From contig JAFGCJ010000002.1 of assembly GCA_016932785.1 (NCBI GenBank), forward strand, positions 209,777 through 273,776: a DNA stretch of 64,000 nucleotides, in the 5' to 3' direction. The notes beneath the pieces are model-generated. The model was not told the origin of the DNA and searched no databases. It was given only the letters and a program-made list of their open reading frames with translations. The DNA is from Candidatus Dojkabacteria bacterium (GTDB lineage Bacteria > Patescibacteriota > Dojkabacteria > SC72 > JAFGCJ01). Below are positions 1 to 64,000 of the stretch, piece by piece (position 1 is the first letter of the stretch; the number at the start of each line of letters is the position of its first letter). A program made the position numbers and the translations under genes.

Positions 1-250
1 ACCTTTTCCTCTCGGCATTTCTTTGCCTCCTTTTTTCTATTTTTTGCCAATAAATAACCGGAAGCAGGCTTCAACCAAAGCCTCCTCCCGGCTATCTATT
101 CAGGAAAACTACTACACTTTGACTTTTAAAGATCTGCATCAATTAAGATCTCAGGTTTCTGAGATACTTCAGATGCATGACTTGATAATTATACTATGGG
201 GCCAATTTAAGATTCAATCATAAAAAGCAGACCGCTTCTTCTATACCACA

Positions 251-3200
251 TCAACGATAATAAGCCACAGGCATATCCTCCGTGACATCTTCTACTCTTA
301 AACCAAATCTGTCCGCAGTATCCTTTGCTCTTCTTAACTTCTTACTCGTTCTCTTTCTTGTTCCTTTTTTTCCTCCACCATTTCCGCCATTGCCACCTCT
401 TCTCTGAACTCCCTGCAGCCATTCCCGCTCCATCTCTAATTCCATAGCTTCATCCGTTCTACCGAAATCCAAAGCACAAAGCATATCCAACCTTCTGTCT
501 ATAGTCCTTAAGTCAACAACGTCCATTGATAAACGCTCATTCTGTGAATTGCACAATATATCAATTAACAACGTATCATCCTTAGCTTTTCTAAAACTTT
601 TATCCCCTATTAAAGCAACTACAAATCTTCTTACTGGCGCTTTCCCATATTTCTTGTTTAATTCTCTTAATGGAAGGAAAAGAGGATGCATTTTGAGAGT
701 GTCAAGACCTGACTCCATCGTCCTACTTATTACCTCAGTTTGCTTGCCTTCTATCGCGTCCACCAGTTCTCCGACATTACGGGCAGATAAAATAGCAGCT
801 CTTACCGTATCATCTGACAAAAGAGAGACCAGAGAATCTTTCCACGCTGACAGTCTTTCTTCAAGCACTTCATCATCTATAACCTCGAGCTTTCTAGTTA
901 CTTTGCCAGATCCTCTAAGATCGTCTCGAACTTTTACTGCAGTAGAGATCATTTCCCTAAGATCTTCTCCTTCAATACCTGGTTTCCAGGCAGCAAGTTG
1001 AGCTTTGACACAATGGGAATCTACAGCTTCATCTAAATCTTTAATACTTTCCCCGGCTTGATGAACCAACTCAAACAATGAATCCTCGACTGTATCCGAA
1101 CTAAAATCTTCAGCAGGACTTGCACCGGTATTGATACTAAGATCTACTACCGTAAGTCCTTCATTAGAAAAACCACACAAGGTCATCCACGCAGAATTCG
1201 CTTTATCAAGCGCCGCAGACAACTCTTCACCAATGGATTGACGCAGCTCAGCTACTCCTACCTGACCCGAAACTATTCTGCCCTGAACCTCATTATTCAT
1301 TGAAAGTAAGACAGCCCCCAGGTCAGCGACATATCTCGGAGCCCAACCGGGAAACAGCGGGGAGAATGTATCTAGAACTTGCTGCTTCGCTTCCCCAACA
1401 AGGTTAGGAAAAGCCGAAATTCCAACACCATCAGAACCATGTAATAGATCTGTAACATCTCGTGCCAATGAAATTGCGGACGAAAAATCAGATAAACGAT
1501 CAGCAACTTCAGACAGCGCCGAAATCGCTCCCTCGAGTTTAGGAAGTCCAGCAGGAGATTGTTCTCGAATATAATCTCTAGTCTCAGGGATATAGCCAAA
1601 ATCAGTATTTGCGCCTCCCGCTCTTAGTACTTCTACTGGAAGATACCCATACCAATAATCCTCCCAGATACTCTGCTGAAGCTCGGTCTCTAGTCTTACG
1701 CCGCCAGCAAGATATTTACCCACCATTTCTCTCGCAAAATCACCGCGTTGGTGCGCAGTCTCTAAATTACTGCTAGACCAATCACTCGTATGTCTTACAA
1801 TAGAGACTAAAACACGCCTGTAGACATCACCTGCAATAGAAAGTATCTCATCATCACTGGCTTTCCTAGCCAAGACATTCTGAGAAATCGCAAGTACAGA
1901 ATCATAACTCGCAAACTCATCACGAACAGTTGAAAGAGGTACTATATTTCCATCTCCGCCAAAGAGAGCATGCATTACTTCATAGTGCAACTCACTCCGA
2001 GGAGCAAGATAGGGAATCAAAATATCATCGTCACAAAAATACATCATATCGATGTAGGCTTTAAGACCTGCAATCTTTTCCTCATCGATCTCATCAGGGA
2101 CCTCAATACCTACAACTCCACAAACATCAGTAAATAATTGTAAACATAGTTCCACTGGATAACCAGTCATTGCACTTCCTAATTCAAAAAATTTTTCCCT
2201 TGATACATCAGCCGCTTTAGCCGCTGGTCCGGCTTGCTGTACCAAATAATCATAAAACGTTCCTTTAAAAATTCTCGCTGCAGTGCTGTTTACCTCCTGA
2301 ACTCTCCACAACGCTTCATCTCGATCCATCGACTCAAGATCCAAAGGAATAATATCAGACATCAAAAGAGGATATGTGCCGTCAAACCGGAATTCCCGAT
2401 GTTCTTCGACTTGCTCTTTATATCCAATCGCAAACTTTGTGAGAAAATATCTCCGTAAAGCCTCAACCAGAAGCTTAGCAGTCTTACTATCCGTCTCGGG
2501 AAGCGGAGCCCAGGGATTCAGAAGATCTCTATCATACCTTACTTCACTCAAATTAAAGATTTCTCCAAAGAAATCCTCAGAGGAAAGTACTTCAGCCTTT
2601 CTTGAATCTTTTCTAATAGAAAAGGGCTCAGTTAGCCTTCCGGCTACATCAGTAACAATCTCTCGCAGCGCCGATGCGGGTCCAGCCCCAAACCATCTAT
2701 CCGGAATATCCCCATAAGACTGGACTTCGGCATCATATTCCTGAGACGACATAAATACATTCGGATCCAGCACATTATCTTCAATCATTAAATATAAGAT
2801 CTCTATTAGTCTTGTCCTGTCCTCCTCAGGCCAGTCAGCGTATGCGGTAAGATCATGAAGGAAAATAGATATTACTGCAGCCCTGGGATCACGAAGGCTT
2901 TCAGGCCATTCTTGGGAATCCGGAGTATCGTGACATTTATCAACCAACATTAATGCTTCTTCCAACGTTAGAGCTTCAGAATCGACATTCCACATTTCTT
3001 CGGCTAAGATTAAAACCAAGGATCTGAAAGAGGATACCTGCTCAAGTGAAGTATCAGTATCTCCGCCATAAAATTTTTTAATTGCAACATTTATCAAACC
3101 TCTAACAAGATCCTCATTAAGGTGCTCCAACAGAAAAGCCGCGTCAAGAGAAAGAGAAGCAGCCCTAATCATTTCCAGATCTGGCTCGCCTTGGAATAAA

Positions 3201-4054
3201 AGCTGCAACGCATTCCTTGCTACAGTTCCAATAATATCTGTATATTGGCCGAAACCCTGAGCTTCTTGAACAAAAAGCATTGCCTCATCAGCATCAGCAC
3301 ACATAGCCGCAAGCCAGAAAAATTTTAATGAAGTGACAGAGACCAGGCCTACATGAGTTCCTTTTTTGACGTCGGAAATGAGATCAAGATATCTGAACCT
3401 CTCCGGATTCTCAGCTCTGGCACTTTCCAATATTGATACCGACGGATATTGGAAAACCGGCTCAATTTCACCCATAACTAAACCCTGAAAAGCTTTAACA
3501 CGCTGGTATTTACTTGTTTCCCCATCCACATCACAAAGTCTATCGATCAATACCTCCGCCTCAGGATTTACTGCTACAAATTTACGTGCCTGACTATTAG
3601 ATAGTCCGCCGCCTCCATTCGAAGAGATACCCTTCAATTTTGCTATAAGGTCGTGTTCTCTCCAAGAAAGAACGTGAGTTCTTACTATCGACAAGTAAAA
3701 AGCTTTATCCTCACCGGAAAAGAGTCGCATCATTCCTGAAATGGACAGGTCCCGACCGTCCTCGACTAAATCTGGGCCCACTTCTAAAGCTGACTCAAGC
3801 TCTGTTCTTATAGCCAAAAGGAAACAACATTGAGGTTTTATCCTCTCATATTCATCGGCGGTACAGCCCTCTATAAAATCAGGGGTTTCAAGCCAGGCTT
3901 GAGCTTGCTCGAGCTTTTCTGCAATATACTCACATTGAGCATCGATAACCTCAGGACTTTCTTGATTTTCCGGATTAAGCAAAACCAGAGCTTCTGAAAC
4001 ATCCCGAACAGATGTTCCCAGCGCCTCTAATTCGCCTTCGCTTGCTTTAGCCAT
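251..4054 (-). CDS. large hypothetical protein (1267 aa), acidic, no obvious TM segment, basic Gly/Asn/Lys/Arg tail
   Basis: Uninterrupted 3.8-kb ORF. I recognise no family motif. The C-terminus reads GGNGGNGGGKKGTRKRTSKKLRRAKD. It is co-oriented with the two paralogous ORFs upstream. Confidence 0.7.
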   Translation of the reverse strand: MAKASEGELEALGTSVRDVSEALVLLNPENQESPEVIDAQCEYIAEKLEQAQAWLETPDFIEGCTADEYERIKPQCCFLLAIRTELESALEVGPDLVEDGRDLSISGMMRLFSGEDKAFYLSIVRTHVLSWREHDLIAKLKGISSNGGGGLSNSQARKFVAVNPEAEVLIDRLCDVDGETSKYQRVKAFQGLVMGEIEPVFQYPSVSILESARAENPERFRYLDLISDVKKGTHVGLVSVTSLKFFWLAAMCADADEAMLFVQEAQGFGQYTDIIGTVARNALQLLFQGEPDLEMIRAASLSLDAAFLLEHLNEDLVRGLINVAIKKFYGGDTDTSLEQVSSFRSLVLILAEEMWNVDSEALTLEEALMLVDKCHDTPDSQEWPESLRDPRAAVISIFLHDLTAYADWPEEDRTRLIEILYLMIEDNVLDPNVFMSSQEYDAEVQSYGDIPDRWFGAGPASALREIVTDVAGRLTEPFSIRKDSRKAEVLSSEDFFGEIFNLSEVRYDRDLLNPWAPLPETDSKTAKLLVEALRRYFLTKFAIGYKEQVEEHREFRFDGTYPLLMSDIIPLDLESMDRDEALWRVQEVNSTAARIFKGTFYDYLVQQAGPAAKAADVSREKFFELGSAMTGYPVELCLQLFTDVCGVVGIEVPDEIDEEKIAGLKAYIDMMYFCDDDILIPYLAPRSELHYEVMHALFGGDGNIVPLSTVRDEFASYDSVLAISQNVLARKASDDEILSIAGDVYRRVLVSIVRHTSDWSSSNLETAHQRGDFAREMVGKYLAGGVRLETELQQSIWEDYWYGYLPVEVLRAGGANTDFGYIPETRDYIREQSPAGLPKLEGAISALSEVADRLSDFSSAISLARDVTDLLHGSDGVGISAFPNLVGEAKQQVLDTFSPLFPGWAPRYVADLGAVLLSMNNEVQGRIVSGQVGVAELRQSIGEELSAALDKANSAWMTLCGFSNEGLTVVDLSINTGASPAEDFSSDTVEDSLFELVHQAGESIKDLDEAVDSHCVKAQLAAWKPGIEGEDLREMISTAVKVRDDLRGSGKVTRKLEVIDDEVLEERLSAWKDSLVSLLSDDTVRAAILSARNVGELVDAIEGKQTEVISRTMESGLDTLKMHPLFLPLRELNKKYGKAPVRRFVVALIGDKSFRKAKDDTLLIDILCNSQNERLSMDVVDLRTIDRRLDMLCALDFGRTDEAMELEMEREWLQGVQRRGGNGGNGGGKKGTRKRTSKKLRRAKDTADRFGLRVEDVTEDMPVAYYR

Positions 4055-4129
4055 AGATCACAATAATAGATTTACCTCTAGAAGCGTATTATACTATAGG
4101 TTGAGAATGTTGTGCCATAGGTGCCAATT

Positions 4130-4906
4130 CTAATTCCTCCCAGTATTAACAGCGATCTTCCTTGACCCATCAACCACTCTATAAAACCTGGTCAATCTTT
4201 TCCTCTGATCCTCATCAAAAACTCCATTTTGAATACCCCGCAAAACAGCATCAACAAAGGAATCACGCACTCGACCTCTATCTCTCCTAATCCAGGTAAT
4301 ACATGTCCCTAGAACTAAATCCAGAATTTCTTTTCTCGTACCCGGAGAAACCTCCTTAAGAAATTTCCCAGTCCTACCTTCAGAAAGAAACAGAATACTG
4401 TTCCTTGCTGCCAGAGTAAATCCTGAACCACTTATTACAAGAGCCTGCCTGGCAACGGAAGCAATTAGAGCAACAACATCTTCTTCATTTCTGAAAAGCC
4501 CTTTATCAAAAGACCCCATAGTCATAAGCAGCCACTGAGTTTTATGCATATTACCATACTCATCATCAGATCCTTCAAGCATGTTTAAAGCTACTACACA
4601 TGCGTAATTCTCAACCTGATCACGATACTTTTCCAGTCCTTCGGGGAAATCTCCCTGCATAAATCCAGCAAAAAAACCTCTAGCTGCAGCGGTTGTACTA
4701 TTATCATCCGGAATTACTGCTACTTTCGCGAGTGCATCTAGCACCCGGTCAGGATTAATTTCATTAATTTCATGAAGATTGCCAGCTTCCAATCCCTCCC
4801 TGACAACATGAACCATCTCGTATGCTCTCTCGTCCCTTCGAGCTATGCCTATCTCGATAGTCTCGGTTGCAAGGGTGTCCAATGTTAGTGATTGTTCTGC
4901 TGACAT
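4130..4906 (-). CDS. hypothetical protein (258 aa), paralog of the split ORF at 4946-5730
   Basis: It aligns by eye along its whole length with 5266-5730 plus 4946-5230. Examples: PDDNSTTAAARGFF vs DHNPTTKAARALF, and GTCITWIRRDRG...QRKRL vs ATCIYWINREDG...QRKRL. Confidence 0.7.
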   Translation of the reverse strand: MSAEQSLTLDTLATETIEIGIARRDERAYEMVHVVREGLEAGNLHEINEINPDRVLDALAKVAVIPDDNSTTAAARGFFAGFMQGDFPEGLEKYRDQVENYACVVALNMLEGSDDEYGNMHKTQWLLMTMGSFDKGLFRNEEDVVALIASVARQALVISGSGFTLAARNSILFLSEGRTGKFLKEVSPGTRKEILDLVLGTCITWIRRDRGRVRDSFVDAVLRGIQNGVFDEDQRKRLTRFYRVVDGSRKIAVNTGRN

Positions 4907-4945
4907 AAAATTTTTCTTAAAAAATTACTAAATTAATACCTTTAT

Positions 4946-5730
4946 CTAGTAGGCCACGACCTCACGATCCGGCCGTCCTCTCTGTTTAAAGGCAATTTCC
5001 CGTGAATTACTGGCAATTCCCATGGCTCTAAGTAATCTTTTCCGCTGACTTCTAGTAAATACACCCCCATTTTTAAGTCCTTCTCCTACCGAAGAGACAA
5101 ACCTTTCCCTAGTTAGACCATCCTCTCTGTTTATCCAATAAATACATGTTGCTATAACAATATTCATAGCCGCTTCTTGAGCACGCACTGTAAAGCCACC
5201 CAAAGGATCTCGTAGAGTGCCTTCTACCAACTGCCTGACATAGAGCTCTGCCGCCCGTGTAACACCTAAATCGTCTTCCTTAAGGGCCTGAATCGCAATT
5301 GCATTGACAAGCTCAACGCCATTCCCTCTTGTATATAACGCCCTTCATATAATGCGTTAGCCACACACTCGACCCACTCTACACGCTCTTCATCTGCATA
5401 CCTGTCCTGCCCTATAATATTGGCAGCTACAGCCTTTGAAAAATCAGCAAGATAGTCACCGTATCTAAGAGCTTCCGAAGGTAATTCACCTCCTACATAT
5501 TCATGGAAAAGCGCACGTGCAGCCTTAGTAGTCGGATTATGGTCCGCAATTACAGCAAGATTTGCAAGAGTAGCAATGGCTAAACCTGGATCCATACACT
5601 CAAGATCTCCTGCATTAATACCAGAAATAACAGCCTCTACAATCTCAAGAGATGACTCATCCCGCGCTTCCATCTCAAAGATAACACCACGAATATCATT
5701 ACGACTTAAAACTGACTCCCCTGCTGCCAT
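4946..5730 (-). pseudogene. frameshifted paralog of 4130-4906 (two ORF-track pieces, 5266-5730 and 4946-5230)
   Basis: My manual translation shows the downstream frame is open back to about 5336. From there it continues the paralog alignment (NGVELVNAIAIQALKEDDLG vs EDVVALIASVARQALVISGSG). The frames switch near GAGGGAATGG at 5322-5326, consistent with a 1-nt indel. Confidence 0.6.
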
Positions 5731-6089
5731 AAAAATCTAAATAAGATAATTTATTAGTGCTTATTATAGACGAAATTGGAGGTCAACTCAATCCCATAGT
5801 GTGAGAAAATTTATTAACCACGTATAATCTCCGTCACATCTACACAACACTATTTATTATTCAACCCCAAAAATGTATAATTATATAGGATTTCATTGAT
5901 TTACATATGTCAATGAAGTTTTTCTTTTAATAGACCATTTCATGCATTTAGACAAGTTTTGTCTAGACGCTGAAGGTTCCTTAACAATCAAAGGGCATCC
6001 TTTTTGATTAAGCCGATGGCCGGCAAGATTGCACGAAACTCCGGATAGCTTGGTGCAGTGCTGCTGGTCATCCTTACTCAAACAAGGAG

Positions 6090-6569
6090 GTGATGAAAAA
6101 AAGAAAAGAGAGTGAGGAAGATCAAATACTGATAGGGGGCGGGAAAATGACTAGCTGGAGATTAAAAATAGTAGTTTTCGTTTTTCTCTTATTCGTACCG
6201 ATATTGGCCTGCGCGCCGATACCGGGATTTAGGTCTACGGATATTCCACTGCCAGAGGAGACCCAGACTCCAAAGTCAGAACACATCTGGGTCTGGGTTG
6301 CAAACTCGGACTACTGGATCGAGCTTGAGATTACAAGCTACGATCCGTTCACGGTCAAATCTGTCGACCCACTCGAAGATGATATTGAGATTCAAGAAGT
6401 TACAGGTAACTCCTGGAAAGTGTGTTTAATAGGTGTCAAAGAAACACCTCTATTCACAGCAACAATAAGCGACAACGTACTAATCCTACAGGCGTCAGGT
6501 GAAAACTTAATAGTTTATTACTCTCCCATGGACGATCTAGCAGAAACAGGACAGAGGGATACTTCATGA
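6090..6569 (+). CDS. small secreted protein, probable lipoprotein
   Basis: Signal-peptide-like stretch WRLKIVVFVFLLFVPILAC with a lipobox-like L-A-C. A strong AAGGAGG lies at 6084-6090. The alternative start at 6147 (MTSWRL) is plausible. Confidence 0.55.
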   Translation: MMKKRKESEEDQILIGGGKMTSWRLKIVVFVFLLFVPILACAPIPGFRSTDIPLPEETQTPKSEHIWVWVANSDYWIELEITSYDPFTVKSVDPLEDDIEIQEVTGNSWKVCLIGVKETPLFTATISDNVLILQASGENLIVYYSPMDDLAETGQRDTS

Positions 6570-6619
6570 AAACTCTTGATTTTTCCCGATCACTCACATC
6601 ACCAGCCCTTTGACCTGTT

Positions 6620-7216
6620 CTACTTTTCAACAACCAAACTGTTATCCAGATATCTCAAGATTTTCTTTATAATCTCATACTGCGGCCTCAATTCATCCTT
6701 ACAGAAGTCAAACGTTAATGCGTTCCATTTTTCCTCTAGCTTTTCTCTTAGCAGTCCCGCCAACTTTTTTTCCGGAATATCCGAAAGATTTCTGAAGGCA
6801 TAGATAAACCCTTCTACTGATGCAAATTTATAGCAGTCAGCATTACAGCAAATCTCTGACTCGATTGAATAAAACTTTTTTACACCATGATGTTCAAGAA
6901 TGCAGTGCCTGATATTTTCCTTCGCCTCTTCACCGACATCACTCTGCGCCATGAGTTCATTAGCCTTTTCCAAGGACATTTTAACGTGATCCTCAAGCCT
7001 TCCTTGTTCAAGAGCTTCTCCTATCATACAATCCATTAGACATATTCCAGCTCTGACAATATTTGTATTTACTAATTGCCCTTTTGACTCCAACTCTTTA
7101 GCAAGTTTCAACGCGGCTCCCATAGGTAAATCGATATGCTGTCTAGGAGGAGGTCCCACTCGGGCACATTCAGTATAGGCAAAGTCTTTTGCTACTTCAA
7201 GAAAGTTTTTCATCAT
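6620..7216 (-). CDS. HD-domain-like protein (uncertain; canonical HD appears as MD)
   Basis: The layout H...(AGICLMDCMIGE)...ILEHHG resembles HD phosphohydrolases. The signature His-Asp reads Met-Asp. Confidence 0.35.
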   Translation of the reverse strand: MMKNFLEVAKDFAYTECARVGPPPRQHIDLPMGAALKLAKELESKGQLVNTNIVRAGICLMDCMIGEALEQGRLEDHVKMSLEKANELMAQSDVGEEAKENIRHCILEHHGVKKFYSIESEICCNADCYKFASVEGFIYAFRNLSDIPEKKLAGLLREKLEEKWNALTFDFCKDELRPQYEIIKKILRYLDNSLVVEK

Positions 7217-7319
7217 AGAGTTAATACCAAAGTTATAGATGCCAACATTATATCAACAGAATGTTTACGATAAAACAATATGCTAAAATCACAAAATAAA
7301 GTTAAAAATTTAAAAAACC

Positions 7320-7889
7320 ATGCAACTAATTCTAATCCGACACTCCAAAACAAACGTCGACCCCAAGACTCCCATCTGTCAGTGGGGTCTTTCAGAAGAA
7401 GGAATTTCACTAGCACAAAAACTAAGTAACGAGCCAGAAGTACAATCACTCGATGTCATATACAGCAGCCTCCAAACCAAGGCCCTCGAGACCGCTCTGA
7501 TTCTAGCCAAGCCCAATGCAATCCCCATCAAAACAGATGACAATTTAACCGAAGTCACATCTTTTACAAAAGAGCATTTCGGCTATAAATACACGCAAAA
7601 CGTGAGCGACTTCTACTCAGGAAAAGTTCTTCGACTTGCTAACGGTGAATCTGCTGACGAAGGCCTTAAAAGATTTAATGAAGCTATCGAAATGATCGAA
7701 AAAGTTGAAACTGCTGCCGGAATATTTAAAGCGGGAATCGTAAGCCATGGAAATATTCTGTCTTTCTACACCGCCCAGTTCTCAGATCTAACCCCCATCC
7801 AAATCGAACAGAGAATCCAAATGCCTGATTACGCAATTCTCGATACAAGATCACAGAAAATAACTAAAATGTTTGGCTCAGACAAATGA
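7320..7889 (+). CDS. histidine phosphatase family protein (phosphoglycerate-mutase-like)
   Basis: N-terminal LILIRHSKT (an RHG-type motif) and a distal SHGNIL histidine. Confidence 0.7.
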   Translation: MQLILIRHSKTNVDPKTPICQWGLSEEGISLAQKLSNEPEVQSLDVIYSSLQTKALETALILAKPNAIPIKTDDNLTEVTSFTKEHFGYKYTQNVSDFYSGKVLRLANGESADEGLKRFNEAIEMIEKVETAAGIFKAGIVSHGNILSFYTAQFSDLTPIQIEQRIQMPDYAILDTRSQKITKMFGSDK

Positions 7890-8509
7890 TAAAAGTGGTT
7901 TGCCTTGATCTCGATGGAGTGCTTTTTGAGAAAGTTCATGAGAACCTAATACAGAATCTCTCCCAAAAGTTTAATATCGAAGAGGAAGAGCTTAAAGATA
8001 TCCTCTTCGTAAAAGCAGCGGAAGAAGGCGGATACAACGAGCTCAAAAAGGGCACCATTGAACCAAGCCAATACTGGAACTGGCTATTTGCAGAACTTGG
8101 AACCGATGCCGACTTCACAAAAGAGGACTACATCAACGAGTTACACAAAGGCTATCACATAAATCCTAAGGCAATTGAACTAATAAACATACTCAGGTCT
8201 AATGGAATCAGAACAGCCTTATGCAGCAATAACTATAAAGATAACATCGAGGCCCTCGAAAAAAAGTTCAGTTTGAGCAATTATTTCGATGTTATAGCCT
8301 TTTCATACGAGATAGGGGCTTTGAAACCAGACAAGAAGATTTTTGAAGAGTTAGTTTCGAGAGCAAAAGTAAAACCTGAAGAAATCGTATACTCCGATGA
8401 TAATGAGGCAAAACTGGCCGGTGCTAAAGAAATCGGAATAAAAACGTTTGTATTCAAGAATTTCGAGCAATTCAAAAAAGAACTTAGTAACCTCGGCGTA
8501 GAAACCTAG
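7886..8509 (+). CDS. HAD-superfamily hydrolase
   Basis: Motif I is VCLDLDGVLF. C-terminal SDDNEAKLAGAKEIG is a motif IV-like element. There is a 4-nt start/stop overlap with the upstream gene. Confidence 0.75.
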   Translation: MIKVVCLDLDGVLFEKVHENLIQNLSQKFNIEEEELKDILFVKAAEEGGYNELKKGTIEPSQYWNWLFAELGTDADFTKEDYINELHKGYHINPKAIELINILRSNGIRTALCSNNYKDNIEALEKKFSLSNYFDVIAFSYEIGALKPDKKIFEELVSRAKVKPEEIVYSDDNEAKLAGAKEIGIKTFVFKNFEQFKKELSNLGVET

Positions 8510-9396
8510 ATACTAACGCCTATACTTTCAAGATAAACCCTTCGCATTACAGCATACCTTGCTTTATCCATCCGTTCCGCCTCTATTCTTTGCAAATACA
8601 AGTGATTATCCAAACATGCTCTCGCAATAATTCTGGACCAAGAGTCGACCCTTTCATCGCGCATCATCTTTCCCAGCAGCACAGGAAGACACGCAGAAGT
8701 AGACGTACATGACCCTGAAAGAAATTCCACTGAAGTTACAAGACCGTTGGTAATAATTAATACAACAGGAACAATGGGTGCTTTCTCCCGTTCAAAGTTA
8801 TACAAAACTCCCACAGGAATATAGTCGACGTAGAAATCCTCCATGAGAACATCAACAGGAGGACCCACCGGCCTCGGTACTTGAACTATACAGCTGTCCG
8901 GCATTACCACTAATTCCTCCATAAAGCCCTGACATGCAAGAATCGTAGAAGATCTCATCTGAATAAGTTTTTCACTCAAGGCTCTCATCTTGGGTCTCTC
9001 AATCTTTTCCGTAACTGTCCAACTTTGAAAATCTTCCTCTCCAGCCCGCCGTAAAAGAAATGGAGAAAAATAAGGAGCACCAATTAAATATTCTTCAATA
9101 GAATCTCTACCTGCATACCTTCTCACAACAAGAGGCGAGCAGGTAACAACTTGTCTCTGTTCCCGACCTAGAGCTCCCTCCGGTCTACTACAGTCATAAA
9201 TAATCTCCTGACAAACATGTTCACACAGACCATCCGACAAAGCAAAGCTAACAGAAGTATCCGGATTCAACGTATCTTCTACAGCGAAAATATGAGGCCT
9301 TTCACTCTCAAGAAGCCTTTCAAAGGTACCCACGGGGAGATAGGCATAATCTTCACCTGAAGGGACATCTTCTTTTCCACGAAAATCTGCTGACAA
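8506..9396 (-). CDS. hypothetical protein (296 aa)
   Basis: Long ORF with no recognised motif. It is somewhat GC-richer than its neighbours (one 60-mer counted at 45%). Confidence 0.55.
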   Translation of the reverse strand: MSADFRGKEDVPSGEDYAYLPVGTFERLLESERPHIFAVEDTLNPDTSVSFALSDGLCEHVCQEIIYDCSRPEGALGREQRQVVTCSPLVVRRYAGRDSIEEYLIGAPYFSPFLLRRAGEEDFQSWTVTEKIERPKMRALSEKLIQMRSSTILACQGFMEELVVMPDSCIVQVPRPVGPPVDVLMEDFYVDYIPVGVLYNFEREKAPIVPVVLIITNGLVTSVEFLSGSCTSTSACLPVLLGKMMRDERVDSWSRIIARACLDNHLYLQRIEAERMDKARYAVMRRVYLESIGVSI

Positions 9397-9497
9397 TCTG
9401 GTTAGACTTAATAATATGATTCGGGGCGTTATTTAGAAGATTATAGGATATTTAAAAGAAAGAGGAAAGAGTTCATATATTTATCAACCTTAACATA

Positions 9498-10439
9498 CTA
9501 AGACGCTACATTTGTCGGATTTCCGCTAGCATAACTCTCCAAATTGCTTACAAAGATCTCTCTCTTTGCCTCACCCGCCTCGTCAGAGATATATCCAATT
9601 GGTGGATAAATAATGCAATTCTCATATTTTGATAGTCTCTTTAGATCTTCCTCCTCCATCTCATCAGAGTGATCGAGAATAAAAGTAATGTCACCCTTTT
9701 CCAGCCGACCGATTAGTGCTTCAAGGTCAACAAGTTCCATAGGAGCAGTATTAACAATGACAGCTCCATCCTTAATCTTTTCTATTCTGTCAGCATTCAG
9801 AAAGTTCTCAGTTTCATCGTTAAGAGCCAGATGCAATGAAATAAAATCACACGAAGCTAACAAATCATCCACCTCAGAATACTCTACACTTTTATTCTCG
9901 ATATCCTTTTGATTCCTGGACCAGTATTTAACATTTGCTCCAAACCCTGCGGCGATTTTTGCAACCCTCTGACCTATTCTACCAAGACCAACCACTCCGA
10001 AGTTTTTATCCTTAATCTCAGTAGCAGAAAAACCATCCTCAGAATAATTACCCTCTCTAGCCTGTACCTTAGCTCTCTCTAAATCCCTGATATATTCCAA
10101 TATAACTGCAAAAACGAGCTCCGCAACCGACTCGGTGCTGTATCCGGGAACATTGCAAACAGTAATACCTTTTTCTTTAGCATATTCAATATCAATCTTT
10201 CCATAACCCGTCGCAAAAACTCCAATATACTTTAGATTTGGAGCAGCACCCATCATATCTCTATCGACTGGATTAAATTTCACAAACAGAGCATCAGTAT
10301 CTTTCAAATGCTCTTTTAGTTCAGGTGAATCCGCAGACAGGAAAACCTTACTCTCCGCTACTTCATAGATACGATTCCAATACTCGTCTGAAAGTTCAGG
10401 TTCGGTCATACCGGTAATAACGATTTTTTTGAATTTCAT
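9498..10439 (-). CDS. D-isomer-specific 2-hydroxyacid dehydrogenase-like NAD-binding protein (catalytic residues apparently substituted)
   Basis: Rossmann motif GVVGLGRIGQRVAKIA. The family block VNTAPMELVD stands where NTARG is expected, and YPPIGY where TPHIG is expected. I chose the ATG at 10439 over the TTG at 10454. Confidence 0.7.
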   Translation of the reverse strand: MKFKKIVITGMTEPELSDEYWNRIYEVAESKVFLSADSPELKEHLKDTDALFVKFNPVDRDMMGAAPNLKYIGVFATGYGKIDIEYAKEKGITVCNVPGYSTESVAELVFAVILEYIRDLERAKVQAREGNYSEDGFSATEIKDKNFGVVGLGRIGQRVAKIAAGFGANVKYWSRNQKDIENKSVEYSEVDDLLASCDFISLHLALNDETENFLNADRIEKIKDGAVIVNTAPMELVDLEALIGRLEKGDITFILDHSDEMEEEDLKRLSKYENCIIYPPIGYISDEAGEAKREIFVSNLESYASGNPTNVAS

Positions 10440-10631
10440 ATGTGGTACATGCAAATTTTATTCCTTTAGGATTATAAACCTTTGGATAGATTAAGGAAAA
10501 TAGAATCTGAATAGTAATACATATTCGCTTAGATACTCACCTTTTTACGAGCACGAAAAAGATCAGACTACATCATGATTTTTTATGTCGTAAATCATGA
10601 TAGGGTACCAGACGCGGTACTTCCGATTCCG

Positions 10632-11555
10632 CTATTCCAGAAACAAACCCTGAGGAGGATTCGAAGAAACACCCTGAGTCGCAACCAAATTAAAATCATT
10701 CTCCCTTGAAGCCAAAAGGAAAACATTCCCCTCTCGATTTAATTGCTCCAGTGAATCTTTGAACTTCTTCCATGCTAAATAGTCGGCAAGATTTGAGGTG
10801 TAAATAATATTTGTACGCATAGAGAAATCCGTCAATGAAGCAACATAGCTCAAAACCTTCTGCTCGAAAAAATCAGAAAACCCAAACCCTATATTTTGTT
10901 CATCGGACAATTGCTTAATCTGTGCCCATTTCTCGCGAATAACGGCAAACACCGAAATTACATCTCTTCCTCTCTGTCTACCTACCACTCCTGTATCAGG
11001 AACATGTTCAATAGCAAAACTGACGTCAGATGATAAACTTCCAACATCAACCTCGGAAAATAACTTTTTTAATTTCTCTGAAGTCTCCTCATCAATAACC
11101 GACTCAACTGCTGTGCCGAAGATCGAAGGTGAGGATATCTTCCCTATGAAATCATCATATCCATCTGATGCACGAATCAAAGCAATAGTGGCTCTACCCA
11201 ACAGCACTGCATCAGGAAGGATGTCAACAGAAAGAATTGCTTTCGGCAACACATCATCAAAGAGCATTAAGGTCCCCAGTACATTTCCAGCACCGGTACC
11301 ATACACAAATCCATCTGGATTACAGCCATCAGGAAGAACTTTGCCCGTATCCATATACTCATTTGTTGCCAAAAGTGCAGGAGGTATATCACCTCTTTCT
11401 AATACCCTTACTGGAACTTCCCCTGAAGCAAGTAATCCAGAAGAGTAGTGCTCAAAATTCGTACCAATTGAACTGACTCTCAGAGAACCTTCATGATCTG
11501 CCATACGGGCTTCATTTGGAAAATCGGAGTCCCCTGTCATAATTTGCATTACCAT
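10632..11555 (-). CDS. hypothetical protein (307 aa)
   Basis: Long ORF with no confidently recognised motif. Confidence 0.55.
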   Translation of the reverse strand: MVMQIMTGDSDFPNEARMADHEGSLRVSSIGTNFEHYSSGLLASGEVPVRVLERGDIPPALLATNEYMDTGKVLPDGCNPDGFVYGTGAGNVLGTLMLFDDVLPKAILSVDILPDAVLLGRATIALIRASDGYDDFIGKISSPSIFGTAVESVIDEETSEKLKKLFSEVDVGSLSSDVSFAIEHVPDTGVVGRQRGRDVISVFAVIREKWAQIKQLSDEQNIGFGFSDFFEQKVLSYVASLTDFSMRTNIIYTSNLADYLAWKKFKDSLEQLNREGNVFLLASRENDFNLVATQGVSSNPPQGLFLE

Positions 11556-11701
11556 AGTTTTTATTATTGCACATTTCAGACCCTAAATATATTGGCCTAA
11601 GTTTAATCTCCTAGAAAAACCTGAAAGTATGGTTTTCAGAAAGTTTTCGCTGGAGAAATTGTACTTGGAGAATCGCAGGGTGGGACAATTAAGACTAGCA
11701 C

Positions 11702-12451
11702 TCAGGGCTTTTTCCACTCACCCATACCAAAATCAGTAGGATAAAGAACATATTCCTCCTTCAAATTTTCACTTGAGACAATTTCTATCAATTTGTCAGC
11801 AACCCATTCAGGTGTGAAATACGCTCTACCCTCTTTACTAAGTTTAATCTTCTCCTCAACAGTTAATGGGCCAAGACCGGTCAGAGTACTACCAAGGGTT
11901 ATCAGAACAACTTTAAGTCCATTATCTTTAAGCTCCTCAGTAAGGCTCAATGATAAGCCTCGAAGAGCAAACTTCGTTGCAACATATACACTACGACCCT
12001 TCATACCCATTGTTCCAGCTCCCGATCCAACATTGATAACGATCGGCCTCTCAGATTTTTGAAGACTATCAAGAAATTGCTTAATAAGAATAAAAGGTGC
12101 TGTTACATTCACATCAAAAGAATCTTCCCAGTCCTGAATGGTAGCCTCATTGACATCTTTGTATACAGCAACCCCGGCCACGTTGAACAGCATATCAAGA
12201 GTTCTGTTCTCACAAGAAATCTTCTTCACTAACTTTTCAACAGCTCCAGGTTCAGTGAAATCACAAATGTAATACTGCCCCCCTTTGTGTTTATCGGCCA
12301 TTTGCTCAAGTTTACTTTTATTCCTCCCAATAAGAATCAATTCTGCACCAAGCTCGGCAAGTTTTTCAGCGAGGACACTTCCGATTCCACCACTAGCACC
12401 TGTTATAAGAATTTTCTTTTGGTTAAAAATATGTGAAGGGCTATTGTTCAT
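11702..12451 (-). CDS. short-chain dehydrogenase/reductase (SDR)
   Basis: TGASGGIGSVLA cofactor motif and a catalytic YVATK (YxxxK). Confidence 0.85.
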   Translation of the reverse strand: MNNSPSHIFNQKKILITGASGGIGSVLAEKLAELGAELILIGRNKSKLEQMADKHKGGQYYICDFTEPGAVEKLVKKISCENRTLDMLFNVAGVAVYKDVNEATIQDWEDSFDVNVTAPFILIKQFLDSLQKSERPIVINVGSGAGTMGMKGRSVYVATKFALRGLSLSLTEELKDNGLKVVLITLGSTLTGLGPLTVEEKIKLSKEGRAYFTPEWVADKLIEIVSSENLKEEYVLYPTDFGMGEWKKP

Positions 12452-12587
12452 AAAGAATGTTAAGGATTTTATTACTTTTATTTTACATAAAATATAGTGT
12501 AACCAAAAGCGAACCCGTGTTCGTCCACAAACAGACCAAAATATATAAAGTGCTATAATCCAAATATAACCTTACACACCTAAACCA

Positions 12588-13118
12588 ATGGGCAGAATTC
12601 AAATTGTTGATTCAAACGACAAAGTAATTGGTCCAATGAGTAGAGAAGATGCTACTTCTCAAAAAAAGATTAGAAGAATAGTGAGAGTACTATTAATGAA
12701 TTCAAACGGTCAGTTCCTTCTTCAGAAAAGAAGTGCAACAAAGAACATTTTTCCTTCTGCATATGACCAGACAGTGGGAGGTCATGTTGACGAAGGTGAA
12801 GATTATATTGACGCTGCAGTAAGAGAAACCAAAGAAGAAATAGGGCTCAATATTCGAGAACAAGATCTAGATGTAATTGCACACTTCTACTCAGAAGAGG
12901 TCTGGAACGACGTGTTCATTCGTATGTTCAATAAACTTTTTTTACTTAAGAGTGAAGCTCTGGATTTAAACTCTGATAAAACAGAAGTCGAGAATCTCGT
13001 CTGGTTTTCTAGGGACGAAATTGACGAAATGTTTAATAATGCTATTGAAAAGCTATCGGGTGGTTTCAGAATAGCTTGGATCGAGTACAAAAAGTTTACA
13101 GGTGAAGTAAAACTGTAG
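12588..13118 (+). CDS. NUDIX hydrolase
   Basis: Nudix box GGHVDEGEDYIDAAVRETKEEIGL. Confidence 0.85.
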   Translation: MGRIQIVDSNDKVIGPMSREDATSQKKIRRIVRVLLMNSNGQFLLQKRSATKNIFPSAYDQTVGGHVDEGEDYIDAAVRETKEEIGLNIREQDLDVIAHFYSEEVWNDVFIRMFNKLFLLKSEALDLNSDKTEVENLVWFSRDEIDEMFNNAIEKLSGGFRIAWIEYKKFTGEVKL

Positions 13119-13173
13119 AAATGGGCCTTGCTATACGATGTCGGAAATTTTTTGAAATGCCATATGGAGATTG

Positions 13174-13260
13174 TTATACCGGTATTTTATACAGGTACAA
13201 TTGATCTCGAGACTTCGGTAGTGTAATCCAGAACAGGATATTGGACGTGGGAAAAATAGC
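13174..13260 (+). repeat. 87-bp imperfect direct repeat, copy A (partner at 14006-14092)
   Basis: My ungapped hand alignment gives 67/87 identical positions. Both copies contain AGGTACAATTGAT.TCGAGAC and CGTGGGAAAAA. Confidence 0.8.
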
Positions 13261-13266
13261 TCAAAA

Positions 13267-13968
13267 CTAATTCCCATAAGCAAGATCAACAGCAACATGT
13301 GCTAGCACTTCCAATGAATCAACCAATTTTACATCTATATCATTTTGAGAAACCGCTAGAGATAATTCTGTACATCCAACAATGATTATTTCTGCACCTC
13401 GGACATTCAAATCACAAACAATCCTCTTCAGGACTTTAGTGTCGTCCTTATTATTTGCCCCTCCCATTACATTTCTAATTACATTCTTGAGTTCAATATT
13501 TTGACTTTGTGTTACATTTATTCCGTGTAAACCCAAACTTTCGAGGAACTTTATATAAAGTTTAGTTTCGTAAGTACTAATTCCAGATAAAACACCGACA
13601 TTACGAGAACCAATCGCTTTCGCTTTCTTACAAACTTCCTCAATAATACTTATTATTGGTATTCCAACTTCATTCCTCATATCATCAATAAACTCATGGA
13701 CAGAGTTACAAGGAATAACAATAAAATCAGCTCCATCGGACTCAATCTTTTTCACATAGTTCAAAAGTTGTTCTTTCACGATTCTTCTGTCTGTGATGCC
13801 TTTCTCTCCAAAACCCTCTAAACCTATCGAATATACTATAGATGGTGGATATTCGTTATCTTGAACTGCACCAGACTTAATCTGAGAAAATTTCACCAAA
13901 TATCTCATAAACTCTGCTGTAACAACAGGTCCCATTCCTCCAAGAACTCCAATCGTTTTGAGATTCAT
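13267..13968 (-). CDS. aspartate/glutamate racemase family protein
   Basis: GGMGP motif plus the two catalytic-Cys blocks, IPCNSVH and VGCTELS. Confidence 0.8.
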   Translation of the reverse strand: MNLKTIGVLGGMGPVVTAEFMRYLVKFSQIKSGAVQDNEYPPSIVYSIGLEGFGEKGITDRRIVKEQLLNYVKKIESDGADFIVIPCNSVHEFIDDMRNEVGIPIISIIEEVCKKAKAIGSRNVGVLSGISTYETKLYIKFLESLGLHGINVTQSQNIELKNVIRNVMGGANNKDDTKVLKRIVCDLNVRGAEIIIVGCTELSLAVSQNDIDVKLVDSLEVLAHVAVDLAYGN

Positions 13969-14005
13969 CTTATCAAGTATTTCAAATAAAGAGGCCTCAT
14001 CTGAA

Positions 14006-14092
14006 TTATACCAATGTTTAGCAAAGGTACAATTGATTTCGAGACAGCAGTATTGTAAATCGGAACAGGGTATAGGTCGTGGGAAAAAAAGA
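14006..14092 (+). repeat. 87-bp imperfect direct repeat, copy B
   Basis: See copy A. This copy lies just upstream of an extended -10-like TGCTATAAT (14100-14108) and the ATG at 14148. Confidence 0.8.
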
Positions 14093-14147
14093 CATCTGCT
14101 GCTATAATCAATCTACACAAATCCTAAAATATCAGTACTCTCTAAAT

Positions 14148-14936
14148 ATGAAGCTAATATTCGCAAACGTAAGCCACGGATTTGTATATGCTCATGACTT
14201 GGAGAAGCATGAAAGTATGGTGTTCAAAAAGTTCTCAATTCCAGGATATGCCGATTATTTTAAAAATCAGAAACCAGATATTCTATGTCTTTCAGAAGCT
14301 CTAATAGACAATAAAAAGGGTGATAGCCTATTTGTCAACGAAGTTTCTAAGGCAACGGGATTAAAAAACGTAAAAATTCTACGTTCAGAAGATTCCTGGC
14401 TTTATGTAGGGAAGCACTATGGCATGGCAGTACTTTCCAGATATCCAATTGAAGAATATGAAACATTCAAATTGCCCAATCCAAACTTCGAAACCATAAG
14501 ACCAAACGGAGATCACTGGGTTCTTCATGACAAGTATGCACAATATTTAAGGCTCAACATCAACGGACAGGATTTAAATCTATTCACCCTCCACTACTTT
14601 CCAGTTCACCATTTCAAAAAGTCAATACAGAGCAAAGAAATGAAGCCGTACCGCAAAGCTTTATCAGAATATTTCACTTCGAAGGGTTTTGATACCCCAA
14701 CAGTGATAGTCGGAGATTTTAATGATAAAGGGGCCAAGTTAAAAGATGTTTTTCCTGAACTATTCGAAGGGAACATATTAAAAGAAGCCATCGAAGTCGA
14801 GACGACAATCTGTGACGGTACTGACCAACTTGACCACATACTTTATACACACAAGCTAATCAAACTTAAAACCGCAAAAACAGAGAAATTTCTATCTGAT
14901 CACTATGCATTAATCTCCGAATTTGAATTACCATAG
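14148..14936 (+). CDS. endonuclease/exonuclease/phosphatase (EEP) family protein
   Basis: VIVGDFN and the C-terminal SDHYAL motif. I prefer the ATG at 14148 because the GTG at 14079 lies inside the repeat. Confidence 0.75.
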   Translation: MKLIFANVSHGFVYAHDLEKHESMVFKKFSIPGYADYFKNQKPDILCLSEALIDNKKGDSLFVNEVSKATGLKNVKILRSEDSWLYVGKHYGMAVLSRYPIEEYETFKLPNPNFETIRPNGDHWVLHDKYAQYLRLNINGQDLNLFTLHYFPVHHFKKSIQSKEMKPYRKALSEYFTSKGFDTPTVIVGDFNDKGAKLKDVFPELFEGNILKEAIEVETTICDGTDQLDHILYTHKLIKLKTAKTEKFLSDHYALISEFELP

Positions 14937-15015
14937 CACAGGAAGTTGTACACCAGTTCCAACCAACCAATACTCACTCTATTTTAGAGCCTTTCACAAA
15001 AGCATTCTCCGGAAA

Positions 15016-15089
15016 TGGGCGGTATAGGACTTGAACCTATGGCCTCTGCAGTGTCATTGCAGTGCTCTAGCCAGCTGAGCTAACCGCCC
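15016..15089 (-). tRNA. tRNA-Val (anticodon GAC)
   Basis: I folded the cloverleaf manually: acceptor GGGCGGT/ACCGCCC, D arm GCTC/GAGC, anticodon arm CTGCA-ATGACAC-TGCAG, T arm ATAGG-TTCAAGT-CCTAT. No CCA is encoded. Confidence 0.85.
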
Positions 15090-15164
15090 CAAAATGATAT
15101 CAATCAAAACGAACTGCAAAATTCTAAAAGAGTATTTCCTCCTTGTCAATTGCCAAACATCACT

Positions 15165-15743
15165 CTACTTCAGAATTTTGTCTACAAGGCCATAATCCAT
15201 AGCCTCTTTCGCCGACATCCACCTGTTTCTATCGGCATCCTTTTCAATTACACCTTTAGTCTTTCCGGTTCTCTTAGCCAGTATCTCGTACAACCTATTT
15301 CTAACTTGTATAGCATGCTTCGCTTCAATATCAATATCAGTTACCTGGCCCTCAATTCCACCGATTGGCTGATGAATCATTGTTTCTGAGTTTGGTAAAA
15401 CAAATCTCTTTCCTTTTTCTCCACATGCAAGAATTGCGGCCGCCATACTAGCTGCCAAGCCAACATTAATAGTAGAAACATCCGGTTTAATATGGCCCAT
15501 TGTGTCGATAATGGACATACCAGCCACAACCTCACCTCCAGGACTGTTAATATAGATCTTGATATCCTCTCCAGGATTTTCTTTCTCCAGGAAAAGAAGC
15601 TGCGCAACAACAAGATTTGCAACTTTCAGATCAATAGCCGAACCGATAAATATAATCCTGTCTTCAAGAAGTCTTGAGAAAATGTCATAGGCAACTTCAC
15701 GGCCTTTTCTCTTTTCTACAACTGTTGGAATTAACATACTCAT
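15165..15743 (-). CDS. clpP: ATP-dependent Clp protease proteolytic subunit
   Basis: [26 protein letters not shown] (active-site Ser) and MIHQP (His). Typical length of 192 aa. Confidence 0.95.
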
Positions 15744-15819
15744 TCGAATTACTATTACAGATTAATGAAATAATTATATCACGAAGTCGCTTTTCCTCAG
15801 AAAAAATAACCACAGAAAC

Positions 15820-16821
15820 CTACCATTTTGAGCTGCTTCCGCCTCCACCAAATGAACCCCCTCCGCTACTAAATCCTCCAGAAGATCCACCAGAAGAACT
15901 GCTAAACCCGGAGCTAGAAAAACTTCTAGAAGAAAATCCTCCCAGACTCCTTACAAAACCCGTTCCAATGCCTCTTTTCTTTCTAACCTTGTAGTTTTTG
16001 GAGAGAATATAGTCGAAAACCAATCCGAGCACTGTTAAAACAGGAGCCAACCCAAAGAAACTCAGGAAACCCCATGCCCCCAATGCTCCCGATAATCCCA
16101 GCCAAACCGAAGCTGCTACAGATAGTCCAAAGCCAACGACTCCTCCCATCCACCAGCTTCTCGTTCGACCAAGAAACGCTGACATATATGGCAATACTAT
16201 AAACAAGAAAACAGCTCCACAGATCATGGCCTGAACACCAAACGATCCTCCATTTTCTTTTTTCAGATCAGCACTGCTATACTCCCCGGTAACAGCCTCC
16301 ATAATCGCTTCTACTCCTTTTTCAATACCCGTACTGTAGTCTCCTTCTTTAAAGTACGGCTTTACAACATCCTCCTGAATTTCCTGCGTTTCCAGATCGG
16401 TAAGTGCTCCCTCAAGTCCGTATCCTACATCAATCCTCATCTCGCGATCATCGATTACAATGGTAAATATAACGCCATTATCATATTCTTCCTGCCCTGC
16501 CGCCCATTCCGGGTTTCTATCTGTCAGTGCGGGAATGAATTCGTCGATTAGGAAGTCTTCGGGAAGCTTATTTACCGTAATTACAAGTATTTGAGTCGAT
16601 TCTTTCTCGTCAAATTGCTCTAATTTAGAATCAAGCTGCTCATCGTTATTAATGACATTAGCAAAGTCATTGACGTATTTGCCTTCAGGGTCTGGAAAAT
16701 CAATGGGGTCTGCAGCCGATACTTCAGCCACATTTATACCGACTAGAACAACTGTAAATATTAACGATATGGCAAGCGAAGATAGAACTTTCTTAAGCAT
16801 TCTTTTCGAGAGAGTATTCAA
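15820..16821 (-). CDS. TPM-domain membrane protein with Gly/Ser-rich tail
   Basis: Signal peptide, a TPM-like block (DNGVIFTIVIDDREMRIDVGYGLEGALTD), TM segments and a GGSSGGFSSGGGSFGGGG tail. It lies next to LemA, a known pairing. Confidence 0.8.
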   Translation of the reverse strand: MNTLSKRMLKKVLSSLAISLIFTVVLVGINVAEVSAADPIDFPDPEGKYVNDFANVINNDEQLDSKLEQFDEKESTQILVITVNKLPEDFLIDEFIPALTDRNPEWAAGQEEYDNGVIFTIVIDDREMRIDVGYGLEGALTDLETQEIQEDVVKPYFKEGDYSTGIEKGVEAIMEAVTGEYSSADLKKENGGSFGVQAMICGAVFLFIVLPYMSAFLGRTRSWWMGGVVGFGLSVAASVWLGLSGALGAWGFLSFFGLAPVLTVLGLVFDYILSKNYKVRKKRGIGTGFVRSLGGFSSRSFSSSGFSSSSGGSSGGFSSGGGSFGGGGSSSKW

Positions 16822-16834
16822 TTAATAATTCCAT

Positions 16835-17494
16835 TTATTCTGAATCAGAGTCTTCCAAGCCCTCCGTGCTTGTATCTGTATCCTCAGTTTCTTCTTCATC
16901 ATCCTGAAGATCAACAGTTGGAGCTATATCTGCTCCTTCTGCAGACTCAAATCTTTCCTTCTCATCAAAGTGAAGGAAAATACTATTGATTAAGCTGTTG
17001 GGAAATACCCTAATCTTCTTGTTAAAGTCTGTAACCTCATCGTTATATCTATTTCTTTCAACCGCTATCCTATTCTCAGTACCCTCAAGCTCCACCATAA
17101 GATCTCTTACTGTTTCATCACTCTTCAATTCCGGATAGTTCTCCATTATTACAAGAAGACGCCCAAGTGCAGACTCAACTTCGTTGGCGGCTTCAACTTT
17201 TTCAGCACTCCCCGACTCTGCACCAGAATACTTTGTCCTGGCGTCAGCAATATCACCAAAGACCTTCTGCTCCTGTTCCATATATCCTTTAACAGAAGCA
17301 ACAAGATTCGGGATCAAATCAAATCTACGCTGGTATTGAGTCTCAACTTTGGCCCAGGAGTTATCAACATCCTCTTCCATCTGAACCAAATTGTTACTAA
17401 GTCCTATAACAGCTGCCGCGATGATTATTCCCGCAACGACAAGGACCCCGAAACATCCAGCAATCGCAATAAGTGTTTTCTTCATAGAAGTCAA
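16835..17494 (-). CDS. lemA: LemA family protein
   Basis: N-terminal TM segment, then WAKVETQYQRRFDLIPNLVASVKGY, typical of LemA. Confidence 0.9.
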   Translation of the reverse strand: MTSMKKTLIAIAGCFGVLVVAGIIIAAAVIGLSNNLVQMEEDVDNSWAKVETQYQRRFDLIPNLVASVKGYMEQEQKVFGDIADARTKYSGAESGSAEKVEAANEVESALGRLLVIMENYPELKSDETVRDLMVELEGTENRIAVERNRYNDEVTDFNKKIRVFPNSLINSIFLHFDEKERFESAEGADIAPTVDLQDDEEETEDTDTSTEGLEDSDSE

Positions 17495-17601
17495 CTTTTT
17501 TTAAAAGTTAAAAAGGCTAGAAAATCCAGCCCAAAGAAATCATTTAAAGCCCAGGAGGCTGGAAAACCAACCTCACAGGACTTCTTAATACTAATTTCAG
17601 C

Positions 17602-17967
17602 TTAGCTCTCTGTGCTCTTCTTTGGTGCTGCAGCTGTCCACTCTTTCTTCTTTGTGAAGAAGTAGACCCAGTCAGCCAAAGGAACAAATAGAACCAGGAG
17701 AATCCACATAGTCTTCTTGTCTTCGGGTGCATTTTTTATAACATGCACAAGCATCCAGATTCTGAATGCAAGTAAACCGAGAGAAAGAAGCATTATGCAG
17801 CACCAGACCAACCAAAATGCGCCGAATAATCCAGCCGCAGCTTCATCCGATGAGGATGATGTGGTTGAATATTCATAATCCCACTGTGCAAGTGCAGCAG
17901 TTGCGCTTGATAGAAATAATGTTGCTCCGGCGATTGCTCCGCCTAGCTTTGTAACTACTTTTCTCAT
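17602..17967 (-). CDS. small membrane protein, PLD-nuclease N-terminal (PLDc_N)-like
   Basis: Signal peptide followed by RIWMLVHVIKNAPEDKKTMWILLVLFVPLADWVYFF, which resembles PLDc_N. Confidence 0.5.
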   Translation of the reverse strand: MRKVVTKLGGAIAGATLFLSSATAALAQWDYEYSTTSSSSDEAAAGLFGAFWLVWCCIMLLSLGLLAFRIWMLVHVIKNAPEDKKTMWILLVLFVPLADWVYFFTKKKEWTAAAPKKSTES

Positions 17968-17984
17968 CTAGGAGAAATAATAAA

Positions 17985-19094
17985 TTATTTACCTTTGCCG
18001 GTTGAGGTTTCAGATTTTTTATCAATCTTATTTCCCGGGGCAGGTCTCTCGGCAAAGACTTTCGGATCAGCTTCTCGTAAGAAAGAAGCAAATGATTTTC
18101 GCTTTAATAATACTCTTTGAATATAACTTTTCCATTGTTCATTGTCAAACAATTCTTCAGATTTCTCACTATCTTTTGATTGGGCTCGAATCATATCAAT
18201 CTCGGCTTTAAGTTCATCGTCAGTTACCTCGACTTTTCTATCTTTGGAGTACTGAGAAAGAAAAATGTCATTCTGCAGTGCCTCAAGTGAATCTTTTTTC
18301 CACTGTTCTTTGAGCTGCTCCATGGTAACCCCGCGGATCTGGCAAAACTGTTCTTCACTCACTTTCATTTGTTTGAGTTGCTCCTGAAAAGATCGTTCTC
18401 TTTCCTCGGCTTCAAATTCAACGGCTTTATCGGGAACATCTATCTTAGCTGCCTTTATTGCCGCAGCTAAGATAGCAGAACTATACTGTTGATTTACAAT
18501 ATTCTGCTTCTGAATCTTCATGGCCTCTTTTATTTCCTCTTCAAAATCCTTCTTGGTCTCAGACTTAAATCCTAATTTCTTGGCAGTTTCTTTTACCCAC
18601 TTATCATCCATGTTCTTTGCCTTACCCTTATGTTCCTGCCACAATTTCTTCATGAATGAATCGATCTCTTTATCTTCTACCTCAGCATTTTCTCTTTTTA
18701 CATTAAGGCTTTTCAGACTTGGAATTTTGAAACTTGGAATGACAGAAGCCACTGCCTTGAATTTCACCGGCTTCGACGGATCAAGATTTTCTATCTTATA
18801 CTCCAAAGGAGCGACAGGAAGAATCTCCTCTTTTCTCAGAACCATTACCGCCATACTCGGCATCACCTTTGACAGCGCAGACTCTAACGCCTTTGTTCCA
18901 TATGCTTTTTCTGTCATCTCCTTGGGTGCTTTTCCCGGTCTAAACCCTTTTGCATTGAAATCCTTGGAGGCGTTTTCCAATTCTGTCTTGTAGGTCTTAT
19001 CGAGTACGTCTTTCGGAATAGTAATTTCAAGTTCTACTTCAGTAGAAGAAATATCCTTTCGAGAATACTCAGGGGTTTGTTTTTCATCTTTCAT
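17985..19094 (-). CDS. tig: trigger factor (short form, no recognisable FKBP/PPIase domain)
   Basis: N-terminal ribosome-binding signature GFRPGKAPKEM and a C-terminal helical arm region. I chose the ATG at 19094 over the TTG at 19121. Confidence 0.8.
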   Translation of the reverse strand: MKDEKQTPEYSRKDISSTEVELEITIPKDVLDKTYKTELENASKDFNAKGFRPGKAPKEMTEKAYGTKALESALSKVMPSMAVMVLRKEEILPVAPLEYKIENLDPSKPVKFKAVASVIPSFKIPSLKSLNVKRENAEVEDKEIDSFMKKLWQEHKGKAKNMDDKWVKETAKKLGFKSETKKDFEEEIKEAMKIQKQNIVNQQYSSAILAAAIKAAKIDVPDKAVEFEAEERERSFQEQLKQMKVSEEQFCQIRGVTMEQLKEQWKKDSLEALQNDIFLSQYSKDRKVEVTDDELKAEIDMIRAQSKDSEKSEELFDNEQWKSYIQRVLLKRKSFASFLREADPKVFAERPAPGNKIDKKSETSTGKGK

Positions 19095-19117
19095 AATGAG
19101 GTGAGTATACCATAAAA

Positions 19118-19852
19118 TCAAATTACACTACCCACTTTGTCCTGAATAGCTACAACAACTAGTCTTTTCTCTGAAGTCCACAACGGTGTACAAGTAACAA
19201 GAGTTATCCTGTAATCACTTGAGTTGTCCAGAACTTCGGAATTGCTTTTCTCCACTATTTTAGTCTCAACAACAGTATATGAAAAATCACCATCGGTCTG
19301 AATAATCTCAATTTTATCTCCTACCTTAATCTTGTCCAAATAAAAAAACGTATCTGTACTTGGAGGCAACTTGTCAAACCGATGACCAAATATCACAGTA
19401 TTTCCCCTTTTACCGGGCTCAGAGGACAGGGGGTAATGCCAGAATCCTTTCAACATGCTTTCCTGAGAAATCCCATCTACAACCTTACCTTCAATGGAGA
19501 CCGAAGACACTTTCAATACAGTGTTTTTCGCTTCAAGATCTGCCAATGATACTTCCTGTGAATCTGAGATATACTCCATGCTTTCATTTCCATTTCCTAA
19601 TGTATCATCACCAGCATCAGATTCGATAATTTCACTAACATTATAGTTCGGAGGAGAGAGACGAATCATAAGCAATACACCACTGTGATACCCGAGATTA
19701 TACGGAGATAACTGCTTTAACTCCAAAAATGACCCTTTATATTCCGAGAGTAAGGGATAACCGATAAATAACACTACAGCGACAGTGAAGCCTGTCAAGA
19801 TCAAACCTGTAATAATTCTGTATATCACATTGTTGTTTCTACTATCAGTCAT
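19118..19852 (-). CDS. sortase family transpeptidase
   Basis: N-terminal TM segment, VIFGHR (His) and the TLVTCTP catalytic-Cys motif. Confidence 0.8.
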   Translation of the reverse strand: MTDSRNNNVIYRIITGLILTGFTVAVVLFIGYPLLSEYKGSFLELKQLSPYNLGYHSGVLLMIRLSPPNYNVSEIIESDAGDDTLGNGNESMEYISDSQEVSLADLEAKNTVLKVSSVSIEGKVVDGISQESMLKGFWHYPLSSEPGKRGNTVIFGHRFDKLPPSTDTFFYLDKIKVGDKIEIIQTDGDFSYTVVETKIVEKSNSEVLDNSSDYRITLVTCTPLWTSEKRLVVVAIQDKVGSVI

Positions 19853-19966
19853 AAATGGAAACCTATTTTACAGTTTTCTAACAACATAAACCGAGATTTT
19901 GCACGTCATATACTATTTATGTATAATGATATTATATACCATCTAAATTTGACAGCCCATCAATAG

Positions 19967-20974
19967 ATGTCACCAAAAAAAGTTCAACCAGATACACCTT
20001 CTAGTGATAACAAAGGTGTTATTACTCTATCCAACCCGACCTCTTCAACAAAGACCAGCAAGTCCGAAAAATCAAGCAAATCTGCTGGTTCTGAATCTCC
20101 AGAGAACAAATCCTCTGTCGGAAAAGTCCTCGGAGGCCTTTTTGTTATAGTAGGCCTTGCTCTAGTCGGACTGTTGATCATAATCTTCGTTATATCAAGA
20201 CTTCCATACAGGAAAGATTCAAGTCTACCGATTCCAACTCTTGAAAAACTTGACGAAGAAACAAGAGAAGATGAAGTAGATATTAAGGGGGAAACTATCC
20301 CAGGAGAGACAGTCATGCTTTTCAAGGATGGGGAAATGCTCGACCAAAAGGAGAAAGCTGATAATGACGGCAACTTCGAATTTGAAAAGGTCGAACTTGA
20401 TGAAGAAGGAGATACTGACTTCGAGGCAGTCACCGTAAGAGGCTCGGTATTTAAAAAGAGAAGCGAGAAGTCGAATAAAGTCACAATGGACGTCGACTGG
20501 ACCGCCCCATCCAGCAAAGTCTCATTGGATTATGATGAAGAAAGTACTGGCGACAAAGCTACTGTGAAAGGAAAAGCCGAAAAAAACTCATATGTAATTC
20601 TTGAAAACGAGGATAATGAATACGAGACCAAAACAGATAAAGACGGTAACTTCGAGTTCAAAGATGTTCAACTTTCCAAAGGTGAGAACACATACGATGT
20701 CAGTGTCCGCGACGAAGCTGGTAACGAGGTCCTGTCCTCATCAGAAGTAAAGATCACCTATGAAGCAGGAGACATAAATGGAAACGGAGCCACTGACAGC
20801 AAAGAAGATACCGGTAAATCAGAGCAATTACCCGAGTCTGCAGGTAGTCTCGAAGAAGCTTTAACAGAGATACTCGGAAACAGACTCATGTTCATATTAG
20901 GAATGCTAGTGGTACTGGCCTTCAGCGCGAGCGGAACAGCAGCTTATATCTACAGCATCAGACAGAAAAAGTAA
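19967..20974 (+). CDS. surface protein with two Ig-like repeats and a C-terminal LPESAG sorting-like signal
   Basis: Internal repeats DNDGNFEFEKVEL and DKDGNFEFKDVQL. The C-terminus is LPESAG, about 20 aa, a hydrophobic helix, then RQKK. It is divergent from the sortase gene. Confidence 0.7.
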   Translation: MSPKKVQPDTPSSDNKGVITLSNPTSSTKTSKSEKSSKSAGSESPENKSSVGKVLGGLFVIVGLALVGLLIIIFVISRLPYRKDSSLPIPTLEKLDEETREDEVDIKGETIPGETVMLFKDGEMLDQKEKADNDGNFEFEKVELDEEGDTDFEAVTVRGSVFKKRSEKSNKVTMDVDWTAPSSKVSLDYDEESTGDKATVKGKAEKNSYVILENEDNEYETKTDKDGNFEFKDVQLSKGENTYDVSVRDEAGNEVLSSSEVKITYEAGDINGNGATDSKEDTGKSEQLPESAGSLEEALTEILGNRLMFILGMLVVLAFSASGTAAYIYSIRQKK

Positions 20975-20983
20975 AACAGAAAC

Positions 20984-21754
20984 TTACTTGTCGGCCTGGG
21001 ATCCAGAGATCTCAGGTCGATGTACAATAACCATTCTCCCCAGATCACCGGAATATACTTTGAAATTAAAGACCGTTGTAAGTGTATCAGGAGATAAATC
21101 CGACTCACTTATTTCAGGAAAAACTTTCGGCGTAAGATCAGTCTTGATCAATATCCACAATTTATCTGTCACCAATCCAGTTACACTGGCATTGCTGGAT
21201 AAAAATGATCTAATATCTGTTTCTGAGAAAAAAGAATACCATGATCCAGATCTCCCATCTTGCGAATTCGAATCTGTGTGCGGCGGATGGGTATGCATAT
21301 TGAATAGAAACTGAACAACTACCCTCTTTTTATTCTTAAGTTCACGCAGCGGTACTGTTTTCTTAGAATAAACATTTGCATCGACCTTTACTATTTTCTC
21401 GGCATATTGGGATGTGGCAGATACTTGTTTATAGGAGACTTTAATGCTTTGCTTGGGTATATTTACTTTGGAAGCCTCTCCCCTCACACTATGTGTGACG
21501 ACGACATCGCCATCAGCCCACCACACATTAATAGCTCTTTCATGCTTATCCCCTGAGGTATGCCTATGTATTTCTGTAACCTTTTGCCAAAAGTCTGAAG
21601 GAAACGAAATGGCATTAGGAAGGAGATTGTAAGTCTGATAATTTCCACTATCATTCCAATGAACAATCTGTCCTCTAAGAGAATTGAAATGAACAGAAGA
21701 AATCTTGTTCGAAGGTCTAAATATGTTAATAATATTATCCCAAAAGTTGCTCAT
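20984..21754 (-). CDS. hypothetical protein with a JAB/MPN-like HTHP...SETD motif
   Basis: MHTHPPH...SFFSETD resembles HxH...SxxD of JAMM metalloproteases, but with a longer spacer. Confidence 0.4.
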   Translation of the reverse strand: MSNFWDNIINIFRPSNKISSVHFNSLRGQIVHWNDSGNYQTYNLLPNAISFPSDFWQKVTEIHRHTSGDKHERAINVWWADGDVVVTHSVRGEASKVNIPKQSIKVSYKQVSATSQYAEKIVKVDANVYSKKTVPLRELKNKKRVVVQFLFNMHTHPPHTDSNSQDGRSGSWYSFFSETDIRSFLSSNASVTGLVTDKLWILIKTDLTPKVFPEISESDLSPDTLTTVFNFKVYSGDLGRMVIVHRPEISGSQADK

Positions 21755-22416
21755 TGAATTATTTTGATATAATCGGCCAAGAATACTTACTCAGTATCCC
21801 AAAAATGAAGACAATATTCAAGAAATTATATAGAAACTTGCACTGGATTATAGTTATATTTCTATTCCTTTATACCTTAATCCCGATACTTTCTCCGGTA
21901 CTATTTCACTTTGGCTACTATAGAAGCGCCTGGTGGATACAGACAATATACCGGTTTCTATGTCATCAAAGACCTGAACGCTCGCTTTTTCTGTTCGGCG
22001 AGAAGATCAGCTATTCTTTGAATGAACTCGAAAAACTTGGATACAATACAAAAGTAACCGGTTACCCATTTGTCGGAAACGAATACATCGGTTACAAAAT
22101 TGCCTTTTGTACAAGAGACACCTTTATTTATGGATTGATGACAATTACCGGATTCATAACCAATCTTTCCAAGAAAAAGATTTCTGTCAAATACTGGGTT
22201 GTAATTTTGCTTGTCCTTCCGATGATTCTTGACGGTACAATCCAATTTATTTCTGAATTCTTATACCTGGGGCAGGACACATTTAATCTCACGGTACAGC
22301 ATCCTTTCTACCTAAGTAATAACCTAAATCGAGCTATAACAGGAGGACTATTTGGTACCGGAATAGGTCTGGTTATTTTTCCCGAGCTTAAAACAGCCAC
22401 AAGGGAAGACTACTAG
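21754..22416 (+). CDS. DUF2085-like membrane protein
   Basis: CHQRPERSLF motif and multiple TM segments. Confidence 0.6.
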   Translation: MNYFDIIGQEYLLSIPKMKTIFKKLYRNLHWIIVIFLFLYTLIPILSPVLFHFGYYRSAWWIQTIYRFLCHQRPERSLFLFGEKISYSLNELEKLGYNTKVTGYPFVGNEYIGYKIAFCTRDTFIYGLMTITGFITNLSKKKISVKYWVVILLVLPMILDGTIQFISEFLYLGQDTFNLTVQHPFYLSNNLNRAITGGLFGTGIGLVIFPELKTATREDY

Positions 22417-22474
22417 CCCAGAGTTTCGTATCCCTGCTTCGCTGAAGCCTAACATCATGATATAATCTTACATA

Positions 22475-23563
22475 ATGTCAAAATCTCAAACCCAAACACT
22501 ACGAATCGAGATATCTCCAAAGACAATATTCCTAATACTTGGAATTATTGCAGGGATAGCATTTCTTTTGACTATACGAGACGTATTAATCATCTTCTTC
22601 TGGTCATTTGTCTTCGGATCAGCAGCAATTCCAATTGTTAAAAGGCTTACAAAGCTTAAAATACCAAGATGGGCTGCAGTAGTTCTTGTATATCTTGGGA
22701 TATCAATTCTTGCAATAGGCCTTTTTTCCGCCATTTCTGTTCCGTTGGCCAAGGAGGTCGTAAATTTATCCGATAATCTACCAACAATATCCAAGCGAAT
22801 AGTTGGAATAATTAACAAAATCGGCGAACTAATAGGTTTAAATAAGGACATCATTGAGACTTCATCAATAGACAGTTCTTTCACACCTATCGAAGAGAAA
22901 ATCTCTGAAGGTCTAAAGGATTTACTATCAGCAAGCGCAGGAGGATTTCCTGGAATAGTAAGACTTCTTGTTTCACTCTTCGGAGGTATGCTAAACGTTT
23001 TTTCTGTTTTCACTATCTCTTTCTACATAGCACTTGACCACGATAATTTTCTCGATGCCCTACTTAAAGCCATTCCGAACCGAGACCTTAGTAAAAAAAT
23101 CGACAAGCTTCTTTCAGATATCGAGACAAAACTTGGGAACTGGATCGTCGGCCAATTTACCGTAAGCTCAATTACCGGGTTTATTATCTGGCTCATGCTA
23201 ACAATAGCAGGCGTTCCCTACGCTCTACCTCTTGCTCTCTTTGGATTCCTTGTTGACTCTATACCAACAATCGGTGCCACCCTAGCAACAGTACCAACCG
23301 TATTGATCTTGCTTGCAAGTGGTACCCCAGTTCAACTTATCGTAGTCATTGTAGGATACATACTCATTCAGCAATTCGAAAACAACATCGTGATCCCAAG
23401 GGTCATGTCTTCAGCAATAGGACTGCCTCCAGTAGTTGTTATTCTAACCCTATTAGTGGGCGCAAAGCTTTTCGGCTTTATGGGCGTACTACTTGCAATA
23501 CCTATCGCGACTATTTTGAAATTGATACTTGATTTCATATCCCAGACTAACTCTCAAGATTGA
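22475..23563 (+). CDS. AI-2E family transporter (PerM-like)
   Basis: Polytopic protein with SIPTIGATLATVP and QQFENNIVIPRVM blocks. Confidence 0.8.
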   Translation: MSKSQTQTLRIEISPKTIFLILGIIAGIAFLLTIRDVLIIFFWSFVFGSAAIPIVKRLTKLKIPRWAAVVLVYLGISILAIGLFSAISVPLAKEVVNLSDNLPTISKRIVGIINKIGELIGLNKDIIETSSIDSSFTPIEEKISEGLKDLLSASAGGFPGIVRLLVSLFGGMLNVFSVFTISFYIALDHDNFLDALLKAIPNRDLSKKIDKLLSDIETKLGNWIVGQFTVSSITGFIIWLMLTIAGVPYALPLALFGFLVDSIPTIGATLATVPTVLILLASGTPVQLIVVIVGYILIQQFENNIVIPRVMSSAIGLPPVVVILTLLVGAKLFGFMGVLLAIPIATILKLILDFISQTNSQD

Positions 23564-23624
23564 CACACTTAGAACATAAAACTACAATAGTAGTCGAGTA
23601 ATAACACATTATTAGGACTGCCCT

Positions 23625-26198
23625 ATGAGTCTTATAAACCCAAAAAATGAAGTAAGAATATTTGTGGACGAGGATTTTACTGCCAACGACGTAAAAGAAG
23701 AATTGGTTGGCAGGAAAGGGTATTCCCTATTTCGGCTTAGAGATATGGATGTACCGGTCCCCTCGTTTATGTGTATATCATCAGGTCTTTTCTCAGAGTA
23801 CATCGCTTCATCTTTAGGATCGCTTACATCAAGCGCATCAATTTCAGAGATCAACAAAAAAATTCTCGAAGGCAACTTTCCCGATCCACTTAAAGAGGAG
23901 ATCCAAAGAGGTTACTCAAGGCTATCAGGTTTCACCGATTCCTGGGTTGCCGTACGGTCATCCATTGTTCCACCAATAAATCAAAAAGAACTGGCATTTT
24001 CAGGACTACTCGACACTGTACTCAACGTGAAGGGTGTTGATGATCTACTTGCTGCTATTAAAAAAGTATACGCAAGTGCATTTACAGAGAGAGTCGCCTC
24101 TTATCTAAGAGCAACAAATTCATCAATAGCTGAAATAAAGGTATCAATAGTCGTTCAAAAAATGATCCAAGCAGAAGCTTCAGGAATTGTTTTCACTATT
24201 GATCCTATTTCACAGAATAGTGAGTACCTAACTGTTGAGTCTGTATTTGGATTAGGCGATGTTATTGCAGCGGGTGAATTAACACCGGATCAGTACATAA
24301 TCAACAAAAAAACCCTAGACTTCAAAGAGAAGCGTATTGTTCCCCAGGAATGGATGATGGTCAGAAAGGTAAAACACAAAGATGGAGAAGGTGCCACACA
24401 AAAGGTCCGAATTTCCAAGGCTTGGCAACACCAACAAAAGCTGGATAACAGATACTTAGAGGAACTGGCAAAGATTTCGATGACAATAGAGCAGAAAGCC
24501 TCTGGTCCTCAGGATATAGAATGGGTTTTTGAAGGTGGCCGGCTATGGATTTTACAAACACAAGACGTCAAGCCCGTATCGATCGAGAAAACTGAACCCG
24601 ACCCTACCCTCAAGATCGACAAAGACATAATAGACTCTGCAAAAGCCATAGCAGAACGAGAACAATCAAAAAAGAAGATTATGGAAGAACTTGCCAAAGA
24701 GAGAGAAGAGCATCCATCAAAAGAAACAATAAAACCAAAAGAAAATCATAAGAACGAGGAAGAGGTATTTGCGGCAAAGCCATTCAACAGACAGGTTGTC
24801 CAAGCCCCAAGAAAGGAAAAATCTAAGGTTGAAAGAAGAGAAATTCAAAATATTCCACCTCACAAAGGAGAACGGCTGGTACTTACCGGAATTGGTGCAA
24901 GCAATGGATCATATAGGGGCGAAGCCGTCATTATCCAGAACGCAGACGAAATTAAAGAGAATGAACCACGCCTCAAGAAAGACTTCGTTTTAGTATTTCC
25001 AGATTTCTTTCCGGAGCTGGAAAAATACATTACTAAGGCCGGGGCTATTGTTTCCGACCAGGGTGGAATTACAAGCGATATAGCTATCAGGTGTCGCGAG
25101 CAAGGAATTCCCTGCATAATGGGAAGCCACATTGCTAGTCATATGATCAAACAGGGAGAACCTATTCTTATCGATGGAAATGTTGGTGCCGTTTATGGTG
25201 TAAGAGAAGTCGCCCCTCCAAGTAAGAGTGAAGATCTGCCACAATCTCAAAATGAGAAGCCTCAAGACATAGAGATTAAAGCCGAACCTGCAGAGGTTAA
25301 GGCCCAAGAACAAGAGCCAGAACCTGTCACCGCAAAAATACGGACCGCTACAAAAGTATTTATAGACCTATCAGACTCCTATCTCAAGGGAGAGAAATGG
25401 GAAGAAATGATACCGGAATCTGACGGTGTAGCAACAATTCAGGTCGAGGACATCTATAAAAAGTTCAAGCGACACCCCGAAGCCTACATCGAAGAAGGAA
25501 AATCCAAAGAACTTATAGATAATATAGCTAATGAGCTTTCAGCGGTATGCGAACGCTCAGAAGGAAACACTGTCATCGCAACAATCGGCAGCATGACCGT
25601 CGACGAGTATCAAAAACTTGTCAAAGGATCATCTTACGAAAAATGGACAGACGAAAGCGGTATAAAAGATCACTCAGCTGGACTTCCCCGCCTCTTACAA
25701 AGACCAAAAGAATTGGATCTATTTTTTAAAGCTATAAGGACTGTTAGAAATAAGCACGGCTGGAGAAACATCTCCATTGGCGTTAACTTTCCTACGACAA
25801 CAAAGAACTTCATCGAATTCAAGAAGCTTCTCAGCGCAGCAAAACTCAGAAGATCCTCAACATTCAAAGTATTTCATGTAATCGACACCCCCTCTGAGGC
25901 TATGACGTCCGAAGAGTTCGTTGAGATAGGCATAGATGGAGCAGTAATCAATGTAAACAGCCTAGCCAAACTAATGATGGCACCAGCTCTAGATGACGAG
26001 AGTGTTTTAAAGATTATAGACAAAATATCACAGAGCTGGAGAGGATCCACAGTGATAATTCAAACCTCCAAAGATTCAGAGAAATTGATCGAACGCGCTG
26101 TTAGAGTTGGTTCCTACGGTCTTGCTGTACAACCAAATGAACTCACAGAAGCCAGACTGTCAGTCTCACAAACAGAAGCCAAAATTGCCTTATCATAG
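23625..26198 (+). CDS. PEP synthase / pyruvate phosphate dikinase-like protein with a degenerate swivel and C-terminal domain
   Basis: Nucleotide-binding N-domain blocks: VAVRSS, VVQKMIQAEASGIVFT, DIEWVF..LWILQTQ. The swivel block GGITSDIAIRCREQGIPC stands where GGxTSHAAIxARExGIP is expected. The C-terminal part resembles the PEP-utilising TIM barrel only weakly. Confidence 0.75.
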   Translation: MSLINPKNEVRIFVDEDFTANDVKEELVGRKGYSLFRLRDMDVPVPSFMCISSGLFSEYIASSLGSLTSSASISEINKKILEGNFPDPLKEEIQRGYSRLSGFTDSWVAVRSSIVPPINQKELAFSGLLDTVLNVKGVDDLLAAIKKVYASAFTERVASYLRATNSSIAEIKVSIVVQKMIQAEASGIVFTIDPISQNSEYLTVESVFGLGDVIAAGELTPDQYIINKKTLDFKEKRIVPQEWMMVRKVKHKDGEGATQKVRISKAWQHQQKLDNRYLEELAKISMTIEQKASGPQDIEWVFEGGRLWILQTQDVKPVSIEKTEPDPTLKIDKDIIDSAKAIAEREQSKKKIMEELAKEREEHPSKETIKPKENHKNEEEVFAAKPFNRQVVQAPRKEKSKVERREIQNIPPHKGERLVLTGIGASNGSYRGEAVIIQNADEIKENEPRLKKDFVLVFPDFFPELEKYITKAGAIVSDQGGITSDIAIRCREQGIPCIMGSHIASHMIKQGEPILIDGNVGAVYGVREVAPPSKSEDLPQSQNEKPQDIEIKAEPAEVKAQEQEPEPVTAKIRTATKVFIDLSDSYLKGEKWEEMIPESDGVATIQVEDIYKKFKRHPEAYIEEGKSKELIDNIANELSAVCERSEGNTVIATIGSMTVDEYQKLVKGSSYEKWTDESGIKDHSAGLPRLLQRPKELDLFFKAIRTVRNKHGWRNISIGVNFPTTTKNFIEFKKLLSAAKLRRSSTFKVFHVIDTPSEAMTSEEFVEIGIDGAVINVNSLAKLMMAPALDDESVLKIIDKISQSWRGSTVIIQTSKDSEKLIERAVRVGSYGLAVQPNELTEARLSVSQTEAKIALS

Positions 26199-26273
26199 GC
26201 TAAATTGCCCACAAAAATAATCTTAGAACCCATCGATAAACGCATGACAACTAATACTGTATAATCCCTGCAT

Positions 26274-28910
26274 ATGACCAACAAAATGACGCCTATGATG
26301 CGTCAGTACAACAATCTTAAACAACAGTACAAGGATAAAATACTTCTTTTTCGCATGGGAGATTTTTATGAGACCTTTGGAGAAGATGCAAAGATTACAG
26401 CCAAGGTCCTTAATATTGCTTTAACAACGAGAGATAAGAATGATGACCCTACTCCTCTTGCCGGATTTCCTCATCATGCAATAGATCAATATCTTCATAA
26501 ATTTGTTCAGGCAGGGTATAAGGTCGCAATAGCGGATCAAGTTGAAGACCCAAGTCAAGCCAAAGGCATCGTCAGACGGGAAGTAATAAGAGTTGTAACG
26601 CCCGGTACGGTAACAGAAGACAAATCACTCGACGAAAATCAGAATAATTTTCTTGCCTCCGTATATTTTTCCAACAAAGTATACGGCATAGCCCTCTGCG
26701 ACCTTTCAACGGGAGAATTTCGGGTTACAGAGACAAAGGATAGATCAAGAATGAGAGATGAGATTGCAAGAATTAATCCCTCGGAGATCCTCATCGCTCC
26801 TCATTCCGATTTTTCAGACCTCTCAGATTATTCCATCCAACCCATTGAAGACTATAGTTTCGACGAAAAAGATGCCAAGGAAATTCTAACCAACCACTAC
26901 AACATAAAAAGTCTTGCCTCATTTGGAATAAATAATTACAAATCTGCTATTGCTGCAGCAGGGGCCATTATCTTTTATCTCGAAGAAACTCAGAAGACAG
27001 AAGTTTCTCACCTTCAGACTATTCAATACTACGACTTAAACGGAAATATGATTTTAGATTCGGCCACCATCAGGAACCTCGACCTTCTATATTCTGAAGG
27101 GGAACATGGAAAAAAGAGTACCTTAATATCCGTTATTGACAGAACGAAAACATCCCACGGCGGAAGGGTTCTTAGACAATGGATTCTACACCCGTTGATA
27201 AACGCAATAGAAATATCTGACCGACTCAATCTAGTTGATACATTATTTCAAAACCCTTCTCTGTTAACTAACGTTCAAGAAATACTTCGAAATATTTCTG
27301 ATCTTGAAAGACTGTGCGGAAAACTCGGCCTTAACAGAGCAAACGGAAGAGACCTAAACGGAATATCTGAATCGATAGAGCACTGTTTTGAGCTTCAAAA
27401 AGCTCTGAAAGACGAACAGACATTTACCTCATTACTAAAAGAATTTACAAAATCCAGACATAGAATAATCGAAATGAAAAAGCTCATCGATAATTCAATT
27501 GTGAAGAACCCTCCTATAACAATAACTGAAGGTAACATAATAAAAGAAGGATATAGTAAAGAAGTAGATGACATAAGAAGCAAATCAGGAGGCAGCAGAA
27601 AATGGATATCAGAACTCGAAAACAAGGAACGAGAGAGAACGGGTATACCATCTCTTAAAGTCAAATCAAACAAAGTCTTCGGCTACTATATTGAGGTCAC
27701 AAATACTCACAAAGATAAAATCCCCGAAGACTATATTCGAAAACAAACTCTTGTGAACTGCGAAAGATATATAACCCCCGAACTAAAAGAAAAAGAAGAA
27801 ATTGTTTTCAACGCCCAGGAAAAACTCGCGGAATTAGAATACGAGTGCTTTCAAGAGATTAGAACCAAAGTTCTTAAAGAGATTGATACTATTCAGAGAA
27901 TTTCCCAAATCATAGCGCAAATTGATGCAATATCATCCTTAGCTGAGTCCGCGAGAGTCAATGACTACAGCAGGCCAGAAATTTTTGATCTTGGCGAAAA
28001 AGATGGCTTAATCGATATCAAGAATGCCAGACATCCAATAGTTGAAAAGACAATCGACGAGGAATTTATAAGCAATGATATTACAATGGATTCAAAGGAG
28101 AATCGTCTACTAATTCTAACCGGTCCAAATATGTCTGGAAAATCCACATACATACGTCAGACTGCGCTCATTCTTCTAATGGCTCAGATAGGAAGTTTTA
28201 TACCGGCAAGTTCAGCACGAATTTCAATTACCGACAGAATTTTCACAAGAGTCGGTGCGTCTGACGATCTCTCTGCTGGAAGAAGCACCTTCCTGGTAGA
28301 AATGGACGAGGCGGCAAATATAATCAACAACGCCACTCATAATAGCTTCATTGTACTAGACGAGATTGGACGAGGAACAAGCACCTATGACGGTGTATCA
28401 ATAGCCTGGGCAATTGCCGAATATATCCACAACAGTGTTAGAGCAAGATGTGTATTTGCTACACACTACCACGAGCTTCTTAAACTCGAATCAGAACTAG
28501 ACGGAGTAAAAAACTACAACATTGCCGTACTAGAAAAAGACGACAATATTACATTCCTAAGGAAAATTGAGAAAGGCGGAACAGATAAGAGTTACGGAAT
28601 TTACGTTGCCAAAATGGCCGGACTTCCAGATTCATTGATCCAGAGAGCCAAAGAAATCCTTAACGGCTTTGAACAAGAAAACATGTTCGGAGTAAGAAGT
28701 GAACCCGTAAGAAAAAGTAAAAAAGAAAAGGTCACTGAACAGCAACCGATTGAAGATGATCACCAAGACCAGCTAAACTTTATGGACAGCTCAAACTCAA
28801 TTCCAAATCTTTTTAGTGATCTGGAAGATATTGATATCAACCACATTACCCCGGTTGAAGCACTTAGACTTCTTGAGAAATGGAAACGGAGACTTACTCG
28901 TCAGTCTTAA
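26274..28910 (+). CDS. mutS: DNA mismatch repair protein MutS
   Basis: N-terminal MMRQY..KQQY..LLFRMGDFYE, Walker A TGPNMSGKST and DEIGRGTSTYDG. Confidence 0.95.
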   Translation: MTNKMTPMMRQYNNLKQQYKDKILLFRMGDFYETFGEDAKITAKVLNIALTTRDKNDDPTPLAGFPHHAIDQYLHKFVQAGYKVAIADQVEDPSQAKGIVRREVIRVVTPGTVTEDKSLDENQNNFLASVYFSNKVYGIALCDLSTGEFRVTETKDRSRMRDEIARINPSEILIAPHSDFSDLSDYSIQPIEDYSFDEKDAKEILTNHYNIKSLASFGINNYKSAIAAAGAIIFYLEETQKTEVSHLQTIQYYDLNGNMILDSATIRNLDLLYSEGEHGKKSTLISVIDRTKTSHGGRVLRQWILHPLINAIEISDRLNLVDTLFQNPSLLTNVQEILRNISDLERLCGKLGLNRANGRDLNGISESIEHCFELQKALKDEQTFTSLLKEFTKSRHRIIEMKKLIDNSIVKNPPITITEGNIIKEGYSKEVDDIRSKSGGSRKWISELENKERERTGIPSLKVKSNKVFGYYIEVTNTHKDKIPEDYIRKQTLVNCERYITPELKEKEEIVFNAQEKLAELEYECFQEIRTKVLKEIDTIQRISQIIAQIDAISSLAESARVNDYSRPEIFDLGEKDGLIDIKNARHPIVEKTIDEEFISNDITMDSKENRLLILTGPNMSGKSTYIRQTALILLMAQIGSFIPASSARISITDRIFTRVGASDDLSAGRSTFLVEMDEAANIINNATHNSFIVLDEIGRGTSTYDGVSIAWAIAEYIHNSVRARCVFATHYHELLKLESELDGVKNYNIAVLEKDDNITFLRKIEKGGTDKSYGIYVAKMAGLPDSLIQRAKEILNGFEQENMFGVRSEPVRKSKKEKVTEQQPIEDDHQDQLNFMDSSNSIPNLFSDLEDIDINHITPVEALRLLEKWKRRLTRQS

Positions 28911-30699
28911 TCTGATCTTTTACATCCTCCAACGCAATAAGACTTTGAGAACCTTTTTTCATATCCTTCAACTGAACTTTGTTCTCCTTCAGCTCATCCG
29001 GTCCCACAACTACTACCCAAGGTATACCGGTCTTATTCGCATATCCAAACTGGCTTTTTAATGAAGTTACATCAGGGTAAAGCATGGCTGAGATATTCTG
29101 TTTCCTAAGATAATCAGCAATCCTCAGAGAGTCCTTCCATAAATTTTTATCAAAAATAGTCACCAAGACTTCAGCCTCGGGTTTACTGAAGTCTTTCATC
29201 TTTCTATCTCGCATTATGTCGCAAATTCTCTCAATACCAAACGAACCCCCTGTTGCAGGAATATCACGCCCGATATATCGGCTGATCGCTTCATCATATC
29301 GTCCACATCCAGCTATTGATCCGACATTTCCATCAATAATTTCGAATTCCCAGACAGGTCCGGTATAAGAAGCCAACCCACGTGCAAGAGATGGATCGAA
29401 TTCATATTTGCTTTCATCTATATCTACGGCCTCAAGATAATCTGCTATCTGGAGAATCTCATTTAGACCTTCATTTCCGATCTTAGAATCTCCTACAGCC
29501 TTTCTCATTTCTTCGATTGTCTCCCTGTAACTCTTGTTCTTGTACCTTTCAATATTTGTTATATCAAGGGTTTCTTCAGCCACATCCCTACTAATTCCAC
29601 GAACCTCTACCATTTCGTCAATAACTTCTTTTGCTCCAATCTTCTGTAACTTATCCAGAGAGACACAAAATCCATAGAATTTGTTCTTATCGACACCAAT
29701 AGAATCAGCCAAGCCTTCAAGAAATTTCCGGTTACTTATTCTCACTTTGTACTCCTTAAATCCTAAACGGTTAACAACGTCGAGCCCCATTTGCATGTGT
29801 TCAGCATCACAGATCATTGACGAACTTCCAACAGTATCCGCATCACACTGAGTAAATTCTCTGTACCGCCCTCGCTGGGTATTTTCGGCCCTCCATGTTC
29901 GCTGTATCTGGTATCTCTTATAAGGAAGCTTGATATCGCCAAGATTTTGGGCCACAGCTCGGCACATAGAGATCATAACTTCAAACTTAAGCATAACATC
30001 ACGGTCACCAGGATCTTTAAACATATAGAACTGCTTTTCCGCCTCTTCACCGCTTTGTCCCAACATCAGATCAGCATATTCGACAGCAGGCGTTTCAAGA
30101 GGTTCATAGCCATACCTTTCAAAGACATCCTCAAAAGTTCCAATTACAAACTTCCGAAGCCTCATATCAGGACCAAAGAAATCTTGAAAGCCCTTAAGTA
30201 ATCTAGGTTTTTTAACTTTTGTCTTGTTATTTTTCTCCATAGCATTTTTTGGCATTAATTCAGCTGTAATCTGAAATGTGTTCTTGCCCTTTTTCTCAAA
30301 TTTTATAATACTAAAAGTCCCATATTCTGCAATTTCCCTTGTATTCTCAACATGTGGACCAATGCAAGCCTGTGTATTCACATCCCCAATAATGGTAAGA
30401 GTTATCTCATTTGCGCTTTCAGGCACAAGCGAGATATCTATTTTCCTTCTTTTGGCTTCCTCCCTATCTATCTTAACAAATTCTACAGGTATATTTCTAG
30501 CGGTAATAGCATTTACCTTATCCTCAATATATTCCTTCGTCATATAGCTAGGCATTTTTTCAACTTTGAAAGGAAATCTCACTTTATCATCAGAAATTTT
30601 CAATCCATATATAGAAATCCTTCCACAGTTCTTTTCAAGAATACCTGAAAGTATATGATCACAGGTATGCAATCTTTTAAAAGTGCTGTCTTTAGACAT
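28894..30699 (-). CDS. hisS: histidine--tRNA ligase with an N-terminal AlaX-like (tRNA_SAD) domain
   Basis: HisRS blocks WRAENTQRGRYREFTQCDAD and GCGRYD, plus a C-terminal anticodon-binding domain. The N-terminal ~165 aa carry HTCDH and CIGPH, the HxxxH and CxxxH zinc motifs of AlaX/editing domains. I chose the ATG at 30699. The GTG at 30813 lies inside predicted RNA helices. Confidence 0.85.
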   Translation of the reverse strand: MSKDSTFKRLHTCDHILSGILEKNCGRISIYGLKISDDKVRFPFKVEKMPSYMTKEYIEDKVNAITARNIPVEFVKIDREEAKRRKIDISLVPESANEITLTIIGDVNTQACIGPHVENTREIAEYGTFSIIKFEKKGKNTFQITAELMPKNAMEKNNKTKVKKPRLLKGFQDFFGPDMRLRKFVIGTFEDVFERYGYEPLETPAVEYADLMLGQSGEEAEKQFYMFKDPGDRDVMLKFEVMISMCRAVAQNLGDIKLPYKRYQIQRTWRAENTQRGRYREFTQCDADTVGSSSMICDAEHMQMGLDVVNRLGFKEYKVRISNRKFLEGLADSIGVDKNKFYGFCVSLDKLQKIGAKEVIDEMVEVRGISRDVAEETLDITNIERYKNKSYRETIEEMRKAVGDSKIGNEGLNEILQIADYLEAVDIDESKYEFDPSLARGLASYTGPVWEFEIIDGNVGSIAGCGRYDEAISRYIGRDIPATGGSFGIERICDIMRDRKMKDFSKPEAEVLVTIFDKNLWKDSLRIADYLRKQNISAMLYPDVTSLKSQFGYANKTGIPWVVVVGPDELKENKVQLKDMKKGSQSLIALEDVKDQIKTDE

Positions 30700-31041
30700 T
30701 TTTGTGTTGTGCTTTAATTTATTTCCGAAATACTCTAAAATCGGGTTAAGCTCGCAGCCGGTACATTCGAGTAGATAAGGAAAAAATACGTAAGTAGTTT
30801 TTCTATTTCTCACTTAAGCGGCTGCGAGCTTCGTTATTGTAGAGGTGGGAACCCCCGAAGGGGCTCCCTTTTTCTTTGTGAGCAAGGCTCCGATTAGGTA
30901 TGATCGCCGATACGGAACATTCTCAACACCTCCCCTCAATATATTTTGGGCTTCTCAAAGTTACAGTGAGAGCCACTTAATGGAAACACGATTTTGCATC
31001 CACTAAGGGACTCTCATCCTCCAAACTTGATCAAAGAGCCA
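30700..31041 (-). ncRNA. candidate structured leader or ncRNA between tRNA-His and hisS (identity unknown)
   Basis: Three helices stand out. One is a 16-position hairpin at 30968-31015. One is a 9-bp helix capped by UUCG at 30847-30868. One is a 13-bp perfect long-range inverted repeat, 30748-30760 with 30819-31831 read as 30819-30831. In the first two, the non-Watson-Crick positions are G-U on the minus strand but A-C on the plus strand. Confidence 0.35.
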
Positions 31042-31118
31042 TGGGGTGGAAGGTGGGAGTTGAACCCACAACAACCTGTACCACAAACAGGCGCTCTGCC
31101 AATTAAGCTACTTCCACC
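31042..31118 (-). tRNA. tRNA-His (anticodon GTG), with encoded G-1, C73 and CCA
   Basis: Manual cloverleaf: G-1 then GTGGAAG/CTTCCAC acceptor, anticodon arm CCTGT-TTGTGGT-ACAGG, T arm GTGGG-TTCAACT-CCCAC, and a C-CCA end. Confidence 0.9.
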
Positions 31119-31355
31119 ACATCGCTGCAGAAAACAGCTGTCTTCAACCAACAGGCCTACGCTCCTGCAACGCGATTCTTCACAATTTCTACTATTTATT
31201 TTTCTTTGCTTGGATAGGTTTTTTAACTGATCCAACATCTGCTCTATAAAGTCAAAATGCTTTTAGCAGCCGATCTAGCTGACCACAATAAATTGCAGTC
31301 GCCTATACAAGCAAAAAGGCCATGTTACTGACCTATGAAATCTTATTAAAATGGG

Positions 31356-31393
31356 AATAAAATCGTCACAGACCAGCAAAATAGCGGTTGTGA
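31356..31393 (-). terminator. terminator-like hairpin with U-tract overlapping the end of a mini-ORF
   Basis: On the minus strand UCACAACCGC pairs with GC(U)GGU(C)UGUGA. That gives 10 bp with two 1-nt bulges and a 6-nt loop, followed by CGAUUUUAUU. Confidence 0.35.
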
Positions 31394-31437
31394 CTGTGAT
31401 GGGCCTTAACTTTCATACTTTCCATTTTTCCTTTCAT
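31366..31437 (-). CDS. 23-codon mini-ORF MKGKMESMKVKAHHSHNRYFAGL (possible leader peptide)
   Basis: It starts about 3 nt after the predicted TSS. An internal ATG is preceded by AGGA. Three His codons lie at 31390-31401. Too short for the ORF track. Very uncertain. Confidence 0.25.
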   Translation of the reverse strand: MKGKMESMKVKAHHSHNRYFAGL

Positions 31438-31446
31438 AACAGCTAT

Positions 31447-31475
31447 ATTATACCATTTTAGGCCATTTTTGTCAA
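31447..31475 (-). promoter_or_regulatory. consensus sigma70-type promoter (TTGACA-17 nt-TATAAT with TGG immediately upstream of -10)
   Basis: The minus strand reads TTGACAaaaatggcctaaaatggTATAAT. It lies 10 nt after the stop of the upstream gene and about 320 nt upstream of tRNA-His. Confidence 0.6.
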
Positions 31476-31484
31476 AAAAGAATG

Positions 31485-32522
31485 CTAGAGACTTCTCTTA
31501 GTAGCCTCCGCTGCGCAAGCTAAGGCTCTTTCCATATCTGTCACGACACTTGGATGATTCAGTGCGAAAAGATACGTCTGTCTTAAACCAAGTTTCTCTC
31601 CTCTGGGGCTAATAACACCCTGCCTCATCAAGACACGAAGATCTTCCAATAAATCCGTATAAGATAGATGACCGGGCATCTTTCCAGCGCACAGATCACG
31701 ACCAGGTTCTTGATTCTTAATACCACTATAAATACCCAACGCAGGAATTGTTCTCCTATTTCTCATCAGTCCCAAAATAAGCGGCTGTAATATTCTTGGG
31801 GCAGTGGATGTATAGAGCATTTCCACGGTCCTATCAGATTCTATTCTTAGTTGATTAAAGAGAAACTCCCCTACTCCAGTCATAACATAGGTCTCAGTAG
31901 TAATTCCTCTTTCACGTAAAAGCCATAATAGGGTATCCATATTGCGTTGAGGATCTCCGTATTTTTGTCTTTCATTTATTTTCGCCTTTCTATATGCCTC
32001 AAGTGCGATGAAATAATCCCAGATAGTAGACGGACACCTCGGATTTATCTGGTTAAATGCGCGACTGAGACTAATTGGAATTTCTGAATCAAAACCTAAT
32101 CCTGCCAGCCGGATATTATATCTCTCCGTCTTACGAAAAATATTTTCTACCACTCGACGCGTTTCTTCCACGTTTGCAGCGTTAGTCCAATAACCAAGGT
32201 TATCTGGTAAAACGACCCATCCAATGACAGGAACATTGGATTCATTAAGTATTCGAATTGCAGCAGCAGTATCCTCATCGATATCGGATAGCGCAAGGGA
32301 TATTCCATTCCCTCCATTTGCAAGATGGTCTACAAGCCTAGGAGAAAACTCCTCACTTGTCATAGGCTGAGTAATGAGACTTGTCAGCATTTTTCCACGT
32401 TGATCAGGCCGTACAATCTCAACAGGAAGTTCTACATAATAAACCACATTGACACCTGGAGGGCTTTCTTTTTCGTGTTCGGCTACTCCAACCATTTGTT
32501 CTGGACTACAATTTTCCCCCAT
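31485..32522 (-). CDS. hypothetical protein (345 aa)
   Basis: Long ORF with no recognised motif. Confidence 0.55.
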   Translation of the reverse strand: MGENCSPEQMVGVAEHEKESPPGVNVVYYVELPVEIVRPDQRGKMLTSLITQPMTSEEFSPRLVDHLANGGNGISLALSDIDEDTAAAIRILNESNVPVIGWVVLPDNLGYWTNAANVEETRRVVENIFRKTERYNIRLAGLGFDSEIPISLSRAFNQINPRCPSTIWDYFIALEAYRKAKINERQKYGDPQRNMDTLLWLLRERGITTETYVMTGVGEFLFNQLRIESDRTVEMLYTSTAPRILQPLILGLMRNRRTIPALGIYSGIKNQEPGRDLCAGKMPGHLSYTDLLEDLRVLMRQGVISPRGEKLGLRQTYLFALNHPSVVTDMERALACAAEATKRSL

Positions 32523-32618
32523 ACCAATAATTATACTATAGGACTCGCGCTAAAGGAAATATTATGATCTCCTCTCACACGAGTCCCTTTCCAAACATAT
32601 TTAACTATAGAATCCAGC

Positions 32619-33773
32619 CTACTTCTTCTTAGATTTCGGCGCAGCCTTCTTTGCAGTCGATCTCCTACCCTTTTTCAACAAATCCATCTTATTTCTTATC
32701 ACTGCACCAAGAACTACAAGGAACAATATATATCCGTAAAGAAGGTTAACACAGGGAATCCATCCTATTACCAAGCTCAGAACACGACCTGCAAGCAAGG
32801 AAATATAGTAGCTGTCATCTTTAACACCAACAAGCTTTACTATACTTCTACCTACGGCCATATCAGCCCAGAGTACTCCAATCCATGCAACAAAAGCTAG
32901 AAATCCTATGATAAGACCACCTAACGGCATCCCAATAAGCGTAATAATCAATACTATCGAACCGACTCCGAGCACTATTGAACCAAGGAATCCGTACAAA
33001 AGACTCATGAAGAACTCGCTCCAGCTTGCAGAAATCTTCTCGACCATAATCTTAGTTTTAACAGGAGCCAACCATATAAGAACAGCGCCCACAACGAACA
33101 TTCCTACCCAGACTGCTGCGTTAGCAATAATGTTGAAGGTAGAAGACGCTCTACCAAATCCCTCCACCTCCCTCTTTGTACTCTTGGTGGTCTTTTCCAT
33201 ATCAACGTTCTTCTCAACATCGCCTGCGACTTTGTCTTCATCGATCTTCACATCTCCACCAGAAACAATAGCATCGCCTCTAACCTCAGACTTTATATCC
33301 AAACTCCCACCTGCAGCTCGAAGATCATCCCCAACAAAACCATCAACCGAGACCTGTCCCCCGCAGGCTACAACATCCTCAAACACGCTTGCGTCAGAAA
33401 GAATTCTTACCTGACCTCCAAACGAAATAATGCTCCTTCCGACTATACCGGATATTTCGACTTGCCCTCCAGCAGCATATATTGACCCATCAATATTTCC
33501 AGAGACTGAAACCATTCCCCCGGTCACATAGAGATCTCCCATAACATTACCGGATACTTCAACGTTACCACCGGAAGCTATGAGATCACCAACAACGATA
33601 CCTTCTACTTCGACCTCGTCACTGAATATGTAGAGATCGTCGTCTATAGTCTCATCCTCTCCAATAGTTCCATCCTCGGTACGAATGTCAGCAGCATATG
33701 CTGAGAAAGGCATTAGCATAGCCAACATACCAAAAACCATTGAGAGCAACATTACTTTTTTTGCTCGCTTCAT
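32619..33773 (-). CDS. membrane protein with bactofilin-like (polymer-forming beta-helix) repeats
   Basis: Signal peptide, then repeated (G)D.....GG.V.V.G units, then about 4 C-terminal TM segments and a basic tail. Confidence 0.6.
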   Translation of the reverse strand: MKRAKKVMLLSMVFGMLAMLMPFSAYAADIRTEDGTIGEDETIDDDLYIFSDEVEVEGIVVGDLIASGGNVEVSGNVMGDLYVTGGMVSVSGNIDGSIYAAGGQVEISGIVGRSIISFGGQVRILSDASVFEDVVACGGQVSVDGFVGDDLRAAGGSLDIKSEVRGDAIVSGGDVKIDEDKVAGDVEKNVDMEKTTKSTKREVEGFGRASSTFNIIANAAVWVGMFVVGAVLIWLAPVKTKIMVEKISASWSEFFMSLLYGFLGSIVLGVGSIVLIITLIGMPLGGLIIGFLAFVAWIGVLWADMAVGRSIVKLVGVKDDSYYISLLAGRVLSLVIGWIPCVNLLYGYILFLVVLGAVIRNKMDLLKKGRRSTAKKAAPKSKKK

Positions 33774-33985
33774 TATAAATATTAAATAAAAAATTAGTTA
33801 TATAACTATACTTGTGAAATCTTAAGGGATAAATACAGCTTGCTGACCAAAATCTTCATAGACCATACATCATAAATATCGGGCAGATTTACATTTCTAT
33901 ACTATCAATCTACTTGAAAAAAGCAGCGGTGTCAATAAAAAACACAATACCACAGAGGACACAATCATCAGCCGGAAGTTAATGG

Positions 33986-36583
33986 TTATTTGGTAGAAGT
34001 AAATTTTATCTTGCCTTTATCAACAGAAACCTTTATCTTATCGCTTTCCTTGAATTTTCCCTGGAGCATGAGCGAACTCAGCTCGTTCTCTATCTCACGT
34101 TGTATAGCCCTCTTCATAGGACGTGCCCCAAACTCCGGCTCATAGCCAATCTCAGCAATTTTATTCACCACATCATCTCCAAACTCGATTTCCATACCCT
34201 GGGCTTTTACCAGCTGACGAACATGACCTAGAAGGAGCTTTGATATTTCCTCAAGCTGCTTTCGGTCGAGGGCATGAAAAACGATAATATCATCAAGCCT
34301 ATTAAGAAATTCAGGTCTAAACTGCTTTTTCAGATCTTCCATCAATTTAACTTCAAGTTCCTCCCATTCACCAACCTTCTTAACCTTTTTATTAATGTAA
34401 TCAAGAATCATATCAGCCCCAAAGTTACTGGTCGCAATAATCACGGTATTCTTAAAATCAACAGTTTTACCTTTTGCATCAGTGAGCCTCCCATCATCCA
34501 AGATCTGGAGGAGAATATTGAAGACATCGTTATGAGCCTTTTCAATCTCATCAAGAAGAATGACAGAATATGGCTGTCTCCTGACTCGCTCAGTAAGTTG
34601 GCCTCCCTCTTCATATCCGACATACCCCGGTGGAGAGCCAATTAGCTTAGACACAGCATGTCGTTCCATATACTCACTCATATCAAGCCTGACAATAGAA
34701 TCCTCATCACCAAATATAAATTCCGCTAACGCTTTTGCCAGCTCTGTCTTCCCAACACCTGTTGGTCCCATAAACAAGAAAGATGCGATTGGCCTGTTTG
34801 GATCTTTCAAGCCTACTCTTGCCCTCCTTACAGCTTCCGAAACAGCTTTAACAGCTTGATCCTGGCCAACAACTCTTTCATGTAGAGAATCTTCAAGTTT
34901 GAGGAGTCTATCTTTTTCTTCCTCTTTCAGCTCAGTTACAGGCACTCCGGTAATCCTCGAGATAACCTCGGCTACATCTTCAACCCCGACAGTACAGGTA
35001 CCAGTACCTTTTTTCTTATTCCATTCGTCTTCAAGTGGTTCAAGCTCTTCCTTCTTAACTTTCTCAAGATCCTGCTTCACATTTGCGCTATCTTCATGTT
35101 TCCCTGCTCTACTTAGTGACTCTCTTTCCTTCTCCATCTGTTTCACTTTCTCTTTGACCTCATGAAGTTCCGACGGTTCGGAAGTAGTCTCCAGCTTGAG
35201 CTTACTGCACGACTCGTCGATTATATCTATTGCTTTGTCTGGAAGAAATCGGTCCTTAATATACCTATCTGAAAGATTAGCAGCAGCTACAATTGCGTCA
35301 TCAGAAATTTTAACCTTGTGATGCGCCTCATATCGATCCCTCACCCCCCGAAGTATATCTATCGTCTGGTCAACAGTAGGCTCGTCCACAAGAACAGGTT
35401 GAAACCTTCTCTCCAAAGCAGCATCTTTTTCTATATATTTTTTATATTCAGAAAGCGTTGTAGCTCCAATAGCCTGAAGATCACCACGTGCAAGAGCCGG
35501 TTTAATCATGTTAGATAAATCCATCTGTCCCTCCTGAGCACCGGAACCAACAACGGTATGCAGCTCATCGATAAAAAGAATCACATCTCTAGATGACTTT
35601 TCTAACTCATTGAGAATCTTCTTCGCCCTTTCCTCAAATTCTCCTCTAAATTTAGAACCAGCAAGAAGTCCTGCTACATCAAGCTCTTTAACTTTCTTAC
35701 CTTTGAGAACATCAGGAACATCCTCAGTAACTATCCTATGTGCCAGGCCTTCTGCAATAGCTGTCTTACCAACTCCAGGCTCACCAATAAGCACCGGGTT
35801 GTTCTTTTTCCGCCTTGCAAGTATTTGAACAACACGAGCTATTTCATCCATTCTTCCTATGACCGGATCGATTTTCCCGTTCCTGGCAAGTTCGGTCAGG
35901 TCACGAGAAAATTTATCCAGGTTTGGGGTTTCAGATTTTTTCTTCACCTTTTCGCCAGCCTCATCACCTTCGCCAACAATATTTACCACCGCCTGTCTTG
36001 CTCTTGTATATGAAATTCCATACTTTTTGAAAGCCTGCGCAGCAAGACCTTCACCTTCTTTTATCAGCCCTAGAAGGATATGTTCTGAACCTACATAGCT
36101 GTGACCAAGATCCAGGGCTTCCTGAAATGCTAACTGCAAAACCTGTTTAGCACGAGGAGTTAGTCCTGGAGTTTCGACTTCAGAGCTACCATCCACTATC
36201 TGCTCATTTATATATTCAACGACTCCTGTCTTATCAAGACCAAGCTCTTTGAGAATTCTCTCTACAACCTCATCCTCCTTAAGAATACCGAGGAGGAGGT
36301 GCTCAGTATCTATATTCTGTACTTTGTGAGAAATCGCTTCACTGGCAGCTTCCTGTATCGATTTTTTAACTCTTTCAGAGAAATACTCGGTAATATCTGT
36401 TTTCTGCTGCGAAACAGGTTCGTCATAACCACCACTTGAGAAAAATCCCTCCGATGGCGAAGAAAACCCAGAAGAATATTCAGCTGCACACTGACCACAT
36501 ATATGTTCTGTGGTCTTTTTGCCTCCTGAAATTCTTGTAATTGTTGTTGTAGCAGGCCTTTGCCCGCAATTTTCACATATCAT
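33986..36583 (-). CDS. clpC: ATP-dependent Clp protease ATP-binding subunit ClpC-type, with an N-terminal C4 zinc ribbon
   Basis: Clp_N repeats and two AAA+ modules (GEPGVGKTA and GPTGVGKTE). The N-terminus is [37 protein letters not shown] chose the ATG at 36583 over the GTG at 36613. Confidence 0.9.
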
Positions 36584-36653
36584 AACCAGTTTTTGAGTAA
36601 AAAACTTAAACACTAGCAGACCAGCATTGTCGACTGCTAATTAGTTCATGATA

Positions 36654-37847
36654 TCACAAATCTATGAATGGGACAATTTCCTTTACTATCCTTTTGGCTG
36701 CATCTTCAACAAAAAGTTTGCTAACATCGACTTTTCCTGGGTCGATTGTATGATTTTCTATCTTTTCCATCATTTTTCCAATTCTTCTGACCAAAATCTC
36801 AGGGCTTAGCTCTCCCTGAGGCAGGATCTCGGCAAGCCCTAGATCTACAAGCACTTTCGCATTATGATACTGCTCGTTTTTCGTAACCCATGGTATAGGT
36901 ATCAATAAAGCTGGAGTCTTAGTTACCCCAAGTTCAGAAATGAAAAGCGCGCCACTCCTTGCACAGCATAAATCAGCCGTATCAAGATACGCCCCAAATT
37001 CGCTTCTTGCATATTTAGTTGTAATAATGCGGCTTTGATTTTCATTCGAAAGCTTCTGAATCTCACGATTGAGCCTATCAAAATCCTTATACACAAGATT
37101 ATCTCCCGTTATTACAATCAATTGATATCTACTGAGAAGGCTCTTTAGTGCAATTTGTACAGTCTTATTAATTATATTCGATCCCTGACTACCGCCGTAT
37201 ATCAGAATAACAGGATATTTCGAGGAATTTTCTTTAAAACTATCAAGACGCTCTTTGATTTTATGCGGGACATACTCCGGTTTCCATGGATTGAGAAATA
37301 TATCCCGTACAGGATTACCAACAAACCTGACTTTTTTAACATTAAAGTACCTGGACGCTGAATTAAATCCCAGCAGAATTTTTTTGGCAAAAAAAGATGA
37401 TATTTTGTTCGCAAGACCTACCCTTGTCGTTTGCTCGTGAATAATTACAGGTATAGTCTTCAGCCATGCAACAAAACAAACAGGAACAGTTACATACCCT
37501 CCCGTAGAGAATACAACAGATACATCCTCCCGACTGAGATATTTCCACGCATCCCATATTCCACCCAAAACTCCGGTCAGAAGCAGCAGCGACCGCCAGG
37601 AGAATCTTCTCTGAAGCTTTCCGCTCCTTATTTTCACAAACTTAATCTTCTTTTCCCAGCAAAGTTTCTCTTCAAGGCTCTCTTTTTCTTTTTCTCCCTC
37701 CATGGCAAGAGATCCACCAACATATACGATTCTATCGCCTGTTCCAGGATAAAGATGTTTCAGAGTCTCAATAGTATCTAACGCCGTAGTTATATGTCCT
37801 CCTGAGCCTCCCCCGGTAACCACGATTTTAGAGTTATTACTTGTCAT
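36654..37847 (-). CDS. murG: undecaprenyldiphospho-muramoylpentapeptide beta-N-acetylglucosaminyltransferase
   Basis: TGGGSGGHITTAL N-terminal motif and a GT28 two-domain layout. It is adjacent to ftsW. Confidence 0.85.
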   Translation of the reverse strand: MTSNNSKIVVTGGGSGGHITTALDTIETLKHLYPGTGDRIVYVGGSLAMEGEKEKESLEEKLCWEKKIKFVKIRSGKLQRRFSWRSLLLLTGVLGGIWDAWKYLSREDVSVVFSTGGYVTVPVCFVAWLKTIPVIIHEQTTRVGLANKISSFFAKKILLGFNSASRYFNVKKVRFVGNPVRDIFLNPWKPEYVPHKIKERLDSFKENSSKYPVILIYGGSQGSNIINKTVQIALKSLLSRYQLIVITGDNLVYKDFDRLNREIQKLSNENQSRIITTKYARSEFGAYLDTADLCCARSGALFISELGVTKTPALLIPIPWVTKNEQYHNAKVLVDLGLAEILPQGELSPEILVRRIGKMMEKIENHTIDPGKVDVSKLFVEDAAKRIVKEIVPFIDL

Positions 37848-37849
37848 TA

Positions 37850-39046
37850 TTACTTAGTTTCAATATATCTACTAATATTTAATAACATGCCAACACCCAC
37901 AAGGGCAACAACGGTAGATGATCCTCCATACGTCAAAAATGTTAACGGAACACCAGTAAGCGGCAATAACCCAAGATTTGCCCCCATATGCATAAAAGCC
38001 TGGAAAACAAGCCAGAGGCCTATTCCACCGGCCAGAAGCTTTCCCAGCTTATCCGGAGCATTTACGGCAATACGGTATGCTCGTGTAAAGAATACAACGT
38101 AAAGAAAGATTAATATTACACCACCGGCCATTCCCATTTCCTCAAGAATTATTGCAAAAATCGAATCCGTAAATGCAGTATTTTCTACAAGGAAACCATA
38201 CCGTTGACGAGATTGACCAAATCCTATACCCCATGGGCCCCCGGAACCAATTCCAATAATGATCTGCTGCATCTGATATCCTGTTCCCCTAGGTTTAGCC
38301 ACTTCACCTGTCATGAGCAGTTCAAGATATGTTTTTATCCTATTAAGGCGGTAGTTCTCTAAAGTGGCAGCAAGAACGCCAAGAAGCATACCGACGATTA
38401 CAATAAGGATTGAACCAAGCGTATGAATAAAGTCACTCCCCGAAACAAAATATATAGAAAAAGCAACCACACAGATCACAACGGTCGTTCCCAAATCAGG
38501 TTCAAAAATTATTAAACCTCCAATTACTCCCAGCAAAACAAGAAAGGATCCAAGTTCATAAACAAAATGAAACCGTACTGCCTCTTTAAGGTTTTTGAAA
38601 CCTTTTCTATCCCTGGCAAGCCAGGTACTCAGATAAAGGATGAAGACAGGTTTTGCCAACTCGGCAGGTTGAACAGGAATGGGCCCTGCATAGAACCACC
38701 TCTTAGATCCATTTATTTCTTCACCTATGACCAGAACAACGATCAAAAGAACAAACGTTACAATCATCCCTGGTACTGCAAGCTTACTAAATTTATGATA
38801 GTCCCAAAAGTAAAAAATCGCCGCTCCAGCACTTCCTAGGATTATCCAAACGGCCTGCTGTTTTACAAAGTAAAACCGGTCATCGAAATAAGTATCTGCA
38901 TTGTAGATACTTGCTTCAAATATCATTATCAGACCAAGAACCAGAAATATTACAGTCAAAGCAAGCAAAACATAATCCGGCTTACCTTTTGTGGCAGTAA
39001 ACTTCGAACTATTTCTCTTGTGAGATTTATTATGTCTTGGCGTCAA
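37850..39046 (-). CDS. ftsW: FtsW/RodA/SpoVE (SEDS) family protein
   Basis: Polytopic protein with a C-terminal LTYGGSS motif. The synteny with murG supports ftsW. Confidence 0.85.
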   Translation of the reverse strand: MTPRHNKSHKRNSSKFTATKGKPDYVLLALTVIFLVLGLIMIFEASIYNADTYFDDRFYFVKQQAVWIILGSAGAAIFYFWDYHKFSKLAVPGMIVTFVLLIVVLVIGEEINGSKRWFYAGPIPVQPAELAKPVFILYLSTWLARDRKGFKNLKEAVRFHFVYELGSFLVLLGVIGGLIIFEPDLGTTVVICVVAFSIYFVSGSDFIHTLGSILIVIVGMLLGVLAATLENYRLNRIKTYLELLMTGEVAKPRGTGYQMQQIIIGIGSGGPWGIGFGQSRQRYGFLVENTAFTDSIFAIILEEMGMAGGVILIFLYVVFFTRAYRIAVNAPDKLGKLLAGGIGLWLVFQAFMHMGANLGLLPLTGVPLTFLTYGGSSTVVALVGVGMLLNISRYIETK

Positions 39047-39112
39047 CTTGCAATCGGCACGATTTAAATACTATTATGATACTAAGTTAACATACATAAG
39101 ATCTATTTTGAA

Positions 39113-39760
39113 GTGCAACAGTACGACTTAGAAAGACCAACAGACTTAGGTTTGCTTGTCGTTATAGGCGGCCCTGGTGGGAGTGGCTCGTCAACAATTG
39201 CCAATCTCTTGGCCAGAAAATGGGGACTTCACAGGGTATATGCCGGAGAAATAATGAGAAATACCGACATGTCAAAAGATTTCGAAAAATTTCTGGAAAG
39301 ACGTGTCGAAACACATCCCGAGATAGATAAAAATGTCGACAGATTTCTGGTAAAAATGAGTTACTACCCCGATATGCTCATCGAAGGCAAGTTCTTCGCT
39401 GCAATAGCGACATCTATGGGTATACCGACAACAGTGAAAATCTGGATAACCGCCTCCCTCTCGGTAAGAGTAATGCGAATCTTGAAAAGAGAAAGTTACG
39501 CGACTCAATACCCCGACATCTCACCAAAACACGAAGTATTCAAGAAAACAAGAGCTGTGCTTATGAGAAGACAAACAAGCGACATAAAGAGATGTCAGGC
39601 TCTATATCACCTGGACTTATCAAAACCAGATAAATTCAACGACATCATTATCGATTCATCTAAGCTCAATATTTCAAGAACAATTAAGGCAACAATAGAT
39701 GCAATAAAAAATGACGAAAGGCTAGCTCTCAGATTTAAGCCAGAGCAACTAAGATATTAA
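39113..39760 (+). CDS. cytidylate-kinase-like P-loop kinase
   Basis: P-loop VVIGGPGGSGSSTIANLLARKWGL. GTG start. Confidence 0.5.
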   Translation: MQQYDLERPTDLGLLVVIGGPGGSGSSTIANLLARKWGLHRVYAGEIMRNTDMSKDFEKFLERRVETHPEIDKNVDRFLVKMSYYPDMLIEGKFFAAIATSMGIPTTVKIWITASLSVRVMRILKRESYATQYPDISPKHEVFKKTRAVLMRRQTSDIKRCQALYHLDLSKPDKFNDIIIDSSKLNISRTIKATIDAIKNDERLALRFKPEQLRY

Positions 39761-39769
39761 ATCAATATA

Positions 39770-40012
39770 ATGAATACGCCACCGATCAGCAACAACTCTG
39801 GAAACACCACCACCAACCCTCCATCAAATCCCCCAGCGGTACCGGATCCTAATGCTTATTTAACAGAAAAGCAAAACCCCGAGGATTTAGGATCTACGTG
39901 GAGAAGATCAAAATGCTCAAATTGCGGATTTCTGTATGAAGGTATGAAGGTTCCAACTAAATGCCCGAAATGCGGAAAAGAGGGAGCAGACCTATTTATA
40001 GAATCAGACTAA
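39770..40012 (+). CDS. small zinc-ribbon protein
   Basis: CSNCG...CPKCG (a CxxC...CxxC rubredoxin-like knuckle pair) after a Pro/Asn-rich N-terminus. Confidence 0.55.
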
Positions 40013-40041
40013 AATTCCCAACATTTCATCTGGAAAGAAAG

Positions 40042-40124
40042 TGCCGGGAGCGGGACTTGAACCCGCACGCTCCAAGGAGCACAGGATTTTAAGTCCTGGG
40101 TGTCTGCCATTCCACCATCCCGGC
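40042..40124 (-). tRNA. tRNA-Leu (anticodon TAA), class II with a long variable arm
   Basis: Manual fold: acceptor GCCGGGA/TCCCGGC, anticodon arm CAGGA-CTTAAAA-TCCTG, variable arm GCTCC-TT-GGAGC, T arm GCGGG-TTCAAGT-CCCGC. Confidence 0.9.
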
Positions 40125-40208
40125 GTTTCTCTAATCATAGGAAATATACCAAAGAAAGCCAACAATTAAAAGATTTGCCAAAACGCGGGGAATTACTGTT
40201 AAGAAAAA

Positions 40209-40280
40209 AGGTGACGGTGGGATTCGAACCCACGAATAGCGGTTTTGCAGACCGCTGCCTTGCCACTTGGCTACGTCACC
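40209..40280 (-). tRNA. tRNA-Cys (anticodon GCA)
   Basis: Manual fold: acceptor GGTGACG/CGTCACC, anticodon arm GCGGT-CTGCAAA-ACCGC, T arm GTGGG-TTCGAAT-CCCAC, discriminator U. Confidence 0.9.
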
Positions 40281-40322
40281 TGCTCGGATCTTGTAATAAA
40301 CTGCAAGCTACTGGAAATTTTA

Positions 40323-41747
40323 TCACATACGGCAAATGTCAAAAACCTTCGCAACTTCAATAATAGAGTTTCTTGTTTTACCGACAATACCAGATCCGGT
40401 AACCATTATCACCATATCTTCCTCACTCAAATACCCCCGTCTTAATCCATATTCAGCAAGCACTCTTACAATCCAGTCTCTATCAGCAGGAAGCTTATCT
40501 TCGACATAGATCGGTCTTACTCCCCTAACAATGTTCAATTGCCTCATTAGCATAGGAGAACCGACAAAAGCTACTATTTCTGGAATCGGGCGATGACGAG
40601 CTATGGAAAGAACAGAGTTTCCAGTTTTCGACCCTACAACGATCTTGCTAATCGGAAGCTCACATGCCAGTTCTATTACAGTTCTACCAATTGCATCCGT
40701 CTCAACAGCAGAGGAGGTTCTCCCTTCCATTAGATCTGAATGACAAACATCTTCAGCCGCAATGCATGACTTTGCCATATACTCAACAGCCTTTACAGGA
40801 AACTCTCCCACAGATGTCTCTGCAGAAAGCATGACAGCATCGGCACCATCGAAAACAGCGTTTGCAACGTCACTCATCTCTGCCCTTGTCGGTCGTGGAC
40901 TCTCTCTCATGGACTCAAGCATCTGTGTAGCCACAACTACCGGTTTTCCTTTCTTTCGGCACTTATAGACCATCATCTTTTGCATTATTGGAACTTTCTC
41001 GATTTCCATCTCCACACCAAGATCTCCTCGAGCAACCATAATCCCATCGACTTCTTCCAGAATCCTGTCGAAATTCTCAATCCCTTCGCTGTTCTCGATT
41101 TTCGCAATAACTTTTGTCTCAGATGTTCCAACAATCTTCTTTATTGCTGCAACATCCTCAAGGTTCCTAATGAAAGAAGCGGAAACAAAATCAAACTTGT
41201 TTTCAACTGCATATTCAATGTCTTCACGATCTTTTTGAGTTAATGGAGGAAATGTCAACTTCTTCCCAGGTAAAGTAACCGTCTTCTGCGATTTTACCTG
41301 TCCTCCAAACTTAACCTCACATCGAACAGTTTGTCCCAAGACCTCAACGACCTCAAGCTCTATATTTCCATCGTCAATCAGAACTGAATCACCAGGACTT
41401 ACACTCTCCAATAAATGAAGGTAATCAACCCAAACATCCCCATTTCCTTCACTAACACCTATCTCAAAAAAATCGCCTTCTTGAATGTTTATTGGAGCAT
41501 CAAGCTTGTTTATACAGATCTTATGGCCCTGAGTATCAAGCATTAAAGCAACATTCTCTGAGAGATTCCGTATCTGCTTTGCTACTCGAGAAAGCTCGTC
41601 ATGATCTGCAAAAGAAGTGTTAATTCTTGCAACAGTCATTCCTCTTTCAATCATCTTTTTCAAAACGTCATCGTCCCAGGTTGCTGGTCCTATGGTCGCA
41701 ATTATTTTTGTTTTAGGAAGCCTCTCTGGCAGTGAGGATTTTTGCAT
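40323..41747 (-). CDS. pyk: pyruvate kinase
   Basis: TKIIATIGPA, MVARGDLGVE and VATQMLESM blocks. Length 474 aa. Confidence 0.92.
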   Translation of the reverse strand: MQKSSLPERLPKTKIIATIGPATWDDDVLKKMIERGMTVARINTSFADHDELSRVAKQIRNLSENVALMLDTQGHKICINKLDAPINIQEGDFFEIGVSEGNGDVWVDYLHLLESVSPGDSVLIDDGNIELEVVEVLGQTVRCEVKFGGQVKSQKTVTLPGKKLTFPPLTQKDREDIEYAVENKFDFVSASFIRNLEDVAAIKKIVGTSETKVIAKIENSEGIENFDRILEEVDGIMVARGDLGVEMEIEKVPIMQKMMVYKCRKKGKPVVVATQMLESMRESPRPTRAEMSDVANAVFDGADAVMLSAETSVGEFPVKAVEYMAKSCIAAEDVCHSDLMEGRTSSAVETDAIGRTVIELACELPISKIVVGSKTGNSVLSIARHRPIPEIVAFVGSPMLMRQLNIVRGVRPIYVEDKLPADRDWIVRVLAEYGLRRGYLSEEDMVIMVTGSGIVGKTRNSIIEVAKVFDICRM

Positions 41748-41808
41748 TTGAGCCTTAAAATCAATCTTTTCAAAAGAGTTTAGATCTAGTATACTCCAGA
41801 ACTAAGCA

Positions 41809-42492
41809 ATGAGCAACCAAAAAACAGAGACAACTAATAAAAAAACACCAAGAGAAAGCCTAGTATCATCCCTTCTTACAACAATAGCTAGATTACTCGT
41901 CATATGCTTTATATTGATTGTTATCCTTGTAGCAGTGATCGCAGGTGCCTCAGGAATATGGCTTCATACCTACAATACTTTCACAACTGAAAATCTTGTT
42001 GCAATAGTAGAAGCTGAGGAAATTAAGTATGACAATGATGATAACCCTTATTTCAAGATAACCTACACTCCGATTGAAAGACCATCTGCTTTCACCCGGA
42101 TATTTGTAAGAGACGAAGAAGACGAGGATAAAAAAATGCTTACAGAGCGCGAAGAATTCTTTATTCACGGCGACAGGTTCATGGTTGAGGCACATGTGGT
42201 CAACTTCGAGGATTGGGCAAATCTTCTCGGATTCAAAACAATATATAAAGTATCGAGGATTCGGGGGGAGTATAACAGCACAGAAAAGGAGCGGTCAGGG
42301 AAAAGAAGTGTCTACGATATGAATGGCGGTATGGATCCCGTGTGGGAAACGATGGAATATAATCAGGAAATTCTTGATTTTCTAATTGACGGAGTCTACG
42401 TCTCTGGCGTATCACAATCCGCACGAAAGGAAGAAGCTACTTGGGGTATTTACATGACTGAAGACGGTCTTATAATGAAGAAGTACAAATAA
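41809..42492 (+). CDS. membrane-anchored hypothetical protein
   Basis: One N-terminal TM helix and no recognised motif. Confidence 0.55.
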   Translation: MSNQKTETTNKKTPRESLVSSLLTTIARLLVICFILIVILVAVIAGASGIWLHTYNTFTTENLVAIVEAEEIKYDNDDNPYFKITYTPIERPSAFTRIFVRDEEDEDKKMLTEREEFFIHGDRFMVEAHVVNFEDWANLLGFKTIYKVSRIRGEYNSTEKERSGKRSVYDMNGGMDPVWETMEYNQEILDFLIDGVYVSGVSQSARKEEATWGIYMTEDGLIMKKYK

Positions 42493-42509
42493 CTTATCTG
42501 ATTTGATTA

Positions 42510-42929
42510 ATGAACTCGTCCTCAATAAAAAGCCTCCTTTATCAAATACTGTTATCCTCATTAATATTGTATGTTACTTTTAACGTTTTCTCCGGTATAC
42601 AGACATCAGGAGAGATTATACATTGGCTTTTGGCATTTGCACTTTTTGGAGTTGCTGGCTTTCTTGTAAAGCAGACACTGAAGTTCTTTACATTACCTTC
42701 AAACTTCTTCACATATTTTCTTGCTTCAGCTCTAATTGGTTTTGGTGCCATCTTTGCAATGTCTATGTTCCTACCGGGAATTCAGATAGGAGAAACATTA
42801 ATAAAACAGAAATCGTTGGAGTTTATTTCTATAAACAGCTATACACTTAGTCCAGTTTTCACAATGATTGCCGCAAGTGCATTCTCAGCACTACTAAGCG
42901 CATCATTTTATGAATTGAAAAAAGGTTAA
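42510..42929 (+). CDS. 4-TM membrane protein, possibly phage-holin-4/DUF360-like
   Basis: Four hydrophobic helices. The LPSNFFTYFLASALIGFGAIF pattern is loosely like that family. Confidence 0.4.
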   Translation: MNSSSIKSLLYQILLSSLILYVTFNVFSGIQTSGEIIHWLLAFALFGVAGFLVKQTLKFFTLPSNFFTYFLASALIGFGAIFAMSMFLPGIQIGETLIKQKSLEFISINSYTLSPVFTMIAASAFSALLSASFYELKKG

Positions 42930-42946
42930 AATTTCAGGCATTACTT

Positions 42947-43171
42947 ATGAAACCCGAGACAATAATTAAAATCGCACAAATCGTGACATCAGTCCTGGTA
43001 ACAGGAGTCATCCTTCTTCAGAACCGCGGGGAAGGACTCGGTTCTATGTTTGGCGGCGGAGGTGAAGTGTTTAGAACAAGAAGAGGTATCGAGAAGATTC
43101 TATACTATCTTACAATTTCTTTATCCATAGCTTTAGTAGTACTGTCAATAGTAAACGTAAAACTATCATGA
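42947..43171 (+). CDS. secG: preprotein translocase subunit SecG
   Basis: 74 aa with two TM segments and a central LLQNRGEGLGSMFGGGG...RRGIEK loop, typical of SecG. Confidence 0.8.
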   Translation: MKPETIIKIAQIVTSVLVTGVILLQNRGEGLGSMFGGGGEVFRTRRGIEKILYYLTISLSIALVVLSIVNVKLS

Positions 43172-45009
43172 CAAAAACCTCATCCTCTTTAAGAAGCACT
43201 CTGAACCCAAGGGAAGAAGTGAAGCTTCGTCTCGAACAGGAGGAATCTGACAAATACAGAAAAATCCAGGAGCAAGCAAACCCAATCTTTTGGGAATCCA
43301 AAGGCTCCGAGAAAATGTCCATTATTCAAAAGCTAAGAACAAGGATCTGGTTCTTTCCTGATTATCTTCTTGGCTTCATATATGAGACAAGACCATTCAG
43401 CTTCATCCTTATTTATAGTGCATTGGCACTTATCCTATGGCAATCCGTTACATTTGCTTACCAAAAACAAGGCAATATCTTCAATCTTCCCGAAGAACAG
43501 GTTCTTGTTGAGGGCGTCGTCGGACACGTAAACTCAATCAATCCAATGTTCATAACCCACAACCAGACCGAAAGAGATCTTCAAGAACTAGTTTTCAATC
43601 AGCTGGTAAGTATTGCACCTGATGGTTCAGCAGTACCTGAACTTGCCGAAAGCTGGGCTATTTCCAATGATGGTAGGGCGTATACAGTATTTCTAAGAAA
43701 AGATGTTAAATGGCATGACGGAGAGAGATTCACTGCGGATGATGTTGTCTTTACATTCGAGTCTATCCAAAAACTCATAGATGAAGACAGCTTTGCAAGT
43801 GCACTTGAGGAAGTTCAAATCAATAAACTGGATGACTACACCGTCGGATTTCAACTTAAAGATCCAAACGTTACCTTCACAGAATCTCTTGCCATTGGAA
43901 TAGTTCCCAAACACGTACTCGAAAACACACGTACAGCTGACATAAGAGTTGATCCCTTCAATTCATACCCTATTGGAACAGGTCCCTTCAAAATTGTCGA
44001 GAATAACGATACAGAAGTTATTCTAGATCGAAACAAGGATTACTTTCTTGGGACACCAAAACTTCAACGTATTGTGTATAAATTCTATCCCGACTCCAAC
44101 GCTGTCGATCTGGAATTAAAACAGTTCGAAATCCATACCTACAATAATCCGCCATACAAAGAAGTAGAAAACATTAAGGAGTACAGCGTCTTCAAAAACA
44201 AAACCTTTACAATGAATCTCCGCACAAAACTTATTTTTTTCAATTTACGTGATCAAGGTCCCCTGCAATCAGAAAAAGTAAGACACGCCCTTTCAACTGC
44301 TACTGACAAACAAGAACTTGTAGATACCGTAGGATACCATGCAGAGCCGGCCGGAGGCCCCATCTCCAAGAAATCGTGGGCCTATGACGATTCTCTTGAT
44401 AGATATGGCTACGACGAGAAAAGAGCCATAAAATTTCTCGAAGACGATGGTTGGAAGCTTCCCTCATCAGATAATGACGAGGACACACAATACAGAGAGA
44501 AAAACGGTGCACAACTATCAATTAAACTTTCACTTCTCGATTCAGAAGCTAACAATACAATCGCAAATAATTTGCAAAAACAGTGGAAGAAGCTTGGCAT
44601 AAAACTTGTTATCGACACACAAAGCTATGAAAAGCTCGTAAGCGAGACTATTCCCCGGAGAGACTTCGAGGCTCTACTTTTTGAGGTTGAAAACACACCA
44701 GACCCCGACAAGTACAATCTTTGGCACTCACTAAACAGTGACTATCCCGGACTAAATCTCTCTGGATACTCATACGACCGTGTTGATATTCTCCTTGAAA
44801 GAGCACGGAAGAAAACAAGTCAGGAAGAGAGAAAAGAAGACTATTCGCTCTTTCAAAAATATTTTCTTGATGATATGCCGGCTCTATACCTATTTCACCC
44901 GACCTACAGCTTCATTGCTCACGAAAGCGTAAGAGGTCTAGAGCTCGAAGATATAGGATTACCCCATGAACGATATCACAATGTTGAGAAATGGTACATT
45001 GAAAGGTAA
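43168..45009 (+). CDS. ABC transporter substrate-binding protein, family 5 (peptide/nickel type), TM-anchored
   Basis: PELAESWAISNDGRAYTVFLRKDVKWHDGERFTADDVVFTF block. ATGA overlap with secG. The start may be internal (MSIIQKL). Confidence 0.8.
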   Translation: MTKTSSSLRSTLNPREEVKLRLEQEESDKYRKIQEQANPIFWESKGSEKMSIIQKLRTRIWFFPDYLLGFIYETRPFSFILIYSALALILWQSVTFAYQKQGNIFNLPEEQVLVEGVVGHVNSINPMFITHNQTERDLQELVFNQLVSIAPDGSAVPELAESWAISNDGRAYTVFLRKDVKWHDGERFTADDVVFTFESIQKLIDEDSFASALEEVQINKLDDYTVGFQLKDPNVTFTESLAIGIVPKHVLENTRTADIRVDPFNSYPIGTGPFKIVENNDTEVILDRNKDYFLGTPKLQRIVYKFYPDSNAVDLELKQFEIHTYNNPPYKEVENIKEYSVFKNKTFTMNLRTKLIFFNLRDQGPLQSEKVRHALSTATDKQELVDTVGYHAEPAGGPISKKSWAYDDSLDRYGYDEKRAIKFLEDDGWKLPSSDNDEDTQYREKNGAQLSIKLSLLDSEANNTIANNLQKQWKKLGIKLVIDTQSYEKLVSETIPRRDFEALLFEVENTPDPDKYNLWHSLNSDYPGLNLSGYSYDRVDILLERARKKTSQEERKEDYSLFQKYFLDDMPALYLFHPTYSFIAHESVRGLELEDIGLPHERYHNVEKWYIER

Positions 45010-45037
45010 AATATGATGTGTTTTTTCTTATAGTTGT

Positions 45038-45120
45038 GCCGCTGTGGCGGAATGGCAGACGCGCTACGTTCAGGACGTAGTCCTTTTCGGAGGGTGAGGG
45101 TTCAACTCCCTCCAGCGGCA
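45038..45120 (+). tRNA. tRNA-Leu (anticodon CAG), class II
   Basis: Manual fold: acceptor GCCGCTG/CAGCGGC, anticodon arm CTACG-TTCAGGA-CGTAG, a long variable arm, and T arm GAGGG-TTCAACT-CCCTC. Confidence 0.9.
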
Positions 45121-45189
45121 TGAAGAATGACTCATAACCATTACGAGAAGGTCAGATTGCATAACCGTACTCAGTAAAAATTGTGAAAT

Positions 45190-46806
45190 CTATTTACCCG
45201 AAGTAAGAGTAATTTTTATATTGTTGGTATCCTTATCTCCTTCTTCCTTAAACTTCTTCAAAAACTGCTCTTTTGAATAGACCTTTCCTTTCTCAGGTTT
45301 ATCATTTCCTTCATCTTTATCAGATCTGTCTTTTTCTTTTGTATTTTCTGACTGATCTTTTTTATCATCACCACTCTTTTCTTTGGGTGACTTCTCGTCT
45401 CCCTTGCTTGTATTTTTTTCTTTATCATTTTTCGTCTTAGATTTTTCTGCGTCTGAGCCAGAATCCTCAGGGTTGACACATTCAGACTTTTCTTTTTCAT
45501 CACGTTTAGAATCTTTCTTTTTACTTTTCTCTTTCTTCTTTCCAGAATCCTTGCTGCTCTCAACCTTCTTATCTCCCACCCCCACTCCAAGACTTGCAAA
45601 TTTCTCCCTTAATGAAGGAGTTTGACCGTTATTCTTTTTCTCCATAAGTTCTTCTGATTTCTTAAATAATTTCTCAGAAATCTCTCCCGAGTCCCTCTTC
45701 TTAAAGACACTTACAGTCATTCTTCCTATAAGAACAAGCAAAAGCCCTGCTAACACAGCAAAACCTGCAAGAACAAGATAGATGTTATCCTCGGTTATAA
45801 TATTTTGTATAGAAAACCCCTCGTCATTTCCATCAGAATCTGAGTCCCCTCCAGATTTTTTCCCAACTGAAAACTCAAACACATCTGAGAAATTACTTGC
45901 GTAACCGTCCTTTCTTACCAAAGCTACAGCTGAGTGATCACCTGAAGACACCTCATCATCAATAACAGTCTCCCAATTGCCATCCTTATCTACATCAATC
46001 ACAGTTGTAATGACATCACTGCTAACCATAAGCACAACCTTTGAATTCGGTAAAGCCGTACCAGACAATTCAACCTCTTCATTGCTCTTAAAGTCCTTTT
46101 TCTGTTCATCACTGAATGCTGGAGGTCTCGGTATAACAATAATTGTCTCCTCTAAATACTGCGTAACCTCTTCCTCGTCTTTAAACTTGAAGTTAATAGT
46201 GTGCTTGCCTATGGAAAGCGATGGAAGAATGAATGGGCTTTTCTTTTTACTCATCCCTTCTCCATCAACTTGGATTTCGACACCATCTTCTGTGGGTTCA
46301 ACAAAAGTAATTGCATAGTTGGGATTATCGGTCTCCTCCGGAAGCTGCAATTTCAGAAGGTCGCGAATCTTCTGCCTTCTCTCCTCCTCGACATCATCTA
46401 CTACACTATCTACTTCATCTGAGTTATCATCTGCTTCAGCCACAACTTGATTCTCAGATTCATCTGTATCACTAGATTCAGATGAATCCTGATCTTCTCT
46501 AGAGCTACCAGTAGAATCCGAACCAAGGTCTACTTCGGAAAAAACCCCTAGAACCCTTTCGGTATCATCGTATACACTCATTTCCGTATGCAAAATATCT
46601 TCAGCTTTATCCATAAGCTTATTTACCTCACTAAATCTTGTATAGAAAAACAATCCCGCTGCACTGGTAAAACAAATCAGGGTTACCCAATAGAGAATTG
46701 CTGCCTTATCACTTAAATTATTATTTGGATTTAAAGTTTCCTCAACCGCAAGAGGCTTAAGCTCCTTCTTTTTACTTTTCTTTTCCTTGTTTTTCCCTTT
46801 TTTCAT
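45190..46806 (-). CDS. membrane protein with an Ig-like domain and a Lys/Asp/Glu-rich low-complexity tail
   Basis: N-terminal and mid-protein TM helices. VDKDGNWETVIDDEV resembles the repeats in 19967-20974. The C-terminus is an extended KEKS/DK low-complexity stretch. Confidence 0.6.
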   Translation of the reverse strand: MKKGKNKEKKSKKKELKPLAVEETLNPNNNLSDKAAILYWVTLICFTSAAGLFFYTRFSEVNKLMDKAEDILHTEMSVYDDTERVLGVFSEVDLGSDSTGSSREDQDSSESSDTDESENQVVAEADDNSDEVDSVVDDVEEERRQKIRDLLKLQLPEETDNPNYAITFVEPTEDGVEIQVDGEGMSKKKSPFILPSLSIGKHTINFKFKDEEEVTQYLEETIIVIPRPPAFSDEQKKDFKSNEEVELSGTALPNSKVVLMVSSDVITTVIDVDKDGNWETVIDDEVSSGDHSAVALVRKDGYASNFSDVFEFSVGKKSGGDSDSDGNDEGFSIQNIITEDNIYLVLAGFAVLAGLLLVLIGRMTVSVFKKRDSGEISEKLFKKSEELMEKKNNGQTPSLREKFASLGVGVGDKKVESSKDSGKKKEKSKKKDSKRDEKEKSECVNPEDSGSDAEKSKTKNDKEKNTSKGDEKSPKEKSGDDKKDQSENTKEKDRSDKDEGNDKPEKGKVYSKEQFLKKFKEEGDKDTNNIKITLTSGK

Positions 46807-46884
46807 TGGTATTAAAGTAACACAATTATGTTATATAGTCAACGAAATATATATCTCATTGAACAACCCGGTAAATCTAGAAAT

Positions 46885-48612
46885 TCAAATACCCGAAACG
46901 ACATAGCCCTCAATTCTATCAGCGTCTGCACCAGTCACAACCCTAGGCTGAGCACCCTCAAATGTCATCGTCGGGATCAATTCATATCCTACATACCGAT
47001 CTTCATAGAAATAATGTCTAACCATAACTCCTTCACGAGTTTCCTGAGACCACATCTGATCGAAAAGAAAGTTACCCAGACTGTAGAAAACCAGTCCGTT
47101 ATTGTAATACTCGACAGGTTGAACCCAATGAGGATGAACACCAGTAACAATATCAGCCCCGGCATCAATGGCCGCTCGTCCATATTCATATTGATATCCA
47201 ATAGGCTCATGCTGGTATTCCGCTCCCCACTGCATGTCAACAAAAACAAAATCCGCCTTCTCTTTTGCTGAGGTAATCGCGGATACCATCTTAGTCTTAT
47301 TCATTTCGGCCGATCCAGGCGTAGTACTAGTAGCATAATAATCGGCAGGAGGTATAGCATTAAACCCGAGGAATGCGAACTTCAATCCATTGATCTCGAT
47401 AACAGCTGGCGTAAAGGCCTCCGTCTCATTTCTTCCACCTCCGAAATATTTGATCCCAGCCCCGTCATACATATCAAGCGTTTTAATAAAATTCTCGCTT
47501 CCATAATCGAGAATATGGTTGCCGGTAAGCCCAATCACGTCGATCCCGGCATATTTAAATGCCTCGAACGACCCGACAGTACCGCAGAAAACCAAAGTCC
47601 CCTGATATTGCACACAATTCTCAGTAAAAGAGGCCTCATTGCTTACATGAGCAATATCTGCCTGCTCAAGAATACTGGCAACCTCCCTGACCGGATATAG
47701 GTTGTCTCCCGTAGCTACAATTTTCTGGTACAGACCGCGGGCCCCCATAACGGAAGTACCTGTTAGTACAACAGATGTAACCTTTTCCGAATCATAATTA
47801 ACACTTCCAAGCATATCCTGTACCTCGGAGAAAAGCCTGATATCCTTGTGATCATTGTCTTCTTTGACCCAAATCCTATCTACTAAGGCATAGTCATCCT
47901 CCTCAGCCATATTCAAAAGCGAAACATTTTCGACAGAAACCAATTTTGTCCTCGCCGAAAAGTCTCCAAAAGGAAGAATTGCTATTACTTTAGGATTACT
48001 TTTCACCTCAGCTATACCACTACTGACAACTTTCACCGTCACCCCTATTCCGAACTCACGCTCCATGTAACTCTCAGCGTCACTGTCAATCACAACCGAA
48101 TATCCCTTATTCGTCAAATCATTCGGTGTTCCCCCAAGAAGCTGTTCTAGCTGGCCCATCGAAAGATTTGATAGTCCAGACTTGACGTTAACAACGATAA
48201 AATAAAATCTCTCCCAGGCCAACTCCATTTTCCCTTCATCACTCGAGGAAACAACAAGATCACAATCTTTACCAGGTTCCTTATCGAACTGCCTCGTGCT
48301 TATTATTATTTCCTTGTCGGAATCCTCCGGTTCATATGAATCCACCCAAGCCTCAAGCTCATCTGTAAACCCAGAAGACAGTGTCTTATCAATACAAAGA
48401 TGAACTTCCTTTCTTTCCTCCTTGGATCCAAATGATAGCCGATCAGAAAGAGCTTTCAGCTGGCCCTCAAATGGAATTCCATATTTTTTTACATAAAAAA
48501 ATCCTATTACCACGATAAGAAGAACTCCCAGCGTTGCAAAAATCACGCCTCTGGGAATATTCCTCCTATTCTCTTTCGGAAGTTTTACTTTAAGGTCTCT
48601 TGTAATTGCCAC
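46885..48612 (-). CDS. CapA family (PGA_cap metallophosphatase-like) protein, TM-anchored
   Basis: GNHILDYG, VDMQWGAEYQHEP, GADIVTGVHPHWVQP and YSLGNFLFDQ blocks. Confidence 0.75.
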   Translation of the reverse strand: MAITRDLKVKLPKENRRNIPRGVIFATLGVLLIVVIGFFYVKKYGIPFEGQLKALSDRLSFGSKEERKEVHLCIDKTLSSGFTDELEAWVDSYEPEDSDKEIIISTRQFDKEPGKDCDLVVSSSDEGKMELAWERFYFIVVNVKSGLSNLSMGQLEQLLGGTPNDLTNKGYSVVIDSDAESYMEREFGIGVTVKVVSSGIAEVKSNPKVIAILPFGDFSARTKLVSVENVSLLNMAEEDDYALVDRIWVKEDNDHKDIRLFSEVQDMLGSVNYDSEKVTSVVLTGTSVMGARGLYQKIVATGDNLYPVREVASILEQADIAHVSNEASFTENCVQYQGTLVFCGTVGSFEAFKYAGIDVIGLTGNHILDYGSENFIKTLDMYDGAGIKYFGGGRNETEAFTPAVIEINGLKFAFLGFNAIPPADYYATSTTPGSAEMNKTKMVSAITSAKEKADFVFVDMQWGAEYQHEPIGYQYEYGRAAIDAGADIVTGVHPHWVQPVEYYNNGLVFYSLGNFLFDQMWSQETREGVMVRHYFYEDRYVGYELIPTMTFEGAQPRVVTGADADRIEGYVVSGI

Positions 48613-48649
48613 TTTCGGATACTAAAAGCTAATCTTGAAGCGGAACATT

Positions 48650-49156
48650 CTAGCAATAAGTAATAGTCTTTGTATCGGTAACCTTATCTATCCAAAGAAT
48701 ACCTTCCAAGTGATCATACTCGTGCTGGATATAAACAGCAAATTCACCCGAGAATATTTCCTTATGTGATATTTCCTTCCGATCTTGGTATTTAAGTTCA
48801 ATCTCTGAATACCTTTTTACCTCGCCTCCAATGCTGGGAGTACTGAGACAACTTTCAAAACCTGTGACAAGTTCATTAGTAGTGATTTCAATTTCTGGAT
48901 TTATATAAACATTGAAGCCGGGATTTGCAGAAGTTGCACCGGGCTTCATTATGAGAAAAACTCTCGTAGATTTATTAACCTGAGGAGCCGCAAGCCCTGC
49001 TGTTAAGTAACCAGCCTCAGGTTTTTGACAGGCAGTTTCAATCATATCATCAAGAAACTGCTGGAATTGCTTTGATTTAATGTCATCTGTGGGAACCGGT
49101 TGTGCTTTTTGCCGAAGTATTGGGTTTCCCATTAGAGCTATATCAAGTACTGCCAT
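48650..49156 (-). CDS. def: peptide deformylase
   Basis: GLAAPQV, ESCLS (the EGCLS position) and HEYDHLEG (HExxH). I chose the ATG at 49156 (MAVLDI...). Confidence 0.88.
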   Translation of the reverse strand: MAVLDIALMGNPILRQKAQPVPTDDIKSKQFQQFLDDMIETACQKPEAGYLTAGLAAPQVNKSTRVFLIMKPGATSANPGFNVYINPEIEITTNELVTGFESCLSTPSIGGEVKRYSEIELKYQDRKEISHKEIFSGEFAVYIQHEYDHLEGILWIDKVTDTKTITYC

Positions 49157-49228
49157 AGTAATGGAATGATAGCATAACAGAGGTTCATATTGAAATATAA
49201 GCACAACCATAACTAAAGTTGTTTTCAG

Positions 49229-49257
49229 TTGACACCATTCATACAGAAGAGTACAAT
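49229..49257 (+). promoter_or_regulatory. near-consensus sigma70-type promoter (TTGACA-17 nt-TACAAT)
   Basis: TTGACAccattcatacagaagagTACAAT. It is followed by the tandem GTTACAAA-tt-GTTACAAA at 49269-49286. Confidence 0.55.
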
Positions 49258-49689
49258 AATACTATAGGGTTACAAATTGTTACAAAACTGCTCTTTCAGA
49301 CGTTTAATATGCAGTAAAGGCCTCAGCAACAGGCTTTTATTGCCTATTTAACATTTTGTTAAAAGGCGGGGTATATTTGCATTTTTTTATAAAAAGCGCA
49401 GATTACCGTTCTTTAACATCCAAAGAGTTAGCTAGTTAAATCTATCCCCTGACAAAAAACAAATCCTATGGGTAAGCCTAAAAAGCCGCCGACCGCTAGG
49501 TCTGTGATTTTTTAGGCTTGCTCTTGGTTTGTTTCTGACTGTCATAGGTTCCTCCCCAGAAAAACTTATGTCCGGTAATGGACTGTTAATCATAGGAAGG
49601 AGGTGGAAACTGGGGGGTAGAAAGGAAGAATAACACCAGCGGGAACGAAGCAAGAGAAAGTCGAAAATACTCTAGAGAAAGGATATAAG

Positions 49690-50823
49690 ATGAACAAGAA
49701 AACGAGATTCTTTATTGCCCTAGCCTTAGGCTTGGGCCTGTTATTGGTTGTTTTGGTTCTCCCCGGAGGCCAAGATGTGACCGCTGCTCCGGCGGCCCCT
49801 GCCGCGGGAGGTGCTTCATATGTGTCCTCGTTCGTCTCTGGGACCCAATTCTGCGTTCGAACGATGGACCCGATAATCGGCGTTGGAGGATGGGCATCTG
49901 TTTCGCCATGGATCTCCAACTGGTTATTGCCGACAAATCCTTTCTCCCAGACATTCGATAGTCAAGGACAGACGTGCTGGGAGATCACCGATCCAGACAG
50001 CCATCCACATGATGGCCCCTGGTACGGCGCATTCTATCAGCTGGAGCACTGGCAGAAAATGCAAGGCTATAGCTACAGAATGCTGGAGGGAGGATCCGAA
50101 AGTCAACTATGGTTTGGGGAGGGAACGAGATCTAGTGATATCCCCCTCGGACCAAGATACGGAAGGATCCAGGTAAGCAATGGACTCGTTCAAATCACGG
50201 CAGTCCCAAGCACAACAGTGAACAACTCAAGCGGCACCTACATTTTCCGAGTATCAGAAGCCACAACGGCAGTGCTTGAAATGCCTCTAGATGTTGTTAT
50301 TGTCACAGGACCGTTCACCGGCAATCTAGAGAGTGTTATCCCCGAAAATGGAGAGTTGACCTTCAACAAATCCGGGGACTGGGTGGTTGGCCTGGTCGAG
50401 CAGCCGATTCGCGTAAGCTATACATCGGCAATTACCGAGGCAACACCCGGAGAGGTTGTAACTGTCACTGCCATAGTCGAGAACGTCGGGACAGAAACGT
50501 TGACCGATGTCGCAACACTGGAGGAATTCTGTCCAGAAATTCTGAAAGGCGGGCCTCACGGCATTGTATGTGTTCCGGACGCTAGCGGTCACTGCGATAC
50601 CACTTCGTGGAATCAGTACGTAGGAGACCTTACCTCAGGGGAATCAACTACATATACCCTACAGGTAACGCTCTACAGTGAGGCCGAACCAGGCCTGATT
50701 CATAATTCATGCAGTACGAAGGCAATCTGGAACGACATGCAGGATTACAAGTACATCATCGGCGACAGCATTCAGATTTTCGCTCTATGGCGTACTTACC
50801 TTCCCATCACACTAAACAACTAG
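49690..50823 (+). CDS. secreted protein, C-terminal DUF11/CARDB-like domain, compositionally foreign (GC-rich)
   Basis: Signal peptide FFIALALGLGLLLVVLVL. ATPGEVVTVTAIVENVGTETLTDV resembles DUF11/CARDB repeats. Two sample 60-mers counted 60% and 53% GC, against about 33% in neighbouring core genes. Confidence 0.7.
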   Translation: MNKKTRFFIALALGLGLLLVVLVLPGGQDVTAAPAAPAAGGASYVSSFVSGTQFCVRTMDPIIGVGGWASVSPWISNWLLPTNPFSQTFDSQGQTCWEITDPDSHPHDGPWYGAFYQLEHWQKMQGYSYRMLEGGSESQLWFGEGTRSSDIPLGPRYGRIQVSNGLVQITAVPSTTVNNSSGTYIFRVSEATTAVLEMPLDVVIVTGPFTGNLESVIPENGELTFNKSGDWVVGLVEQPIRVSYTSAITEATPGEVVTVTAIVENVGTETLTDVATLEEFCPEILKGGPHGIVCVPDASGHCDTTSWNQYVGDLTSGESTTYTLQVTLYSEAEPGLIHNSCSTKAIWNDMQDYKYIIGDSIQIFALWRTYLPITLNN

Positions 50824-50840
50824 CAACTAAACTCTTTGGA

Positions 50841-50880
50841 TTGGCGGGCCCAGTGGCTCAAAAAACACCGGGTCCGCCAA
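50841..50880. terminator. 11-bp GC-rich hairpin between convergent genes
   Basis: TTGGCGGGCCC-18 nt-GGGTCCGCCAA with one G-U pair. There is no clean U-tract, so function as a terminator is inferred from position only. Confidence 0.4.
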
Positions 50881-50919
50881 CCAATTACATCTTCTCAATT
50901 AAAACTCATCACAAACAAC

Positions 50920-51450
50920 CTAATCAGCCGGCACATCCCGATATTTCTTAATAATACTCTCAACAATCGCACTCGTAGATGGATACTGAGGAGTATCAAT
51001 AGAAATCAGACTTGCGCCAATTTCAATAGCCTCCTCTTTAACCTCATCGACAAAATTAAAACCCCGGCCAATAGTTATAAGATCGACCCCGAGATCCACA
51101 TACAATTTTCTATACTCACTTGCACTAAAACCCGTATCATTAAGAAAAACCGCATCAACACCTTTCACCTCACTAATTATCTCCATCCTTTCCTTCTCAC
51201 CATTTATTGGCCTTTTATAGGATTTATATTTTGCAACATTTTCATCTGAATCAATACCTACTATGAAATAGTCACACATGCGTGCCGACTCCTGAAGAAG
51301 ACACAGATGAGAGATATGGAAAAGGTCGAAAGCTCCGTGTGTAAGCCCTACTTGAACACCCTGACGTCTGAGATCCCGCGCAACCTGAAACAAAGTCTCT
51401 TTTGAAAAGATATTCTTGTGAGATACTGACGGCCTACGGTAAAGTTTCAT
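50920..51450 (-). CDS. cytidylyl/adenylyltransferase-family (HIGH-type nucleotidyltransferase) protein
   Basis: THGAFDLFHISH matches the GxFDxxHxGH-type motif of the TagD/RfaE-II family. Confidence 0.65.
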   Translation of the reverse strand: MKLYRRPSVSHKNIFSKETLFQVARDLRRQGVQVGLTHGAFDLFHISHLCLLQESARMCDYFIVGIDSDENVAKYKSYKRPINGEKERMEIISEVKGVDAVFLNDTGFSASEYRKLYVDLGVDLITIGRGFNFVDEVKEEAIEIGASLISIDTPQYPSTSAIVESIIKKYRDVPAD

Positions 51451-51649
51451 ACTAGCGGATATTATACTGAGAACTAAAGCGGATGAGAAGGCTTATTTTT
51501 ACCAAAAGATGATTCAAGTTGCATGGGCATTATATGTATGCGTAACTTTAGGCTTCTTTGAAATTAATTGTGTATAATTATTGCAAACATATATAGATAC
51601 GTGTAAAGTATCTTTGTTGTTTTTGAAAATTAGGCTGGATTTTGATCGT

Positions 51650-51727
51650 GGTGGATGTAGCTCAATTGGTTAGAGCGCCTGTTTGTGGCACAGGAGGTTG
51701 AGGGTTCGAGTCCCTTCTTCCACCCCA
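51650..51727 (+). tRNA. tRNA-His (anticodon GTG), second divergent copy, with G-1, C73 and CCA encoded
   Basis: Manual fold: G-1 then GTGGATG/CTTCCAC acceptor (a U6-U67 mismatch), anticodon arm CCTGT-TTGTGGC-ACAGG, T arm GAGGG-TTCGAGT-CCCTT. Confidence 0.8.
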
Positions 51728-53191
51728 GTTTTCATTTTCGATAGCAGATTCCACAGAAACCATATGAGACCAAGGTTCTTTGAAGTTCCAACCAACTTCT
51801 TTATCGTCTAGCGTTAAACCTTCGCTTATAGACATCACTATTTTCCTCTTCTCTTCAAGAGTGCCGTTACTAAAGACTTCCTGTAGACCGAAGCATTGTT
51901 CGTAAAAAAGTTCCAACGACTCACGCACATCGTCTCTGTTGTACTTCACATCACCTCTGAGTTCTTCGAGTTCACTGACTCTCTTGTTTAATATTTCTTT
52001 CTGGTCCAGATACTCATCTTTTGTCAGCTCGCCCTCAATTCTCATACTCAGAATTTTGTCTAGTTTTTGTAGGGTATCAGATAGTTGATTTTCTATCTCC
52101 TCACGCCGATCACATTCCTGTGAAAAATCGACCTCAAGCTGTTTTCTAGTCTTTTCCTTTAGAATCTCCAGATACTTTTTTGAAAGTGAAATCTTAGAAA
52201 TATGCCCAACAAACTGATCTTCCAAATCTTCTGCTCTAATTGGTTTGTTGTCACACTTACCTCTTCGCTTCGTGCAACAGTAATATGTATAGGGCTTGTC
52301 GTTCTTATATTTTGTATATGCAGTTATTGCACAACCACACCTTGGACACTTCATTATTCCTTTGAAAGGATGGTAATGCCTGCTTTGATATGGCTTAGAG
52401 TCGTCGTCCAGGACTTCTTGTAATTCAAGCCACTTCTGTTTTGTAATTAGCGGCTCCCATTTACCTTTATCGCTTTCATCATTTACATCTTCAAAATAGC
52501 CACAGTATGACGGTTTTCGTAGGAGTCTATGTAATTCTGATTTAACGAAATGCTTCCCTCGGCGGGTCTTTACGTCCCATTCATACAACAGATTTACAGC
52601 TTGAACAAGGTTTAATCTATTCGAAATAATCTCATCAACAAGACGGACATAGAACTTAGAGGTTTTGGGATTTGGAGCTATGTTCTTCTTCCCTTTCTCT
52701 GTTCCCATATTTATGTAAAACGCTGGAGCATAAGAGCACCATTCCCCTCGTTTTCTCTTCTCTCTGAGTCCCCTTTTGGTATTAATACTAAGCTCTCTTG
52801 AGTATTGAGCATTTGAACCAAATTCGACTCCTAAAAGGATATCGTTGGCGTTCTCGTTGGTAATGCTTCTATATCGGGTACGAATTTCAAGAAGTTTCCC
52901 GTCAGTTAGCAACTGCATAATAATGCCTGACTCTTGCGGATTGCGGCTTAGACGGTTTGTATGCCAGATTAGAACCCTTTTACAATGCCCCTTCTTGATA
53001 TTCTCGATCAATTCATTGAAACCATCACGTTGTCCTGGCTTTCTAGCAGACTTCGATTCCTTGATGATTCTGGCTATTTTGAGGCTGTTCTCAGCGGCAT
53101 ATTCCTTTAACTCCCTCTCCTGAGCCGGTAAGGACAGTGCCTGCTTCTCTGAACTTTCACTAGATTTTCGACAATAACAAAAATACTCCAT
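51662..53191 (-). CDS. large serine recombinase (integrase-type)
   Basis: N-terminal resolvase block YCRKSSESSEKQALSLPAQ and VLIWHTNRLSRN. There is also a recombinase domain, a zinc ribbon CPRCG...CCTKRRGKC and a coiled coil. The last ~22 codons are antisense to tRNA-His. Confidence 0.9.
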   Translation of the reverse strand: MEYFCYCRKSSESSEKQALSLPAQERELKEYAAENSLKIARIIKESKSARKPGQRDGFNELIENIKKGHCKRVLIWHTNRLSRNPQESGIIMQLLTDGKLLEIRTRYRSITNENANDILLGVEFGSNAQYSRELSINTKRGLREKRKRGEWCSYAPAFYINMGTEKGKKNIAPNPKTSKFYVRLVDEIISNRLNLVQAVNLLYEWDVKTRRGKHFVKSELHRLLRKPSYCGYFEDVNDESDKGKWEPLITKQKWLELQEVLDDDSKPYQSRHYHPFKGIMKCPRCGCAITAYTKYKNDKPYTYYCCTKRRGKCDNKPIRAEDLEDQFVGHISKISLSKKYLEILKEKTRKQLEVDFSQECDRREEIENQLSDTLQKLDKILSMRIEGELTKDEYLDQKEILNKRVSELEELRGDVKYNRDDVRESLELFYEQCFGLQEVFSNGTLEEKRKIVMSISEGLTLDDKEVGWNFKEPWSHMVSVESAIENENWGGRRDSNPQPPVPQTGALTN

Positions 53192-53288
53192 TACAATACT
53201 ATTTATATATATTCATTATATAATATTCCCATATAATATCCAGTATATATTGCCAATATATTTTCCATATAAGAATATCAATATTATG

Positions 53289-53675
53289 TTACTTATCACT
53301 CTTGTCATGCTCATCTCCGAGAACTTCCTCTAAAGTGATCTCTTTCTCTTCTTCAGATACAATTCCTCTCTCTATGTCGCCAGTAAGGGATTCGTTGTAC
53401 TTCTTCACTTCTTTCAGATATGCGTTTTTCACTGAATTTTCGTAATTTCGCCATTCGTCTTTGTCTTCGATCCTGACGATATTCAGATACTTACTTCCGC
53501 AACGAACGGACGGAGGTACAACTCTAAGGGAATCTTCAGATAATGAAGACCTCATAACACGAAAACCAATAATGATAAGTCCTGAATATCTCAACTCTAC
53601 CTGAGCTAACATATCACCTTTTTGATTCAGAATTATCTTGATTTTAGCCTTTTTAATATCAAACTTTTCTTCCAT
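53289..53675 (-). CDS. SpoVG-like small nucleic-acid-binding protein (tentative)
   Basis: The pattern AQVELRYSGLIIIGFRVMRSS...LRVVPPS resembles the SpoVG core. This is from memory of the family pattern only. Confidence 0.35.
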   Translation of the reverse strand: MEEKFDIKKAKIKIILNQKGDMLAQVELRYSGLIIIGFRVMRSSLSEDSLRVVPPSVRCGSKYLNIVRIEDKDEWRNYENSVKNAYLKEVKKYNESLTGDIERGIVSEEEKEITLEEVLGDEHDKSDK

Positions 53676-53759
53676 TATTATTTGAACTTAACTAAATTAG
53701 GTATAATACAAACGAGAGATATTGTTTCGACAATATCACTCCATTACAGAGGCGGTCCT

Positions 53760-53915
53760 CTACATCTTCGCCGGTGCTGAGGCCGCCTTGTTATTATGCA
53801 TATCATTTCCTTTCACTGCTAAATTTAGATACAAGCCCCGCTTTATTTGGTTACAAATTATTTTTGCTATGGTTTCAATGTCTTCGATTTGTTCAGGAGT
53901 GAGGTCATATTCCAT
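53760..53915 (-). CDS. unlisted 51-codon ORF MEYDLTPEQIEDIETIAKIICNQIKRGLYLNLAVKGNDMHNNKAASAPAKM
   Basis: I found it by manual translation. Its ATG overlaps the stop of the upstream ORF (ATGGAATATGA). It is below the track length cut-off. Confidence 0.35.
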   Translation of the reverse strand: MEYDLTPEQIEDIETIAKIICNQIKRGLYLNLAVKGNDMHNNKAASAPAKM

Positions 53916-54204
53916 CAATAAACTCCTTCCATTCTGGCGGTATATAGGCTGTCTTTCTTGGGATATCTTTATAGAAGCCGGAAATACGAATACCCCTCAT
54001 GACCTGATTCCTATTCCAGGTGTATCGAGGAGTTCTGTGATAGCCGTAATGAAGAATAAAGTAGAGAAGTGCGTAGTCGCCTATCAGAGATATGCGTTTT
54101 TCTTTTCTGAGGGCTTTAAAAACTCCAGAGAATGAACGGTTGGGGTTGGATGAAAGAAGTCGCTCAAGTACATCCTGAAGACTTGTAGCCGTTTGGTATT
54201 GCAC
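53905..54204 (-). CDS. hypothetical protein (99 aa)
   Basis: Co-oriented with the element block. The overlapping plus-strand ORF 53722-54135 looks like low-quality sequence. Confidence 0.45.
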   Translation of the reverse strand: MQYQTATSLQDVLERLLSSNPNRSFSGVFKALRKEKRISLIGDYALLYFILHYGYHRTPRYTWNRNQVMRGIRISGFYKDIPRKTAYIPPEWKEFIDGI

Positions 54205-54306
54205 TGATGTTCAACCTAATCTTAGATATAAACATCTAAATACCACGAATGAAAATGAAAACTACTAAATAACTTCTTAAAAAGTTCTTAGAAAAATCTC
54301 GACTGA

Positions 54307-55398
54307 CTATTCTTCTGCTGGAATATACTCTAACTTATAGCCCTTTTTTGTATGAATATACCTATCAAACTCTTTTTCACCCATTCCCGCCTGTCGACAG
54401 AAGGTTTTTAGCCCATACTTCACCCCATATAGGTCTTGATAAATATATATATTGTCTTTCTTACCTTTAGAAGTACACACCTTGGATTTCTTAAGCTTAT
54501 CAATAATAAAGTCACCAATCTCACCGTAATCTTTATATTCACCCCTATTTTGGAATAGATAAAGAAGAAAAAAGTAGCATCTTGACTGATTACCAATGTC
54601 AATCTCTTTACCATTTTGGAATTTTATAATTGCTCTGCCTGGATAAAACGAGAGTTCTTTTTCGACAAGGACCTTCTTGACTTCCTTAGCTACAAGATCG
54701 CTTTGTGCAGCTTTTATTCTATCCCAGTTGATTCTCATAACATATACCGTATCAATTGTTCGAGTCGGTATAGGTAGAACTTTCCCACCAAGAAACTTAC
54801 CATATCTCGAGGCAAACCTATTTGGAAGCCTAGAAAGAAAGGAAAAGTGGTCATTACGGTACACATATACAATACCTGTTGACGACAGAAGCTTTTTAGG
54901 CGACAGGTCATCTCTAGTAAAAGGAGGCAGAGGCCTTAGTACTTCCCTCGTATAAAGAAAACCTAGGGTATGAGCCCTTTTATAGTGTATTAACCGAAGG
55001 CTAACATAACCAAATTGACTATCATATGATTGAGATCCCCTGTTGGGAAATTGATCCTCCTTCCTCGGACAATAGAATGATTTTGTATAGACATTCAGTA
55101 ATGTGTTATTTGGTGGTAAAGTATCACTTTTAGGAAAATTACCAGAAAAAATAAGCGCAGGGAAAATCCTGCTCTTCTCAGAATCCTCAGTAAACTCGGA
55201 ACGTATCAGATCAATAATCTTATTGGCCTCTTCAATACATGCATCCGGATACCTTGAATCAGTCATAAAATCAAAAATTCCTACGCTCACGGCTACGAAA
55301 GCGTAGGAATCTATAGCCGTGAATTTATTTAAATTACACAAATTATACGTTTTCAACGTTTTTTCATAAAGGGGAAGAATATTCGCAGGATTAAACAA
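54307..55398 (-). CDS. hypothetical protein (363 aa)
   Basis: Long ORF with no recognised motif. Confidence 0.6.
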   Translation of the reverse strand: MFNPANILPLYEKTLKTYNLCNLNKFTAIDSYAFVAVSVGIFDFMTDSRYPDACIEEANKIIDLIRSEFTEDSEKSRIFPALIFSGNFPKSDTLPPNNTLLNVYTKSFYCPRKEDQFPNRGSQSYDSQFGYVSLRLIHYKRAHTLGFLYTREVLRPLPPFTRDDLSPKKLLSSTGIVYVYRNDHFSFLSRLPNRFASRYGKFLGGKVLPIPTRTIDTVYVMRINWDRIKAAQSDLVAKEVKKVLVEKELSFYPGRAIIKFQNGKEIDIGNQSRCYFFLLYLFQNRGEYKDYGEIGDFIIDKLKKSKVCTSKGKKDNIYIYQDLYGVKYGLKTFCRQAGMGEKEFDRYIHTKKGYKLEYIPAEE

Positions 55399-55404
55399 TT
55401 GAAA

Positions 55405-56019
55405 CTATTTTAGAAACATCCTATACAAATCTGATTTACTTACACCAGCGATCATTTTCTCTAGCTCTAATAACTTCTGAAACTTCTTCGTAAATTCACC
55501 GTTATATAACGTCCTTTTAATCTCTCCTTTCAATTTATCACGTTTCTCATACAAGTCTAGCATCTTCTTAAAATACCCGAAGGAACCATTATAGCTAATT
55601 CTCTGACTCTTATAGTTAAGATCCATACACTTCCTACAACCAAAATAATGGCTATTTGGTGCCATATATAAGGTCGAAACTCTGTTTCCACAATAATCCC
55701 CATCCTTCACCAGTCCACACTCTATCCAATATCTATGTCCACCAAAACTACACGGTGTAGTTACTATCGGAAAAGAATAATCATAGTCCTTTTTCTCACC
55801 AGTACTATGATCAGTAACAGTATAAACAAACCTTATTGATTTTGCATAATTGAAAACATCCACATGAATACTCACTCTAGCCGTTTCTTCTTCGTACAGC
55901 TTCCAAATAACTGTATCCCATTTGGACCCCTTAAAGAATCCGAGTCTTTTTAAATCCGACACACTGATTTTCCGAGAATCTTCTACTGTATACCTATCAG
56001 AATAGGAATATCTGCTCAT
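55405..56019 (-). CDS. hypothetical zinc-ribbon protein (204 aa)
   Basis: CSFGGHRYWIEC...YCGNRVSTLY...FGCRKCMDLNYKSQR is a Cys-pair zinc-ribbon pattern. Confidence 0.6.
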   Translation of the reverse strand: MSRYSYSDRYTVEDSRKISVSDLKRLGFFKGSKWDTVIWKLYEEETARVSIHVDVFNYAKSIRFVYTVTDHSTGEKKDYDYSFPIVTTPCSFGGHRYWIECGLVKDGDYCGNRVSTLYMAPNSHYFGCRKCMDLNYKSQRISYNGSFGYFKKMLDLYEKRDKLKGEIKRTLYNGEFTKKFQKLLELEKMIAGVSKSDLYRMFLK

Positions 56020-56064
56020 TTTGTAAGAAATAAAATAACCGAAATCATTAAGGATTATACAACT

Positions 56065-56370
56065 TCACGATGACATTCTCTTGTCTGCAAAAGCTGAAAC
56101 CAAAATACACACAATAAAAAAAATTGGGACAAGCATTGCAAGGACAAACAACATCCAATTAGGAAGGTCAGGAAAAACAAGACCACTCAATTTTTCTAGT
56201 ATTGGGTTTAAATAACTGAAGAGCACATCAGGAATAACTATTAGACTAATGAAAAGAGTAAGCAAAACCCCAAATATGAGATTAATCTTGCCATATTCAG
56301 ACCTTAGTTCGGTTTGAATGATACTCTTCAAAAGGCTCCAGAACTCTTTCATGTCTAGATTTATACACAT
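56065..56370 (-). CDS. small membrane protein (about 2-3 TM segments)
   Basis: Hydrophobic helices. It shares a 1-nt start/stop junction with the upstream ORF. Confidence 0.5.
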   Translation of the reverse strand: MCINLDMKEFWSLLKSIIQTELRSEYGKINLIFGVLLTLFISLIVIPDVLFSYLNPILEKLSGLVFPDLPNWMLFVLAMLVPIFFIVCILVSAFADKRMSS

Positions 56371-56759
56371 TAATCAAATCTTGAATATTTCGAATAATCT
56401 TCATATGTATCAGTTCTAGATTTGCAGATTTCAAAACCCGCAACTATCATGGTTAATAGCATTCCAATGCCAAATAATATAAAACCAATATTCAAAAATG
56501 GATGAAGAATATAATTTGATCTACTGAAGAAAAGTATAGCATCACAAACACCCCAAAAAGAAAGAAGAGTCGAAAACGTAAAAACCAGAGGTTGAAGACC
56601 AAAGGCTTCGGCAAGAACACCTCCCAAAGTAACTGCTTTATCGATCAAGACCATACCTACTACTATTTCTTCTTTAGTAAGATATCGACAAAAGCCTTGT
56701 TTTGACCCAACAAATGTTCCATCATATTTGCAAGCAGAAAGAGATACCAATCCAGACAT
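56370..56759 (-). CDS. small membrane protein (about 3-4 TM segments)
   Basis: Hydrophobic helices. Tightly coupled to 56065-56370. Confidence 0.5.
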   Translation of the reverse strand: MSGLVSLSACKYDGTFVGSKQGFCRYLTKEEIVVGMVLIDKAVTLGGVLAEAFGLQPLVFTFSTLLSFWGVCDAILFFSRSNYILHPFLNIGFILFGIGMLLTMIVAGFEICKSRTDTYEDYSKYSRFD

Positions 56760-56772
56760 GACAAACTAAGAA

Positions 56773-57468
56773 TTAAATTAAAGAGAATGACTCCTCAGCC
56801 AGTTTTTGACTTACATCAACTGCCTCATCCAAAAAAGAACTCATTAGATCCTTTGTATATTTCAATTGATCATTTTCTTGATAGTAGTCGTGCAGAAGAA
56901 AAAAGAATCTATCGGGCAATAATCGAGAATCAAACGGTGTAGGAGGTAAAAACATCTCTGCAAGTTGCTTCTTTTCCATTGGACCTAGAATATAATGTGC
57001 CTTTCTGTCACCGTCATTAAACGAAAAATCTACAGCAACATCGGTTGACTTATTAGTAATACTATTGTCTTTATAAAAAGCCTTCCTCACTGCTGATACC
57101 ATCTCCGACATTGTTTTCTCCACAGGCCATATCCAGATTAGTTTTACACCAAAACGATTTATTGTCTCCCACCCGACTCTGTCAAAGGCTTTTTTATAGA
57201 AATTTTCACAGATAGTCTTTGCAGAAATTGTGTTCTTCGGCTGGTTAACCTCAAGCGCAACCTTCTTTGGACTTATATATCTTAATAAAAAATTCTTTCT
57301 CTGAACATACGTAAATGCCTTCTGTTCATCATTGGAGGTAATCTTAGCTCCGAAAACAGACTCTGCATCTACATGATCTACAGACTTTTCTTCAAGATCG
57401 ACTGCCGAAACGAATTTTATCAATCGCATCATAGCTCCCAGAAACAAACTTATATGGACATTGTACAT
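56773..57468 (-). CDS. hypothetical protein (231 aa)
   Basis: Long ORF with no recognised motif. Confidence 0.55.
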   Translation of the reverse strand: MYNVHISLFLGAMMRLIKFVSAVDLEEKSVDHVDAESVFGAKITSNDEQKAFTYVQRKNFLLRYISPKKVALEVNQPKNTISAKTICENFYKKAFDRVGWETINRFGVKLIWIWPVEKTMSEMVSAVRKAFYKDNSITNKSTDVAVDFSFNDGDRKAHYILGPMEKKQLAEMFLPPTPFDSRLLPDRFFFLLHDYYQENDQLKYTKDLMSSFLDEAVDVSQKLAEESFSLI

Positions 57469-57529
57469 TAAATATCATTAGCAAGTTAAGACCTTGACTG
57501 ATAAATGTGTATTAAAATTTGGATCCCTT

Positions 57530-58207
57530 TTATAGAGCAGCCCAATCTGAATATCCATCAGGCTGTGCAAGAATATACACCCCTTCATCACAAGCAACCA
57601 TAAGACTCTCCCAGTCCTCAAAATCTCTATTTCGATATACATACCTATACCCCTGATTTTCCCTTTTCCACTCACCCGAAGCATATTTTGCAGACATCCG
57701 ATTCATCACAGTCTCTACGTCCTCCTTTGATAATTCTTCACCTTCACATCCCATATCAGTAAATGTAATCATTCCACCATATACAAGATCCTCGCCCTTT
57801 TTGAACTCAATAAGGACATCATAATCTCCCTTATCCCAGAAAATGCTTGAAAACAAAGGTAGCTCATTATCCTCAGTTTCGCTTGGATCACCAAGGAGGT
57901 CTCTTAAATCTGAAATTTTCTTCTTATTGAAATCCTCAAGCCTTACTGAAAGATTCTGATATCCTTGATCCTCCTCTTCCTCGTTGTCATCATCCTCCGA
58001 GGCATTCTTATTGCCTTCTTCACTTTTCTTACTTTCCGTATTCTCTGAGTCATTAGAACTATTCCAATTGGACCCCAAGGAGAAACACGCACAACACGAA
58101 ACTATTAGAATTATAACAATAGTCAAAATCACAATAACAAGAGGAATTTTGCTCTTTTTCTCGGTAGGTTTTGCTGAATCAGGTGAAGAACTAGTACTTT
58201 TAGGCAT
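57530..58207 (-). CDS. membrane-anchored protein with an acidic linker
   Basis: N-terminal TM segment IPLVIVILTIVIILIVSCCACF, then an Asp/Glu/Asn-rich linker and a C-terminal globular part. Confidence 0.55.
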   Translation of the reverse strand: MPKSTSSSPDSAKPTEKKSKIPLVIVILTIVIILIVSCCACFSLGSNWNSSNDSENTESKKSEEGNKNASEDDDNEEEEDQGYQNLSVRLEDFNKKKISDLRDLLGDPSETEDNELPLFSSIFWDKGDYDVLIEFKKGEDLVYGGMITFTDMGCEGEELSKEDVETVMNRMSAKYASGEWKRENQGYRYVYRNRDFEDWESLMVACDEGVYILAQPDGYSDWAAL

Positions 58208-58302
58208 ATGAGGACCTCTAAGAGCTTAGTTAGTTCAATTATACGAAATACTTCAGGCTATATCAAAATTAATGCTTTCACTAAATATTAGCAAATTAAA
58301 AT

Positions 58303-58329
58303 AGTTCCAAAATCCGTCCCACCACCTAC
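58303..58329 (+). repeat. C-rich cassette-boundary repeat, copy 1 (right part missing)
   Basis: AGTTCCAAAATCCGTCCCACCACCTAC. Identical to copy 2 over 32 nt when 5 nt of left flank are included. Confidence 0.85.
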
Positions 58330-58342
58330 GCTAGACATAAAA

Positions 58343-58972
58343 TCATTTAGATAATAGCTCTATCGCCTTTTCAGTATTCATACCTTCAGGATTCGATAAT
58401 GTCTCTTTATAACACCTTCTGTATGTATCCTTAGTTGTATTCAACGTGAAAAGATTGCTTGTTATCTTTACTTCATCCACCCCTTCAAAGTTGCTGCTGT
58501 ATACATAAGCAGCAAAATCTGTACTTTCATACTTTACACTATCCATAGGATAATCACTCTGATAAACAACTGTAATAACAAGAACATTTCCACTAAGTTT
58601 TATGCTAATTAACTCATTACTAGAATATAAAGGGTTAGACTCGACCATGATACTCACATAATCAGTGATACTATCAATATCAAGCTCATAGGTTTCACCT
58701 GCAAACGGGTCCTCATCGGAATTAAAGATGAGCTCGTCCTCAGTTACACGATTATCATCATTATTATTATCTCTATTATCATTCCTTACACTGTCCGATT
58801 CAGCAGAAGATGGTTCTTTGTCAACTTGGGAATCGCCCTCTCTGAAACCAGGAATCACAATGAGGAAAACAATCATAACAGAAACACATAGCCCAAATAG
58901 AGCAATTAATCCGAAAACATTTACTATTTTCTTATTCTTCCGAAAAAAAACAGAAATATTTTCTTGGTTCAT
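58343..58972 (-). CDS. membrane-anchored protein with an Asp/Asn-rich linker
   Basis: N-terminal TM helix and a DNRDNNNDDN linker. It has the same architecture as 57530-58207. Confidence 0.55.
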   Translation of the reverse strand: MNQENISVFFRKNKKIVNVFGLIALFGLCVSVMIVFLIVIPGFREGDSQVDKEPSSAESDSVRNDNRDNNNDDNRVTEDELIFNSDEDPFAGETYELDIDSITDYVSIMVESNPLYSSNELISIKLSGNVLVITVVYQSDYPMDSVKYESTDFAAYVYSSNFEGVDEVKITSNLFTLNTTKDTYRRCYKETLSNPEGMNTEKAIELLSK

Positions 58973-59099
58973 ATATGTCTAGACAAAGTTTATTGCCACA
59001 TATAAAGTCTATTCAAATTCTCTCATATAATAGAAAACAAATTAAGCTCTTTACCAGAAGCATAGAAAATTTTAGGAATCATATTGTCAATTGCAAAAT

Positions 59100-59133
59100 A
59101 GTTCCAAAATCCGTCCCACCACCTACCCCAAAA
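59100..59133 (+). repeat. C-rich cassette-boundary repeat, copy 2
   Basis: AGTTCCAAAATCCGTCCCACCACCTACCCCAAAA. Confidence 0.85.
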
Positions 59134-59202
59134 TTATAAAAATTCTTTACAGCAAAACAATATTTCCTCAATCATCTATAATCATAATCTGATAATTTCG
59201 TA

Positions 59203-60147
59203 CTATCTATCATCCTCTTGTGGCAAGCCTAAAACATCTCTGGCAAAAACATCATGATTTATGGTGAAACAACTAGCAATCCTTCTAAAATTCTCATATC
59301 CAGCATCATAAGAAGCTTGTTCTTCAATTGCTCGTCCTTTTGCCATACCAAAAATAGAAGCAGCCCCAATACCCAATAGTCCCAAAACCATAACATTTTC
59401 AATAGCTGTGGAAGATGCATCCATTTGATGCATGTATTTACCTATTGCGTCTAGTACAAAATATCCAGCAACAGCGGGGGCTATAGCAAGACCATACTTG
59501 ACGGCAGCTTTCCTACCTGCATGATGAATATGTTCATATTCATGTGCTAATACCCATGCTGAAGGTCTTTTCATTGCTGTCTCTAGTAGTTTACCCATGA
59601 ATCTCTTGGCTCTATCTCGTTGTTCTTCGATTGGTCTACCAGGCATGAGTTCCCCCTCTTTTGCTGCCCGTAAATAGCGTCTTTTTCTCTCGGGATCACC
59701 GGCAAAAACCTCTACATCTTTTTTCTTCAACAATTGATATGGCCAGAAAGCAGGAAAAAATGTCTGAAAAAACTTAGTATTCATAAATTTCTGCCAAAAA
59801 TCTTTTTCTTCTCTTGGAGTACTTGGAATCTCCTCACCCATTCGTTCTAGAAGGTCTACGTAAATACCCCTAATATTGTTCACTAGTCTTCTTTGATTAA
59901 TAACAATCGCCTGTCTAGTAACATCATATGAGGCTAACTCCGGACCAGATAATTCACCATCGGTAATAACCAATGGCTTCAAAACAGAATCTGAATATCC
60001 GATTTCTGATAAAGCCTGCCCAAGAGCGTCTCCATCCACTTGGAATAAGGCGTCACATTCTTCCATATTTTCATATTCTACCTTTACAGTCGGAGAAGCA
60101 GATCCACTTTCAGCGAAGGCCTCTACCGTTGGAGATATCTCACTCAT
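59203..60147 (-). CDS. HExxH zinc-metalloprotease-like membrane protein (M48/M56-like)
   Basis: WVLAHEYEHIHH motif followed by two hydrophobic helices. Confidence 0.55.
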   Translation of the reverse strand: MSEISPTVEAFAESGSASPTVKVEYENMEECDALFQVDGDALGQALSEIGYSDSVLKPLVITDGELSGPELASYDVTRQAIVINQRRLVNNIRGIYVDLLERMGEEIPSTPREEKDFWQKFMNTKFFQTFFPAFWPYQLLKKKDVEVFAGDPERKRRYLRAAKEGELMPGRPIEEQRDRAKRFMGKLLETAMKRPSAWVLAHEYEHIHHAGRKAAVKYGLAIAPAVAGYFVLDAIGKYMHQMDASSTAIENVMVLGLLGIGAASIFGMAKGRAIEEQASYDAGYENFRRIASCFTINHDVFARDVLGLPQEDDR

Positions 60148-60254
60148 ATGTTTATTTTCTGGCCAATATAATAACTTCAGTATATCACGAGTCTAATCGA
60201 TTTCATAAAATGACCCTGCGATCCAGAGAGTAGTTTTATCATTATTTACCACAT

Positions 60255-60288
60255 AGTTCCAAAACCCTTCCCACCACTTACCCCAAAC
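60255..60288 (+). repeat. C-rich cassette-boundary repeat, copy 3
   Basis: AGTTCCAAAACCCTTCCCACCACTTACCCCAAAC. It is followed by TTTACT-17 nt-TATAAT upstream of the ATG at 60362. Confidence 0.85.
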
Positions 60289-60361
60289 CCCATAGTATTT
60301 ACTTTTTCTCATCTACTTTGTATAATCGCATTGTTCTATTCTTAATTGAGAAAAGGATTCA

Positions 60362-60925
60362 ATGGCAAAACCTGATGTAGACCCCATAACAGCTTTAAAT
60401 GAACAGCTCGACCTAGATCCTGATCAGCTGCAAGGCTTTACGGATGAATTTTCATCTGAGCTGCATCGACTTGCAGAACAATATAGAATGACACTTAAGG
60501 CCAGAGAAACAATCCAAGAAAGATTTCCTCAATTAGCAGAGCATGATCCTGAAAACTATGACGTTACAGTGGGCAAAGCATGCTTTGTAGCATTTCAGGA
60601 ACCTTTATATGTCGAACTCGAAATGACAGTTCGTGACAATTCTGGCCCGGAAGCTCGTGTTTATTGTGTCCAATGGCTAGACAAAGATTATCCTGACCTT
60701 GGTCAAAGAAAAGGATTCACCGTACTTCAACACAAAGACCCCGAAACACATCGTGCTAACGACAGAGCTTTAATAGAAAAATGGGATGAGATTCCTGCAA
60801 CCGACGAGTATGGTCAAACAATTATTGGGATTGCGCTTTATAAGTGTGCCAAAAAAATTGTTAAAGACTCGAAAGACAATATTCCAATGTTGCTTGATAC
60901 AGTACCAGTACCAGTTTCAGATTAA
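60362..60925 (+). CDS. hypothetical protein (187 aa)
   Basis: ORF with no recognised motif. Confidence 0.55.
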   Translation: MAKPDVDPITALNEQLDLDPDQLQGFTDEFSSELHRLAEQYRMTLKARETIQERFPQLAEHDPENYDVTVGKACFVAFQEPLYVELEMTVRDNSGPEARVYCVQWLDKDYPDLGQRKGFTVLQHKDPETHRANDRALIEKWDEIPATDEYGQTIIGIALYKCAKKIVKDSKDNIPMLLDTVPVPVSD

Positions 60926-60942
60926 CAAAATTCTGGAATCCA

Positions 60943-60976
60943 AGTTCCAAAATCCTTCCCACCACCCACCCCAAAA
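60943..60976 (+). repeat. C-rich cassette-boundary repeat, copy 4
   Basis: AGTTCCAAAATCCTTCCCACCACCCACCCCAAAA, lying between convergent genes. Confidence 0.85.
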
Positions 60977-60988
60977 CCTTAGTAACCC

Positions 60989-62200
60989 TCACCTAACCAG
61001 CCCTGTCCTCCTGATAAGTTCAATGCCAATTTTCGCGTCAATAACTGGACTACCCATCACCGTACATATGACAGCTTTATTCTGCAGTCCAAGCATACCT
61101 CTTGGAGCTGTACTTACATGCGATAAACTAGGAGCCTCACGAGTATACTCTTTGGTAAAAAATGGATGAAAATCACTCGTACCAAATACGTCTTTATTTC
61201 CTCGATATGCATCGAAAAAATGCGAACCAAAAGCCCGGACAAAGCCATACTTTGGTGCCCCGGTTTTAGCAATTAACAAAAACAATTTAACTTTGTCACC
61301 CGGTTGTTTTAATGCGTGATAGCCTCCAGCTAAATCATATACCACATCAACATTTGATGCAGAATCAATATCACTTTCAGGCGTAATCCTACCTAAAATG
61401 TCTGAGGGAAGTTCTGGTAACTCAGCCTCAATACGATCGCCGGGTGACTTATAGCCATTATTCCCCTTTGCTGTAATAAATATTCGATCTGGCAATCTTG
61501 GCAATGCGGCAATCGCAAAGAGCAAATTTTTGGCAGTCTTTCCAAACCCAAGGATACCAACACTAAAGGGTGCTCCTTGTTCCAAAAGATGCTCCATTAT
61601 AACAGCCGCGCTGGATACAGTACGGTAAGCTACAGGATAATCAATAACTGCGAGTGTGCCTCTATGATCCAAAATCTGCAACACACTCTGAAATCTCGGT
61701 AAACTTTTCTTTAAATTATTGGGGTTGTCAACAAACATACGAACCCCAGTAACACCAGCCGTCAAATCAGACCCAAGCATAAGCCTAACCCTCGCTCCAT
61801 TCCACTCACCTCCTATATAGCCAGTTCCCCACTTAAATTCACAGATTCGTTCCAAAGGTGATTTCCCCTCAACACCGAAAAGAACATCTCGAGAAATATC
61901 ATTAACTATCTTAAATGTATCTACAGACAGAGGCAACTGCTCTAACACCGTTTCTGATGATATATGCAGTAATTGATTTCCAATATTGGGTTTTATTGCC
62001 CCTTCTTTCGGGTCAATCTCATACAAAACACTAATACCATCAGCACCGACAATAGAGATTCTTTTTGAAGAAGTACCTCTGACATCTACATCAGGAAATC
62101 GCTCAAGCGAAACTCTAGCCTCTGTACTGAAAATGGAATGATCTTCTAACTGCTCACCTTGTTGATTCATCTCTTTGCCTGAAGGTGTTAGACCTGCCAT
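60989..62200 (-). CDS. hypothetical protein (403 aa)
   Basis: Long ORF. A possible Rossmann-like GILGFGKTAKNL is not enough for a call. Confidence 0.6.
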   Translation of the reverse strand: MAGLTPSGKEMNQQGEQLEDHSIFSTEARVSLERFPDVDVRGTSSKRISIVGADGISVLYEIDPKEGAIKPNIGNQLLHISSETVLEQLPLSVDTFKIVNDISRDVLFGVEGKSPLERICEFKWGTGYIGGEWNGARVRLMLGSDLTAGVTGVRMFVDNPNNLKKSLPRFQSVLQILDHRGTLAVIDYPVAYRTVSSAAVIMEHLLEQGAPFSVGILGFGKTAKNLLFAIAALPRLPDRIFITAKGNNGYKSPGDRIEAELPELPSDILGRITPESDIDSASNVDVVYDLAGGYHALKQPGDKVKLFLLIAKTGAPKYGFVRAFGSHFFDAYRGNKDVFGTSDFHPFFTKEYTREAPSLSHVSTAPRGMLGLQNKAVICTVMGSPVIDAKIGIELIRRTGLVR

Positions 62201-62249
62201 GAGCCTTACTAAAAAATAAGATACTTAATATTAAGCATCAAGAGCAGAA

Positions 62250-62603
62250 TTATTCTCTAATCTTCTTCCCGCCGATCACATGAAAATGAAGATGTGGAGT
62301 GCTCTGCGATTTCCCAAAGCCGGTCCTAAACTGTGCTCCAATTCTTTCCACGTCAATTGTCTCTAATATGTCCTGTGCAACCTTCACTATTTCCCACATC
62401 AATTCTTTATGCTTATCCTCTAAATCCCGCATGTCATGAATATGTTCCTTTGGAATAATCACTGCGTGAAATTCGAAAAGTGGATTTGTGTGGTAAAAGG
62501 CTAATACGTTGTCCGATTCGTATATTTTCTCGACCTTCATTTTACCTTTCAGAATCTTGTCACAGTAAATATCATAGTCACCGGGCTTAGCCATATGACG
62601 CAT
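62250..62603 (-). CDS. HIT (histidine triad) family protein
   Basis: C-terminal HLHFHVIGG histidine-triad motif. Confidence 0.8.
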   Translation of the reverse strand: MRHMAKPGDYDIYCDKILKGKMKVEKIYESDNVLAFYHTNPLFEFHAVIIPKEHIHDMRDLEDKHKELMWEIVKVAQDILETIDVERIGAQFRTGFGKSQSTPHLHFHVIGGKKIRE

Positions 62604-62615
62604 TACTTAACTAAT

Positions 62616-62966
62616 TTATTTCCCAAAATTATCACGAATAGCCTGAATTACATCTGTTACATCACCAACGAAACGCCAGAATGTAATACTTTCTTCCCTA
62701 GATTCGTTGCCATGTACATGAAATTGACCAGAAGGAAGAATCAGGCTTTCCCCCTTGTTCAGAATAATCTTCTTTGTATTATCACCATCAAATACTGTAT
62801 AAACCGACTGCCCCTGAATTTGAAACAGTTCTTCTTCAACAGTTCTGTTATGCTTATCAAGAGATTCTCCAGGAGCTAGGTAAAGAAGTCCTATGCTCGA
62901 TTCTTGGTCTGAGTGAAGTACAGTTATCTCTCCTTGTGGTATTTTGAATGTTTCAACCATGTTCAA
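62616..62966 (-). CDS. cupin domain protein
   Basis: About 116 aa with cupin-like GESLDKH...E and GESLILPSGQFHVHGN blocks. Confidence 0.55.
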   Translation of the reverse strand: MNMVETFKIPQGEITVLHSDQESSIGLLYLAPGESLDKHNRTVEEELFQIQGQSVYTVFDGDNTKKIILNKGESLILPSGQFHVHGNESREESITFWRFVGDVTDVIQAIRDNFGK

Positions 62967-62993
62967 TGCTGATTATAGATGTATTAAGAAAAA

Positions 62994-63027
62994 AGTTCCA
63001 AAATCCATCCCTCCACTTACCCCAAAA
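62994..63027 (+). repeat. C-rich cassette-boundary repeat, copy 5
   Basis: AGTTCCAAAATCCATCCCTCCACTTACCCCAAAA. Confidence 0.8.
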
Positions 63028-63120
63028 CCTACCACGACAACAACTACCCTACTTTCAATTGCCCCAATATTTCCAATGTGATTAAATGGAAGAAATGTAA
63101 TCACACCTATTAGCAAGAAT

Positions 63121-63849
63121 ATGATACCAGATAAAGACGCTCAAATCATTTCTAGGGAGACGCAACAGCAGCAAGATACACTAGCTCTGTTGCGTAGTAA
63201 CGGACTCGGAGAGTTAGTCGAAGCATGTGCGCATGAACTCAACCTCGTTTCATTCGAAGAAAGATCTGAAATTCCAATTCCATTGTCTCTTATCCCACAA
63301 TCAGAGACAGAACTTGACCTTGGGTCAGACGTAAGTGATACCTGCAGAGAGTTACTAAACATCATGGAAGAGCCACAACACGCGTTTGAATATCCCTTTT
63401 TTATAGGTGGATTTACTTCATCGCAAAATATATTGTCATTAGAATCACTTGCGCTTCTATACCCTGAAGGGACAACATTTCATACCAATAGTACGCTTCC
63501 CGACAAAGATCTTCTAGGAAAAGCGGTTTCAGACAATGTAGAAAAAGGAGGTAATGTTCACGTCTTAGGACACACCCATCCAGAGCCCTCTAATGAGACA
63601 AAGGAAGAATCTGTCGCAGCAAAGCTCAGCGCAGAAACAAAAACAAAATATGGGATAAGAGATGTCGGATTAAACATATCTCTGAATGACATATACCAAC
63701 TTGTCTCATTCAGAAGTACCCTGGAAGAAAGACATGACTTCAGTCTAACCGTAATGATTTGTGTATTGATGTTTAACGGAGAAATACACTTTATTTATAT
63801 TGAGAATGACAAACTACTCAGGATTACGAAGGAAATTTCTTCTGACTAA
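63121..63849 (+). CDS. hypothetical protein with a JAB/MPN-like GHTHP...SLND motif
   Basis: VHVLGHTHPEPS followed about 30 aa later by SLND. It is similar in style to 20984-21754. Confidence 0.4.
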   Translation: MIPDKDAQIISRETQQQQDTLALLRSNGLGELVEACAHELNLVSFEERSEIPIPLSLIPQSETELDLGSDVSDTCRELLNIMEEPQHAFEYPFFIGGFTSSQNILSLESLALLYPEGTTFHTNSTLPDKDLLGKAVSDNVEKGGNVHVLGHTHPEPSNETKEESVAAKLSAETKTKYGIRDVGLNISLNDIYQLVSFRSTLEERHDFSLTVMICVLMFNGEIHFIYIENDKLLRITKEISSD

Positions 63850-64000
63850 TTAGTATGTCTCTCCGAAATAAGTCACAAGTCTAAAAAAGCATTAAAAACG
63901 TCTTCCCACCTAACCATCCAGGACCTGAACTCGATCCTTCCTCATTTTTACTTCACACCAAATGAAAATTCTCTCAATCGAGTAAGATAAATCTATACCG

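Follow-up and report, generated by a model that had tools for sequence, protein, structure and literature searches.

The family of PEP-utilising enzymes and dikinases is defined by its phospho-carrier histidine; in canonical dikinases the attack is on the beta-phosphate, and AMP is set free. Carboxylates are the phosphorylation targets of ATP-grasp enzymes, among them Asp and Glu side chains in peptides. As a transient phospho-carrier, Asp~P is familiar from response-regulator receivers, HAD enzymes and P-type ATPases. We know of no ATP-grasp enzyme that phosphorylates an Asp of its own tethered domain. In the literature, no PpsA or PPDK without the carrier His, no swivel domain carrying an Asp in its place and no account of the Asp-type family described below were found.

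VadK (Rv1127c) of M. tuberculosis is a PPDK-derived autokinase without a PEP domain, which phosphorylates itself and acts as a regulator of other enzymes (PMC13400623). The pair of ATP-grasp and swivel domains forms its functional unit, in which the catalytic His422 is kept, and the C-terminal domain is gone. In rifampin phosphotransferase (RPH; PDB 5hv1, 5fbs), Lys22, Arg117, Thr136 and Glu297, the equivalents of conserved ATP-grasp residues treated below, position ATP and Mg (PMC4844700). In RPH the swivel mechanism no longer serves PEP; the swivel domain lies C-terminally and carries His825, and a dedicated rifampin-binding domain stands in place of the barrel. In Bacillus/Geobacillus, a functional pyruvate kinase (PDB 2e28) bears a lone extra domain, PEPut, which keeps its TSH motif and serves regulation, not catalysis. 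For B. subtilis PykA a regulatory, non-metabolic role of this domain was described, and the exchange of His for Asp in the TSH motif was used as an experimental phosphomimetic (PMC9009071). In metabolic reconstructions of CPR bacteria that lack pyruvate kinase, PEP synthetase is invoked as the connection between PEP and pyruvate, and Dojkabacteria were described with extremely minimal metabolic complements (PMC7304191). Gluconeogenesis was reported to be absent from WS6 genomes (PMC5113843).

The window, i.e. the whole stretch of DNA that was analysed, comprises 64,000 nucleotides from a Candidatus Dojkabacteria bacterium. Only one PpsA-like gene is present within it; its open reading frame starts with ATG, with AGGA located 7 nt upstream. 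The features referred to below are as follows, with coordinates counted from the first letter of the window:

22475..23563, plus strand, AI-2E family transporter gene, directly upstream of the PpsA-like gene (Pfam PF01594, 1.9e-57)
23560..23588, plus strand, candidate sigma-70-like promoter TTGACA-17-TACAAT in the gap after the AI-2E gene (consensus match, 11/12)
23625..26198, plus strand, PpsA-like gene (ORF call, 857 aa)
23682..24584, plus strand, ATP-grasp nucleotide-binding domain, residues about 20-320 (PPDK_N, 7.6e-62; pLDDT > 90)
24597..24869, plus strand, linker 1, residues 325-415 (insertion relative to E. coli PpsA)
24870..25202, plus strand, swivel (PEP-utilizers mobile) domain, residues 416-526 (Pfam PF00391, 7.8e-15; pLDDT > 90)
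25062..25088, plus strand, motif GGITSDIAI replacing GGxTSHAAI (alignments with PDB entries and E. coli PpsA, codon read)
25077..25079, plus strand, GAT codon of Asp485 at the position of the phospho-carrier His (codon read, alignments)
25212..25325, plus strand, linker 2, residues 530-567 (insertion relative to E. coli PpsA; pLDDT < 50)
25347..26195, plus strand, C-terminal TIM-barrel domain, a homologue of the PEP/pyruvate-binding domain (alignment with the 8a8e and 9dae barrels)
26274..28910, plus strand, mutS, directly downstream of the PpsA-like gene (Pfam MutS domains I-V)
40323..41747, minus strand, pyruvate kinase gene (Pfam PK barrel, 6.3e-107; PK_C, 1.6e-17)

The encoded protein (the window protein) is 100% identical to the NCBI entry "hypothetical protein JW710_01860" of Candidatus Dojkabacteria bacterium, located on a 598,548-bp contig. 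It has the layout of PpsA, with an ATP-grasp domain followed by the swivel domain and a TIM barrel. Pfam cut-offs were passed by PPDK_N (PF01326; residues 26-320, 7.6e-62) and by the PEP-utilizers mobile domain (PF00391; residues 451-521, 7.8e-15). The 857-aa protein gave no Pfam match to PEP-utilizers_C (PF02896), yet its barrel aligns and folds like PpsA barrels, and domain order and folds are the same as in archaeal-type PpsA (EC 2.7.9.2; the multimeric enzymes 8a8e and 9dae; Neisseria 2ols). All three domains were folded confidently by AlphaFold (pLDDT 86.4), and the pTM of 0.47 leaves their relative placement unfixed. The closest sequence matches in a phmmer search against the PDB were PEP synthases (4.7e-66 and 6.7e-57), and the top fold match was Neisseria PpsA 2ols (1.7e-38). 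Scores were far below the NCBI cut-offs for PEP synthase (NF005057; 321.3 versus 598) and PpsA (TIGR01418; 296.1 versus 739.75). For PPDK (TIGR01828) the score was 60.2 versus 843.45, the carrier His (His455 in PPDK) being missing, and for rifampin phosphotransferase (NF041857) it was 159.4 versus 999. The NCBIfam matches also included PigC, RedH and Rph, and HpeI was matched in the fold search.

In the phmmer alignments the query GGITSDIAIRCRE pairs with GGrTSHAAIvsRE of the PEP synthases 8a8e, 9dae and 2ols, and in all three Asp485 falls exactly on the phospho-carrier His. The same placement was obtained in the alignment with E. coli PpsA (His421 to Asp485), and the swivel-domain HMM also sets the Asp on the His column. 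A misaligned catalytic His was thus ruled out by the three PDB alignments, the E. coli alignment and the HMM. The preliminary description had read the GAT codon at 25077-25079 as Asp in place of the carrier His and had considered that a profile alignment might put the catalytic His elsewhere; alignments and codon read bear out the replacement, and neither profile nor structure alignments place a His anywhere else. A single transversion separates this codon from CAT. In the AlphaFold model, Asp485 is the residue with which helix 485-493 begins. The PEPut domain is a homologue of this swivel domain (4e-09); it differs from the window protein in being a lone appendage with the TSH motif kept.

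Relatives of the window protein were found in 171 GTDB species genomes. The best 80 loci all came from Dojkabacteria or Patescibacteria MAGs, and for the Asp-type relatives there are numerous independent assemblies and sources (NCBI, JGI, ENA, Logan). Asp occupies the carrier column in 120 of the 120 closest homologues and in 162 of 215 single-module relatives, and it is invariant in the 49-sequence alignment A1, with identities of 25-57%; this is far beyond chance. The preliminary description had proposed to look for the change from His to Asp in orthologues; they share it. Across 82 loci the codon is GAT in 68 and GAC in 14, and the Asp is present in both forms of the protein, which have 850 aa and 720-750 aa. 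The flanking GGx(T/N)S is also retained in the D-type set (T in 138/162, S in 152/162). On a rough neighbour-joining tree, a clade of 170 sequences is free of His, and 159 of them have Asp; for the D-type sequences, the only two exceptions inside the clade on this rough tree are one Asn (P0135) and one Ala (P0137). A sister clade of Dojkabacteria has Tyr at the carrier position in a degenerate motif, with the same ATP-grasp residues as the Asp clade; the Tyr-type assemblies JAFGDO01 and JAHIVN01 lie outside the 80 loci kept. In remoter relatives without His the position is occupied by F, E, S, K, R or Q, i.e. it drifts outside the main clade. Among relatives that do carry His, archaeal PEP synthases stand closest to the Dojkabacteria clades.

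The Asp-type PpsA-like family of Dojkabacteria is defined here by GGx(T/N)SD, EKxIxPQEWM, Lys or Gln at the position of Arg336, and loss of the PEP site. The window protein belongs to it with GGITSD, EKRIVPQEWM, Gln313 and the loss of the PEP-site residues. The upstream AI-2E transporter gene is syntenic in 72 of the 80 related loci, and 71 of 80 long-form loci have mutS at a distance of <= 6 kb; mutS adjoins the short Asp-type form as well. The family is class-wide and syntenic within Dojkabacteria, not a one-off, a point beyond the reach of the preliminary description.

The ATP-grasp domain is structurally very close to that of RPH (TM-score 0.81-0.83). Like archaeal-type PpsA, the window protein keeps the ATP-grasp Lys, Arg, Thr, Glu and Gln (K31, R111, T131, E299 and Q311) together with GGxTS. 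Among the D-type sequences (E. coli numbering), K27 is conserved in 155/162, R127 in 156/162, T146 in 152/162, E320 in 157/162 and Q334 in 157/162, so that the nucleotide and Mg residues are kept at 94-97% in the family. Residues of this kind are usually lost in pseudoenzymes; the nucleotide site is under strong selection. The statement in the preliminary description that the nucleotide-binding domain is intact holds for these five residues. It had missed that the Arg of the canonical Q-x-R-P is Gln313 in the window protein and Lys in most relatives; Gln in place of the family's Lys and the canonical Arg counts against the carrier model outlined below. Two changes that line the nucleotide site are correlated with that from His to Asp: Lys replaces Arg336 (81%), and Pro replaces Glu133 in the TAED loop (85%). 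In comparison with PpsA, the window protein has Lys/Gln after the Mg-binding Gln, a replaced acidic TAED loop, Asp for His, replaced PEP-site residues and two long disordered linkers. The family-specific motif EKxIxPQEWM (EKRIVPQEWM in the window protein) is also located in the ATP-grasp domain. The mean identities of the N-terminal, swivel and C-terminal domains are 0.45/0.37/0.27 in the Asp clade versus 0.38/0.48/0.42 in canonical sequences; constraint has moved toward the N-terminal domain in the Asp clade.

The two Lys/Glu-rich linkers listed in the preliminary description are real insertions with respect to E. coli PpsA. Linker 1 consists of a long helix (331-362) followed by a disordered Lys/Glu-rich tether (365-403; pLDDT < 50); it contains 34-38% Lys plus Glu, and its mean identity within the clade is 14%. 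Linker 2 is a disordered, acidic tether rich in Lys, Glu and Pro. Lys plus Glu amounts to 32-38% in the two linkers versus 19% in the whole protein. According to the model, the swivel domain is predicted to be tethered by two long disordered linkers.

The barrel aligns with those of 8a8e and 9dae and resembles PpsA barrels in fold, with TM-scores of 0.81 and 0.77; its catalytic positions are all replaced (Q606, T653, S656, D754, S779, S815), with N778 retained. R511, R578, E680, N703, D704 and C751 of E. coli PpsA correspond to Q, T, D, N, S and S in the window protein; the clade consensus at the same six PEP/Mg-site positions is D, S/T, D, P, R and variable. Both phosphate-binding Arg residues, the Mg-ligand Asp and the proton-donor Cys are thus replaced, and the Mg-ligand Glu has become Asp. 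In agreement with the preliminary description, which had called this domain degenerate, NVNSL pairs with GTNDL/GSNDM and VID with MIE/CEI in the alignments with PDB entries and E. coli PpsA. Judged from these residues, the PEP/pyruvate site is destroyed. At the equivalents of R511 and E680, Asp is found in 111/162 and 116/162 D-type sequences, and most former active-site positions of the window protein (Q606, T653, S779) deviate from the consensus of the family. The catalytic face of the barrel is not more conserved than the rest in the family (0.485 versus 0.499), in contrast to canonical sequences (0.678 versus 0.569). Only K733, R743, D771, G772 and G829 of the C-terminal domain are >= 90% conserved across the clade, and the Asp-Gly pair D771-G772 is found in E. 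coli PpsA, too. The 720-750-aa sister form has no barrel part equivalent to about residues 590-690. A new active site on the barrel was considered and found unsupported, since the catalytic face is not preferentially conserved.

The window protein is best explained as a descendant of an archaeal-type PEP synthase that was repurposed and kept by purifying selection across the CPR class Dojkabacteria. Selection preserves the nucleotide/Mg site of the ATP-grasp domain and the swivel motif GGx(T/N)SD. With the PEP site destroyed and the carrier His replaced by an invariant Asp, the PpsA or PPDK reaction would be impossible, in agreement with the preliminary description, which had stated that the canonical three-step phosphotransfer cannot run; these losses point to a role other than PEP synthesis. 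The preliminary description had put a pseudoenzyme, an acyl-phosphate carrier and some other role side by side. The function is now narrowed, though not to a single one of these: the canonical three-step reaction is excluded, and the barrel gives no sign of a new active site.

We tentatively propose an ATP-driven, repurposed module in which Asp485 takes up phosphate as a transient acyl-phosphate and works as a switch. The ATP-grasp domain would still bind Mg-ATP, and the tethered swivel domain would dock on it. At the start of its helix, behind Thr483 and Ser484, Asp485 would offer an oxygen nucleophile where the His sat and would become a short-lived acyl-phosphate. Formation of an acyl-phosphate from a carboxylate and ATP is the usual chemistry of the ATP-grasp superfamily. 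As the barrel has no acceptor site, the phosphate would most likely be lost to water or handed to a partner in trans, and the dead barrel may have become a scaffold or support oligomerisation. By estimate, Asp falls about 1.5-2 Å short of the reach of His, which would call for a different docking geometry. The protein would be an ATP-driven, autophosphorylating switch or regulator with a logic like that of VadK, which also belongs to the dikinase family, has lost the conversion of pyruvate and PEP, and provides a precedent for a regulatory instead of a metabolic role. VadK keeps His422 and has no C-terminal domain, whereas the window protein has Asp at the carrier position and a dead barrel; the likeness is functional only. 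The two are not close kin, because VadK derives from PPDK. RPH differs in its C-terminal swivel domain and rifampin-binding domain, as the window protein has a central swivel domain and a PEP-type barrel. Receiver and HAD domains have no kinship in sequence or fold with the swivel domain, and their resemblance to the proposed carrier would be mechanistic. That the family represents a natural swivelling aspartyl-phosphate carrier, in which ATP-grasp chemistry has gone back to carboxylate phosphorylation on its own tethered Asp and forms a self-contained Asp~P switch across a CPR class, is rather unlikely. The Tyr variant of the sister clade could be a second O-phospho solution.

As the main alternative, the same data may be read as those of a non-catalytic pseudoenzyme, a possible though somewhat doubtful explanation. 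The protein would then be a sensor of a nucleotide (ATP, ADP or AMP) or a scaffold, and Asp485 would cap helix 485-493 or mimic the phosphorylated state, thereby fixing one conformation of the swivel domain. This reading agrees with a second active site that has lost all its catalytic residues and with the lack of constraint on the barrel face. Asp is favoured at helix N-caps, and helix 485-493 opens with Asp485. In the PEPut domain, a homologue, Asp has moreover served experimentally as a phosphomimetic within the TSH motif (PMC9009071). For both reasons the conservation of Asp could be structural. The Tyr of the sister clade, combined with a degenerate motif and unchanged ATP-grasp residues, and the drift among remoter relatives indicate that an acidic nucleophile is not universally required. 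However, N-caps normally accept Ser, Thr, Asn and Gly, and Asp is invariant in the D-type sequences, in which the phosphate-cradling GGx(T/N)S is kept too. The barrel Arg residues that would receive a phosphomimetic are now acidic or small residues, and with the Mg ligands E299 and Q311 retained at about 97%, catalysis is a better match than binding alone.

If phosphate did pass through Asp485, it could also be transferred from ATP to a new small molecule in a remodelled barrel, as in RPH, PigC/RedH and glucan-water dikinase. New acceptor domains evolved repeatedly in the family (matches to PigC, RedH, Rph and HpeI), the barrel is well folded, and the acidic positions at the former PEP/Mg site are partly family-conserved. 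Such a kinase or dikinase with another substrate is nevertheless improbable, because conservation on the catalytic face of the barrel does not exceed that of the remainder, few positions of the C-terminal domain are highly conserved (D771-G772 being shared with E. coli PpsA), the window protein is off the family consensus at Q606, T653 and S779, and the short form dispenses with part of the barrel. A working PEP synthase or PPDK that carries phosphate on another residue or on Asp485 itself is very improbable. It would agree with the fold and domain order of PpsA and with the label "pyruvate, water dikinase" given to many members by JGI, but no member has a His aligned at or near the carrier position, the PEP-site residues are replaced, the scores for NF005057, TIGR01418 and TIGR01828 are far under the cut-offs, and a pyruvate kinase is present in the window. 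Least probable by far is an artefact, either a sequencing or assembly error at 25077, where one base separates GAT from CAT, or a decaying pseudogene. Every D-type relative examined shares this Asp, in independent assemblies and with both codons; the ORF of 857 aa is intact and its folds are confident, and synteny is kept in 72/80 loci. Error and pseudogene were ruled out by the orthologues with Asp.

From its sequence, the pyruvate kinase encoded 14 kb away is predicted to provide the step from PEP to pyruvate independently of the PpsA-like gene. With this enzyme in the window and gluconeogenesis reportedly absent from WS6, a PEP synthase would have no obvious role here. Inference of PEP synthetase is unsafe for Dojkabacteria, because the Asp-type protein lacks both catalytic centres needed, and the labels "pyruvate, water dikinase" and PEP synthase put on Asp-type proteins by JGI are an annotation problem. 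With 171 GTDB species genomes carrying the family, the invariant natural change from His to Asp beside a preserved ATP site provides a clean natural experiment on whether an ATP-grasp and swivel module can run on acyl-phosphate. An 850-aa protein kept at a fixed genomic position in such minimal cells probably has an important function.

Several further associations were examined. A homologue of PpsR/DUF299, the regulator of the motif Thr, was found neither in the window nor in 1.5 Mb of related flanks. The window protein and two relatives gave no match to PADLOC defence-system models, and a role in anti-phage defence was dismissed. A link to the "PEP synthase" of metabolically minimal DPANN archaea (bioRxiv 10.64898/2026.05.13.725050) was rejected, as the homologues recovered from Woesearchaeota and Pacearchaeota keep GGxT(S/A)H (P0399, P0449). 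The promoter candidate at 23560..23588 is the top-scoring site in 21500-29200, a region in which promoter-like sites show no excess (20 observed versus 19.2 in shuffles), and mutS has its own TGTATAAT element. An obligatory operon with mutS or the AI-2E transporter gene is unsupported, the PpsA-like gene having its own strong promoter-like site. In some genomes other sequence has been inserted between it and mutS, for example the gene of an IS200-type transposase or an ORF on the opposite strand, and the gene upstream of the short form differs from that of the long form. Adjacency to mutS and the AI-2E gene may reflect inherited gene order within one class.

The PpsA-like gene at 23625-26198 (+) is an uninterrupted ORF of 857 aa with AGGA 7 nt 5' of the ATG. 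The best-scoring promoter-like sequence of the region lies just 5' of it:

23560-23588, sigma-70-like site TTGACA-17-TACAAT

Pfam assigned residues 26-320 to PPDK_N, the dikinase ATP-grasp domain (7.6e-62), and residues 451-521 to the mobile swivel domain (7.8e-15); no Pfam match to a PEP-binding domain was obtained for the protein. The top matches among solved structures were the archaeal-type PEP synthases 8a8e (4.7e-66) and 9dae (6.7e-57), with alignments extending over the C-terminal barrel. In these alignments, GGITSDIAIRCRE falls on GGrTSHAAIvsRE, and in the alignment with E. coli PpsA the column of the carrier His421 is occupied by Asp485 (codon GAT, 25077-25079), which confirms the His-to-Asp replacement reported in the preliminary description. 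NVNSL at the GTNDL/GSNDM position and VID at the MIE/CEI position were recovered as described, and the two inserted linkers are both absent from E. coli PpsA. These linkers are enlarged, Lys/Glu-rich in composition and, from AlphaFold, predicted to be disordered.

In the AlphaFold model (mean pLDDT 86.4) the three domains were confidently folded, with a pTM of 0.47 that does not fix their mutual placement; helix 485-493 begins at Asp485. A fold search matched the full-length model to PpsA 2ols (1.7e-38), the N-domain to the RPH ATP domain (TM 0.81-0.83) and the barrel to archaeal PEP-binding domains (TM 0.77-0.81). In both fold and ancestry the protein is a member of the PEP-utilising/dikinase superfamily, within which archaeal-type PpsA stands nearest to it.

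The query has a 100% identical counterpart in NCBI, a 'hypothetical protein' from a MAG of Candidatus Dojkabacteria (598-kb contig). All 120 best homologues, at identities down to 33%, carry Asp and not His at the carrier column, so that the replacement withstood comparison with orthologs. When 1.84 billion cluster representatives were searched exhaustively (E <= 1e-30), relatives numbered 1,540 sequences, of which 215 were alignable single-module proteins with Asp (162), His (31) or another residue (22) at this position. A rough neighbour-joining tree, a crude method, placed the Asp sequences in one His-free clade (n=170, Asp in 159). Scanning one genome per GTDB species yielded 171 genomes with a relative; the 80 best loci were from MAGs of Dojkabacteria or from generically named Patescibacteria MAGs. 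The Asp codon was GAT in 68 and GAC in 14 of 82 motif-bearing loci, and the use of both indicates selection on the amino acid. Sequencing error at the Asp485 codon and gene decay were therefore ruled out by family-wide Asp conservation with two codons, and the probability of an artefact is negligible. The His-less PpsA-like protein is a family, not a one-off accident. Its members are named 'PEP/pyruvate-binding domain-containing protein' or 'hypothetical' by NCBI and 'pyruvate, water dikinase' by JGI.

Five residues whose equivalents in rifampin phosphotransferase bind phosphates and Mg, according to mutagenesis and structure (PMC4844700), were conserved among the 162 Asp-bearing sequences (the Asp clade):

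E. coli K27 (query K31), 155/162
E. coli R127 (query R111), 156/162
E. coli T146 (query T131), 152/162
E. coli E320 (query E299), 157/162
E. coli Q334 (query Q311), 157/162

The earlier statement that the nucleotide domain is intact holds for these five ATP/Mg residues but not for Arg336, which is Lys in 81% of the clade and Gln313 in the query itself. Glu133 of the acidic 'TAED' loop is Pro in 85%. Both clade-conserved changes surround the ATP/Mg site, and the domain has acquired several new invariant aromatics and the motif EKxIxPQEWM. In the swivel domain, GGx(T/N)SD is retained (Thr 138/162, Ser 152/162, Asp 162/162).

The canonical PEP/pyruvate/Mg site of the barrel was replaced throughout in the clade consensus (R511 to D, R578 to S/T, E680 to D, N703 to P, D704 to R, C751 variable), which, with the missing Pfam match, bears out the degeneracy proposed for this domain. 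In canonical His-bearing enzymes the barrel is better conserved on its catalytic face than elsewhere (0.678 vs 0.569), whereas in the Asp clade this face showed no extra conservation (0.485 vs 0.499). Mean identities in the N, swivel and C domains were 0.45, 0.37 and 0.27 in the Asp clade and 0.38, 0.48 and 0.42 in canonical enzymes, indicating that constraint has shifted. These patterns show the Asp family to be under purifying selection, with the nucleotide site and swivel motif as its main targets.

The query was rejected as a PpsA because it has neither the carrier His nor the PEP site and scored 321 and 296 against the NCBI equivalog cut-offs of 598 and 739.75, respectively. Membership tests also placed it outside PPDK, RPH and VadK, the last of which retains the His. 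With the carrier and the PEP site gone, canonical phosphotransfer is excluded, as had been stated; judged by these residues, the protein is shown to be one that would be incapable of the PpsA or PPDK reaction, and a working PEP synthase is highly improbable.

Dojkabacteria contain three forms of PpsA-like protein. The 850-aa Asp type is that of the window. A second type of 720-750 aa carries GGxNSD; profile comparison gave a homology probability of 100% with the long form and showed that the barrel region equivalent to about residues 590-690 is absent, and its model has an unchanged layout with a reduced barrel. The third has Tyr at the carrier position ('DSY' in 15/19 sequences), and the motif around it has decayed. 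The same ATP-grasp residues are present in this form and PF02896 is still recognisable, but Arg, Asp and Cys of the PEP site are gone. Genes of the Tyr type were located as follows:

L089, 8001-10478
L090, 8001-10469
L091, 3001-5505
L096, 3001-5499

The core common to the three forms is the ATP-grasp domain plus the His-less swivel domain. The nearest next relatives are His-bearing archaeal PEP synthases (Methanomassiliicoccales, Thermoplasmata, Woesearchaeota, Pacearchaeota), in agreement with the archaeal-type best PDB matches. Outside the Dojkabacteria Asp clade the His-to-Asp change recurs in six relatives (P0237, P0264, P0204, P0170, P0162, P0165); the proton-donor Cys is missing from all six, and other PEP-site residues from most of them. 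Among His-less relatives outside the main clade, His is most often replaced by Asp (about 8/28, hand count of tree leaf order), then by Tyr. Many distant relatives (several among P0193-P0266) are giant multi-module proteins of 1000-2600 aa with 2-6 His-bearing swivel domains (GGxTCHAAI repeats) fused to PPDK_N, unrelated to the Asp finding.

The ATP-grasp domain would still bind Mg-ATP and the tethered swivel domain would still visit it; on the most economical reading, Asp485, at the old nucleophile position, would then form a transient acyl-phosphate. The phosphate would be hydrolysed or transferred in trans, as the barrel shows no acceptor site, and the outcome would be an ATP-driven switch or regulator. 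This proposal is put forward tentatively. It is favoured by the retained Thr and Ser beside Asp485, by a helix-start geometry equal to that of His, and by correlated changes in which an acidic loop disappears and Lys takes the place of Arg at the docking site. Enzymes of the ATP-grasp superfamily usually work by phosphorylating a carboxylate to an acyl-phosphate. If Asp~P does form, the mechanism would be new; the literature searched gave no account of a dikinase-family member that lacks the His or carries Asp. A regulatory role of this kind has a precedent in VadK, a PPDK-derived autokinase with its His kept (PMC13400623).

A nucleotide-binding pseudoenzyme, with Asp as helix cap or phosphomimetic, is the main alternative and only slightly less probable. 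It is at odds with how strictly Asp and the Mg ligands are kept, while the existence of the Tyr clade and the drift of the carrier residue in remoter His-less relatives are in its favour, as is the use of D substitutions to mimic phosphorylation in the homologous PEPut motif of PykA, a domain with a regulatory, non-metabolic role (PMC9009071). A dikinase for a new small molecule is unlikely, since the face of the barrel is unconstrained and the short form has a reduced barrel.

Genomic context was examined in the window and in the related loci. The following window genes were considered:

22475-23563 (+), AI-2E family transporter, directly upstream of the PpsA-like gene
9498-10454 (-), D-isomer 2-hydroxyacid dehydrogenase
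40323-41747 (-), canonical pyruvate kinase (PK barrel 6.3e-107, PK_C)
28894-30813 (-), histidyl-tRNA synthetase (HisRS) ORF, 639 aa as called from the ORF start, HisRS core at residues 208-530
51662-53191 (-), large serine recombinase (Resolvase, Recombinase, Zn ribbon)

Among the 80 best loci, an AI-2E transporter gene was directly upstream in 72 and mutS within 6 kb downstream in 71, usually 40-90 bp off and often followed by the HisRS gene. The short form also adjoins mutS, with different upstream genes, and the Tyr form always directly follows a Na_H_Exchanger plus TrkA_N (Kef-like) gene. Both the long Asp form (window, L007-L086) and the Tyr form lie directly downstream of a same-strand membrane transporter gene, an arrangement that may have been inherited or may point to a functional connection with ion/solute transport. 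The synteny is a lead and not functional evidence, because the genomes are from one class and the gene appears to have its own promoter-like site.

Pyruvate kinase and the dehydrogenase would provide a fermentative end of glycolysis from PEP via pyruvate to a lactate-type product without the PpsA-like gene. The first WS6 genomes were reported to encode lower glycolysis only and no gluconeogenesis (PMC5113843). A PEP synthase would have no obvious use in such a metabolism, which fits a repurposed gene.

The HisRS ORF carries a tRNA_SAD domain (PF07973, residues 142-179, 1.1e-07) N-terminal to its core, the 'second additional domain' of Thr/Ala-tRNA synthetases; other Dojkabacteria HisRS have 432-472 aa, vs 639 aa here. 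HisRS and mutS are convergent, with 3' ends overlapping by 17 nt. No Pfam match at E <= 1e-5 was obtained for the 1267-aa ORF at 251-4054 (-), and several ORFs of 300-540 aa were also without a match (e.g. 45190-46806, 32619-33773, 49690-50823, 60989-62200). The stretch at about 54000-60000, adjoining the serine recombinase, has a GC content of 0.36 vs about 0.40-0.42 and ORFs without Pfam match; together with the recombinase it may represent a mobile element that has integrated, or what is left of a prophage.

Follow-up and report, generated by a model that had tools for sequence, protein, structure and literature searches.

In Escherichia coli's metY-nusA-infB operon, RNase III hairpins behind the tRNA release the tRNA and start the decay of the downstream message (PMC6511841), and an internal promoter (P2) follows the tRNA (PMC6511841, citing Regnier and Grunberg-Manago 1989). 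For genes of histidine metabolism, hisS is under T-box control in many Gram-positive bacteria and His leader peptides precede hisS paralogues and hisZ in bacilli (PMC2965389); attenuators of his operons are known in several phyla, including examples from Firmicutes (PMC9413887). Our search of the literature on attenuators and leader peptides found no report from CPR bacteria. These bacteria have tiny genomes and, to our knowledge, almost none of their gene regulation has been characterized.

The stretch of DNA analyzed here (the window, 64 kb) comes from a genome of Candidatus Dojkabacteria (CPR/Patescibacteria). On its minus strand there follow one another a promoter, a leaderless His leader ORF, an antiterminator/terminator pair, a tRNA-His gene, a spacer RNA and hisS:

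31447-31475, minus strand: sigma-70 promoter, TTGACA, 17 nt, TG-extended TATAAT (12/12 matches)
31366-31437, minus strand: leaderless His leader ORF, MKGKMESMKVKAHHSHNRYFAGL and a stop, 23 codons, with its ATG 9 nt after the -10 hexamer
31327-31377, minus strand: antiterminator hairpin of 23 bp, 5' arm GCUGGUCUGUGA, 3' arm UCAUAGGUCAGU
31312-31334, minus strand: intrinsic terminator, AGGUCA-GUAACA-UGGCCU followed by UUUUU
31042-31117 (31118 with G-1), minus strand: tRNA-His(GUG), with G-1 (31118), C73 and CCA all encoded
30700-31041, minus strand: 342-nt non-coding spacer between tRNA-His and hisS
28894-30699, minus strand: hisS, coding for HisRS with an N-terminal AlaX-S-like domain; start at ATG 30699

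As in metY-nusA-infB, the closest analogue on record, the tRNA gene comes first, translation-related genes come after it, and the tRNA is separated from the first ORF by hairpins. The two operons differ in that the tRNA of the window is cognate to the synthetase that follows, and in that the unit stands under a His leader-peptide attenuator. Moreover, the spacer considered here is a conserved three-domain structure with an SD/anti-SD helix and a mini-ORF.

The limits of the spacer depend on where hisS begins. An ORF track had placed the start at GTG 30813, and this start was refuted by the N termini of homologues and by the NCBI annotation. The product of the window hisS is identical (100%) to an NCBI-annotated 601-aa histidine--tRNA ligase [Candidatus Dojkabacteria bacterium], and four to five homologous fusion proteins align with it N-terminally at ATG 30699, about 10 residues ahead of an HTCDH motif. 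Since the annotated product and the N termini of the homologues all begin at ATG 30699, the spacer from 30700 to 31041 is non-coding. The GTG at 30813 does lie inside the loop of a 13-bp helix, as had been noticed from the letters. Together with 366 nt upstream of the tRNA, the spacer makes up the longest ORF-free stretch of the window (30700-31484).

Upstream of the tRNA, the region from 31475 to 31312 showed the features of the His leader-peptide attenuators described in Proteobacteria (hisL/RF00514), in bacilli and in Firmicutes, namely clustered His codons, mutually exclusive antiterminator and terminator hairpins and a T-run, in a design that is conserved. Three His codons stand at 31401-31390 of the leader ORF (CAU CAC AGU CAC). 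The 5' arm of the antiterminator (GCUGGUCUGUGA) spans the last leader codons and the UGA stop, its 3' arm (UCAUAGGUCAGU) includes the 5' arm of the terminator, and the antiterminator is the MFE structure of the leader RNA when unhindered. With enough His-tRNA, a ribosome at the leader stop would cover the 5' arm of the antiterminator, and the terminator would form. Under histidine shortage, a ribosome stalled at the three His codons would allow the much stronger antiterminator to form, and tRNA-His and hisS would be transcribed together. On these modeled structures, the demonstrable histidine sensor of the operon is an element upstream of the tRNA and outside the 342 nt of the spacer.

This arrangement recurred in relatives, which are referred to below by locus labels. 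The same promoter was aligned in L013, L007, L096 and L101, and homologous leader ORFs carrying HHHH, HHH or HHHHNH were present in these four loci and in L094. Homology of the leader region was visible at the nucleotide level (nhmmer, BLAST) to L013, L007, L096, L098 and L101. In alignment with L013 and L007 the antiterminator showed compensatory changes, both hairpins differing in a compensatory way, and the equivalent terminators of L013, L007, L096 and L101 had differing sequences. Among Microgenomates-type CPR genomes, about 20 hisS loci had the attenuator design, each time with a TATAAT placed 7 to 12 nt ahead of the ATG that opens a short His-rich ORF, and with antiterminator, terminator and T-run following in that order. 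The attenuator is of a well-known kind; what is notable is that its leader ORF is leaderless and starts at the transcription start, that it has a two-hairpin design, that it puts a tRNA-His gene and the synthetase gene hisS under joint control, and that it occurs in a CPR host. It is also not a sequence member of RF00514 (His_leader), a model that gave no match to the window leader.

A promoter scan found no convincing minus-strand promoter within the spacer. As no promoter could be recognized there, the window hisS is most likely transcribed with the tRNA from the attenuated upstream promoter. The stretch just ahead of hisS (30700-30747) held neither an SD sequence nor a recognizable promoter, and the hisS start region was unpaired in all folds. 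In the Dojkabacteria genome GGAGG is nearly absent ahead of genes and TATAAT stands directly before the ATG in many of them, so that leaderless translation appears to be the norm.

Folding resolved the spacer into the following modules:

30951-31041, minus strand: H1, a long irregular hairpin right after CCA, with a core of about 20 bp (31016-30967)
30841-30934, minus strand: D2 domain, closed by an SD/anti-SD-like pairing of GGAGGU (30933-30928) with ACCUCU (30846-30841)
30894-30920, minus strand: mini-ORF within D2, MFRIGDHT and a stop, 6 nt after GGAGGUG, His codon at 30902-30900
30748-30831, minus strand: H3, a 13-bp helix of 30831-30819 with 30760-30748, enclosing 58 nt that include an AU-rich hairpin
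30700-30747, minus strand: 4-bp hairpin CCGA...UCGG (30744-30725), then an A-rich unstructured run to hisS

The duplex of H1 has a core of about 20 bp, which lengthens to about 37 bp if extended. Inside D2 lie a hairpin P2 (30925-30879), an A-rich linker and a UUCG-loop hairpin P3 (30868-30847), and the mini-ORF reads AUG UUC CGU AUC GGC GAU CAU ACC UAA. The sequence-only reading had proposed a minus-strand structured RNA with strand-specific G-U support, and the helices on which it had built were all present. The hairpin given as 30968-31015 has arms at 30967-30984 and 30999-31016; the 9-bp helix GGGAGCCCC/GGGGUUCCC with its UUCG loop lies at 30847-30868 of the minus strand; 30748-30760 pairs perfectly with 30819-30831 over 13 bp; and a 6-bp helix of GAGGUG (30932-30927) with CACCUC (30847-30842) closes the middle domain.

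The strand assignment was likewise borne out by fold energies. The minus strand of 30690-31041 folded at -115.4 kcal/mol (z = -7.1 versus dinucleotide shuffles) and the plus strand at -106.2 kcal/mol (z = -3.7, same comparison). When mirrored on the plus strand, the minus-strand structure reached only -103.5 kcal/mol, a loss of 12 kcal/mol that arises because 10 G-U pairs of the minus strand turn into A-C. Taken module by module, H1 and D2 were better on the minus strand and H3 slightly better on the plus strand. In a fold of the full transcript, independent local domains flanked a normal tRNA, and the only long-range pairing between the regions on either side of the tRNA consisted of a few additional pairs lengthening the acceptor stem. 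No comparable structure was found behind the other tRNA genes of the window. By these models, the spacer is a three-domain folded RNA of the minus strand (H1, D2 and H3).

The spacer RNA matched no described family. With Rfam 15 (4227 models), only tRNAs were found in the window at gathering score, and at E <= 10 the spacer returned sub-threshold noise, the best match being PVX_3 at 22.7 bits against a cutoff of 42 bits. Models of T-box, RNase P, SRP, tmRNA, 6S, riboswitch and ribozyme RNAs gave no match to the spacer at E <= 10, in agreement with the earlier failure to see T-box, RNase P, SRP or tmRNA motifs by eye, and ARAGORN found no tmRNA in the window. In the equivalent regions of L096 and L101, Rfam gave no family beyond tRNA, with weak Trp_leader-like matches. 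On the minus strand of the spacer there was no terminator, sequestration of the hisS start occurred in no fold, and the combination of a run of His codons with a terminator after the tRNA was absent (a single His codon, no terminator). Three other readings were tried and set aside. The spacer hairpins were rejected as terminators for want of a T-run on the minus strand; tblastn found nothing to suggest a decayed copy of the genes that stand between tRNA-His and hisS in relatives; and a tmRNA-like reading of a 41-codon frame ending in KLAAA was dropped, the frame not being conserved in relatives and ARAGORN being negative.

Nor did the nucleotide sequence as a whole lead to relatives. BLASTN and nhmmer with the 342 nt gave no match in the window, in 83 genome loci or in loci added later, and a D2 covariance model built from the single sequence returned no relative either, also when run with its filters switched off. 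There was no second copy of the spacer in the window, about 100 loci, JGI metagenomes or IMG/VR; in the last two, exact patterns for the P3 20-mer, the 17-mer of H1 and the paired arms of H3 hit nothing beyond generic hairpins of no relation or a match by chance. Relatives were instead fetched by way of the HisRS proteins whose catalytic cores were the most similar (62-66% identity). Between the spacers, homology showed itself only in the order of the modules, in short islands of sequence and in helices. Four further loci were fetched in this way, and three of them (L096, L101 and L100) had H1-D2-H3 modules in the same place. L096 (GCA_034718635.1) carries a homologous leader, tRNA-His, a 277-nt spacer, a 179-aa ORF and hisS. 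L101 (GCA_041890195.1) carries the leader, tRNA-His, a 311-nt spacer and hisS. The sequence of L100 begins within the spacer, 250 nt ahead of hisS. The family thus has four members, counting the window and the truncated L100. The three spacers folded as strongly as that of the window (z = -7.3 to -7.5).

The modules could be followed through these members. A long hairpin stands directly 3' of the tRNA CCA in L096 and L101, with a GAUG...CAUC-type base in common with H1 of the window. The D2-like layout recurred in L096, L101 and L100. Among the four members its 5' strand is purine-rich (GGAGGUG, GGAGUG, AAGGAG, AGGUG) and its 3' strand pyrimidine-rich (CACCUCU, CACCU, CUCCUU, CACCCU). A strong GC hairpin, P3, lies directly ahead of the 3' strand in all of them, capped by UUCG in the window and L101 and with a larger loop, also containing UUCG, in L096. 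P3 is a perfect hairpin in four of four members although its sequences differ; L096 and L101 have GAGGG...CCCUC in common and differ in three compensatory pairs. A short A-rich link (..AAAC..) joins D2 to H3 in the members.

The arms of H3 read AAGCUCGCAGCCG/CGGCUGCGAGCUU in the window, AGGCUCGCAGUGG/CCACUGCGAGCUU in L100, UUGACCGCAGCAG/CUGCUGCGGCCGG in L101 and AAACUCACAGCUG/CGGCUGUGGGUGA in L096. They were registered on the conserved core CNCAGC/GCUGNG, and H3 is the only helix whose register is fixed by a conserved core of sequence. Since MAFFT misaligned one arm of the natural H3 regions, equal-length sequences of the arms only were used instead. In helix alignments registered by hand from the members' own folds, in which pairing percentages are inflated and counts lean towards structure, 94% of the H3 cells were paired and both sides had changed in 7 of the 13 pairs across the four members. 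This covariation was reached in none of 500 shuffles, and slid registers fell well short of it. A regular-expression search that required the H3 core and a stem of 10 bp or more, run over about 100 loci and the window, returned the four orthologous sites and three unrelated places. The sequence-only reading had been staked on conservation or covariation of its helices in relatives, and compensatory changes were indeed found there, above all in the 13-bp H3. As judged from these alignments, the spacer RNA is specific to a clade and conserved in at least three related genomes at the same site. Fusion-type relatives had short spacers (72 nt in L001, 60 nt in L094 and 42 nt in L098), and the spacer of L007 is AT-rich and unstructured.

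The mini-ORF within D2 was also followed across the members. In L101 it reads GGAGGUG-GCU-AUG and would encode MHDPNHFYSG before a stop; in L096 it reads GGAG-UGAC-AUG and would encode MKGIH before a stop; in L100 the corresponding frame opens with AUC and lacks a canonical start codon. The gap between SD and AUG is 3 to 6 nt in the window, L101 and L096, and the AUG is kept while the intervening bases differ. In the same three members the mini-ORFs have 5 to 10 codons, one or two of them for His. In folded D2 the SD is paired with the anti-SD-like strand (helix P1). We infer that the mini-ORF is translated. Folding with ribosome footprints, at initiation and at the His codon, gave no consistent alternative structure, and a switch was rejected. 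P3, H3 and the hisS start were unchanged by the footprints in the three complete members, so that the modules behave as static hairpins and not as a switch. Pure processing of a transcript does not explain a conserved SD, AUG and mini-ORF with a His codon.

The account that we favor, with a probability of about 0.42 by our own analysis, is that the spacer forms a conserved three-domain cis RNA of the tRNA-His-hisS read-through transcript and serves in its processing or stability. On read-through of the attenuator, tRNA-His, the spacer RNA and hisS would be made as one molecule. The tRNA would then be cut out, and the rigid H1 and H3 would set the cut sites, shield the new 5' end of hisS, or do both. 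The long duplexes H1 and H3 and the UUCG-capped P3 would set the stability of the hisS part. D2 would offer a masked ribosome-binding site with a short His ORF and may load a ribosome. H1 provides a duplex of about two helical turns between tRNA and mRNA, and H3 adds its 13 bp and inner helices. The sequence-only reading had suggested a cis-regulatory leader, T-box-like or other, or a co-transcribed ncRNA. What stands of this is a conserved RNA located in cis in the tRNA-His-hisS unit; the T-box does not stand, and it is plausible that the 342 nt themselves have a regulatory role.

It is possible, though on balance unlikely, that D2 is instead a second ribosome-mediated histidine checkpoint. 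The mini-ORF would be translated before the anti-SD strand is made, and a ribosome stalled at a His codon would alter what becomes of the hisS message, for instance by halting its 5'-to-3' decay once the tRNA has been removed; stalled ribosomes stabilize erm messages. Such a checkpoint would account for an SD-like GGAG(G)UG placed 3 to 6 nt before an AUG in the window, L101 and L096, with at least one His codon in each, in a genome where GGAGG almost never precedes genes. A histidine checkpoint at this position also has precedent, because a full second His leader (..HHTHTVV..) with antiterminator and terminator follows tRNA-His or precedes the operon in the more distant relatives L008, L010, L011, L005 and L006, and these are bona fide leaders with a terminator. 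D2, however, has only one or two His codons, adjoining the stop in the window and L096, no terminator follows it in the window, L096 or L100, constrained folds gave no alternative structure, the hisS start was unpaired in every fold, and L100 lacks a canonical start codon. The likeness to erm/cat-type leader ORFs lies in a short SD-led ORF within hairpins whose SD pairs with a pyrimidine strand. There, stalling exposes a masked SD that serves the resistance gene downstream, whereas here the masked SD is the mini-ORF's own, hisS has no SD, and modeling showed no switch. A broader version, to which we give slightly less credence, takes H1-D2-H3 as a new class of synthetase leader that acts either as a second checkpoint through the masked-SD mini-ORF or by binding HisRS or tRNA-His at the D2/H3 core. 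Considerably less probable is a protein operator proper, in which HisRS or another protein would bind the RNA and feed back on its own expression, in the way that E. coli ThrRS feeds back on the thrS leader. The position ahead of a synthetase gene would suit an operator, as would the conserved islands of sequence within H3 and the anti-SD strand and next to them, but no hairpin resembles the anticodon arm of tRNA-His or its G-1:C73 acceptor end, and the hisS start, itself unpaired, lies about 50 nt away from the closest of the conserved helices. Least probable of all is a divergent T-box riboswitch sensing uncharged tRNA-His. The genomic position, by itself, would fit, and both kinds of RNA are structured, precede a gene for an aminoacyl-tRNA synthetase and have a long hairpin at their 5' start. 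Nevertheless, RF00230 matched nothing in the window at E <= 10 and nothing in L101 and L096 at E <= 5. The spacer lacks the T-box sequence, specifier loop, antiterminator bulge and model match in all three genomes; UGGG, complementary to the CCCA end of tRNA-His, is absent from the 342-nt minus-strand sequence. No His codon stands in a Stem I internal loop, no terminator/antiterminator or sequestrator acts on hisS, and a different His sensor is already in place upstream.

The remaining alternatives would detach the spacer from the hisS message. Its RNA starts at the 3' end of the tRNA and is highly stable and modular, as would be expected of a free-standing trans-acting sRNA derived from the trailer 3' of tRNA-His in its precursor (a product of the 3' external transcribed spacer). 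In L101, moreover, an internal hisS promoter right after H3 (TTGAAA-17-TGcAATAAT, 6 nt before the hisS ATG) puts the element in the tRNA transcript and not in the hisS message. We nevertheless regard an sRNA as improbable, though better placed than a protein operator, since no terminator marks its end, no target is known, the window has no other hisS promoter, and the element is always found beside hisS or an ORF-hisS pair. The spacer might also be functionless filler, left behind the tRNA gene by palindromic or mobile insertions, and the closest fusion-type relatives do have short spacers and H3 does resemble 13-bp terminal inverted repeats; but no other copy was found in the window, about 100 loci, JGI metagenomes and IMG/VR, the element is conserved with compensatory changes at one orthologous site, and filler is a very unlikely explanation, slightly behind the operator. 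More unlikely still, and not far above the T-box, is an RNA of the plus strand, running antisense to the start of hisS from a weak promoter in hisS (30632-30659) to a terminator-like hairpin with a T-run (30847-30871). The plus strand does have the promoter-like site (9/12) and the terminator-like site, and H3 is slightly better on it. Promoter matches of this quality, however, were no more than chance would give (4 found, 2.6 expected), a G-U pair of the minus strand is an A-C mismatch in the plus-strand stem, H1 and D2 are clearly better on the minus strand, and the conserved AUG, SD and UUCG loops of relatives read on the hisS strand.

If the favored account of a processing or stability module is true, the spacer is a record of how CPR bacteria resolve a tRNA-mRNA co-transcript; if D2 is a true second sensor, it represents a new way to regulate an aminoacyl-tRNA synthetase. 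Irrespective of the spacer, the locus is predicted from its modeled hairpins to show classic ribosome-mediated attenuation in CPR bacteria, operating from leaderless leader ORFs, and it is an unusual case of an attenuator set over a cognate tRNA gene together with its synthetase. A conserved RNA without a family, directly behind a tRNA, is also a small and concrete target for the mapping of RNA ends in metatranscriptomes. The internal promoter that follows the tRNA-plus-hairpin block in L101 is a further likeness to metY-nusA-infB. Since relatives with the same operon do with spacers of 42 to 72 nt, the RNA of the window would be an added layer that is not required for release of the tRNA.

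On the plus strand, the hairpin P3, whose minus-strand form carries the UUCG loop inside RNA domain D2, reads as a terminator-like hairpin that is followed by TTTTTCTTT (window 30847-30880) and has one A-C mismatch in its stem. This resemblance to a terminator may be a coincidence arising from the A-rich linker of the minus strand. Exact copies of the 20-mer hairpin GGAGCCCCUUCGGGGGUUCC, down to the G-U pair, are present in ten unrelated contigs from metagenomes and viruses (L084 to L093), in most of which the hairpin apparently lies, judging from the flanking sequence alone, just upstream of a gene start or past a gene end; these copies look like a generic stable hairpin and not like relatives. 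A TTG-started frame of 41 codons (window 30814-30939, minus strand) runs across D2 and the 5' arm of the 13-bp helix H3, and its C-terminal end, ...TKLAAA*, recalls the end of the tmRNA tag. Because this frame is not conserved in L096, L100, or L101, the relatives with the same three RNA modules, it is probably due to chance.

The N-terminal ~164 amino acids of HisRS (window 30210-30699, minus strand) form an AlaX-S-type trans-editing domain. The HxxxH and CxxxH motifs are present, the Pfam match is tRNA_SAD, and the Pyrococcus AlaX-S structures 1v7o and 1wnu are matched over the full length (E = 4e-7). Among the best 120 matches listed, only 4 further proteins had the AlaX-S-HisRS fusion, and the closest relatives of the HisRS core were without the AlaX-S-type domain. 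In L001, the closest fusion-type relative, a very strongly structured noncoding region was located upstream of tRNA-His; it lacks a His-rich leader ORF and matches no Rfam family:

L001:2437-2856, 419 nt, z about -8.6

In the closest relatives, ORFs of 179 to 196 amino acids adjoin hisS or the leader:

L096:1644-2183
L097:1446-2036
L099:1934-2494
L101:1857-2405

None of the four had a Pfam match, and there was no obvious counterpart at the equivalent place in the window. From its N-terminal start, MKKYIVLDMHGVVF, the L096 ORF looks HAD-like by eye.

Other loci have a second conserved type of His leader peptide, ..HHTHT[VL]V.., which is combined with an antiterminator (GGCGGGG/CCCCGC) and a terminator:

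L005:417-497
L006:214-315
L008:~150-231
L010:1662-1736
L011, after tRNA-His at 1365-1439

Downstream lie a DapF/CntK-like (racemase-fold) gene and hisS. Upstream, L008, L010, and L011 carry a tRNA-His, which in L010 and L011 is in turn preceded by a first His leader.

The window also holds a second tRNA-His, with an extended -10 promoter of its own, and a recombinase gene whose end overlaps the 3' part of that tRNA:

51651-51727, plus strand, tRNA-His(GUG), 85% identical to the first tRNA-His
51662-53191, minus strand, gene for a large serine recombinase with Resolvase, Recombinase, and Zn_ribbon_recom domains

The region that follows, at 54 to 60 kb (54000-60000) is reduced in GC (0.36), and the recombinase and this region may represent an element integrated at tRNA-His.

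Other unusually stable folds were predicted in the window, none with an Rfam match at gathering score:

49441-49560, including a 21-nt inverted repeat (49474-49519) that lies between def and a DUF11 gene
17461-17640
1-120
5881-6360

Finally, GGAGG was almost never present upstream of the long ORFs in the window, and TATAAT was located 6 to 10 nt upstream of the ATG in many genes, which suggests that leaderless mRNAs are widespread in this Dojkabacteria genome.

Follow-up and report, generated by a model that had tools for sequence, protein, structure and literature searches.

A short open reading frame (ORF) with clustered His codons, lying upstream of the tRNA-His gene and hisS in the window (the whole 64 kb stretch of DNA analysed here, which belongs to a Candidatus Dojkabacteria genome, CPR/Patescibacteria), very probably forms part of a His-specific, ribosome-mediated (leader-peptide) transcription attenuator. 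The evidence is comparative and thermodynamic only and includes no transcript data. A previous sequence-only reading of the window had tentatively proposed an attenuator sensing the charging of tRNA-His at this place. The proposal is supported by the hairpins described below, by an enrichment of His codons, by covariation and by the match of a covariance model (R1) to the locus, with some of the parts being reassigned. Judging from the leaders identified by comparison, at least 24 genomes of related, ultra-small CPR bacteria share this device.

Promoter and leader ORF

On the minus strand, a -35 hexamer, TTGACA (31470..31475), is separated by 17 nt from an extended -10 element, TGGTATAAT (31447..31455), made up of TATAAT at 31452-31447 and TGG at 31455-31453 (TGnTATAAT). 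This 12/12 consensus match is the only one on either strand of the 64 kb window, where shuffled sequences lead one to expect 0.01. The sequence-only reading had described these same promoter elements, and had placed them 10 nt after the stop of the preceding gene; the promoter does adjoin that gene, a 345-aa ORF whose TAG (31487-31485, minus strand) lies 9 nt, not 10, before the -35 hexamer. The 345-aa ORF gave no Pfam match. Both this ORF and an upstream 384-aa ORF were considered as members of the regulated unit and discarded: they lie 5′ of the promoter and are not homologous to the CntK-like genes found in relatives.

The interval from the -10 element to the ORF (31438..31446, minus strand) comprises the discriminator and the predicted transcription start, a G at approximately 31440, inferred from the distance between the -10 element and the ATG. 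A G occupies the seventh position after the -10 element alike in the window and in the related loci L002, L104, L106 and L107. With the ATG 9 nt past the -10, the 5′ UTR is predicted to span only about 3 nt, so that the leader mRNA would be near-leaderless. This arrangement is common to the family. In 22 of 23 members, a -10 hexamer (at least 4/6) precedes the ATG of the leader by 6-12 nt, and in 21 by 6-9 nt; among the 22, the hexamer is a perfect TATAAT in 14 and is preceded by the extended-10 TG in 18. The promoter of L002 is the same perfect TTGACA-17-TATAAT with TGG, and TTGACA is also present in L104 and L007. No Shine-Dalgarno-like sequence was seen in the set of 23 family leaders checked. 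From the same spacing we infer 5′ UTRs of 0-3 nt for the family, and hence leaderless translation of the leader ORFs, a mode of initiation that has not been demonstrated in this lineage.

The leader ORF of the window (MKGKMESMKVKAHHSHNRYFAGL, 31366..31437, minus strand) consists of 23 codons followed by UGA. Its His codons, CAU CAC (AGU) CAC, are codons 13, 14 and 16 (31390..31401, minus strand), amounting to three His within four codons, not consecutive. The mini-ORF and the position of its His codons had both been pointed out before and are present as described. The paucity of His codons had been noted as well; the count is indeed three, and this remains a weak point of the attenuator case. 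Leaders of relatives contain 2-5 His codons each, with L104 and L001 having two only. A window-wide scan for other short ORFs with a -10 element and a terminator found the TG, the perfect -10 and a codon run in the His leader only. The remaining matches lack this combination and look like chance.

Alternative secondary structures of the leader RNA

Folding of alternative structures, a check suggested in the sequence-only reading, yielded three mutually exclusive hairpins. The promoter-proximal one, 1:2 (GUCACAACCGC/GCUGGUCUGUGAC, 31365..31394, minus strand), has a predicted free energy of -12.5 kcal/mol (z = -3.4), equalled by one of 200 shuffled sequences. Its 5′ arm overlaps the codon for His16 while its 3′ arm includes the UGA stop codon; an interrupted U-rich tail, GAUUUUAUU, comes after it in the window. 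Across six relatives, 74% of cells are paired in this hairpin, as opposed to 27-50% when the partner is slid; covariation in 1:2 is not individually significant in a shuffle test with these six sequences. The hairpin had been noticed before and interpreted as terminator-like. It is there, and is reassigned here as an anti-antiterminator, probably also serving as a pause hairpin, pausing being inferred.

The second hairpin, 2:3 (GCUGGUCUGUGACGAUUUUAUU / AAUAAGAUUUCAUAGGUCAGU, 31327..31377, minus strand), is a 21-bp putative antiterminator (-16.9 kcal/mol, z = -4.4) whose stability is matched by none of 200 shuffles. Its existence contradicts the earlier statement that no clear antiterminator could be found. 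The third, 3:4, is a predicted intrinsic terminator (31307..31334, minus strand; hairpin 31334-31317), reading AGGUCA-guaaca-UGGCCU and followed by UUUUGCUUGU (-6.8 kcal/mol, z = -2.9). It was also picked up by a terminator scan and lies about 31 nt past the stop codon. The interval singled out in the sequence-only reading, 31356-31475, thus covers the promoter, the ORF and hairpin 1:2, and leaves out the actual terminator. The latter is weak in the window, with a stem of 6 bp that includes a G-U pair, a 6-nt loop and an interrupted U-tract. Terminators of relatives are found in the same place with other stem sequences and range from -4 to -17 kcal/mol, most of them from -9 to -17. Termination and read-through at 3:4 are inferred from these predictions; intrinsic termination has not been demonstrated in the lineage.

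Region 2 is common to 1:2 and 2:3, and region 3 to 2:3 and 3:4. As modelled, the topology of the window leader is that of a classical attenuator. Stability of the leader as a whole is unexceptional (z = -1.6 to -1.8). In equilibrium folding of the full leader the antiterminator is preferred even without a ribosome, and therefore the switch must be kinetic.

Recurrence of the module in related genomes

Relatives were sampled from the contigs carrying the closest HisRS relatives (45-66% identical to the window HisRS) together with 80 species-representative loci. The sequence-only reading would have been refuted by relatives that keep the promoter and lose the ORF or the hairpin; this is not what we observe, as relatives keep the promoter, the His-codon mini-ORF and the hairpins, and do so with a HisRS just 45-60% identical to that of the window. 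In L002 (HisRS 57% identical), an ORF with HHH is accompanied by 1:2 and 2:3 helices as in the window, and by a terminator, GCCAGC-gaaa-GCUGGC then U5, located about 230 nt 5′ of tRNA-His. The same module is carried by L104, L107, L106, L013, L007 and L072.

Homologous leader peptides (L002, ..NHHHNQSFAGLW; L107, ..LHHHHSHVFAGL; L104, ..IHHNCQIFVGL; L013, ..YHHHHYNQSVSGLR) and further leaders with the module (L106, MRTDGSYNQVHHHHSH; L007, ..VHHHKSVLAGSW; L072, ..SLHHHDPQIIAGL) are all given here up to the stop codon. The clustered His codons are the sole peptide feature conserved across the family. In L106, translation stops directly after the His codons and the region-2 nucleotides are retained untranslated. 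Because L106 keeps an untranslated region 2, the "FAGL" tail is taken to be conserved as RNA, and the His codons alone as codons.

More distant Microgenomates (labelled Shapiro-, Roizman-, Woesebacteria etc.) have leaders of the same design and unrelated-looking sequence directly 5′ of tRNA-His or hisS, examples being MKGSFFHHHSLLLA, MKSVVVIINHHHTTK, MNTLMSTHHHHHQ and MKINVLTCSHHHPAFGGR, each followed by a stop codon. In six loci (L018, L025, L026, L028, L030 and L036) the same device stands directly before hisS without any tRNA. A metagenome scan with a degenerate region-2 pattern, CTGGTYYGYGRYGATTKTATT, gave 18 matches, all in unrelated DNA without leader features, and no new relatives.

Enrichment was counted on 89 loci. 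A His-run mini-ORF was defined by at least three His in four codons, on the hisS strand, with hisS or tRNA-His following within 400 nt. Such ORFs occur in 21 of the 89 loci, compared to 1.1-1.5 expected from their density elsewhere (p ~1e-18). Runs of His are enriched 13.8-fold in mini-ORFs, and those of every other amino acid at most 2-fold. The matches to this definition, together with further instances spotted by eye, make up the set of 24 leaders analysed below.

As a side observation, locus L107 also has a leader with a Leu run in front of leuS.

Modelled switch behaviour and covariation

To model the switch, RNA was folded up to the terminator loop, as would occur co-transcriptionally, with a ribosome footprint (the A-site codon plus 13 nt) masked. 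When the ribosome was placed on the first His codon, at least 67% of the terminator's 5′ arm was paired in 24/24 leaders, its partner being the stretch that surrounds the stop codon (region 2). Moved to the stop codon, the ribosome left only two of the 24 leaders with 60% or more of that arm paired. In the window the arm is 100% paired in the stalled state (-19.3 kcal/mol vs -0.5 kcal/mol at the stop codon). Shuffles of the upstream segment equal the sequestration in no more than 2.5% of cases for all 24 leaders, and in 0/200 for the window. Equilibrium modelling with masked footprints was uninformative: the terminator, being local, won over the antiterminator with its longer range, and for several loci the automatic terminator finder settled on 1:2.

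Covariation was counted on a six-sequence alignment (A5); an eight-sequence alignment that included L106 and L107 misaligned the terminators. In A5, 88.9% of the antiterminator's cells are paired over 21 bp, versus 41-50% with a slid partner. Five pairs are changed on both sides, and none of 500 shuffles reaches the covariation score. Helix 3:4 is paired in 75% of cells, with registers that vary among the sequences, and its covariation is not significant on its own against shuffles of these six sequences. As far as such a comparison of sequences can tell, the antiterminator has the strongest support among the three helices.

The covariance model R1 was built from five relatives, the window sequence being left out. 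It has a single match in the window, at 31308-31404 on the minus strand (56.7 bits, E = 2e-9). R1 also recovers L107, L106, L010 and L006, and other distant leaders weakly; moreover, it led to further leaders, with HH only, in L001 and L022.

Genes downstream of the leader

The first gene behind the terminator is that for tRNA-His (anticodon GUG; 31042..31118, minus strand), with G-1 and CCA encoded. It begins 248 nt after the leader stop codon, close to the approximately 240 nt estimated before, and is followed by hisS, in the order previously proposed. The 188-nt spacer between terminator and tRNA (31119..31306) has no predicted promoter on the minus strand, nor has its equivalent in L002. 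When aligned and consensus-folded with the spacers of L002, L007 and L013, it proved poorly conserved and gave no consensus structure. In L003, L006 and L104, tRNA-His begins 0-10 nt past the terminator U-tract, too close for the tRNA to have a promoter of its own.

A 342-nt spacer (30700..31041, minus strand) separates tRNA-His from hisS. The sequence-only reading had taken it for a structured leader, and it does fold into a highly structured RNA (MFE -115.4 kcal/mol, z = -7.07). It matched no Rfam family and resembled no sequence among the related loci, and neither a promoter nor a terminator was predicted on its minus strand. hisS (28894..30699, minus strand) encodes a 601-aa protein made up of an AlaX-like N-terminal domain and histidyl-tRNA synthetase (Pfam tRNA_SAD, tRNA-synt_His and HGTP_anticodon). 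In a PDB comparison the N-terminal domain matched AlaX, and the protein shares 100% identity with a HisRS from Candidatus Dojkabacteria. Since no promoter is predicted after the leader terminator, and neither a promoter nor a terminator before hisS, tRNA-His plus hisS most likely constitute the regulated unit. The evidence for this assignment is stronger for tRNA-His than for hisS, whose co-transcription is inferred. A non-consensus promoter in the 188-nt or the 342-nt spacer cannot be excluded.

Proposed mechanism and alternative explanations

According to the model that we propose, transcription would start about 3 nt before the AUG, allowing a ribosome to load onto the near-leaderless 23-codon ORF. 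The 1:2 hairpin and its U-rich tail would probably pause RNA polymerase until the ribosome comes, a step that we infer. With ample His-tRNA(His), the ribosome would reach the UGA inside region 2 and mask this region; regions 3 and 4 would then pair, forming the terminator at 31334-31317, and a leader transcript of about 130 nt would be released. A shortage of His-tRNA(His) would make the ribosome stall at CAU CAC AGU CAC and cover region 1; region 2 would stay accessible and pair with region 3 in the 21-bp antiterminator. This would block the terminator, and polymerase would enter tRNA-His and, most likely, hisS. The model thus predicts that the supply of charged tRNA-His is under negative feedback; the response to the amino acid is itself an inference. 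In addition to the three non-consecutive His codons, weak points are the modest terminator of the window, the small number of close relatives available for covariation and the lack of expression data.

In a two-state version of this scheme, which we consider very unlikely, the hairpin at 31394-31365 with its CGAUUUUAUU tail would be the terminator, and a ribosome stalled at the His codons would block its 5′ arm. The stability of this hairpin fits such a role, as does the U-rich stretch after it in the window, L002, L107, L007, L072, L024 and L036, where the terminator finder chose it. However, the tail is interrupted in the window, and its conservation is explained by pairing, as it doubles as the 5′ half of helix 2:3, with columns 47-55 of the alignment pairing to columns 69-77. 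Furthermore, because the stop codon lies in the 3′ arm, an unstalled ribosome would melt this hairpin too, so that no His-dependent switch would ensue. Finally, 24/24 loci have a separate canonical hairpin and U-tract 23-60 nt past the stop codon, the 5′ arm of which is the partner of the antiterminator. A role for 1:2 in pausing, or in termination when the leader is untranslated, is still possible.

Granting that the hairpins are real, they could conceivably be toggled by something other than a ribosome, be it uncharged tRNA-His in a T-box-like manner, HisRS or another RNA-binding protein, with the ORF being incidental. hisS of Firmicutes is T-box-regulated (PMC2965389), and the operon downstream of the leader encodes a tRNA and an RNA-binding enzyme. 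Yet Rfam searches, at gathering or relaxed thresholds, returned tRNAs and noise only, with no T-box (RF00230) and no sRNA family; neither a T-box nor any other Rfam family appeared even at E up to 10. An incidental ORF is also at variance with His codons that are in frame with an ATG 6-12 nt past the -10 and conserved across very divergent leaders, with the His-specific character of the enrichment, and with a stop codon consistently placed where a terminating ribosome masks region 2; we thus find this possibility highly improbable. We attach equally little credence to the idea that the approximately 130-nt terminated leader RNA, or the 23-aa peptide, acts in trans, instead of or besides attenuation in cis. 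Attenuator-derived sRNAs and leader peptides that act in trans have a precedent in rnTrpL and peTrpL of Sinorhizobium (PMC6614838, PMC7298713); here, though, the peptide is not conserved outside the His run, its C-terminal part is untranslated in L106, no target can be proposed, and there would be no explanation for why the element is so strictly linked to tRNA-His and hisS. Least credible of all is a plain, strong constitutive tRNA promoter, with the mini-ORF and hairpins as chance features of a pre-tRNA 5′ leader. Near-consensus promoters are indeed frequent in front of tRNA genes, there are only three His codons, and the z-score of the leader as a whole is unremarkable. Nevertheless, chance does not account for a module kept alongside a HisRS 45-60% identical, for the p value of the His-run enrichment, for the covariation or for the R1 match, nor does a tRNA promoter account for the device directly before hisS in the six tRNA-less loci. 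The constitutive-promoter reading is already disfavoured.

Discussion

Patescibacteria/CPR bacteria are mostly uncultivated and rely on hosts for amino acids. Gene regulation in these organisms was called virtually unknown in a 2024 review (PMC11665869). A conserved sensor of His-tRNA(His) charging that can be read from sequence would provide a concrete, testable regulatory mechanism in a CPR lineage, and would constitute indirect evidence for transcription-translation coupling, leaderless initiation and intrinsic termination in CPR. It might also aid annotation, as the genes found behind the His leader (CntK-like, DAO, aminotransferase, deacylase) probably serve histidine acquisition. Placed in front of a tRNA gene, a leader-peptide terminator would act as a simple homeostat of a single charged tRNA.

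As a mechanism, this is textbook; the advance lies in its scope and in the variant, not in the principle. The literature searched yielded no work that connects CPR/Patescibacteria, or a tRNA gene, with leader-peptide attenuation, which is weak evidence inasmuch as few subscription journals were covered. Novelty is probable, not proven, for three aspects: the CPR lineage, the leaderless leader ORFs and the tRNA gene directly behind the terminator. We know of no earlier case in which a tRNA gene is gated by the charging of its own tRNA via a leader peptide; if true, this would be the first.

It is tempting to generalize and to see in leaderless leader-peptide attenuation a lineage-wide control of aminoacyl-tRNA supply in CPR bacteria of the Microgenomates/Dojkabacteria type, fulfilling the role that the T-box has in Firmicutes. 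Such a control would gate a tRNA gene by its own charging, govern a histidine-salvage regulon (CntK/DapF-like racemase-like genes, DAO oxidoreductase, aminotransferase) and extend to other synthetases (leuS in L107). We view this generalization as a possibility, tentative and falling a little short of an even chance.

Comparison with known systems

By analogy, the element would work like a his leader, yet it is no member of the Rfam His_leader family: His_leader (RF00514) was found neither at the gathering score nor, on 30600-31560, at E up to 10. In hisL of E. coli and Salmonella, a leader ORF with His codons is combined with 1:2, 2:3 and 3:4 hairpins, and read-through occurs when His-tRNA(His) is limiting. 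The likeness lies in the short ORF with clustered His codons, in the alternative hairpins and in the intrinsic terminator. hisL differs in having seven consecutive His codons and a Shine-Dalgarno-led start, in controlling a histidine biosynthesis operon and in belonging to Proteobacteria, whereas the CPR leaders have 2-5 His codons, are predicted to be near-leaderless and would control tRNA-His and hisS; no similarity in sequence or structure links the two. In the nature of its target, the CPR leader is closer to pheM-pheST of E. coli, where a leader-peptide attenuator controls the cognate aminoacyl-tRNA synthetase, as opposed to a biosynthetic operon. The pheM leader, however, senses Phe, controls no tRNA gene, is proteobacterial and is translated in a Shine-Dalgarno-dependent manner.

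For Bacillus, Naville and Gautheret (2010, PMC2965389) predicted a histidine leader peptide in front of hisZ and of a hisS paralog. It shares with the CPR leader a short ORF with a stretch of His codons and a premature terminator before a gene of the hisS family, and is likewise a computational prediction only. It differs in being found in Firmicutes, in controlling the paralog hisS* and hisZ, and in the absence of a tRNA gene; resemblance to the CPR family is not expected. According to the same authors, such leaders arise by convergence (PMC2965389). The T-box of Firmicutes hisS resembles the proposed attenuator in its output, a choice between antiterminator and terminator that induces hisS when tRNA-His is uncharged; its leader RNA, however, senses the tRNA by binding it directly, without the use of a ribosome. 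As regards near-leaderless translation, the closest parallels come from Actinobacteria, namely the polycysteine leaderless sORF attenuators of mycobacteria (bioRxiv 10.1101/834739) and actinobacterial leader peptides (PMC1262725). These sORFs are likewise described as lying at or next to the 5′ end of the transcript and as using a cluster of codons for one amino acid to report its availability to downstream genes; they differ from the CPR leader in the phylum, in the amino acid and in having biosynthesis genes as targets.

Conserved gene order and features around hisS

On the plus strand of the window, a mutS gene (26274-28910) convergent with hisS is accompanied by a pyruvate-phosphate-dikinase-like gene (23625-26198). 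The same arrangement of hisS and these two genes is kept in five of the related CPR loci used for comparison (L002, L102, L104, L106 and L107, each numbered in its own coordinates), confirming that these are orthologous neighbourhoods of the hisS region.

The 342-nt minus-strand spacer separating tRNA-His from hisS (30700-31041) is exceptionally structured: its minimum free energy is -115.4 kcal/mol, against -84 +/- 4.4 for shuffled sequences (z = -7.07). It contains a GGGAGCCCC-UUCG-GGGGUUCCC hairpin and a long-range helix of 13 bp. The spacer matched no Rfam family, and similar sequence was absent from all related loci compared. In L106 (1690-1780) and L013 (1700-1750), a different spacer, the one that separates the terminator from the intact tRNA-His gene, contains pieces of sequence similar to the tRNA-His 5′ end (GGTGGATGTAGC, GGTGGTCATGAAG). 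Sequence inserted or duplicated at the 5′ end of the tRNA may account for long spacers of this kind.

The hisS product itself begins with a domain of approximately 150 aa (window 30205-30699, minus strand), assigned to Pfam tRNA_SAD and resembling, over nearly its full length, the free-standing AlaX-S trans-editing proteins (PDB 1v7o/1wnu, E = 4e-7). This AlaX-like fusion is shared by only a few HisRS relatives (proteins P0002, P0003, P0012 and P0068), the majority of HisRS proteins in the clade lacking the domain.

A second tRNA-His(GUG) gene lies on the plus strand at 51651-51727. It is 85% identical to the attenuated copy and has its own extended -10 promoter, without a His leader. The gene adjoins a minus-strand large serine recombinase (51662-53191) that has Resolvase, Recombinase and Zn_ribbon_recom domains, as well as a stretch of lower GC content (0.36-0.37, 52-60 kb). 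These neighbours suggest that an integrative element carries this tRNA gene or is located at it.

Variants of the proposed attenuator and the genes they precede

Loci of the Shapirobacteria type carry two His attenuators in series, as the ..HHTHTVV.. leader conserved among them (L005:3917-4045, L006:3735-3860, L008:150-285, L010:3807-3925) is a second one, with a separate promoter, antiterminator and terminator (AUCCCCCGC..GGGGGAU followed by U7). The hisS gene lies downstream of this leader in all four; tRNA-His immediately precedes it in L008 and L010, and in L010 a CntK-like gene is found on its 3′ side.

In two further loci (L072:1675-2034 and L031:20-331) there is no mini-ORF. The HHH codons and attenuator hairpins are found at the 3′ end of full-length ORFs of the Trp_repressor family (119 and 103 aa, respectively; PF01371, E = 1e-23 to 1e-25); here a genuine protein supplies the sensing "leader peptide" as its C-terminal tail.

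His leaders also precede other genes. Four of these encode mutually homologous proteins of 250-280 aa (L001:2598-3437, L011:3475-4221, L023:5190-5990, L024:5141-5968), the L001 member giving a weak match to CntK_N (histidine racemase-like). The others specify a DAO-type FAD oxidoreductase (L035:4594-5877), a class I/II aminotransferase (L031:3504-4625), and an AstE/AspA-like deacylase accompanied by a GNAT (L020:4563-6004). Together with the 250-280-aa family, they may form a histidine-salvage regulon.

In the Dojkabacteria relative L107, a leader of the Leu type (1925-2085) precedes the leucyl-tRNA synthetase gene (2110-4539). Its TTGACA-17-TATAAT promoter is followed, 10 nt further on, by the ORF MITTNSFNSLFGLLLLS*, with four Leu codons in a row. 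An antiterminator (CGGGAGG/CCUCCCG) lies downstream of the ORF, as does a terminator, CCUCCC-gagu-GGAGG with a U-run. Attenuation may thus be a general mode of synthetase control in this lineage, as the design is identical to that of the His leader, with leucine in place of histidine.

Follow-up and report, generated by a model that had tools for sequence, protein, structure and literature searches.

How does the serine recombinase gene described here, which ends inside a tRNA gene, relate to the systems already on record? Large serine recombinases (LSRs) carry out attP x attB recombination through a 2-bp staggered cut and depend on a directionality factor for excision, and serine integrases are widely used as genome-engineering tools. 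To our knowledge, the prevailing view is that tRNA genes are not among their targets; one survey lists 14 unverified cases among 297 (PMC7192596). In LSRs, the zinc-ribbon motif is displaced by 5 bp between attP and attB (Rutherford et al. 2013, PMC3783163). SSV1-type 'suicidal' integrases are described, in the relevant passages of a review, as occurring only in archaea. In the mycobacteriophage BPs and its relatives, according to the passages on its integration in PMC4557955, attP lies within the repressor gene and integration alters the product. The tycheposons of Prochlorococcus are small cargo elements stacked at tRNA genes; 910 of 937 tycheposons use tyrosine recombinases and a minority carry large serine recombinases, and the passages on them in bioRxiv 10.1101/2020.12.28.424599 make no mention of an ORF-embedded attP or of a core/arm architecture.

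Our literature search turned up no account of LSRs that target tRNAs and have their attP within the ORF. The window considered here is the whole stretch of 64,000 nucleotides that was analysed. In our view, its segment 51650-53191 is likely to be the attL of an integrative element, small and of non-phage type, that sits in the chromosome of a Candidatus Dojkabacteria bacterium, and a mismatch in the adjoining tRNA is likely to derive from the host.

Two tRNA-His genes and a recombinase gene

The features from which the argument starts are these:
31042..31118, minus strand: tRNA-His(GTG) copy 1, acceptor stem fully paired (ARAGORN, Rfam)
51650..51727, plus strand: tRNA-His(GTG) copy 2, likely integration target and attB side of attL (ARAGORN, Rfam 66.8 bits)
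51662..53191, minus strand: large serine recombinase gene, 509 aa (Pfam, invariant residues, AF2, Foldseek)
53215..53242, minus strand: promoter-like TGGATA-16-TATAAT upstream of the LSR start codon (consensus scan only)

An earlier note on this DNA had proposed two tRNA-His(GTG) genes in the window, and ARAGORN indeed calls both, at 31042-31117(-) and 51651-51727(+), with G-1 encoded in each (31118 in copy 1, 51650 in copy 2) and Rfam tRNA scores of 65.1 and 66.8 bits, the latter for copy 2. The acceptor strands of copy 1, GTGGAAG/CTTCCAC, pair at every position, whereas those of copy 2, GTGGATG/CTTCCAC, oppose T6 (51656) to T67 (51718), the U-U mismatch that the note had pointed out. Direct comparison of the copies likewise bears out that their 3'-terminal 11 nt, CTTCCACCCCA, are the same. 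The copies had been said to differ at about 15 positions; the alignment counts 12, made up of 11 substitutions and one indel. Folding yields -24.1 kcal/mol (z -0.24) for copy 2 and -30.4 kcal/mol (z -2.8) for copy 1. No recombinase adjoins copy 1, and its surroundings hold no att features.

The protein is an intact large serine recombinase, as judged from its three Pfam domains (Resolvase PF00239, E 8e-21; Recombinase PF07508; Zn_ribbon_recom PF13408), its invariant catalytic and zinc residues, and a fold like that of LSR-att complexes. Across 31 sequences Y6, R8, S10, R80 and R83 are invariant, as are Cys282, 285 and 313 of the zinc ribbon, while Cys306 is nearly so. The AF2 model has long helices at residues 338-455, in keeping with the coiled coil inserted in the zinc ribbon of LSRs, and a pLDDT below 50 for residues 482-509. 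Its best Foldseek matches are an att-bound serine integrase, Bxb1, PhiC31 and an LSR-DNA crystal structure (E 1e-18 to 1e-11, probability 1.0); by sequence, the best match in the PDB reaches E 7e-6. An identical-sequence lookup returned no record, and the viral contigs of IMG/VR hold no relative. It is the sole recombinase of the element, which has no tyrosine (Phage_integrase) recombinase.

As the earlier note had observed, the recombinase ORF reads antisense into copy 2, for 21 codons (WGGRRDSNPQPPVPQTGALTN) rather than about 22, and then stops inside the tRNA, on its opposite strand. Residues 1-490 are element-encoded; residues 491-509 and the stop (51721-51662) are antisense tRNA.

Attachment sites and the circular form

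Among 185,579 GTDB species-representative genomes scanned, 417 stretches match the family of this recombinase. The related recombinase loci compared, 73 in number and mostly from Patescibacteria, have an antisense tRNA at the end of the recombinase ORF in 55 cases, and in 45 of those 55 the stop codon lies inside the tRNA. Fourteen tRNA isotypes are targeted in the related loci examined, His being the commonest. Because so many loci share this geometry against a background of about 1 tRNA per 9 kb, the overlap is not due to chance. The target His gene can be part of a host tRNA cluster, His-Arg-Asp-Leu in L002 and His-Arg in L010, L025, L041, L050 and L053.

The homologues are conserved through '...NF.WG' and then differ in their ends, of which there are three types: an antisense-tRNA tail, an immediate stop, and an element-type tail. 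Among the homologues, antisense-tRNA tails occur only in tRNA contexts, and the near-identical recombinases P0012 and P0016 part immediately past WG. The element-type tail, of the pattern 'x-W/L-x-D/E-x-F/I-x-N', is that of a free circle: L087, a 13.2-kb contig with no tRNA, is circular, as its termini overlap by 127 nt. Its recombinase ORF spans the P' arm, TGGGGT and the P arm in this order, which places attP within the ORF. The left arm of this attP matches the left arm of the L089 attL at 21/30 positions (9/30 for attR), and its right arm the right arm of the L089 attR at 29/36 (13/36 for attL). As this free form has a different, element-encoded tail, the proposal that integration fused the recombinase C-terminus to host sequence stands. 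The cargo of L087 and L089 includes restriction-modification systems.

At the tRNA end of the window's element, the junction resolves into a core and two arms:
51722..51727, plus strand: core hexamer ACCCCA (tRNA 71-76), TGGGGT on the recombinase strand, encoding W489-G490
51704..51721, plus strand: B arm, the host half-site, comprising T-arm plus acceptor 3' strand of the tRNA
51728..51760, plus strand: P' arm, the element half-site, inside the recombinase 3' coding region (...AIENEN)

The core was defined by comparing sites in at least 8 loci and by the three-way comparison of the L087 attP with the L089 attL and attR. TGGGGT alone is common to attL and attR in the window and in L083, L081, L003, L010, L025 and L028, and, whether a junction is an attL, an attP or a tandem one, homologous recombinase ends flank the core on one and the same side. 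Since attL, attR and the attP of L087 share only TGGGGT, the crossover falls within the last six bases of the tRNA; within this core, strand exchange presumably takes place at AC (71-72). Integration in the tRNA gene left the gene intact, in that a full-length tRNA-His adjoins the element, with the P' arm (GTTTTCATTTTC...) now serving as the 3' trailer of copy 2. The comparison of attL, attR and circular attP, together with the family-wide association with tRNAs, also sustains the assignment of the recombinase to an element integrated at copy 2.

Read on the recombinase strand, the B arm has an inner GGGA at +8..+11 and an outer GAAC at +15..+18 from the core, the latter being the T-loop GTTC at 51704-51707. 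Of the B arms 10/11, and of the P arms 18/19, have the inner motif at +8; GAAC, the outer one, stands at +15 in all 11 B arms and at +20/21 in 18 of the 19 P arms. On these sequences, GAAC lies 5-6 bp further out in P than in B arms, as in the published attP/attB rule for LSRs, and the two motifs may well be the ones that the enzyme binds.

We propose that the LSR recombined an attP embedded in the 3' end of its own gene with an attB formed by the 3' part of tRNA-His. Strand exchange within ACCCCA would leave tRNA positions 1 to ~72 to the host, the element contributing an identical C73-CCA end and a new 3' trailer; this end being identical, integration would not change the tRNA sequence. The recombinase would keep its folded domains (residues 1 to ~480) and swap a short, predicted disordered tail, such that the element-encoded tail of the free circle would give way to 19 residues of antisense tRNA. 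In the window, the LSR domains remain contiguous after integration and the changes are confined to predicted disordered residues past 490. The host arm would be recognised via features of the tRNA, GGGA at +8 and the T-loop GTTC at +15, while the far arm of the element would copy this layout with its outer motif 5-6 bp further out. The element may still be active.

Far-end arms, mismatch and alternative readings

Beyond the recombinase, the following features belong to the element or to its far end:
53289..53675, minus strand: 128-aa ORF adjoining the recombinase in related elements (tblastn: L081-L084, L032, L002, L005)
53905..54204, minus strand: 99-aa ORF kept in related elements (tblastn: L005, L032, L002)
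55405..56019, minus strand: 204-aa Cys-rich ORF, candidate accessory factor (tblastn: >20 related loci, upstream of the recombinase)
58304..58333, minus strand: P-arm site c1, core degenerate (TAGCGT), arm AGGTGGTGGGACGGATTTTGGAAC the same as that of c2
59101..59130, minus strand: P-arm site c2, core TGGGGT intact
60256..60285, minus strand: P-arm site c3, outer flank TACTATGGGGTT like the outermost attR of L081
60944..60973, minus strand: P-arm site c4
62995..63024, minus strand: P-arm site c5, outermost

Pfam and PHROG scans of the element ORFs, including those of 128 and 204 aa, gave no informative match and no phage hallmark genes, and no candidate for a directionality factor was identified. 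Throughout 1.5 Mb of loci there is one P arm per element, always on the recombinase strand, and element sizes are 5.5-10 kb in L081, L083, L003, L010, L025 and L028. Judging from its sequence, c2 is most likely the attR of the recombinase-bearing element, which would then measure about 7.4 kb, although the choice among c1-c5 is uncertain. The 9.85 kb past the window end hold no P-arm copy after c5. The five arms at 58.3-63.0 kb probably represent this attR and relics of serial insertions at the same tRNA. L081 carries two complete elements in tandem, and L090, L089 and L080 carry relics of stacked elements; beside c1-c5, tblastn detected no recombinase relics. As LSRs do not, as a rule, use attL or attR as partners of attP, such stacked arrays would need a relaxed recognition on the B'/P' side. 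In the source sample, the Logan assembly is interrupted at the c1/c2 repeat and within tRNAs.

Several other accounts of these sequences were tried and rejected. At 54251-54263, 13 nt repeat the recombinase-end sequence in inverted orientation (E-value 0.15); as an attR they fail, having no core or P-arm features. The five repeats are not N-termini of small peptides ('WGxWWxGFWNY'), given in-frame stops just upstream in c2 and c4 and an unconserved downstream sequence. Against a T-loop crossover, by which the repeats would be displaced tRNA ends, speak the far-end arms: they are conserved from element to element, lack complementarity to host 5' strands and agree with the circular attP arm at 29/36.

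Where, then, does the U6-U67 mismatch come from? As far as the compared tRNA and att sequences tell, it is a pre-existing, lineage-conserved feature of the host and not an integration scar. Identity between att sites stops at ACCCCA (tRNA 71-76), which makes T67 part of the host DNA; in 10 tRNA-His genes, positions 66-68 change in concert with 5-7 of the host 5' strand; and L080 and L090 have the same T6/T67, with divergence and compensatory changes in their remaining stems. All three mismatch-bearing tRNAs adjoin a recombinase or a recombinase relic, and in the 10 tRNA-His genes the acceptor stem accounts for every one of the six unpaired cells, an excess that the integration model leaves unexplained. 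Eight of the 11 shared nt (CCACCCCA) recur in 13/18 tRNA-His genes compared. The displaced ...CATCCACCCCA fragment that the earlier note expected is absent from the window, whether sought exactly, with patterns of 1-3 mismatches or by short-word BLAST; there is no second copy of the tRNA 3' end in the window either, the far-end sites sharing only 6 nt with the tRNA and otherwise bearing an imperfect resemblance to it. With the 45 nt of the tRNA's 5' half as query, a metagenome scan for an empty site yielded a single locus, L080, and this one has a recombinase relic; the flanking host protein has no close relative besides the source genome, the next best being 54% identical. No unoccupied tRNA-His of the copy-2 type was thus found, and its native 3' end is deduced rather than observed.

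The earlier note had instead suggested, as one reading, that an element-borne 3' end of copy-1 type was swapped in, creating U6-U67; this would put the crossover 5' of position 66 and have the element carry a tRNA-His end, CTTCCACCCCA, of at least 11 nt. The identity of the 3' 11 nt in both copies would fit, acceptor mismatches are frequent near the closest recombinase clade (window, L080, L090, L001, L004, L089), and the c1/c2 arm, if taken for a tRNA end (CACCTAC), would offer A67 as a partner for T6. We consider this account very improbable nonetheless: T67 lies on the host side of a core that is all attL, attR and attP have in common, near-identical recombinases diverge directly past the WG codons, and P arms are conserved whatever the host acceptor, showing no complementarity to it (e.g. 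CACTGAC against GTGGCTA in L083), whereas 66-68 follow the host 5' strand, T6/T67 recurs in L080 and L090, and no CATCCACCCCA fragment is present. Alternatively, copy 2 could be foreign to the host, an accessory or decaying tRNA that arrived with an older mobile element and serves as a landing pad, copy 1 being the canonical gene. The two tRNA-His genes are separated by 20 kb in a lineage of small genomes, copy 2 has the mismatch and the weaker fold, and copy-2-type tRNAs occur in non-syntenic contexts (window, L080, L090, L081). Yet its left flank has ordinary host genes (cytidylyltransferase, deformylase) and host GC content, its non-acceptor stems are 100% paired with compensatory changes, as for a working tRNA, its Rfam score is equal in quality to that of copy 1, and elsewhere the targeted His gene is a member of a host tRNA cluster, all of which makes such an origin improbable.

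The five far-end arms also permit an integron-like reading, fairly improbable to our minds, in which recombinase-less cassettes (1-3 genes and one P arm), rather than decayed full elements, are captured at the end of the tRNA and moved in trans. Five same-strand sites spaced 0.7-2 kb apart with no recombinase relics between them are what it would predict, L089 has three such sites, and the side of the sites away from the tRNA or P arm is without consensus. But L081 holds two complete stacked elements, L090 and L080 hold decaying recombinase ends, the inner sites of L089 are each preceded by '..NWG' codons, as expected of relics of full elements, and no free mini-circles were seen. That the recombinase merely lies beside the tRNA, lacking an earlier stop and any site-specific relation to it, has next to no probability: ORFs often extend antisense into tRNAs as an artefact, and a disordered tail is predicted here, but the geometry recurs in 55/73 related loci, the break point is constant at WG, and a circular form as well as matching attL and attR exist. 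The preferred reading remains that of an element integrated at copy 2, with a mismatch that the host already had.

Significance and relation to known systems

What might follow if the locus is typical? As a tentative and rather doubtful extension, it would belong to an apparently undescribed LSR family of Patescibacteria that uses tRNA 3' ends as attB, in which the tail reports and possibly controls integration and recognition on the non-tRNA side is relaxed. With attP inside the recombinase ORF, the C-terminal tail would report, and could control, the integration state; with relaxed recognition, the regenerated site would be reusable and would allow integron-like stacks of small cargo, here with five P arms. 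A near-universal tRNA feature, the T-loop GTTC with the acceptor end, would be read as an attB arm while only the last few bases are exchanged. Nature would then offer enzymes whose landing sites are predictable, conserved and harmless, as well as a clean test of the 5-bp attP/attB rule. The family would also be a main class of integrative element in Patescibacteria, whose mobile DNA is poorly known, and would illustrate how a recombinase gene may extend across its own attachment site and yet escape inactivation. The mismatch has an ordinary answer: no integration scar in the tRNA.

The PhiC31, Bxb1, A118/LI and TP901-1 integrases have the same domain set and fold as the LSR described here. 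As in these phage and element LSRs, only a few central bp are common to the att sites and the outer motif of attP lies about 5 bp further out; unlike them, the present enzyme is very remote in sequence, targets a tRNA 3' end, uses the T-arm and acceptor strand as host arm, has attP inside its own ORF and belongs to elements found in tandem stacks. The target, the restoration of the gene by element sequence, the integrase gene adjoining the regenerated tRNA and the tandem arrays at one tRNA are all shared with the tyrosine-integrase islands catalogued as Islander/TIGER, but here the recombinase is of the serine type and a 6-bp repeat between the ends takes the place of a displaced tRNA fragment. 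SSV1-type integrases likewise have attP inside the integrase ORF, as seen here in L087; theirs is a tyrosine recombinase whose gene is split and inactivated, whereas here a serine recombinase exchanges a disordered tail of about 20 aa. BPs, too, has attP within a gene, reportedly in the 3' end of its repressor gene, and the free and integrated forms are said to differ at the C-terminus; integration changes the gene product in both systems; in BPs, however, the enzyme is a tyrosine integrase and the consequence is known, while here the gene is that of the recombinase itself and any functional effect of the tail exchange is hypothetical. Integrons resemble the locus in having an array of short gene units, but IntI tyrosine integrase is missing here and the repeats are LSR-type half-sites. 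Tycheposons, in the passages that describe them, are likewise small, cargo-carrying and stacked at tRNA genes, in a host of another phylum.

A recombinase gene ending inside a tRNA

Of the six tRNA genes that ARAGORN detects in the window, two are the tRNA-His(GTG) genes proposed in the earlier note. The features on which the following rests are:

31042-31117, minus strand: tRNA-His(GTG), copy 1; ARAGORN, encoded G-1, Rfam 65.1 bits
51651-51727, plus strand: tRNA-His(GTG), copy 2; ARAGORN, encoded G-1, Rfam 66.8 bits
51662..53191, minus strand: large serine recombinase (LSR) ORF, 509 aa, with Resolvase, Recombinase and Zn_ribbon_recom domains

The acceptor strands of copy 2, GTGGATG and CTTCCAC, do leave the mismatch attributed to them, T6 (51656) against T67 (51718), while in copy 1 (GTGGAAG/CTTCCAC) all positions pair. 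Folded in silico, copy 2 is the less stable, at -24.1 kcal/mol (z -0.24) against -30.4 kcal/mol (z -2.8) for copy 1. The two genes share the terminal CTTCCACCCCA, as had been noted, but differ at 12 positions instead of about 15; the recombinase ORF does run antisense into copy 2, and its final codons within the tRNA, WGGRRDSNPQPPVPQTGALTN, number 21.

The catalytic residues Y6, R8, S10, R80 and R83 are present in the encoded protein, and the zinc-ribbon cysteines are invariant or almost so across 31 aligned sequences. An AlphaFold model (mean pLDDT 79.6) predicts a catalytic domain, a recombinase domain, a zinc ribbon and a long coiled coil (residues 338-455); its final structured elements span residues 459-477, and pLDDT is <50 throughout 482-509. 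The top Foldseek matches are a serine integrase in att-site complexes, Bxb1, PhiC31 and the LSR-DNA crystal structure 4kis (E 1e-18 to 1e-11), with a remote sequence relation to the solved structures (best E 7e-6). The window protein is thus an intact but divergent LSR. Upstream of its start codon, an AT-rich gap carries a promoter-like TGGATA-16-TATAAT (53215-53242, minus strand).

A cytidylyltransferase gene (50920-51450) flanks copy 2. To the right of the recombinase, ORFs have lower GC (0.34-0.38 vs ~0.41 elsewhere) and no Pfam or PHROG match. Three, of 128 aa, 99 aa and a Cys-rich 204 aa, are kept beside related recombinases; the last (55405-56019, minus strand), itself without Pfam or PHROG match, lies upstream of the recombinase by a few hundred bases in over 20 related loci, and is a candidate accessory factor for directionality or replication. 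IMG/VR viral contigs hold no relative of the recombinase, and in appearance the whole is a cryptic integrative or plasmid-like element rather than a prophage. Elsewhere in the window, 16065-16142 (minus strand) bears a weak likeness to the C-terminal region of the recombinase (aa 457-479; three different queries, E 0.9-2.5), which could be a relic of another element. An intergenic 13-nt exact inverted copy of the recombinase-end GAAAATGAAAACT at 54251-54263 (plus strand; BLAST E 0.15) may be due to chance.

The recombinase family and its crossover site

What does this arrangement reveal about the target of the enzyme? A protein search returned 234 relatives, the few named ones all from Patescibacteria, and 417 stretches encoding relatives turned up when one genome per GTDB species was scanned. 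The earlier note had looked to an alignment of homologues for the normal end of the protein, and this proved informative: conservation stops at '...NF.WG', beyond which the ends diverge.

C-terminal ends beyond '...NF.WG' (P numbers denote related recombinases)
Immediate stop: P0002, P0003, P0018
Antisense-tRNA tail, e.g. GGRWDSNPQPSVPQTDALTN: P0006, P0009-P0011, P0013, P0017, window
Other, loosely conserved tail WG-x-[LW]-x-[DE]-x-[FI]-x-N: P0004, P0005, P0007, P0008, P0012, P0016, P0022

Of 79 loci fetched, 73 extend at least 100 nt past the ORF end; in 45 of these 73 the stop codon is within an antisense tRNA, and in a further 10 the ORF abuts a tRNA or reads right through one. The targets are tRNA-His (23), Gln (5), Met, Trp and Asp (4 each), Asn (3) and eight others. 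As tRNA density in these loci is only about one per 9 kb, the association is not a chance one. In one locus (L003, 11456-11578), the recombinase ORF runs on into a tRNA-His 3' fragment of 24 nt, and a complete tRNA-His without encoded CCA follows some 25 nt further on.

The W-G codons, TGGGGT, are the reverse complement of ACCCCA, that is, of tRNA-His A71, C72, C73 and C74-C75-A76. We anchored an alignment on this hexamer, comprising recombinase-end junctions (attL), far-end sites (attR), one tandem junction and one free form. To its left stands the recombinase 3' end (P') or an unrelated flank (B'); to its right, antisense tRNA (B arm) or a conserved element arm (P arm). The hexamer is the sole sequence common to all four kinds of site, as exemplified in locus L025 by attR GG-TGGGGT-CA vs attL TA-TGGGGT-GG, and the near-identical recombinases P0012 and P0016 part exactly after the WG codons. 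The contig encoding P0016 (L087, 13,190 nt) has a 127-nt direct overlap at its ends and is therefore circular; no tRNA is found on it, and its recombinase ORF runs P'-TGGGGT-P arm. Compared with a related integrated element (L089), the left arm of this free-form site (attP) matches attL at 21/30 positions and attR at 9/30, the right arm attR at 29/36 and attL at 13/36. Thus, attP combines the left of attL with the right of attR, switching inside the hexamer. The element therefore supplies no more than the final few tRNA bases, identical in both partners, and integration leaves the tRNA sequence unaltered. Also on L087 are an HTH_17 gene and HsdR, HsdM and HsdS, which form a complete type I restriction-modification system.

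The arms themselves, counted from the core end on the recombinase strand, share an inner GGGA or TGGA at +8 (10/11 B arms, 18/19 P arms). The outer GAAC stands at +15 in 11/11 B arms, where it is antisense to the universal T-loop GTTC, whereas 18/19 P arms have it at +20 or +21; the P arm thus reproduces the tRNA arm imperfectly, with a spacer of 5-6 bp. LSR sites have a zinc-ribbon motif 5 bp nearer the centre in attB than in attP (Rutherford et al., 2013, PMC3783163), and the arm layout appears to fit this canonical discrimination. The aligned B' flanks, away from the tRNA, have no consensus. In two loci, a hairpin and T-run directly follow CCA on the tRNA strand, both at the native attR flank and at the recombinase 3' coding end of attL (L010, 11530-11570 and 1290-1335; L025, 11520-11570 and 2310-2360); the element apparently brings its own substitute for the tRNA terminator too. 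The window recombinase is a tRNA-end-specific serine integrase of a large Patescibacteria family, with attP inside its ORF.

Origin of the acceptor-stem mismatch

The earlier note explained the mismatch by an element-borne 3' end swapped into copy 2, a reading that our comparison does not support. T67 (51718) lies on the host side of the core, four bases away. Pairs were counted on the cloverleaf of ten aligned tRNA-His genes from the recombinase clade (window, L080, L090, L081, L089, L004, L001, L083, L053): 97.3% of cells are paired, and two-sided changes at 5:68 (five sequences), 6:67 (two) and 7:66 (one) indicate that the 3' strand follows the 5' strand of each host, to which element-carried P arms are not complementary. 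T6/T67 is found again in L080 and L090, with T6/G67 in L081; there is no synteny among these genomes, and their tRNAs differ elsewhere in compensatory fashion (50:64 A-T or T-A; anticodon stem CCTGT/ACAGG or CCTCT/AGAGG). Part of the 11-nt end common to both copies, CCACCCCA, occurs in 13 of 18 tRNA-His genes compared. The host-side position of T67, the co-variation and the recurrence of T6/T67 argue that the mismatch is an old feature of the host tRNA lineage rather than an integration scar.

A recombinase or its relic stands beside every mismatch-bearing tRNA found, that of L080 being a 78-aa C-terminal fragment ending ...KWGGRWDSNPQPPVPQTGALTN next to tRNA-His; the relatives' sequences searched yielded no empty site of a copy 2-type tRNA-His. 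Acceptor-stem positions, all host-side relative to the crossover, account for every one of the six unpaired cells in the ten genes (three at 6:67, two at 7:66 and one at 2:71), as compared with 0/140 in the other three helices, an excess that our model does not explain.

Element arms, stacking and known systems

The P-arm pattern, 30-36 nt with the form TGGGGT-nnn-TGGTGGGA-n-GG-n-TTTTGGAAC, occurs five times in the window (58298-63038), always intergenic, on the recombinase strand and 0.7-2 kb apart. A pattern search places the cores at:

58333, minus strand: c1, degenerate (TAGCGT)
59130, minus strand: c2
60285, minus strand: c3
60973, minus strand: c4
63024, minus strand: c5

Single ORFs and a HIT/cupin gene pair lie between the sites, and the 9.85 kb past the window end (L091) hold no further copy. 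In-frame stops just upstream of c2 and c4 led us to reject peptide genes, so the repeats are DNA sites; in other elements, the motif is joined to the recombinase WG codons.

Elsewhere, there is one P-arm pattern per element, 5-10 kb from the recombinase (L083, L003, L010, L025, L028). Stacking is seen in four further loci: L081 (10001-20693) has two complete tandem elements on one tRNA-His, their recombinases only ~24% identical and the upstream one (P0008) joined to the P arm of the downstream element; in L089, '..NWG' codons precede each of three P arms; L090 keeps a 55-aa recombinase relic left of its P arm; and in L080 a relic alone remains beside tRNA-His. The best reading of the array is serial insertion at the same tRNA, after which older units would have decayed; c2 (or c1) would then be attR of the present element, ~7.4 kb long. 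As no recombinase relic lies between the sites in the window, it is possible that P-arm units instead moved in trans, like cassettes. The downstream element of L081 includes N6_N4 methyltransferase and ResIII helicase genes in its cargo. Independent Logan contigs of the same organism (L092, window 45052-51678; L091, 59097 onward) end inside tRNA-Leu, inside copy 2 and, to the base, at the repeat c1/c2; this last break fits the ~32-nt stretch identical in both sites.

Mechanistically, this is an LSR integration system, in which all testable features of membership were found. Use of tRNAs by 14 of 297 serine integrases was said to be previously unreported (Mageeney et al., 2020, PMC7192596), and the word tRNA is absent from the LSR survey preprint of Durrant et al.; in our full-text literature searches, no paper joined large serine recombinases, tRNA targets and Patescibacteria. 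The find itself is a serine integrase for tRNA ends with an ORF-embedded attP, accompanied by five element arms in an unusual array. It resembles tRNA-targeting islands in gene restoration and tandem stacking, but lacks their tyrosine integrase and displaced tRNA fragment. With SSV1-type integrases it shares an attP inside the integrase ORF (PMC8371274), yet the window-type gene is not partitioned, just a tail predicted to be disordered being exchanged. An attP within a gene is also known from the integration-dependent immunity of mycobacteriophage BPs, where that gene encodes the repressor (PMC4557955).
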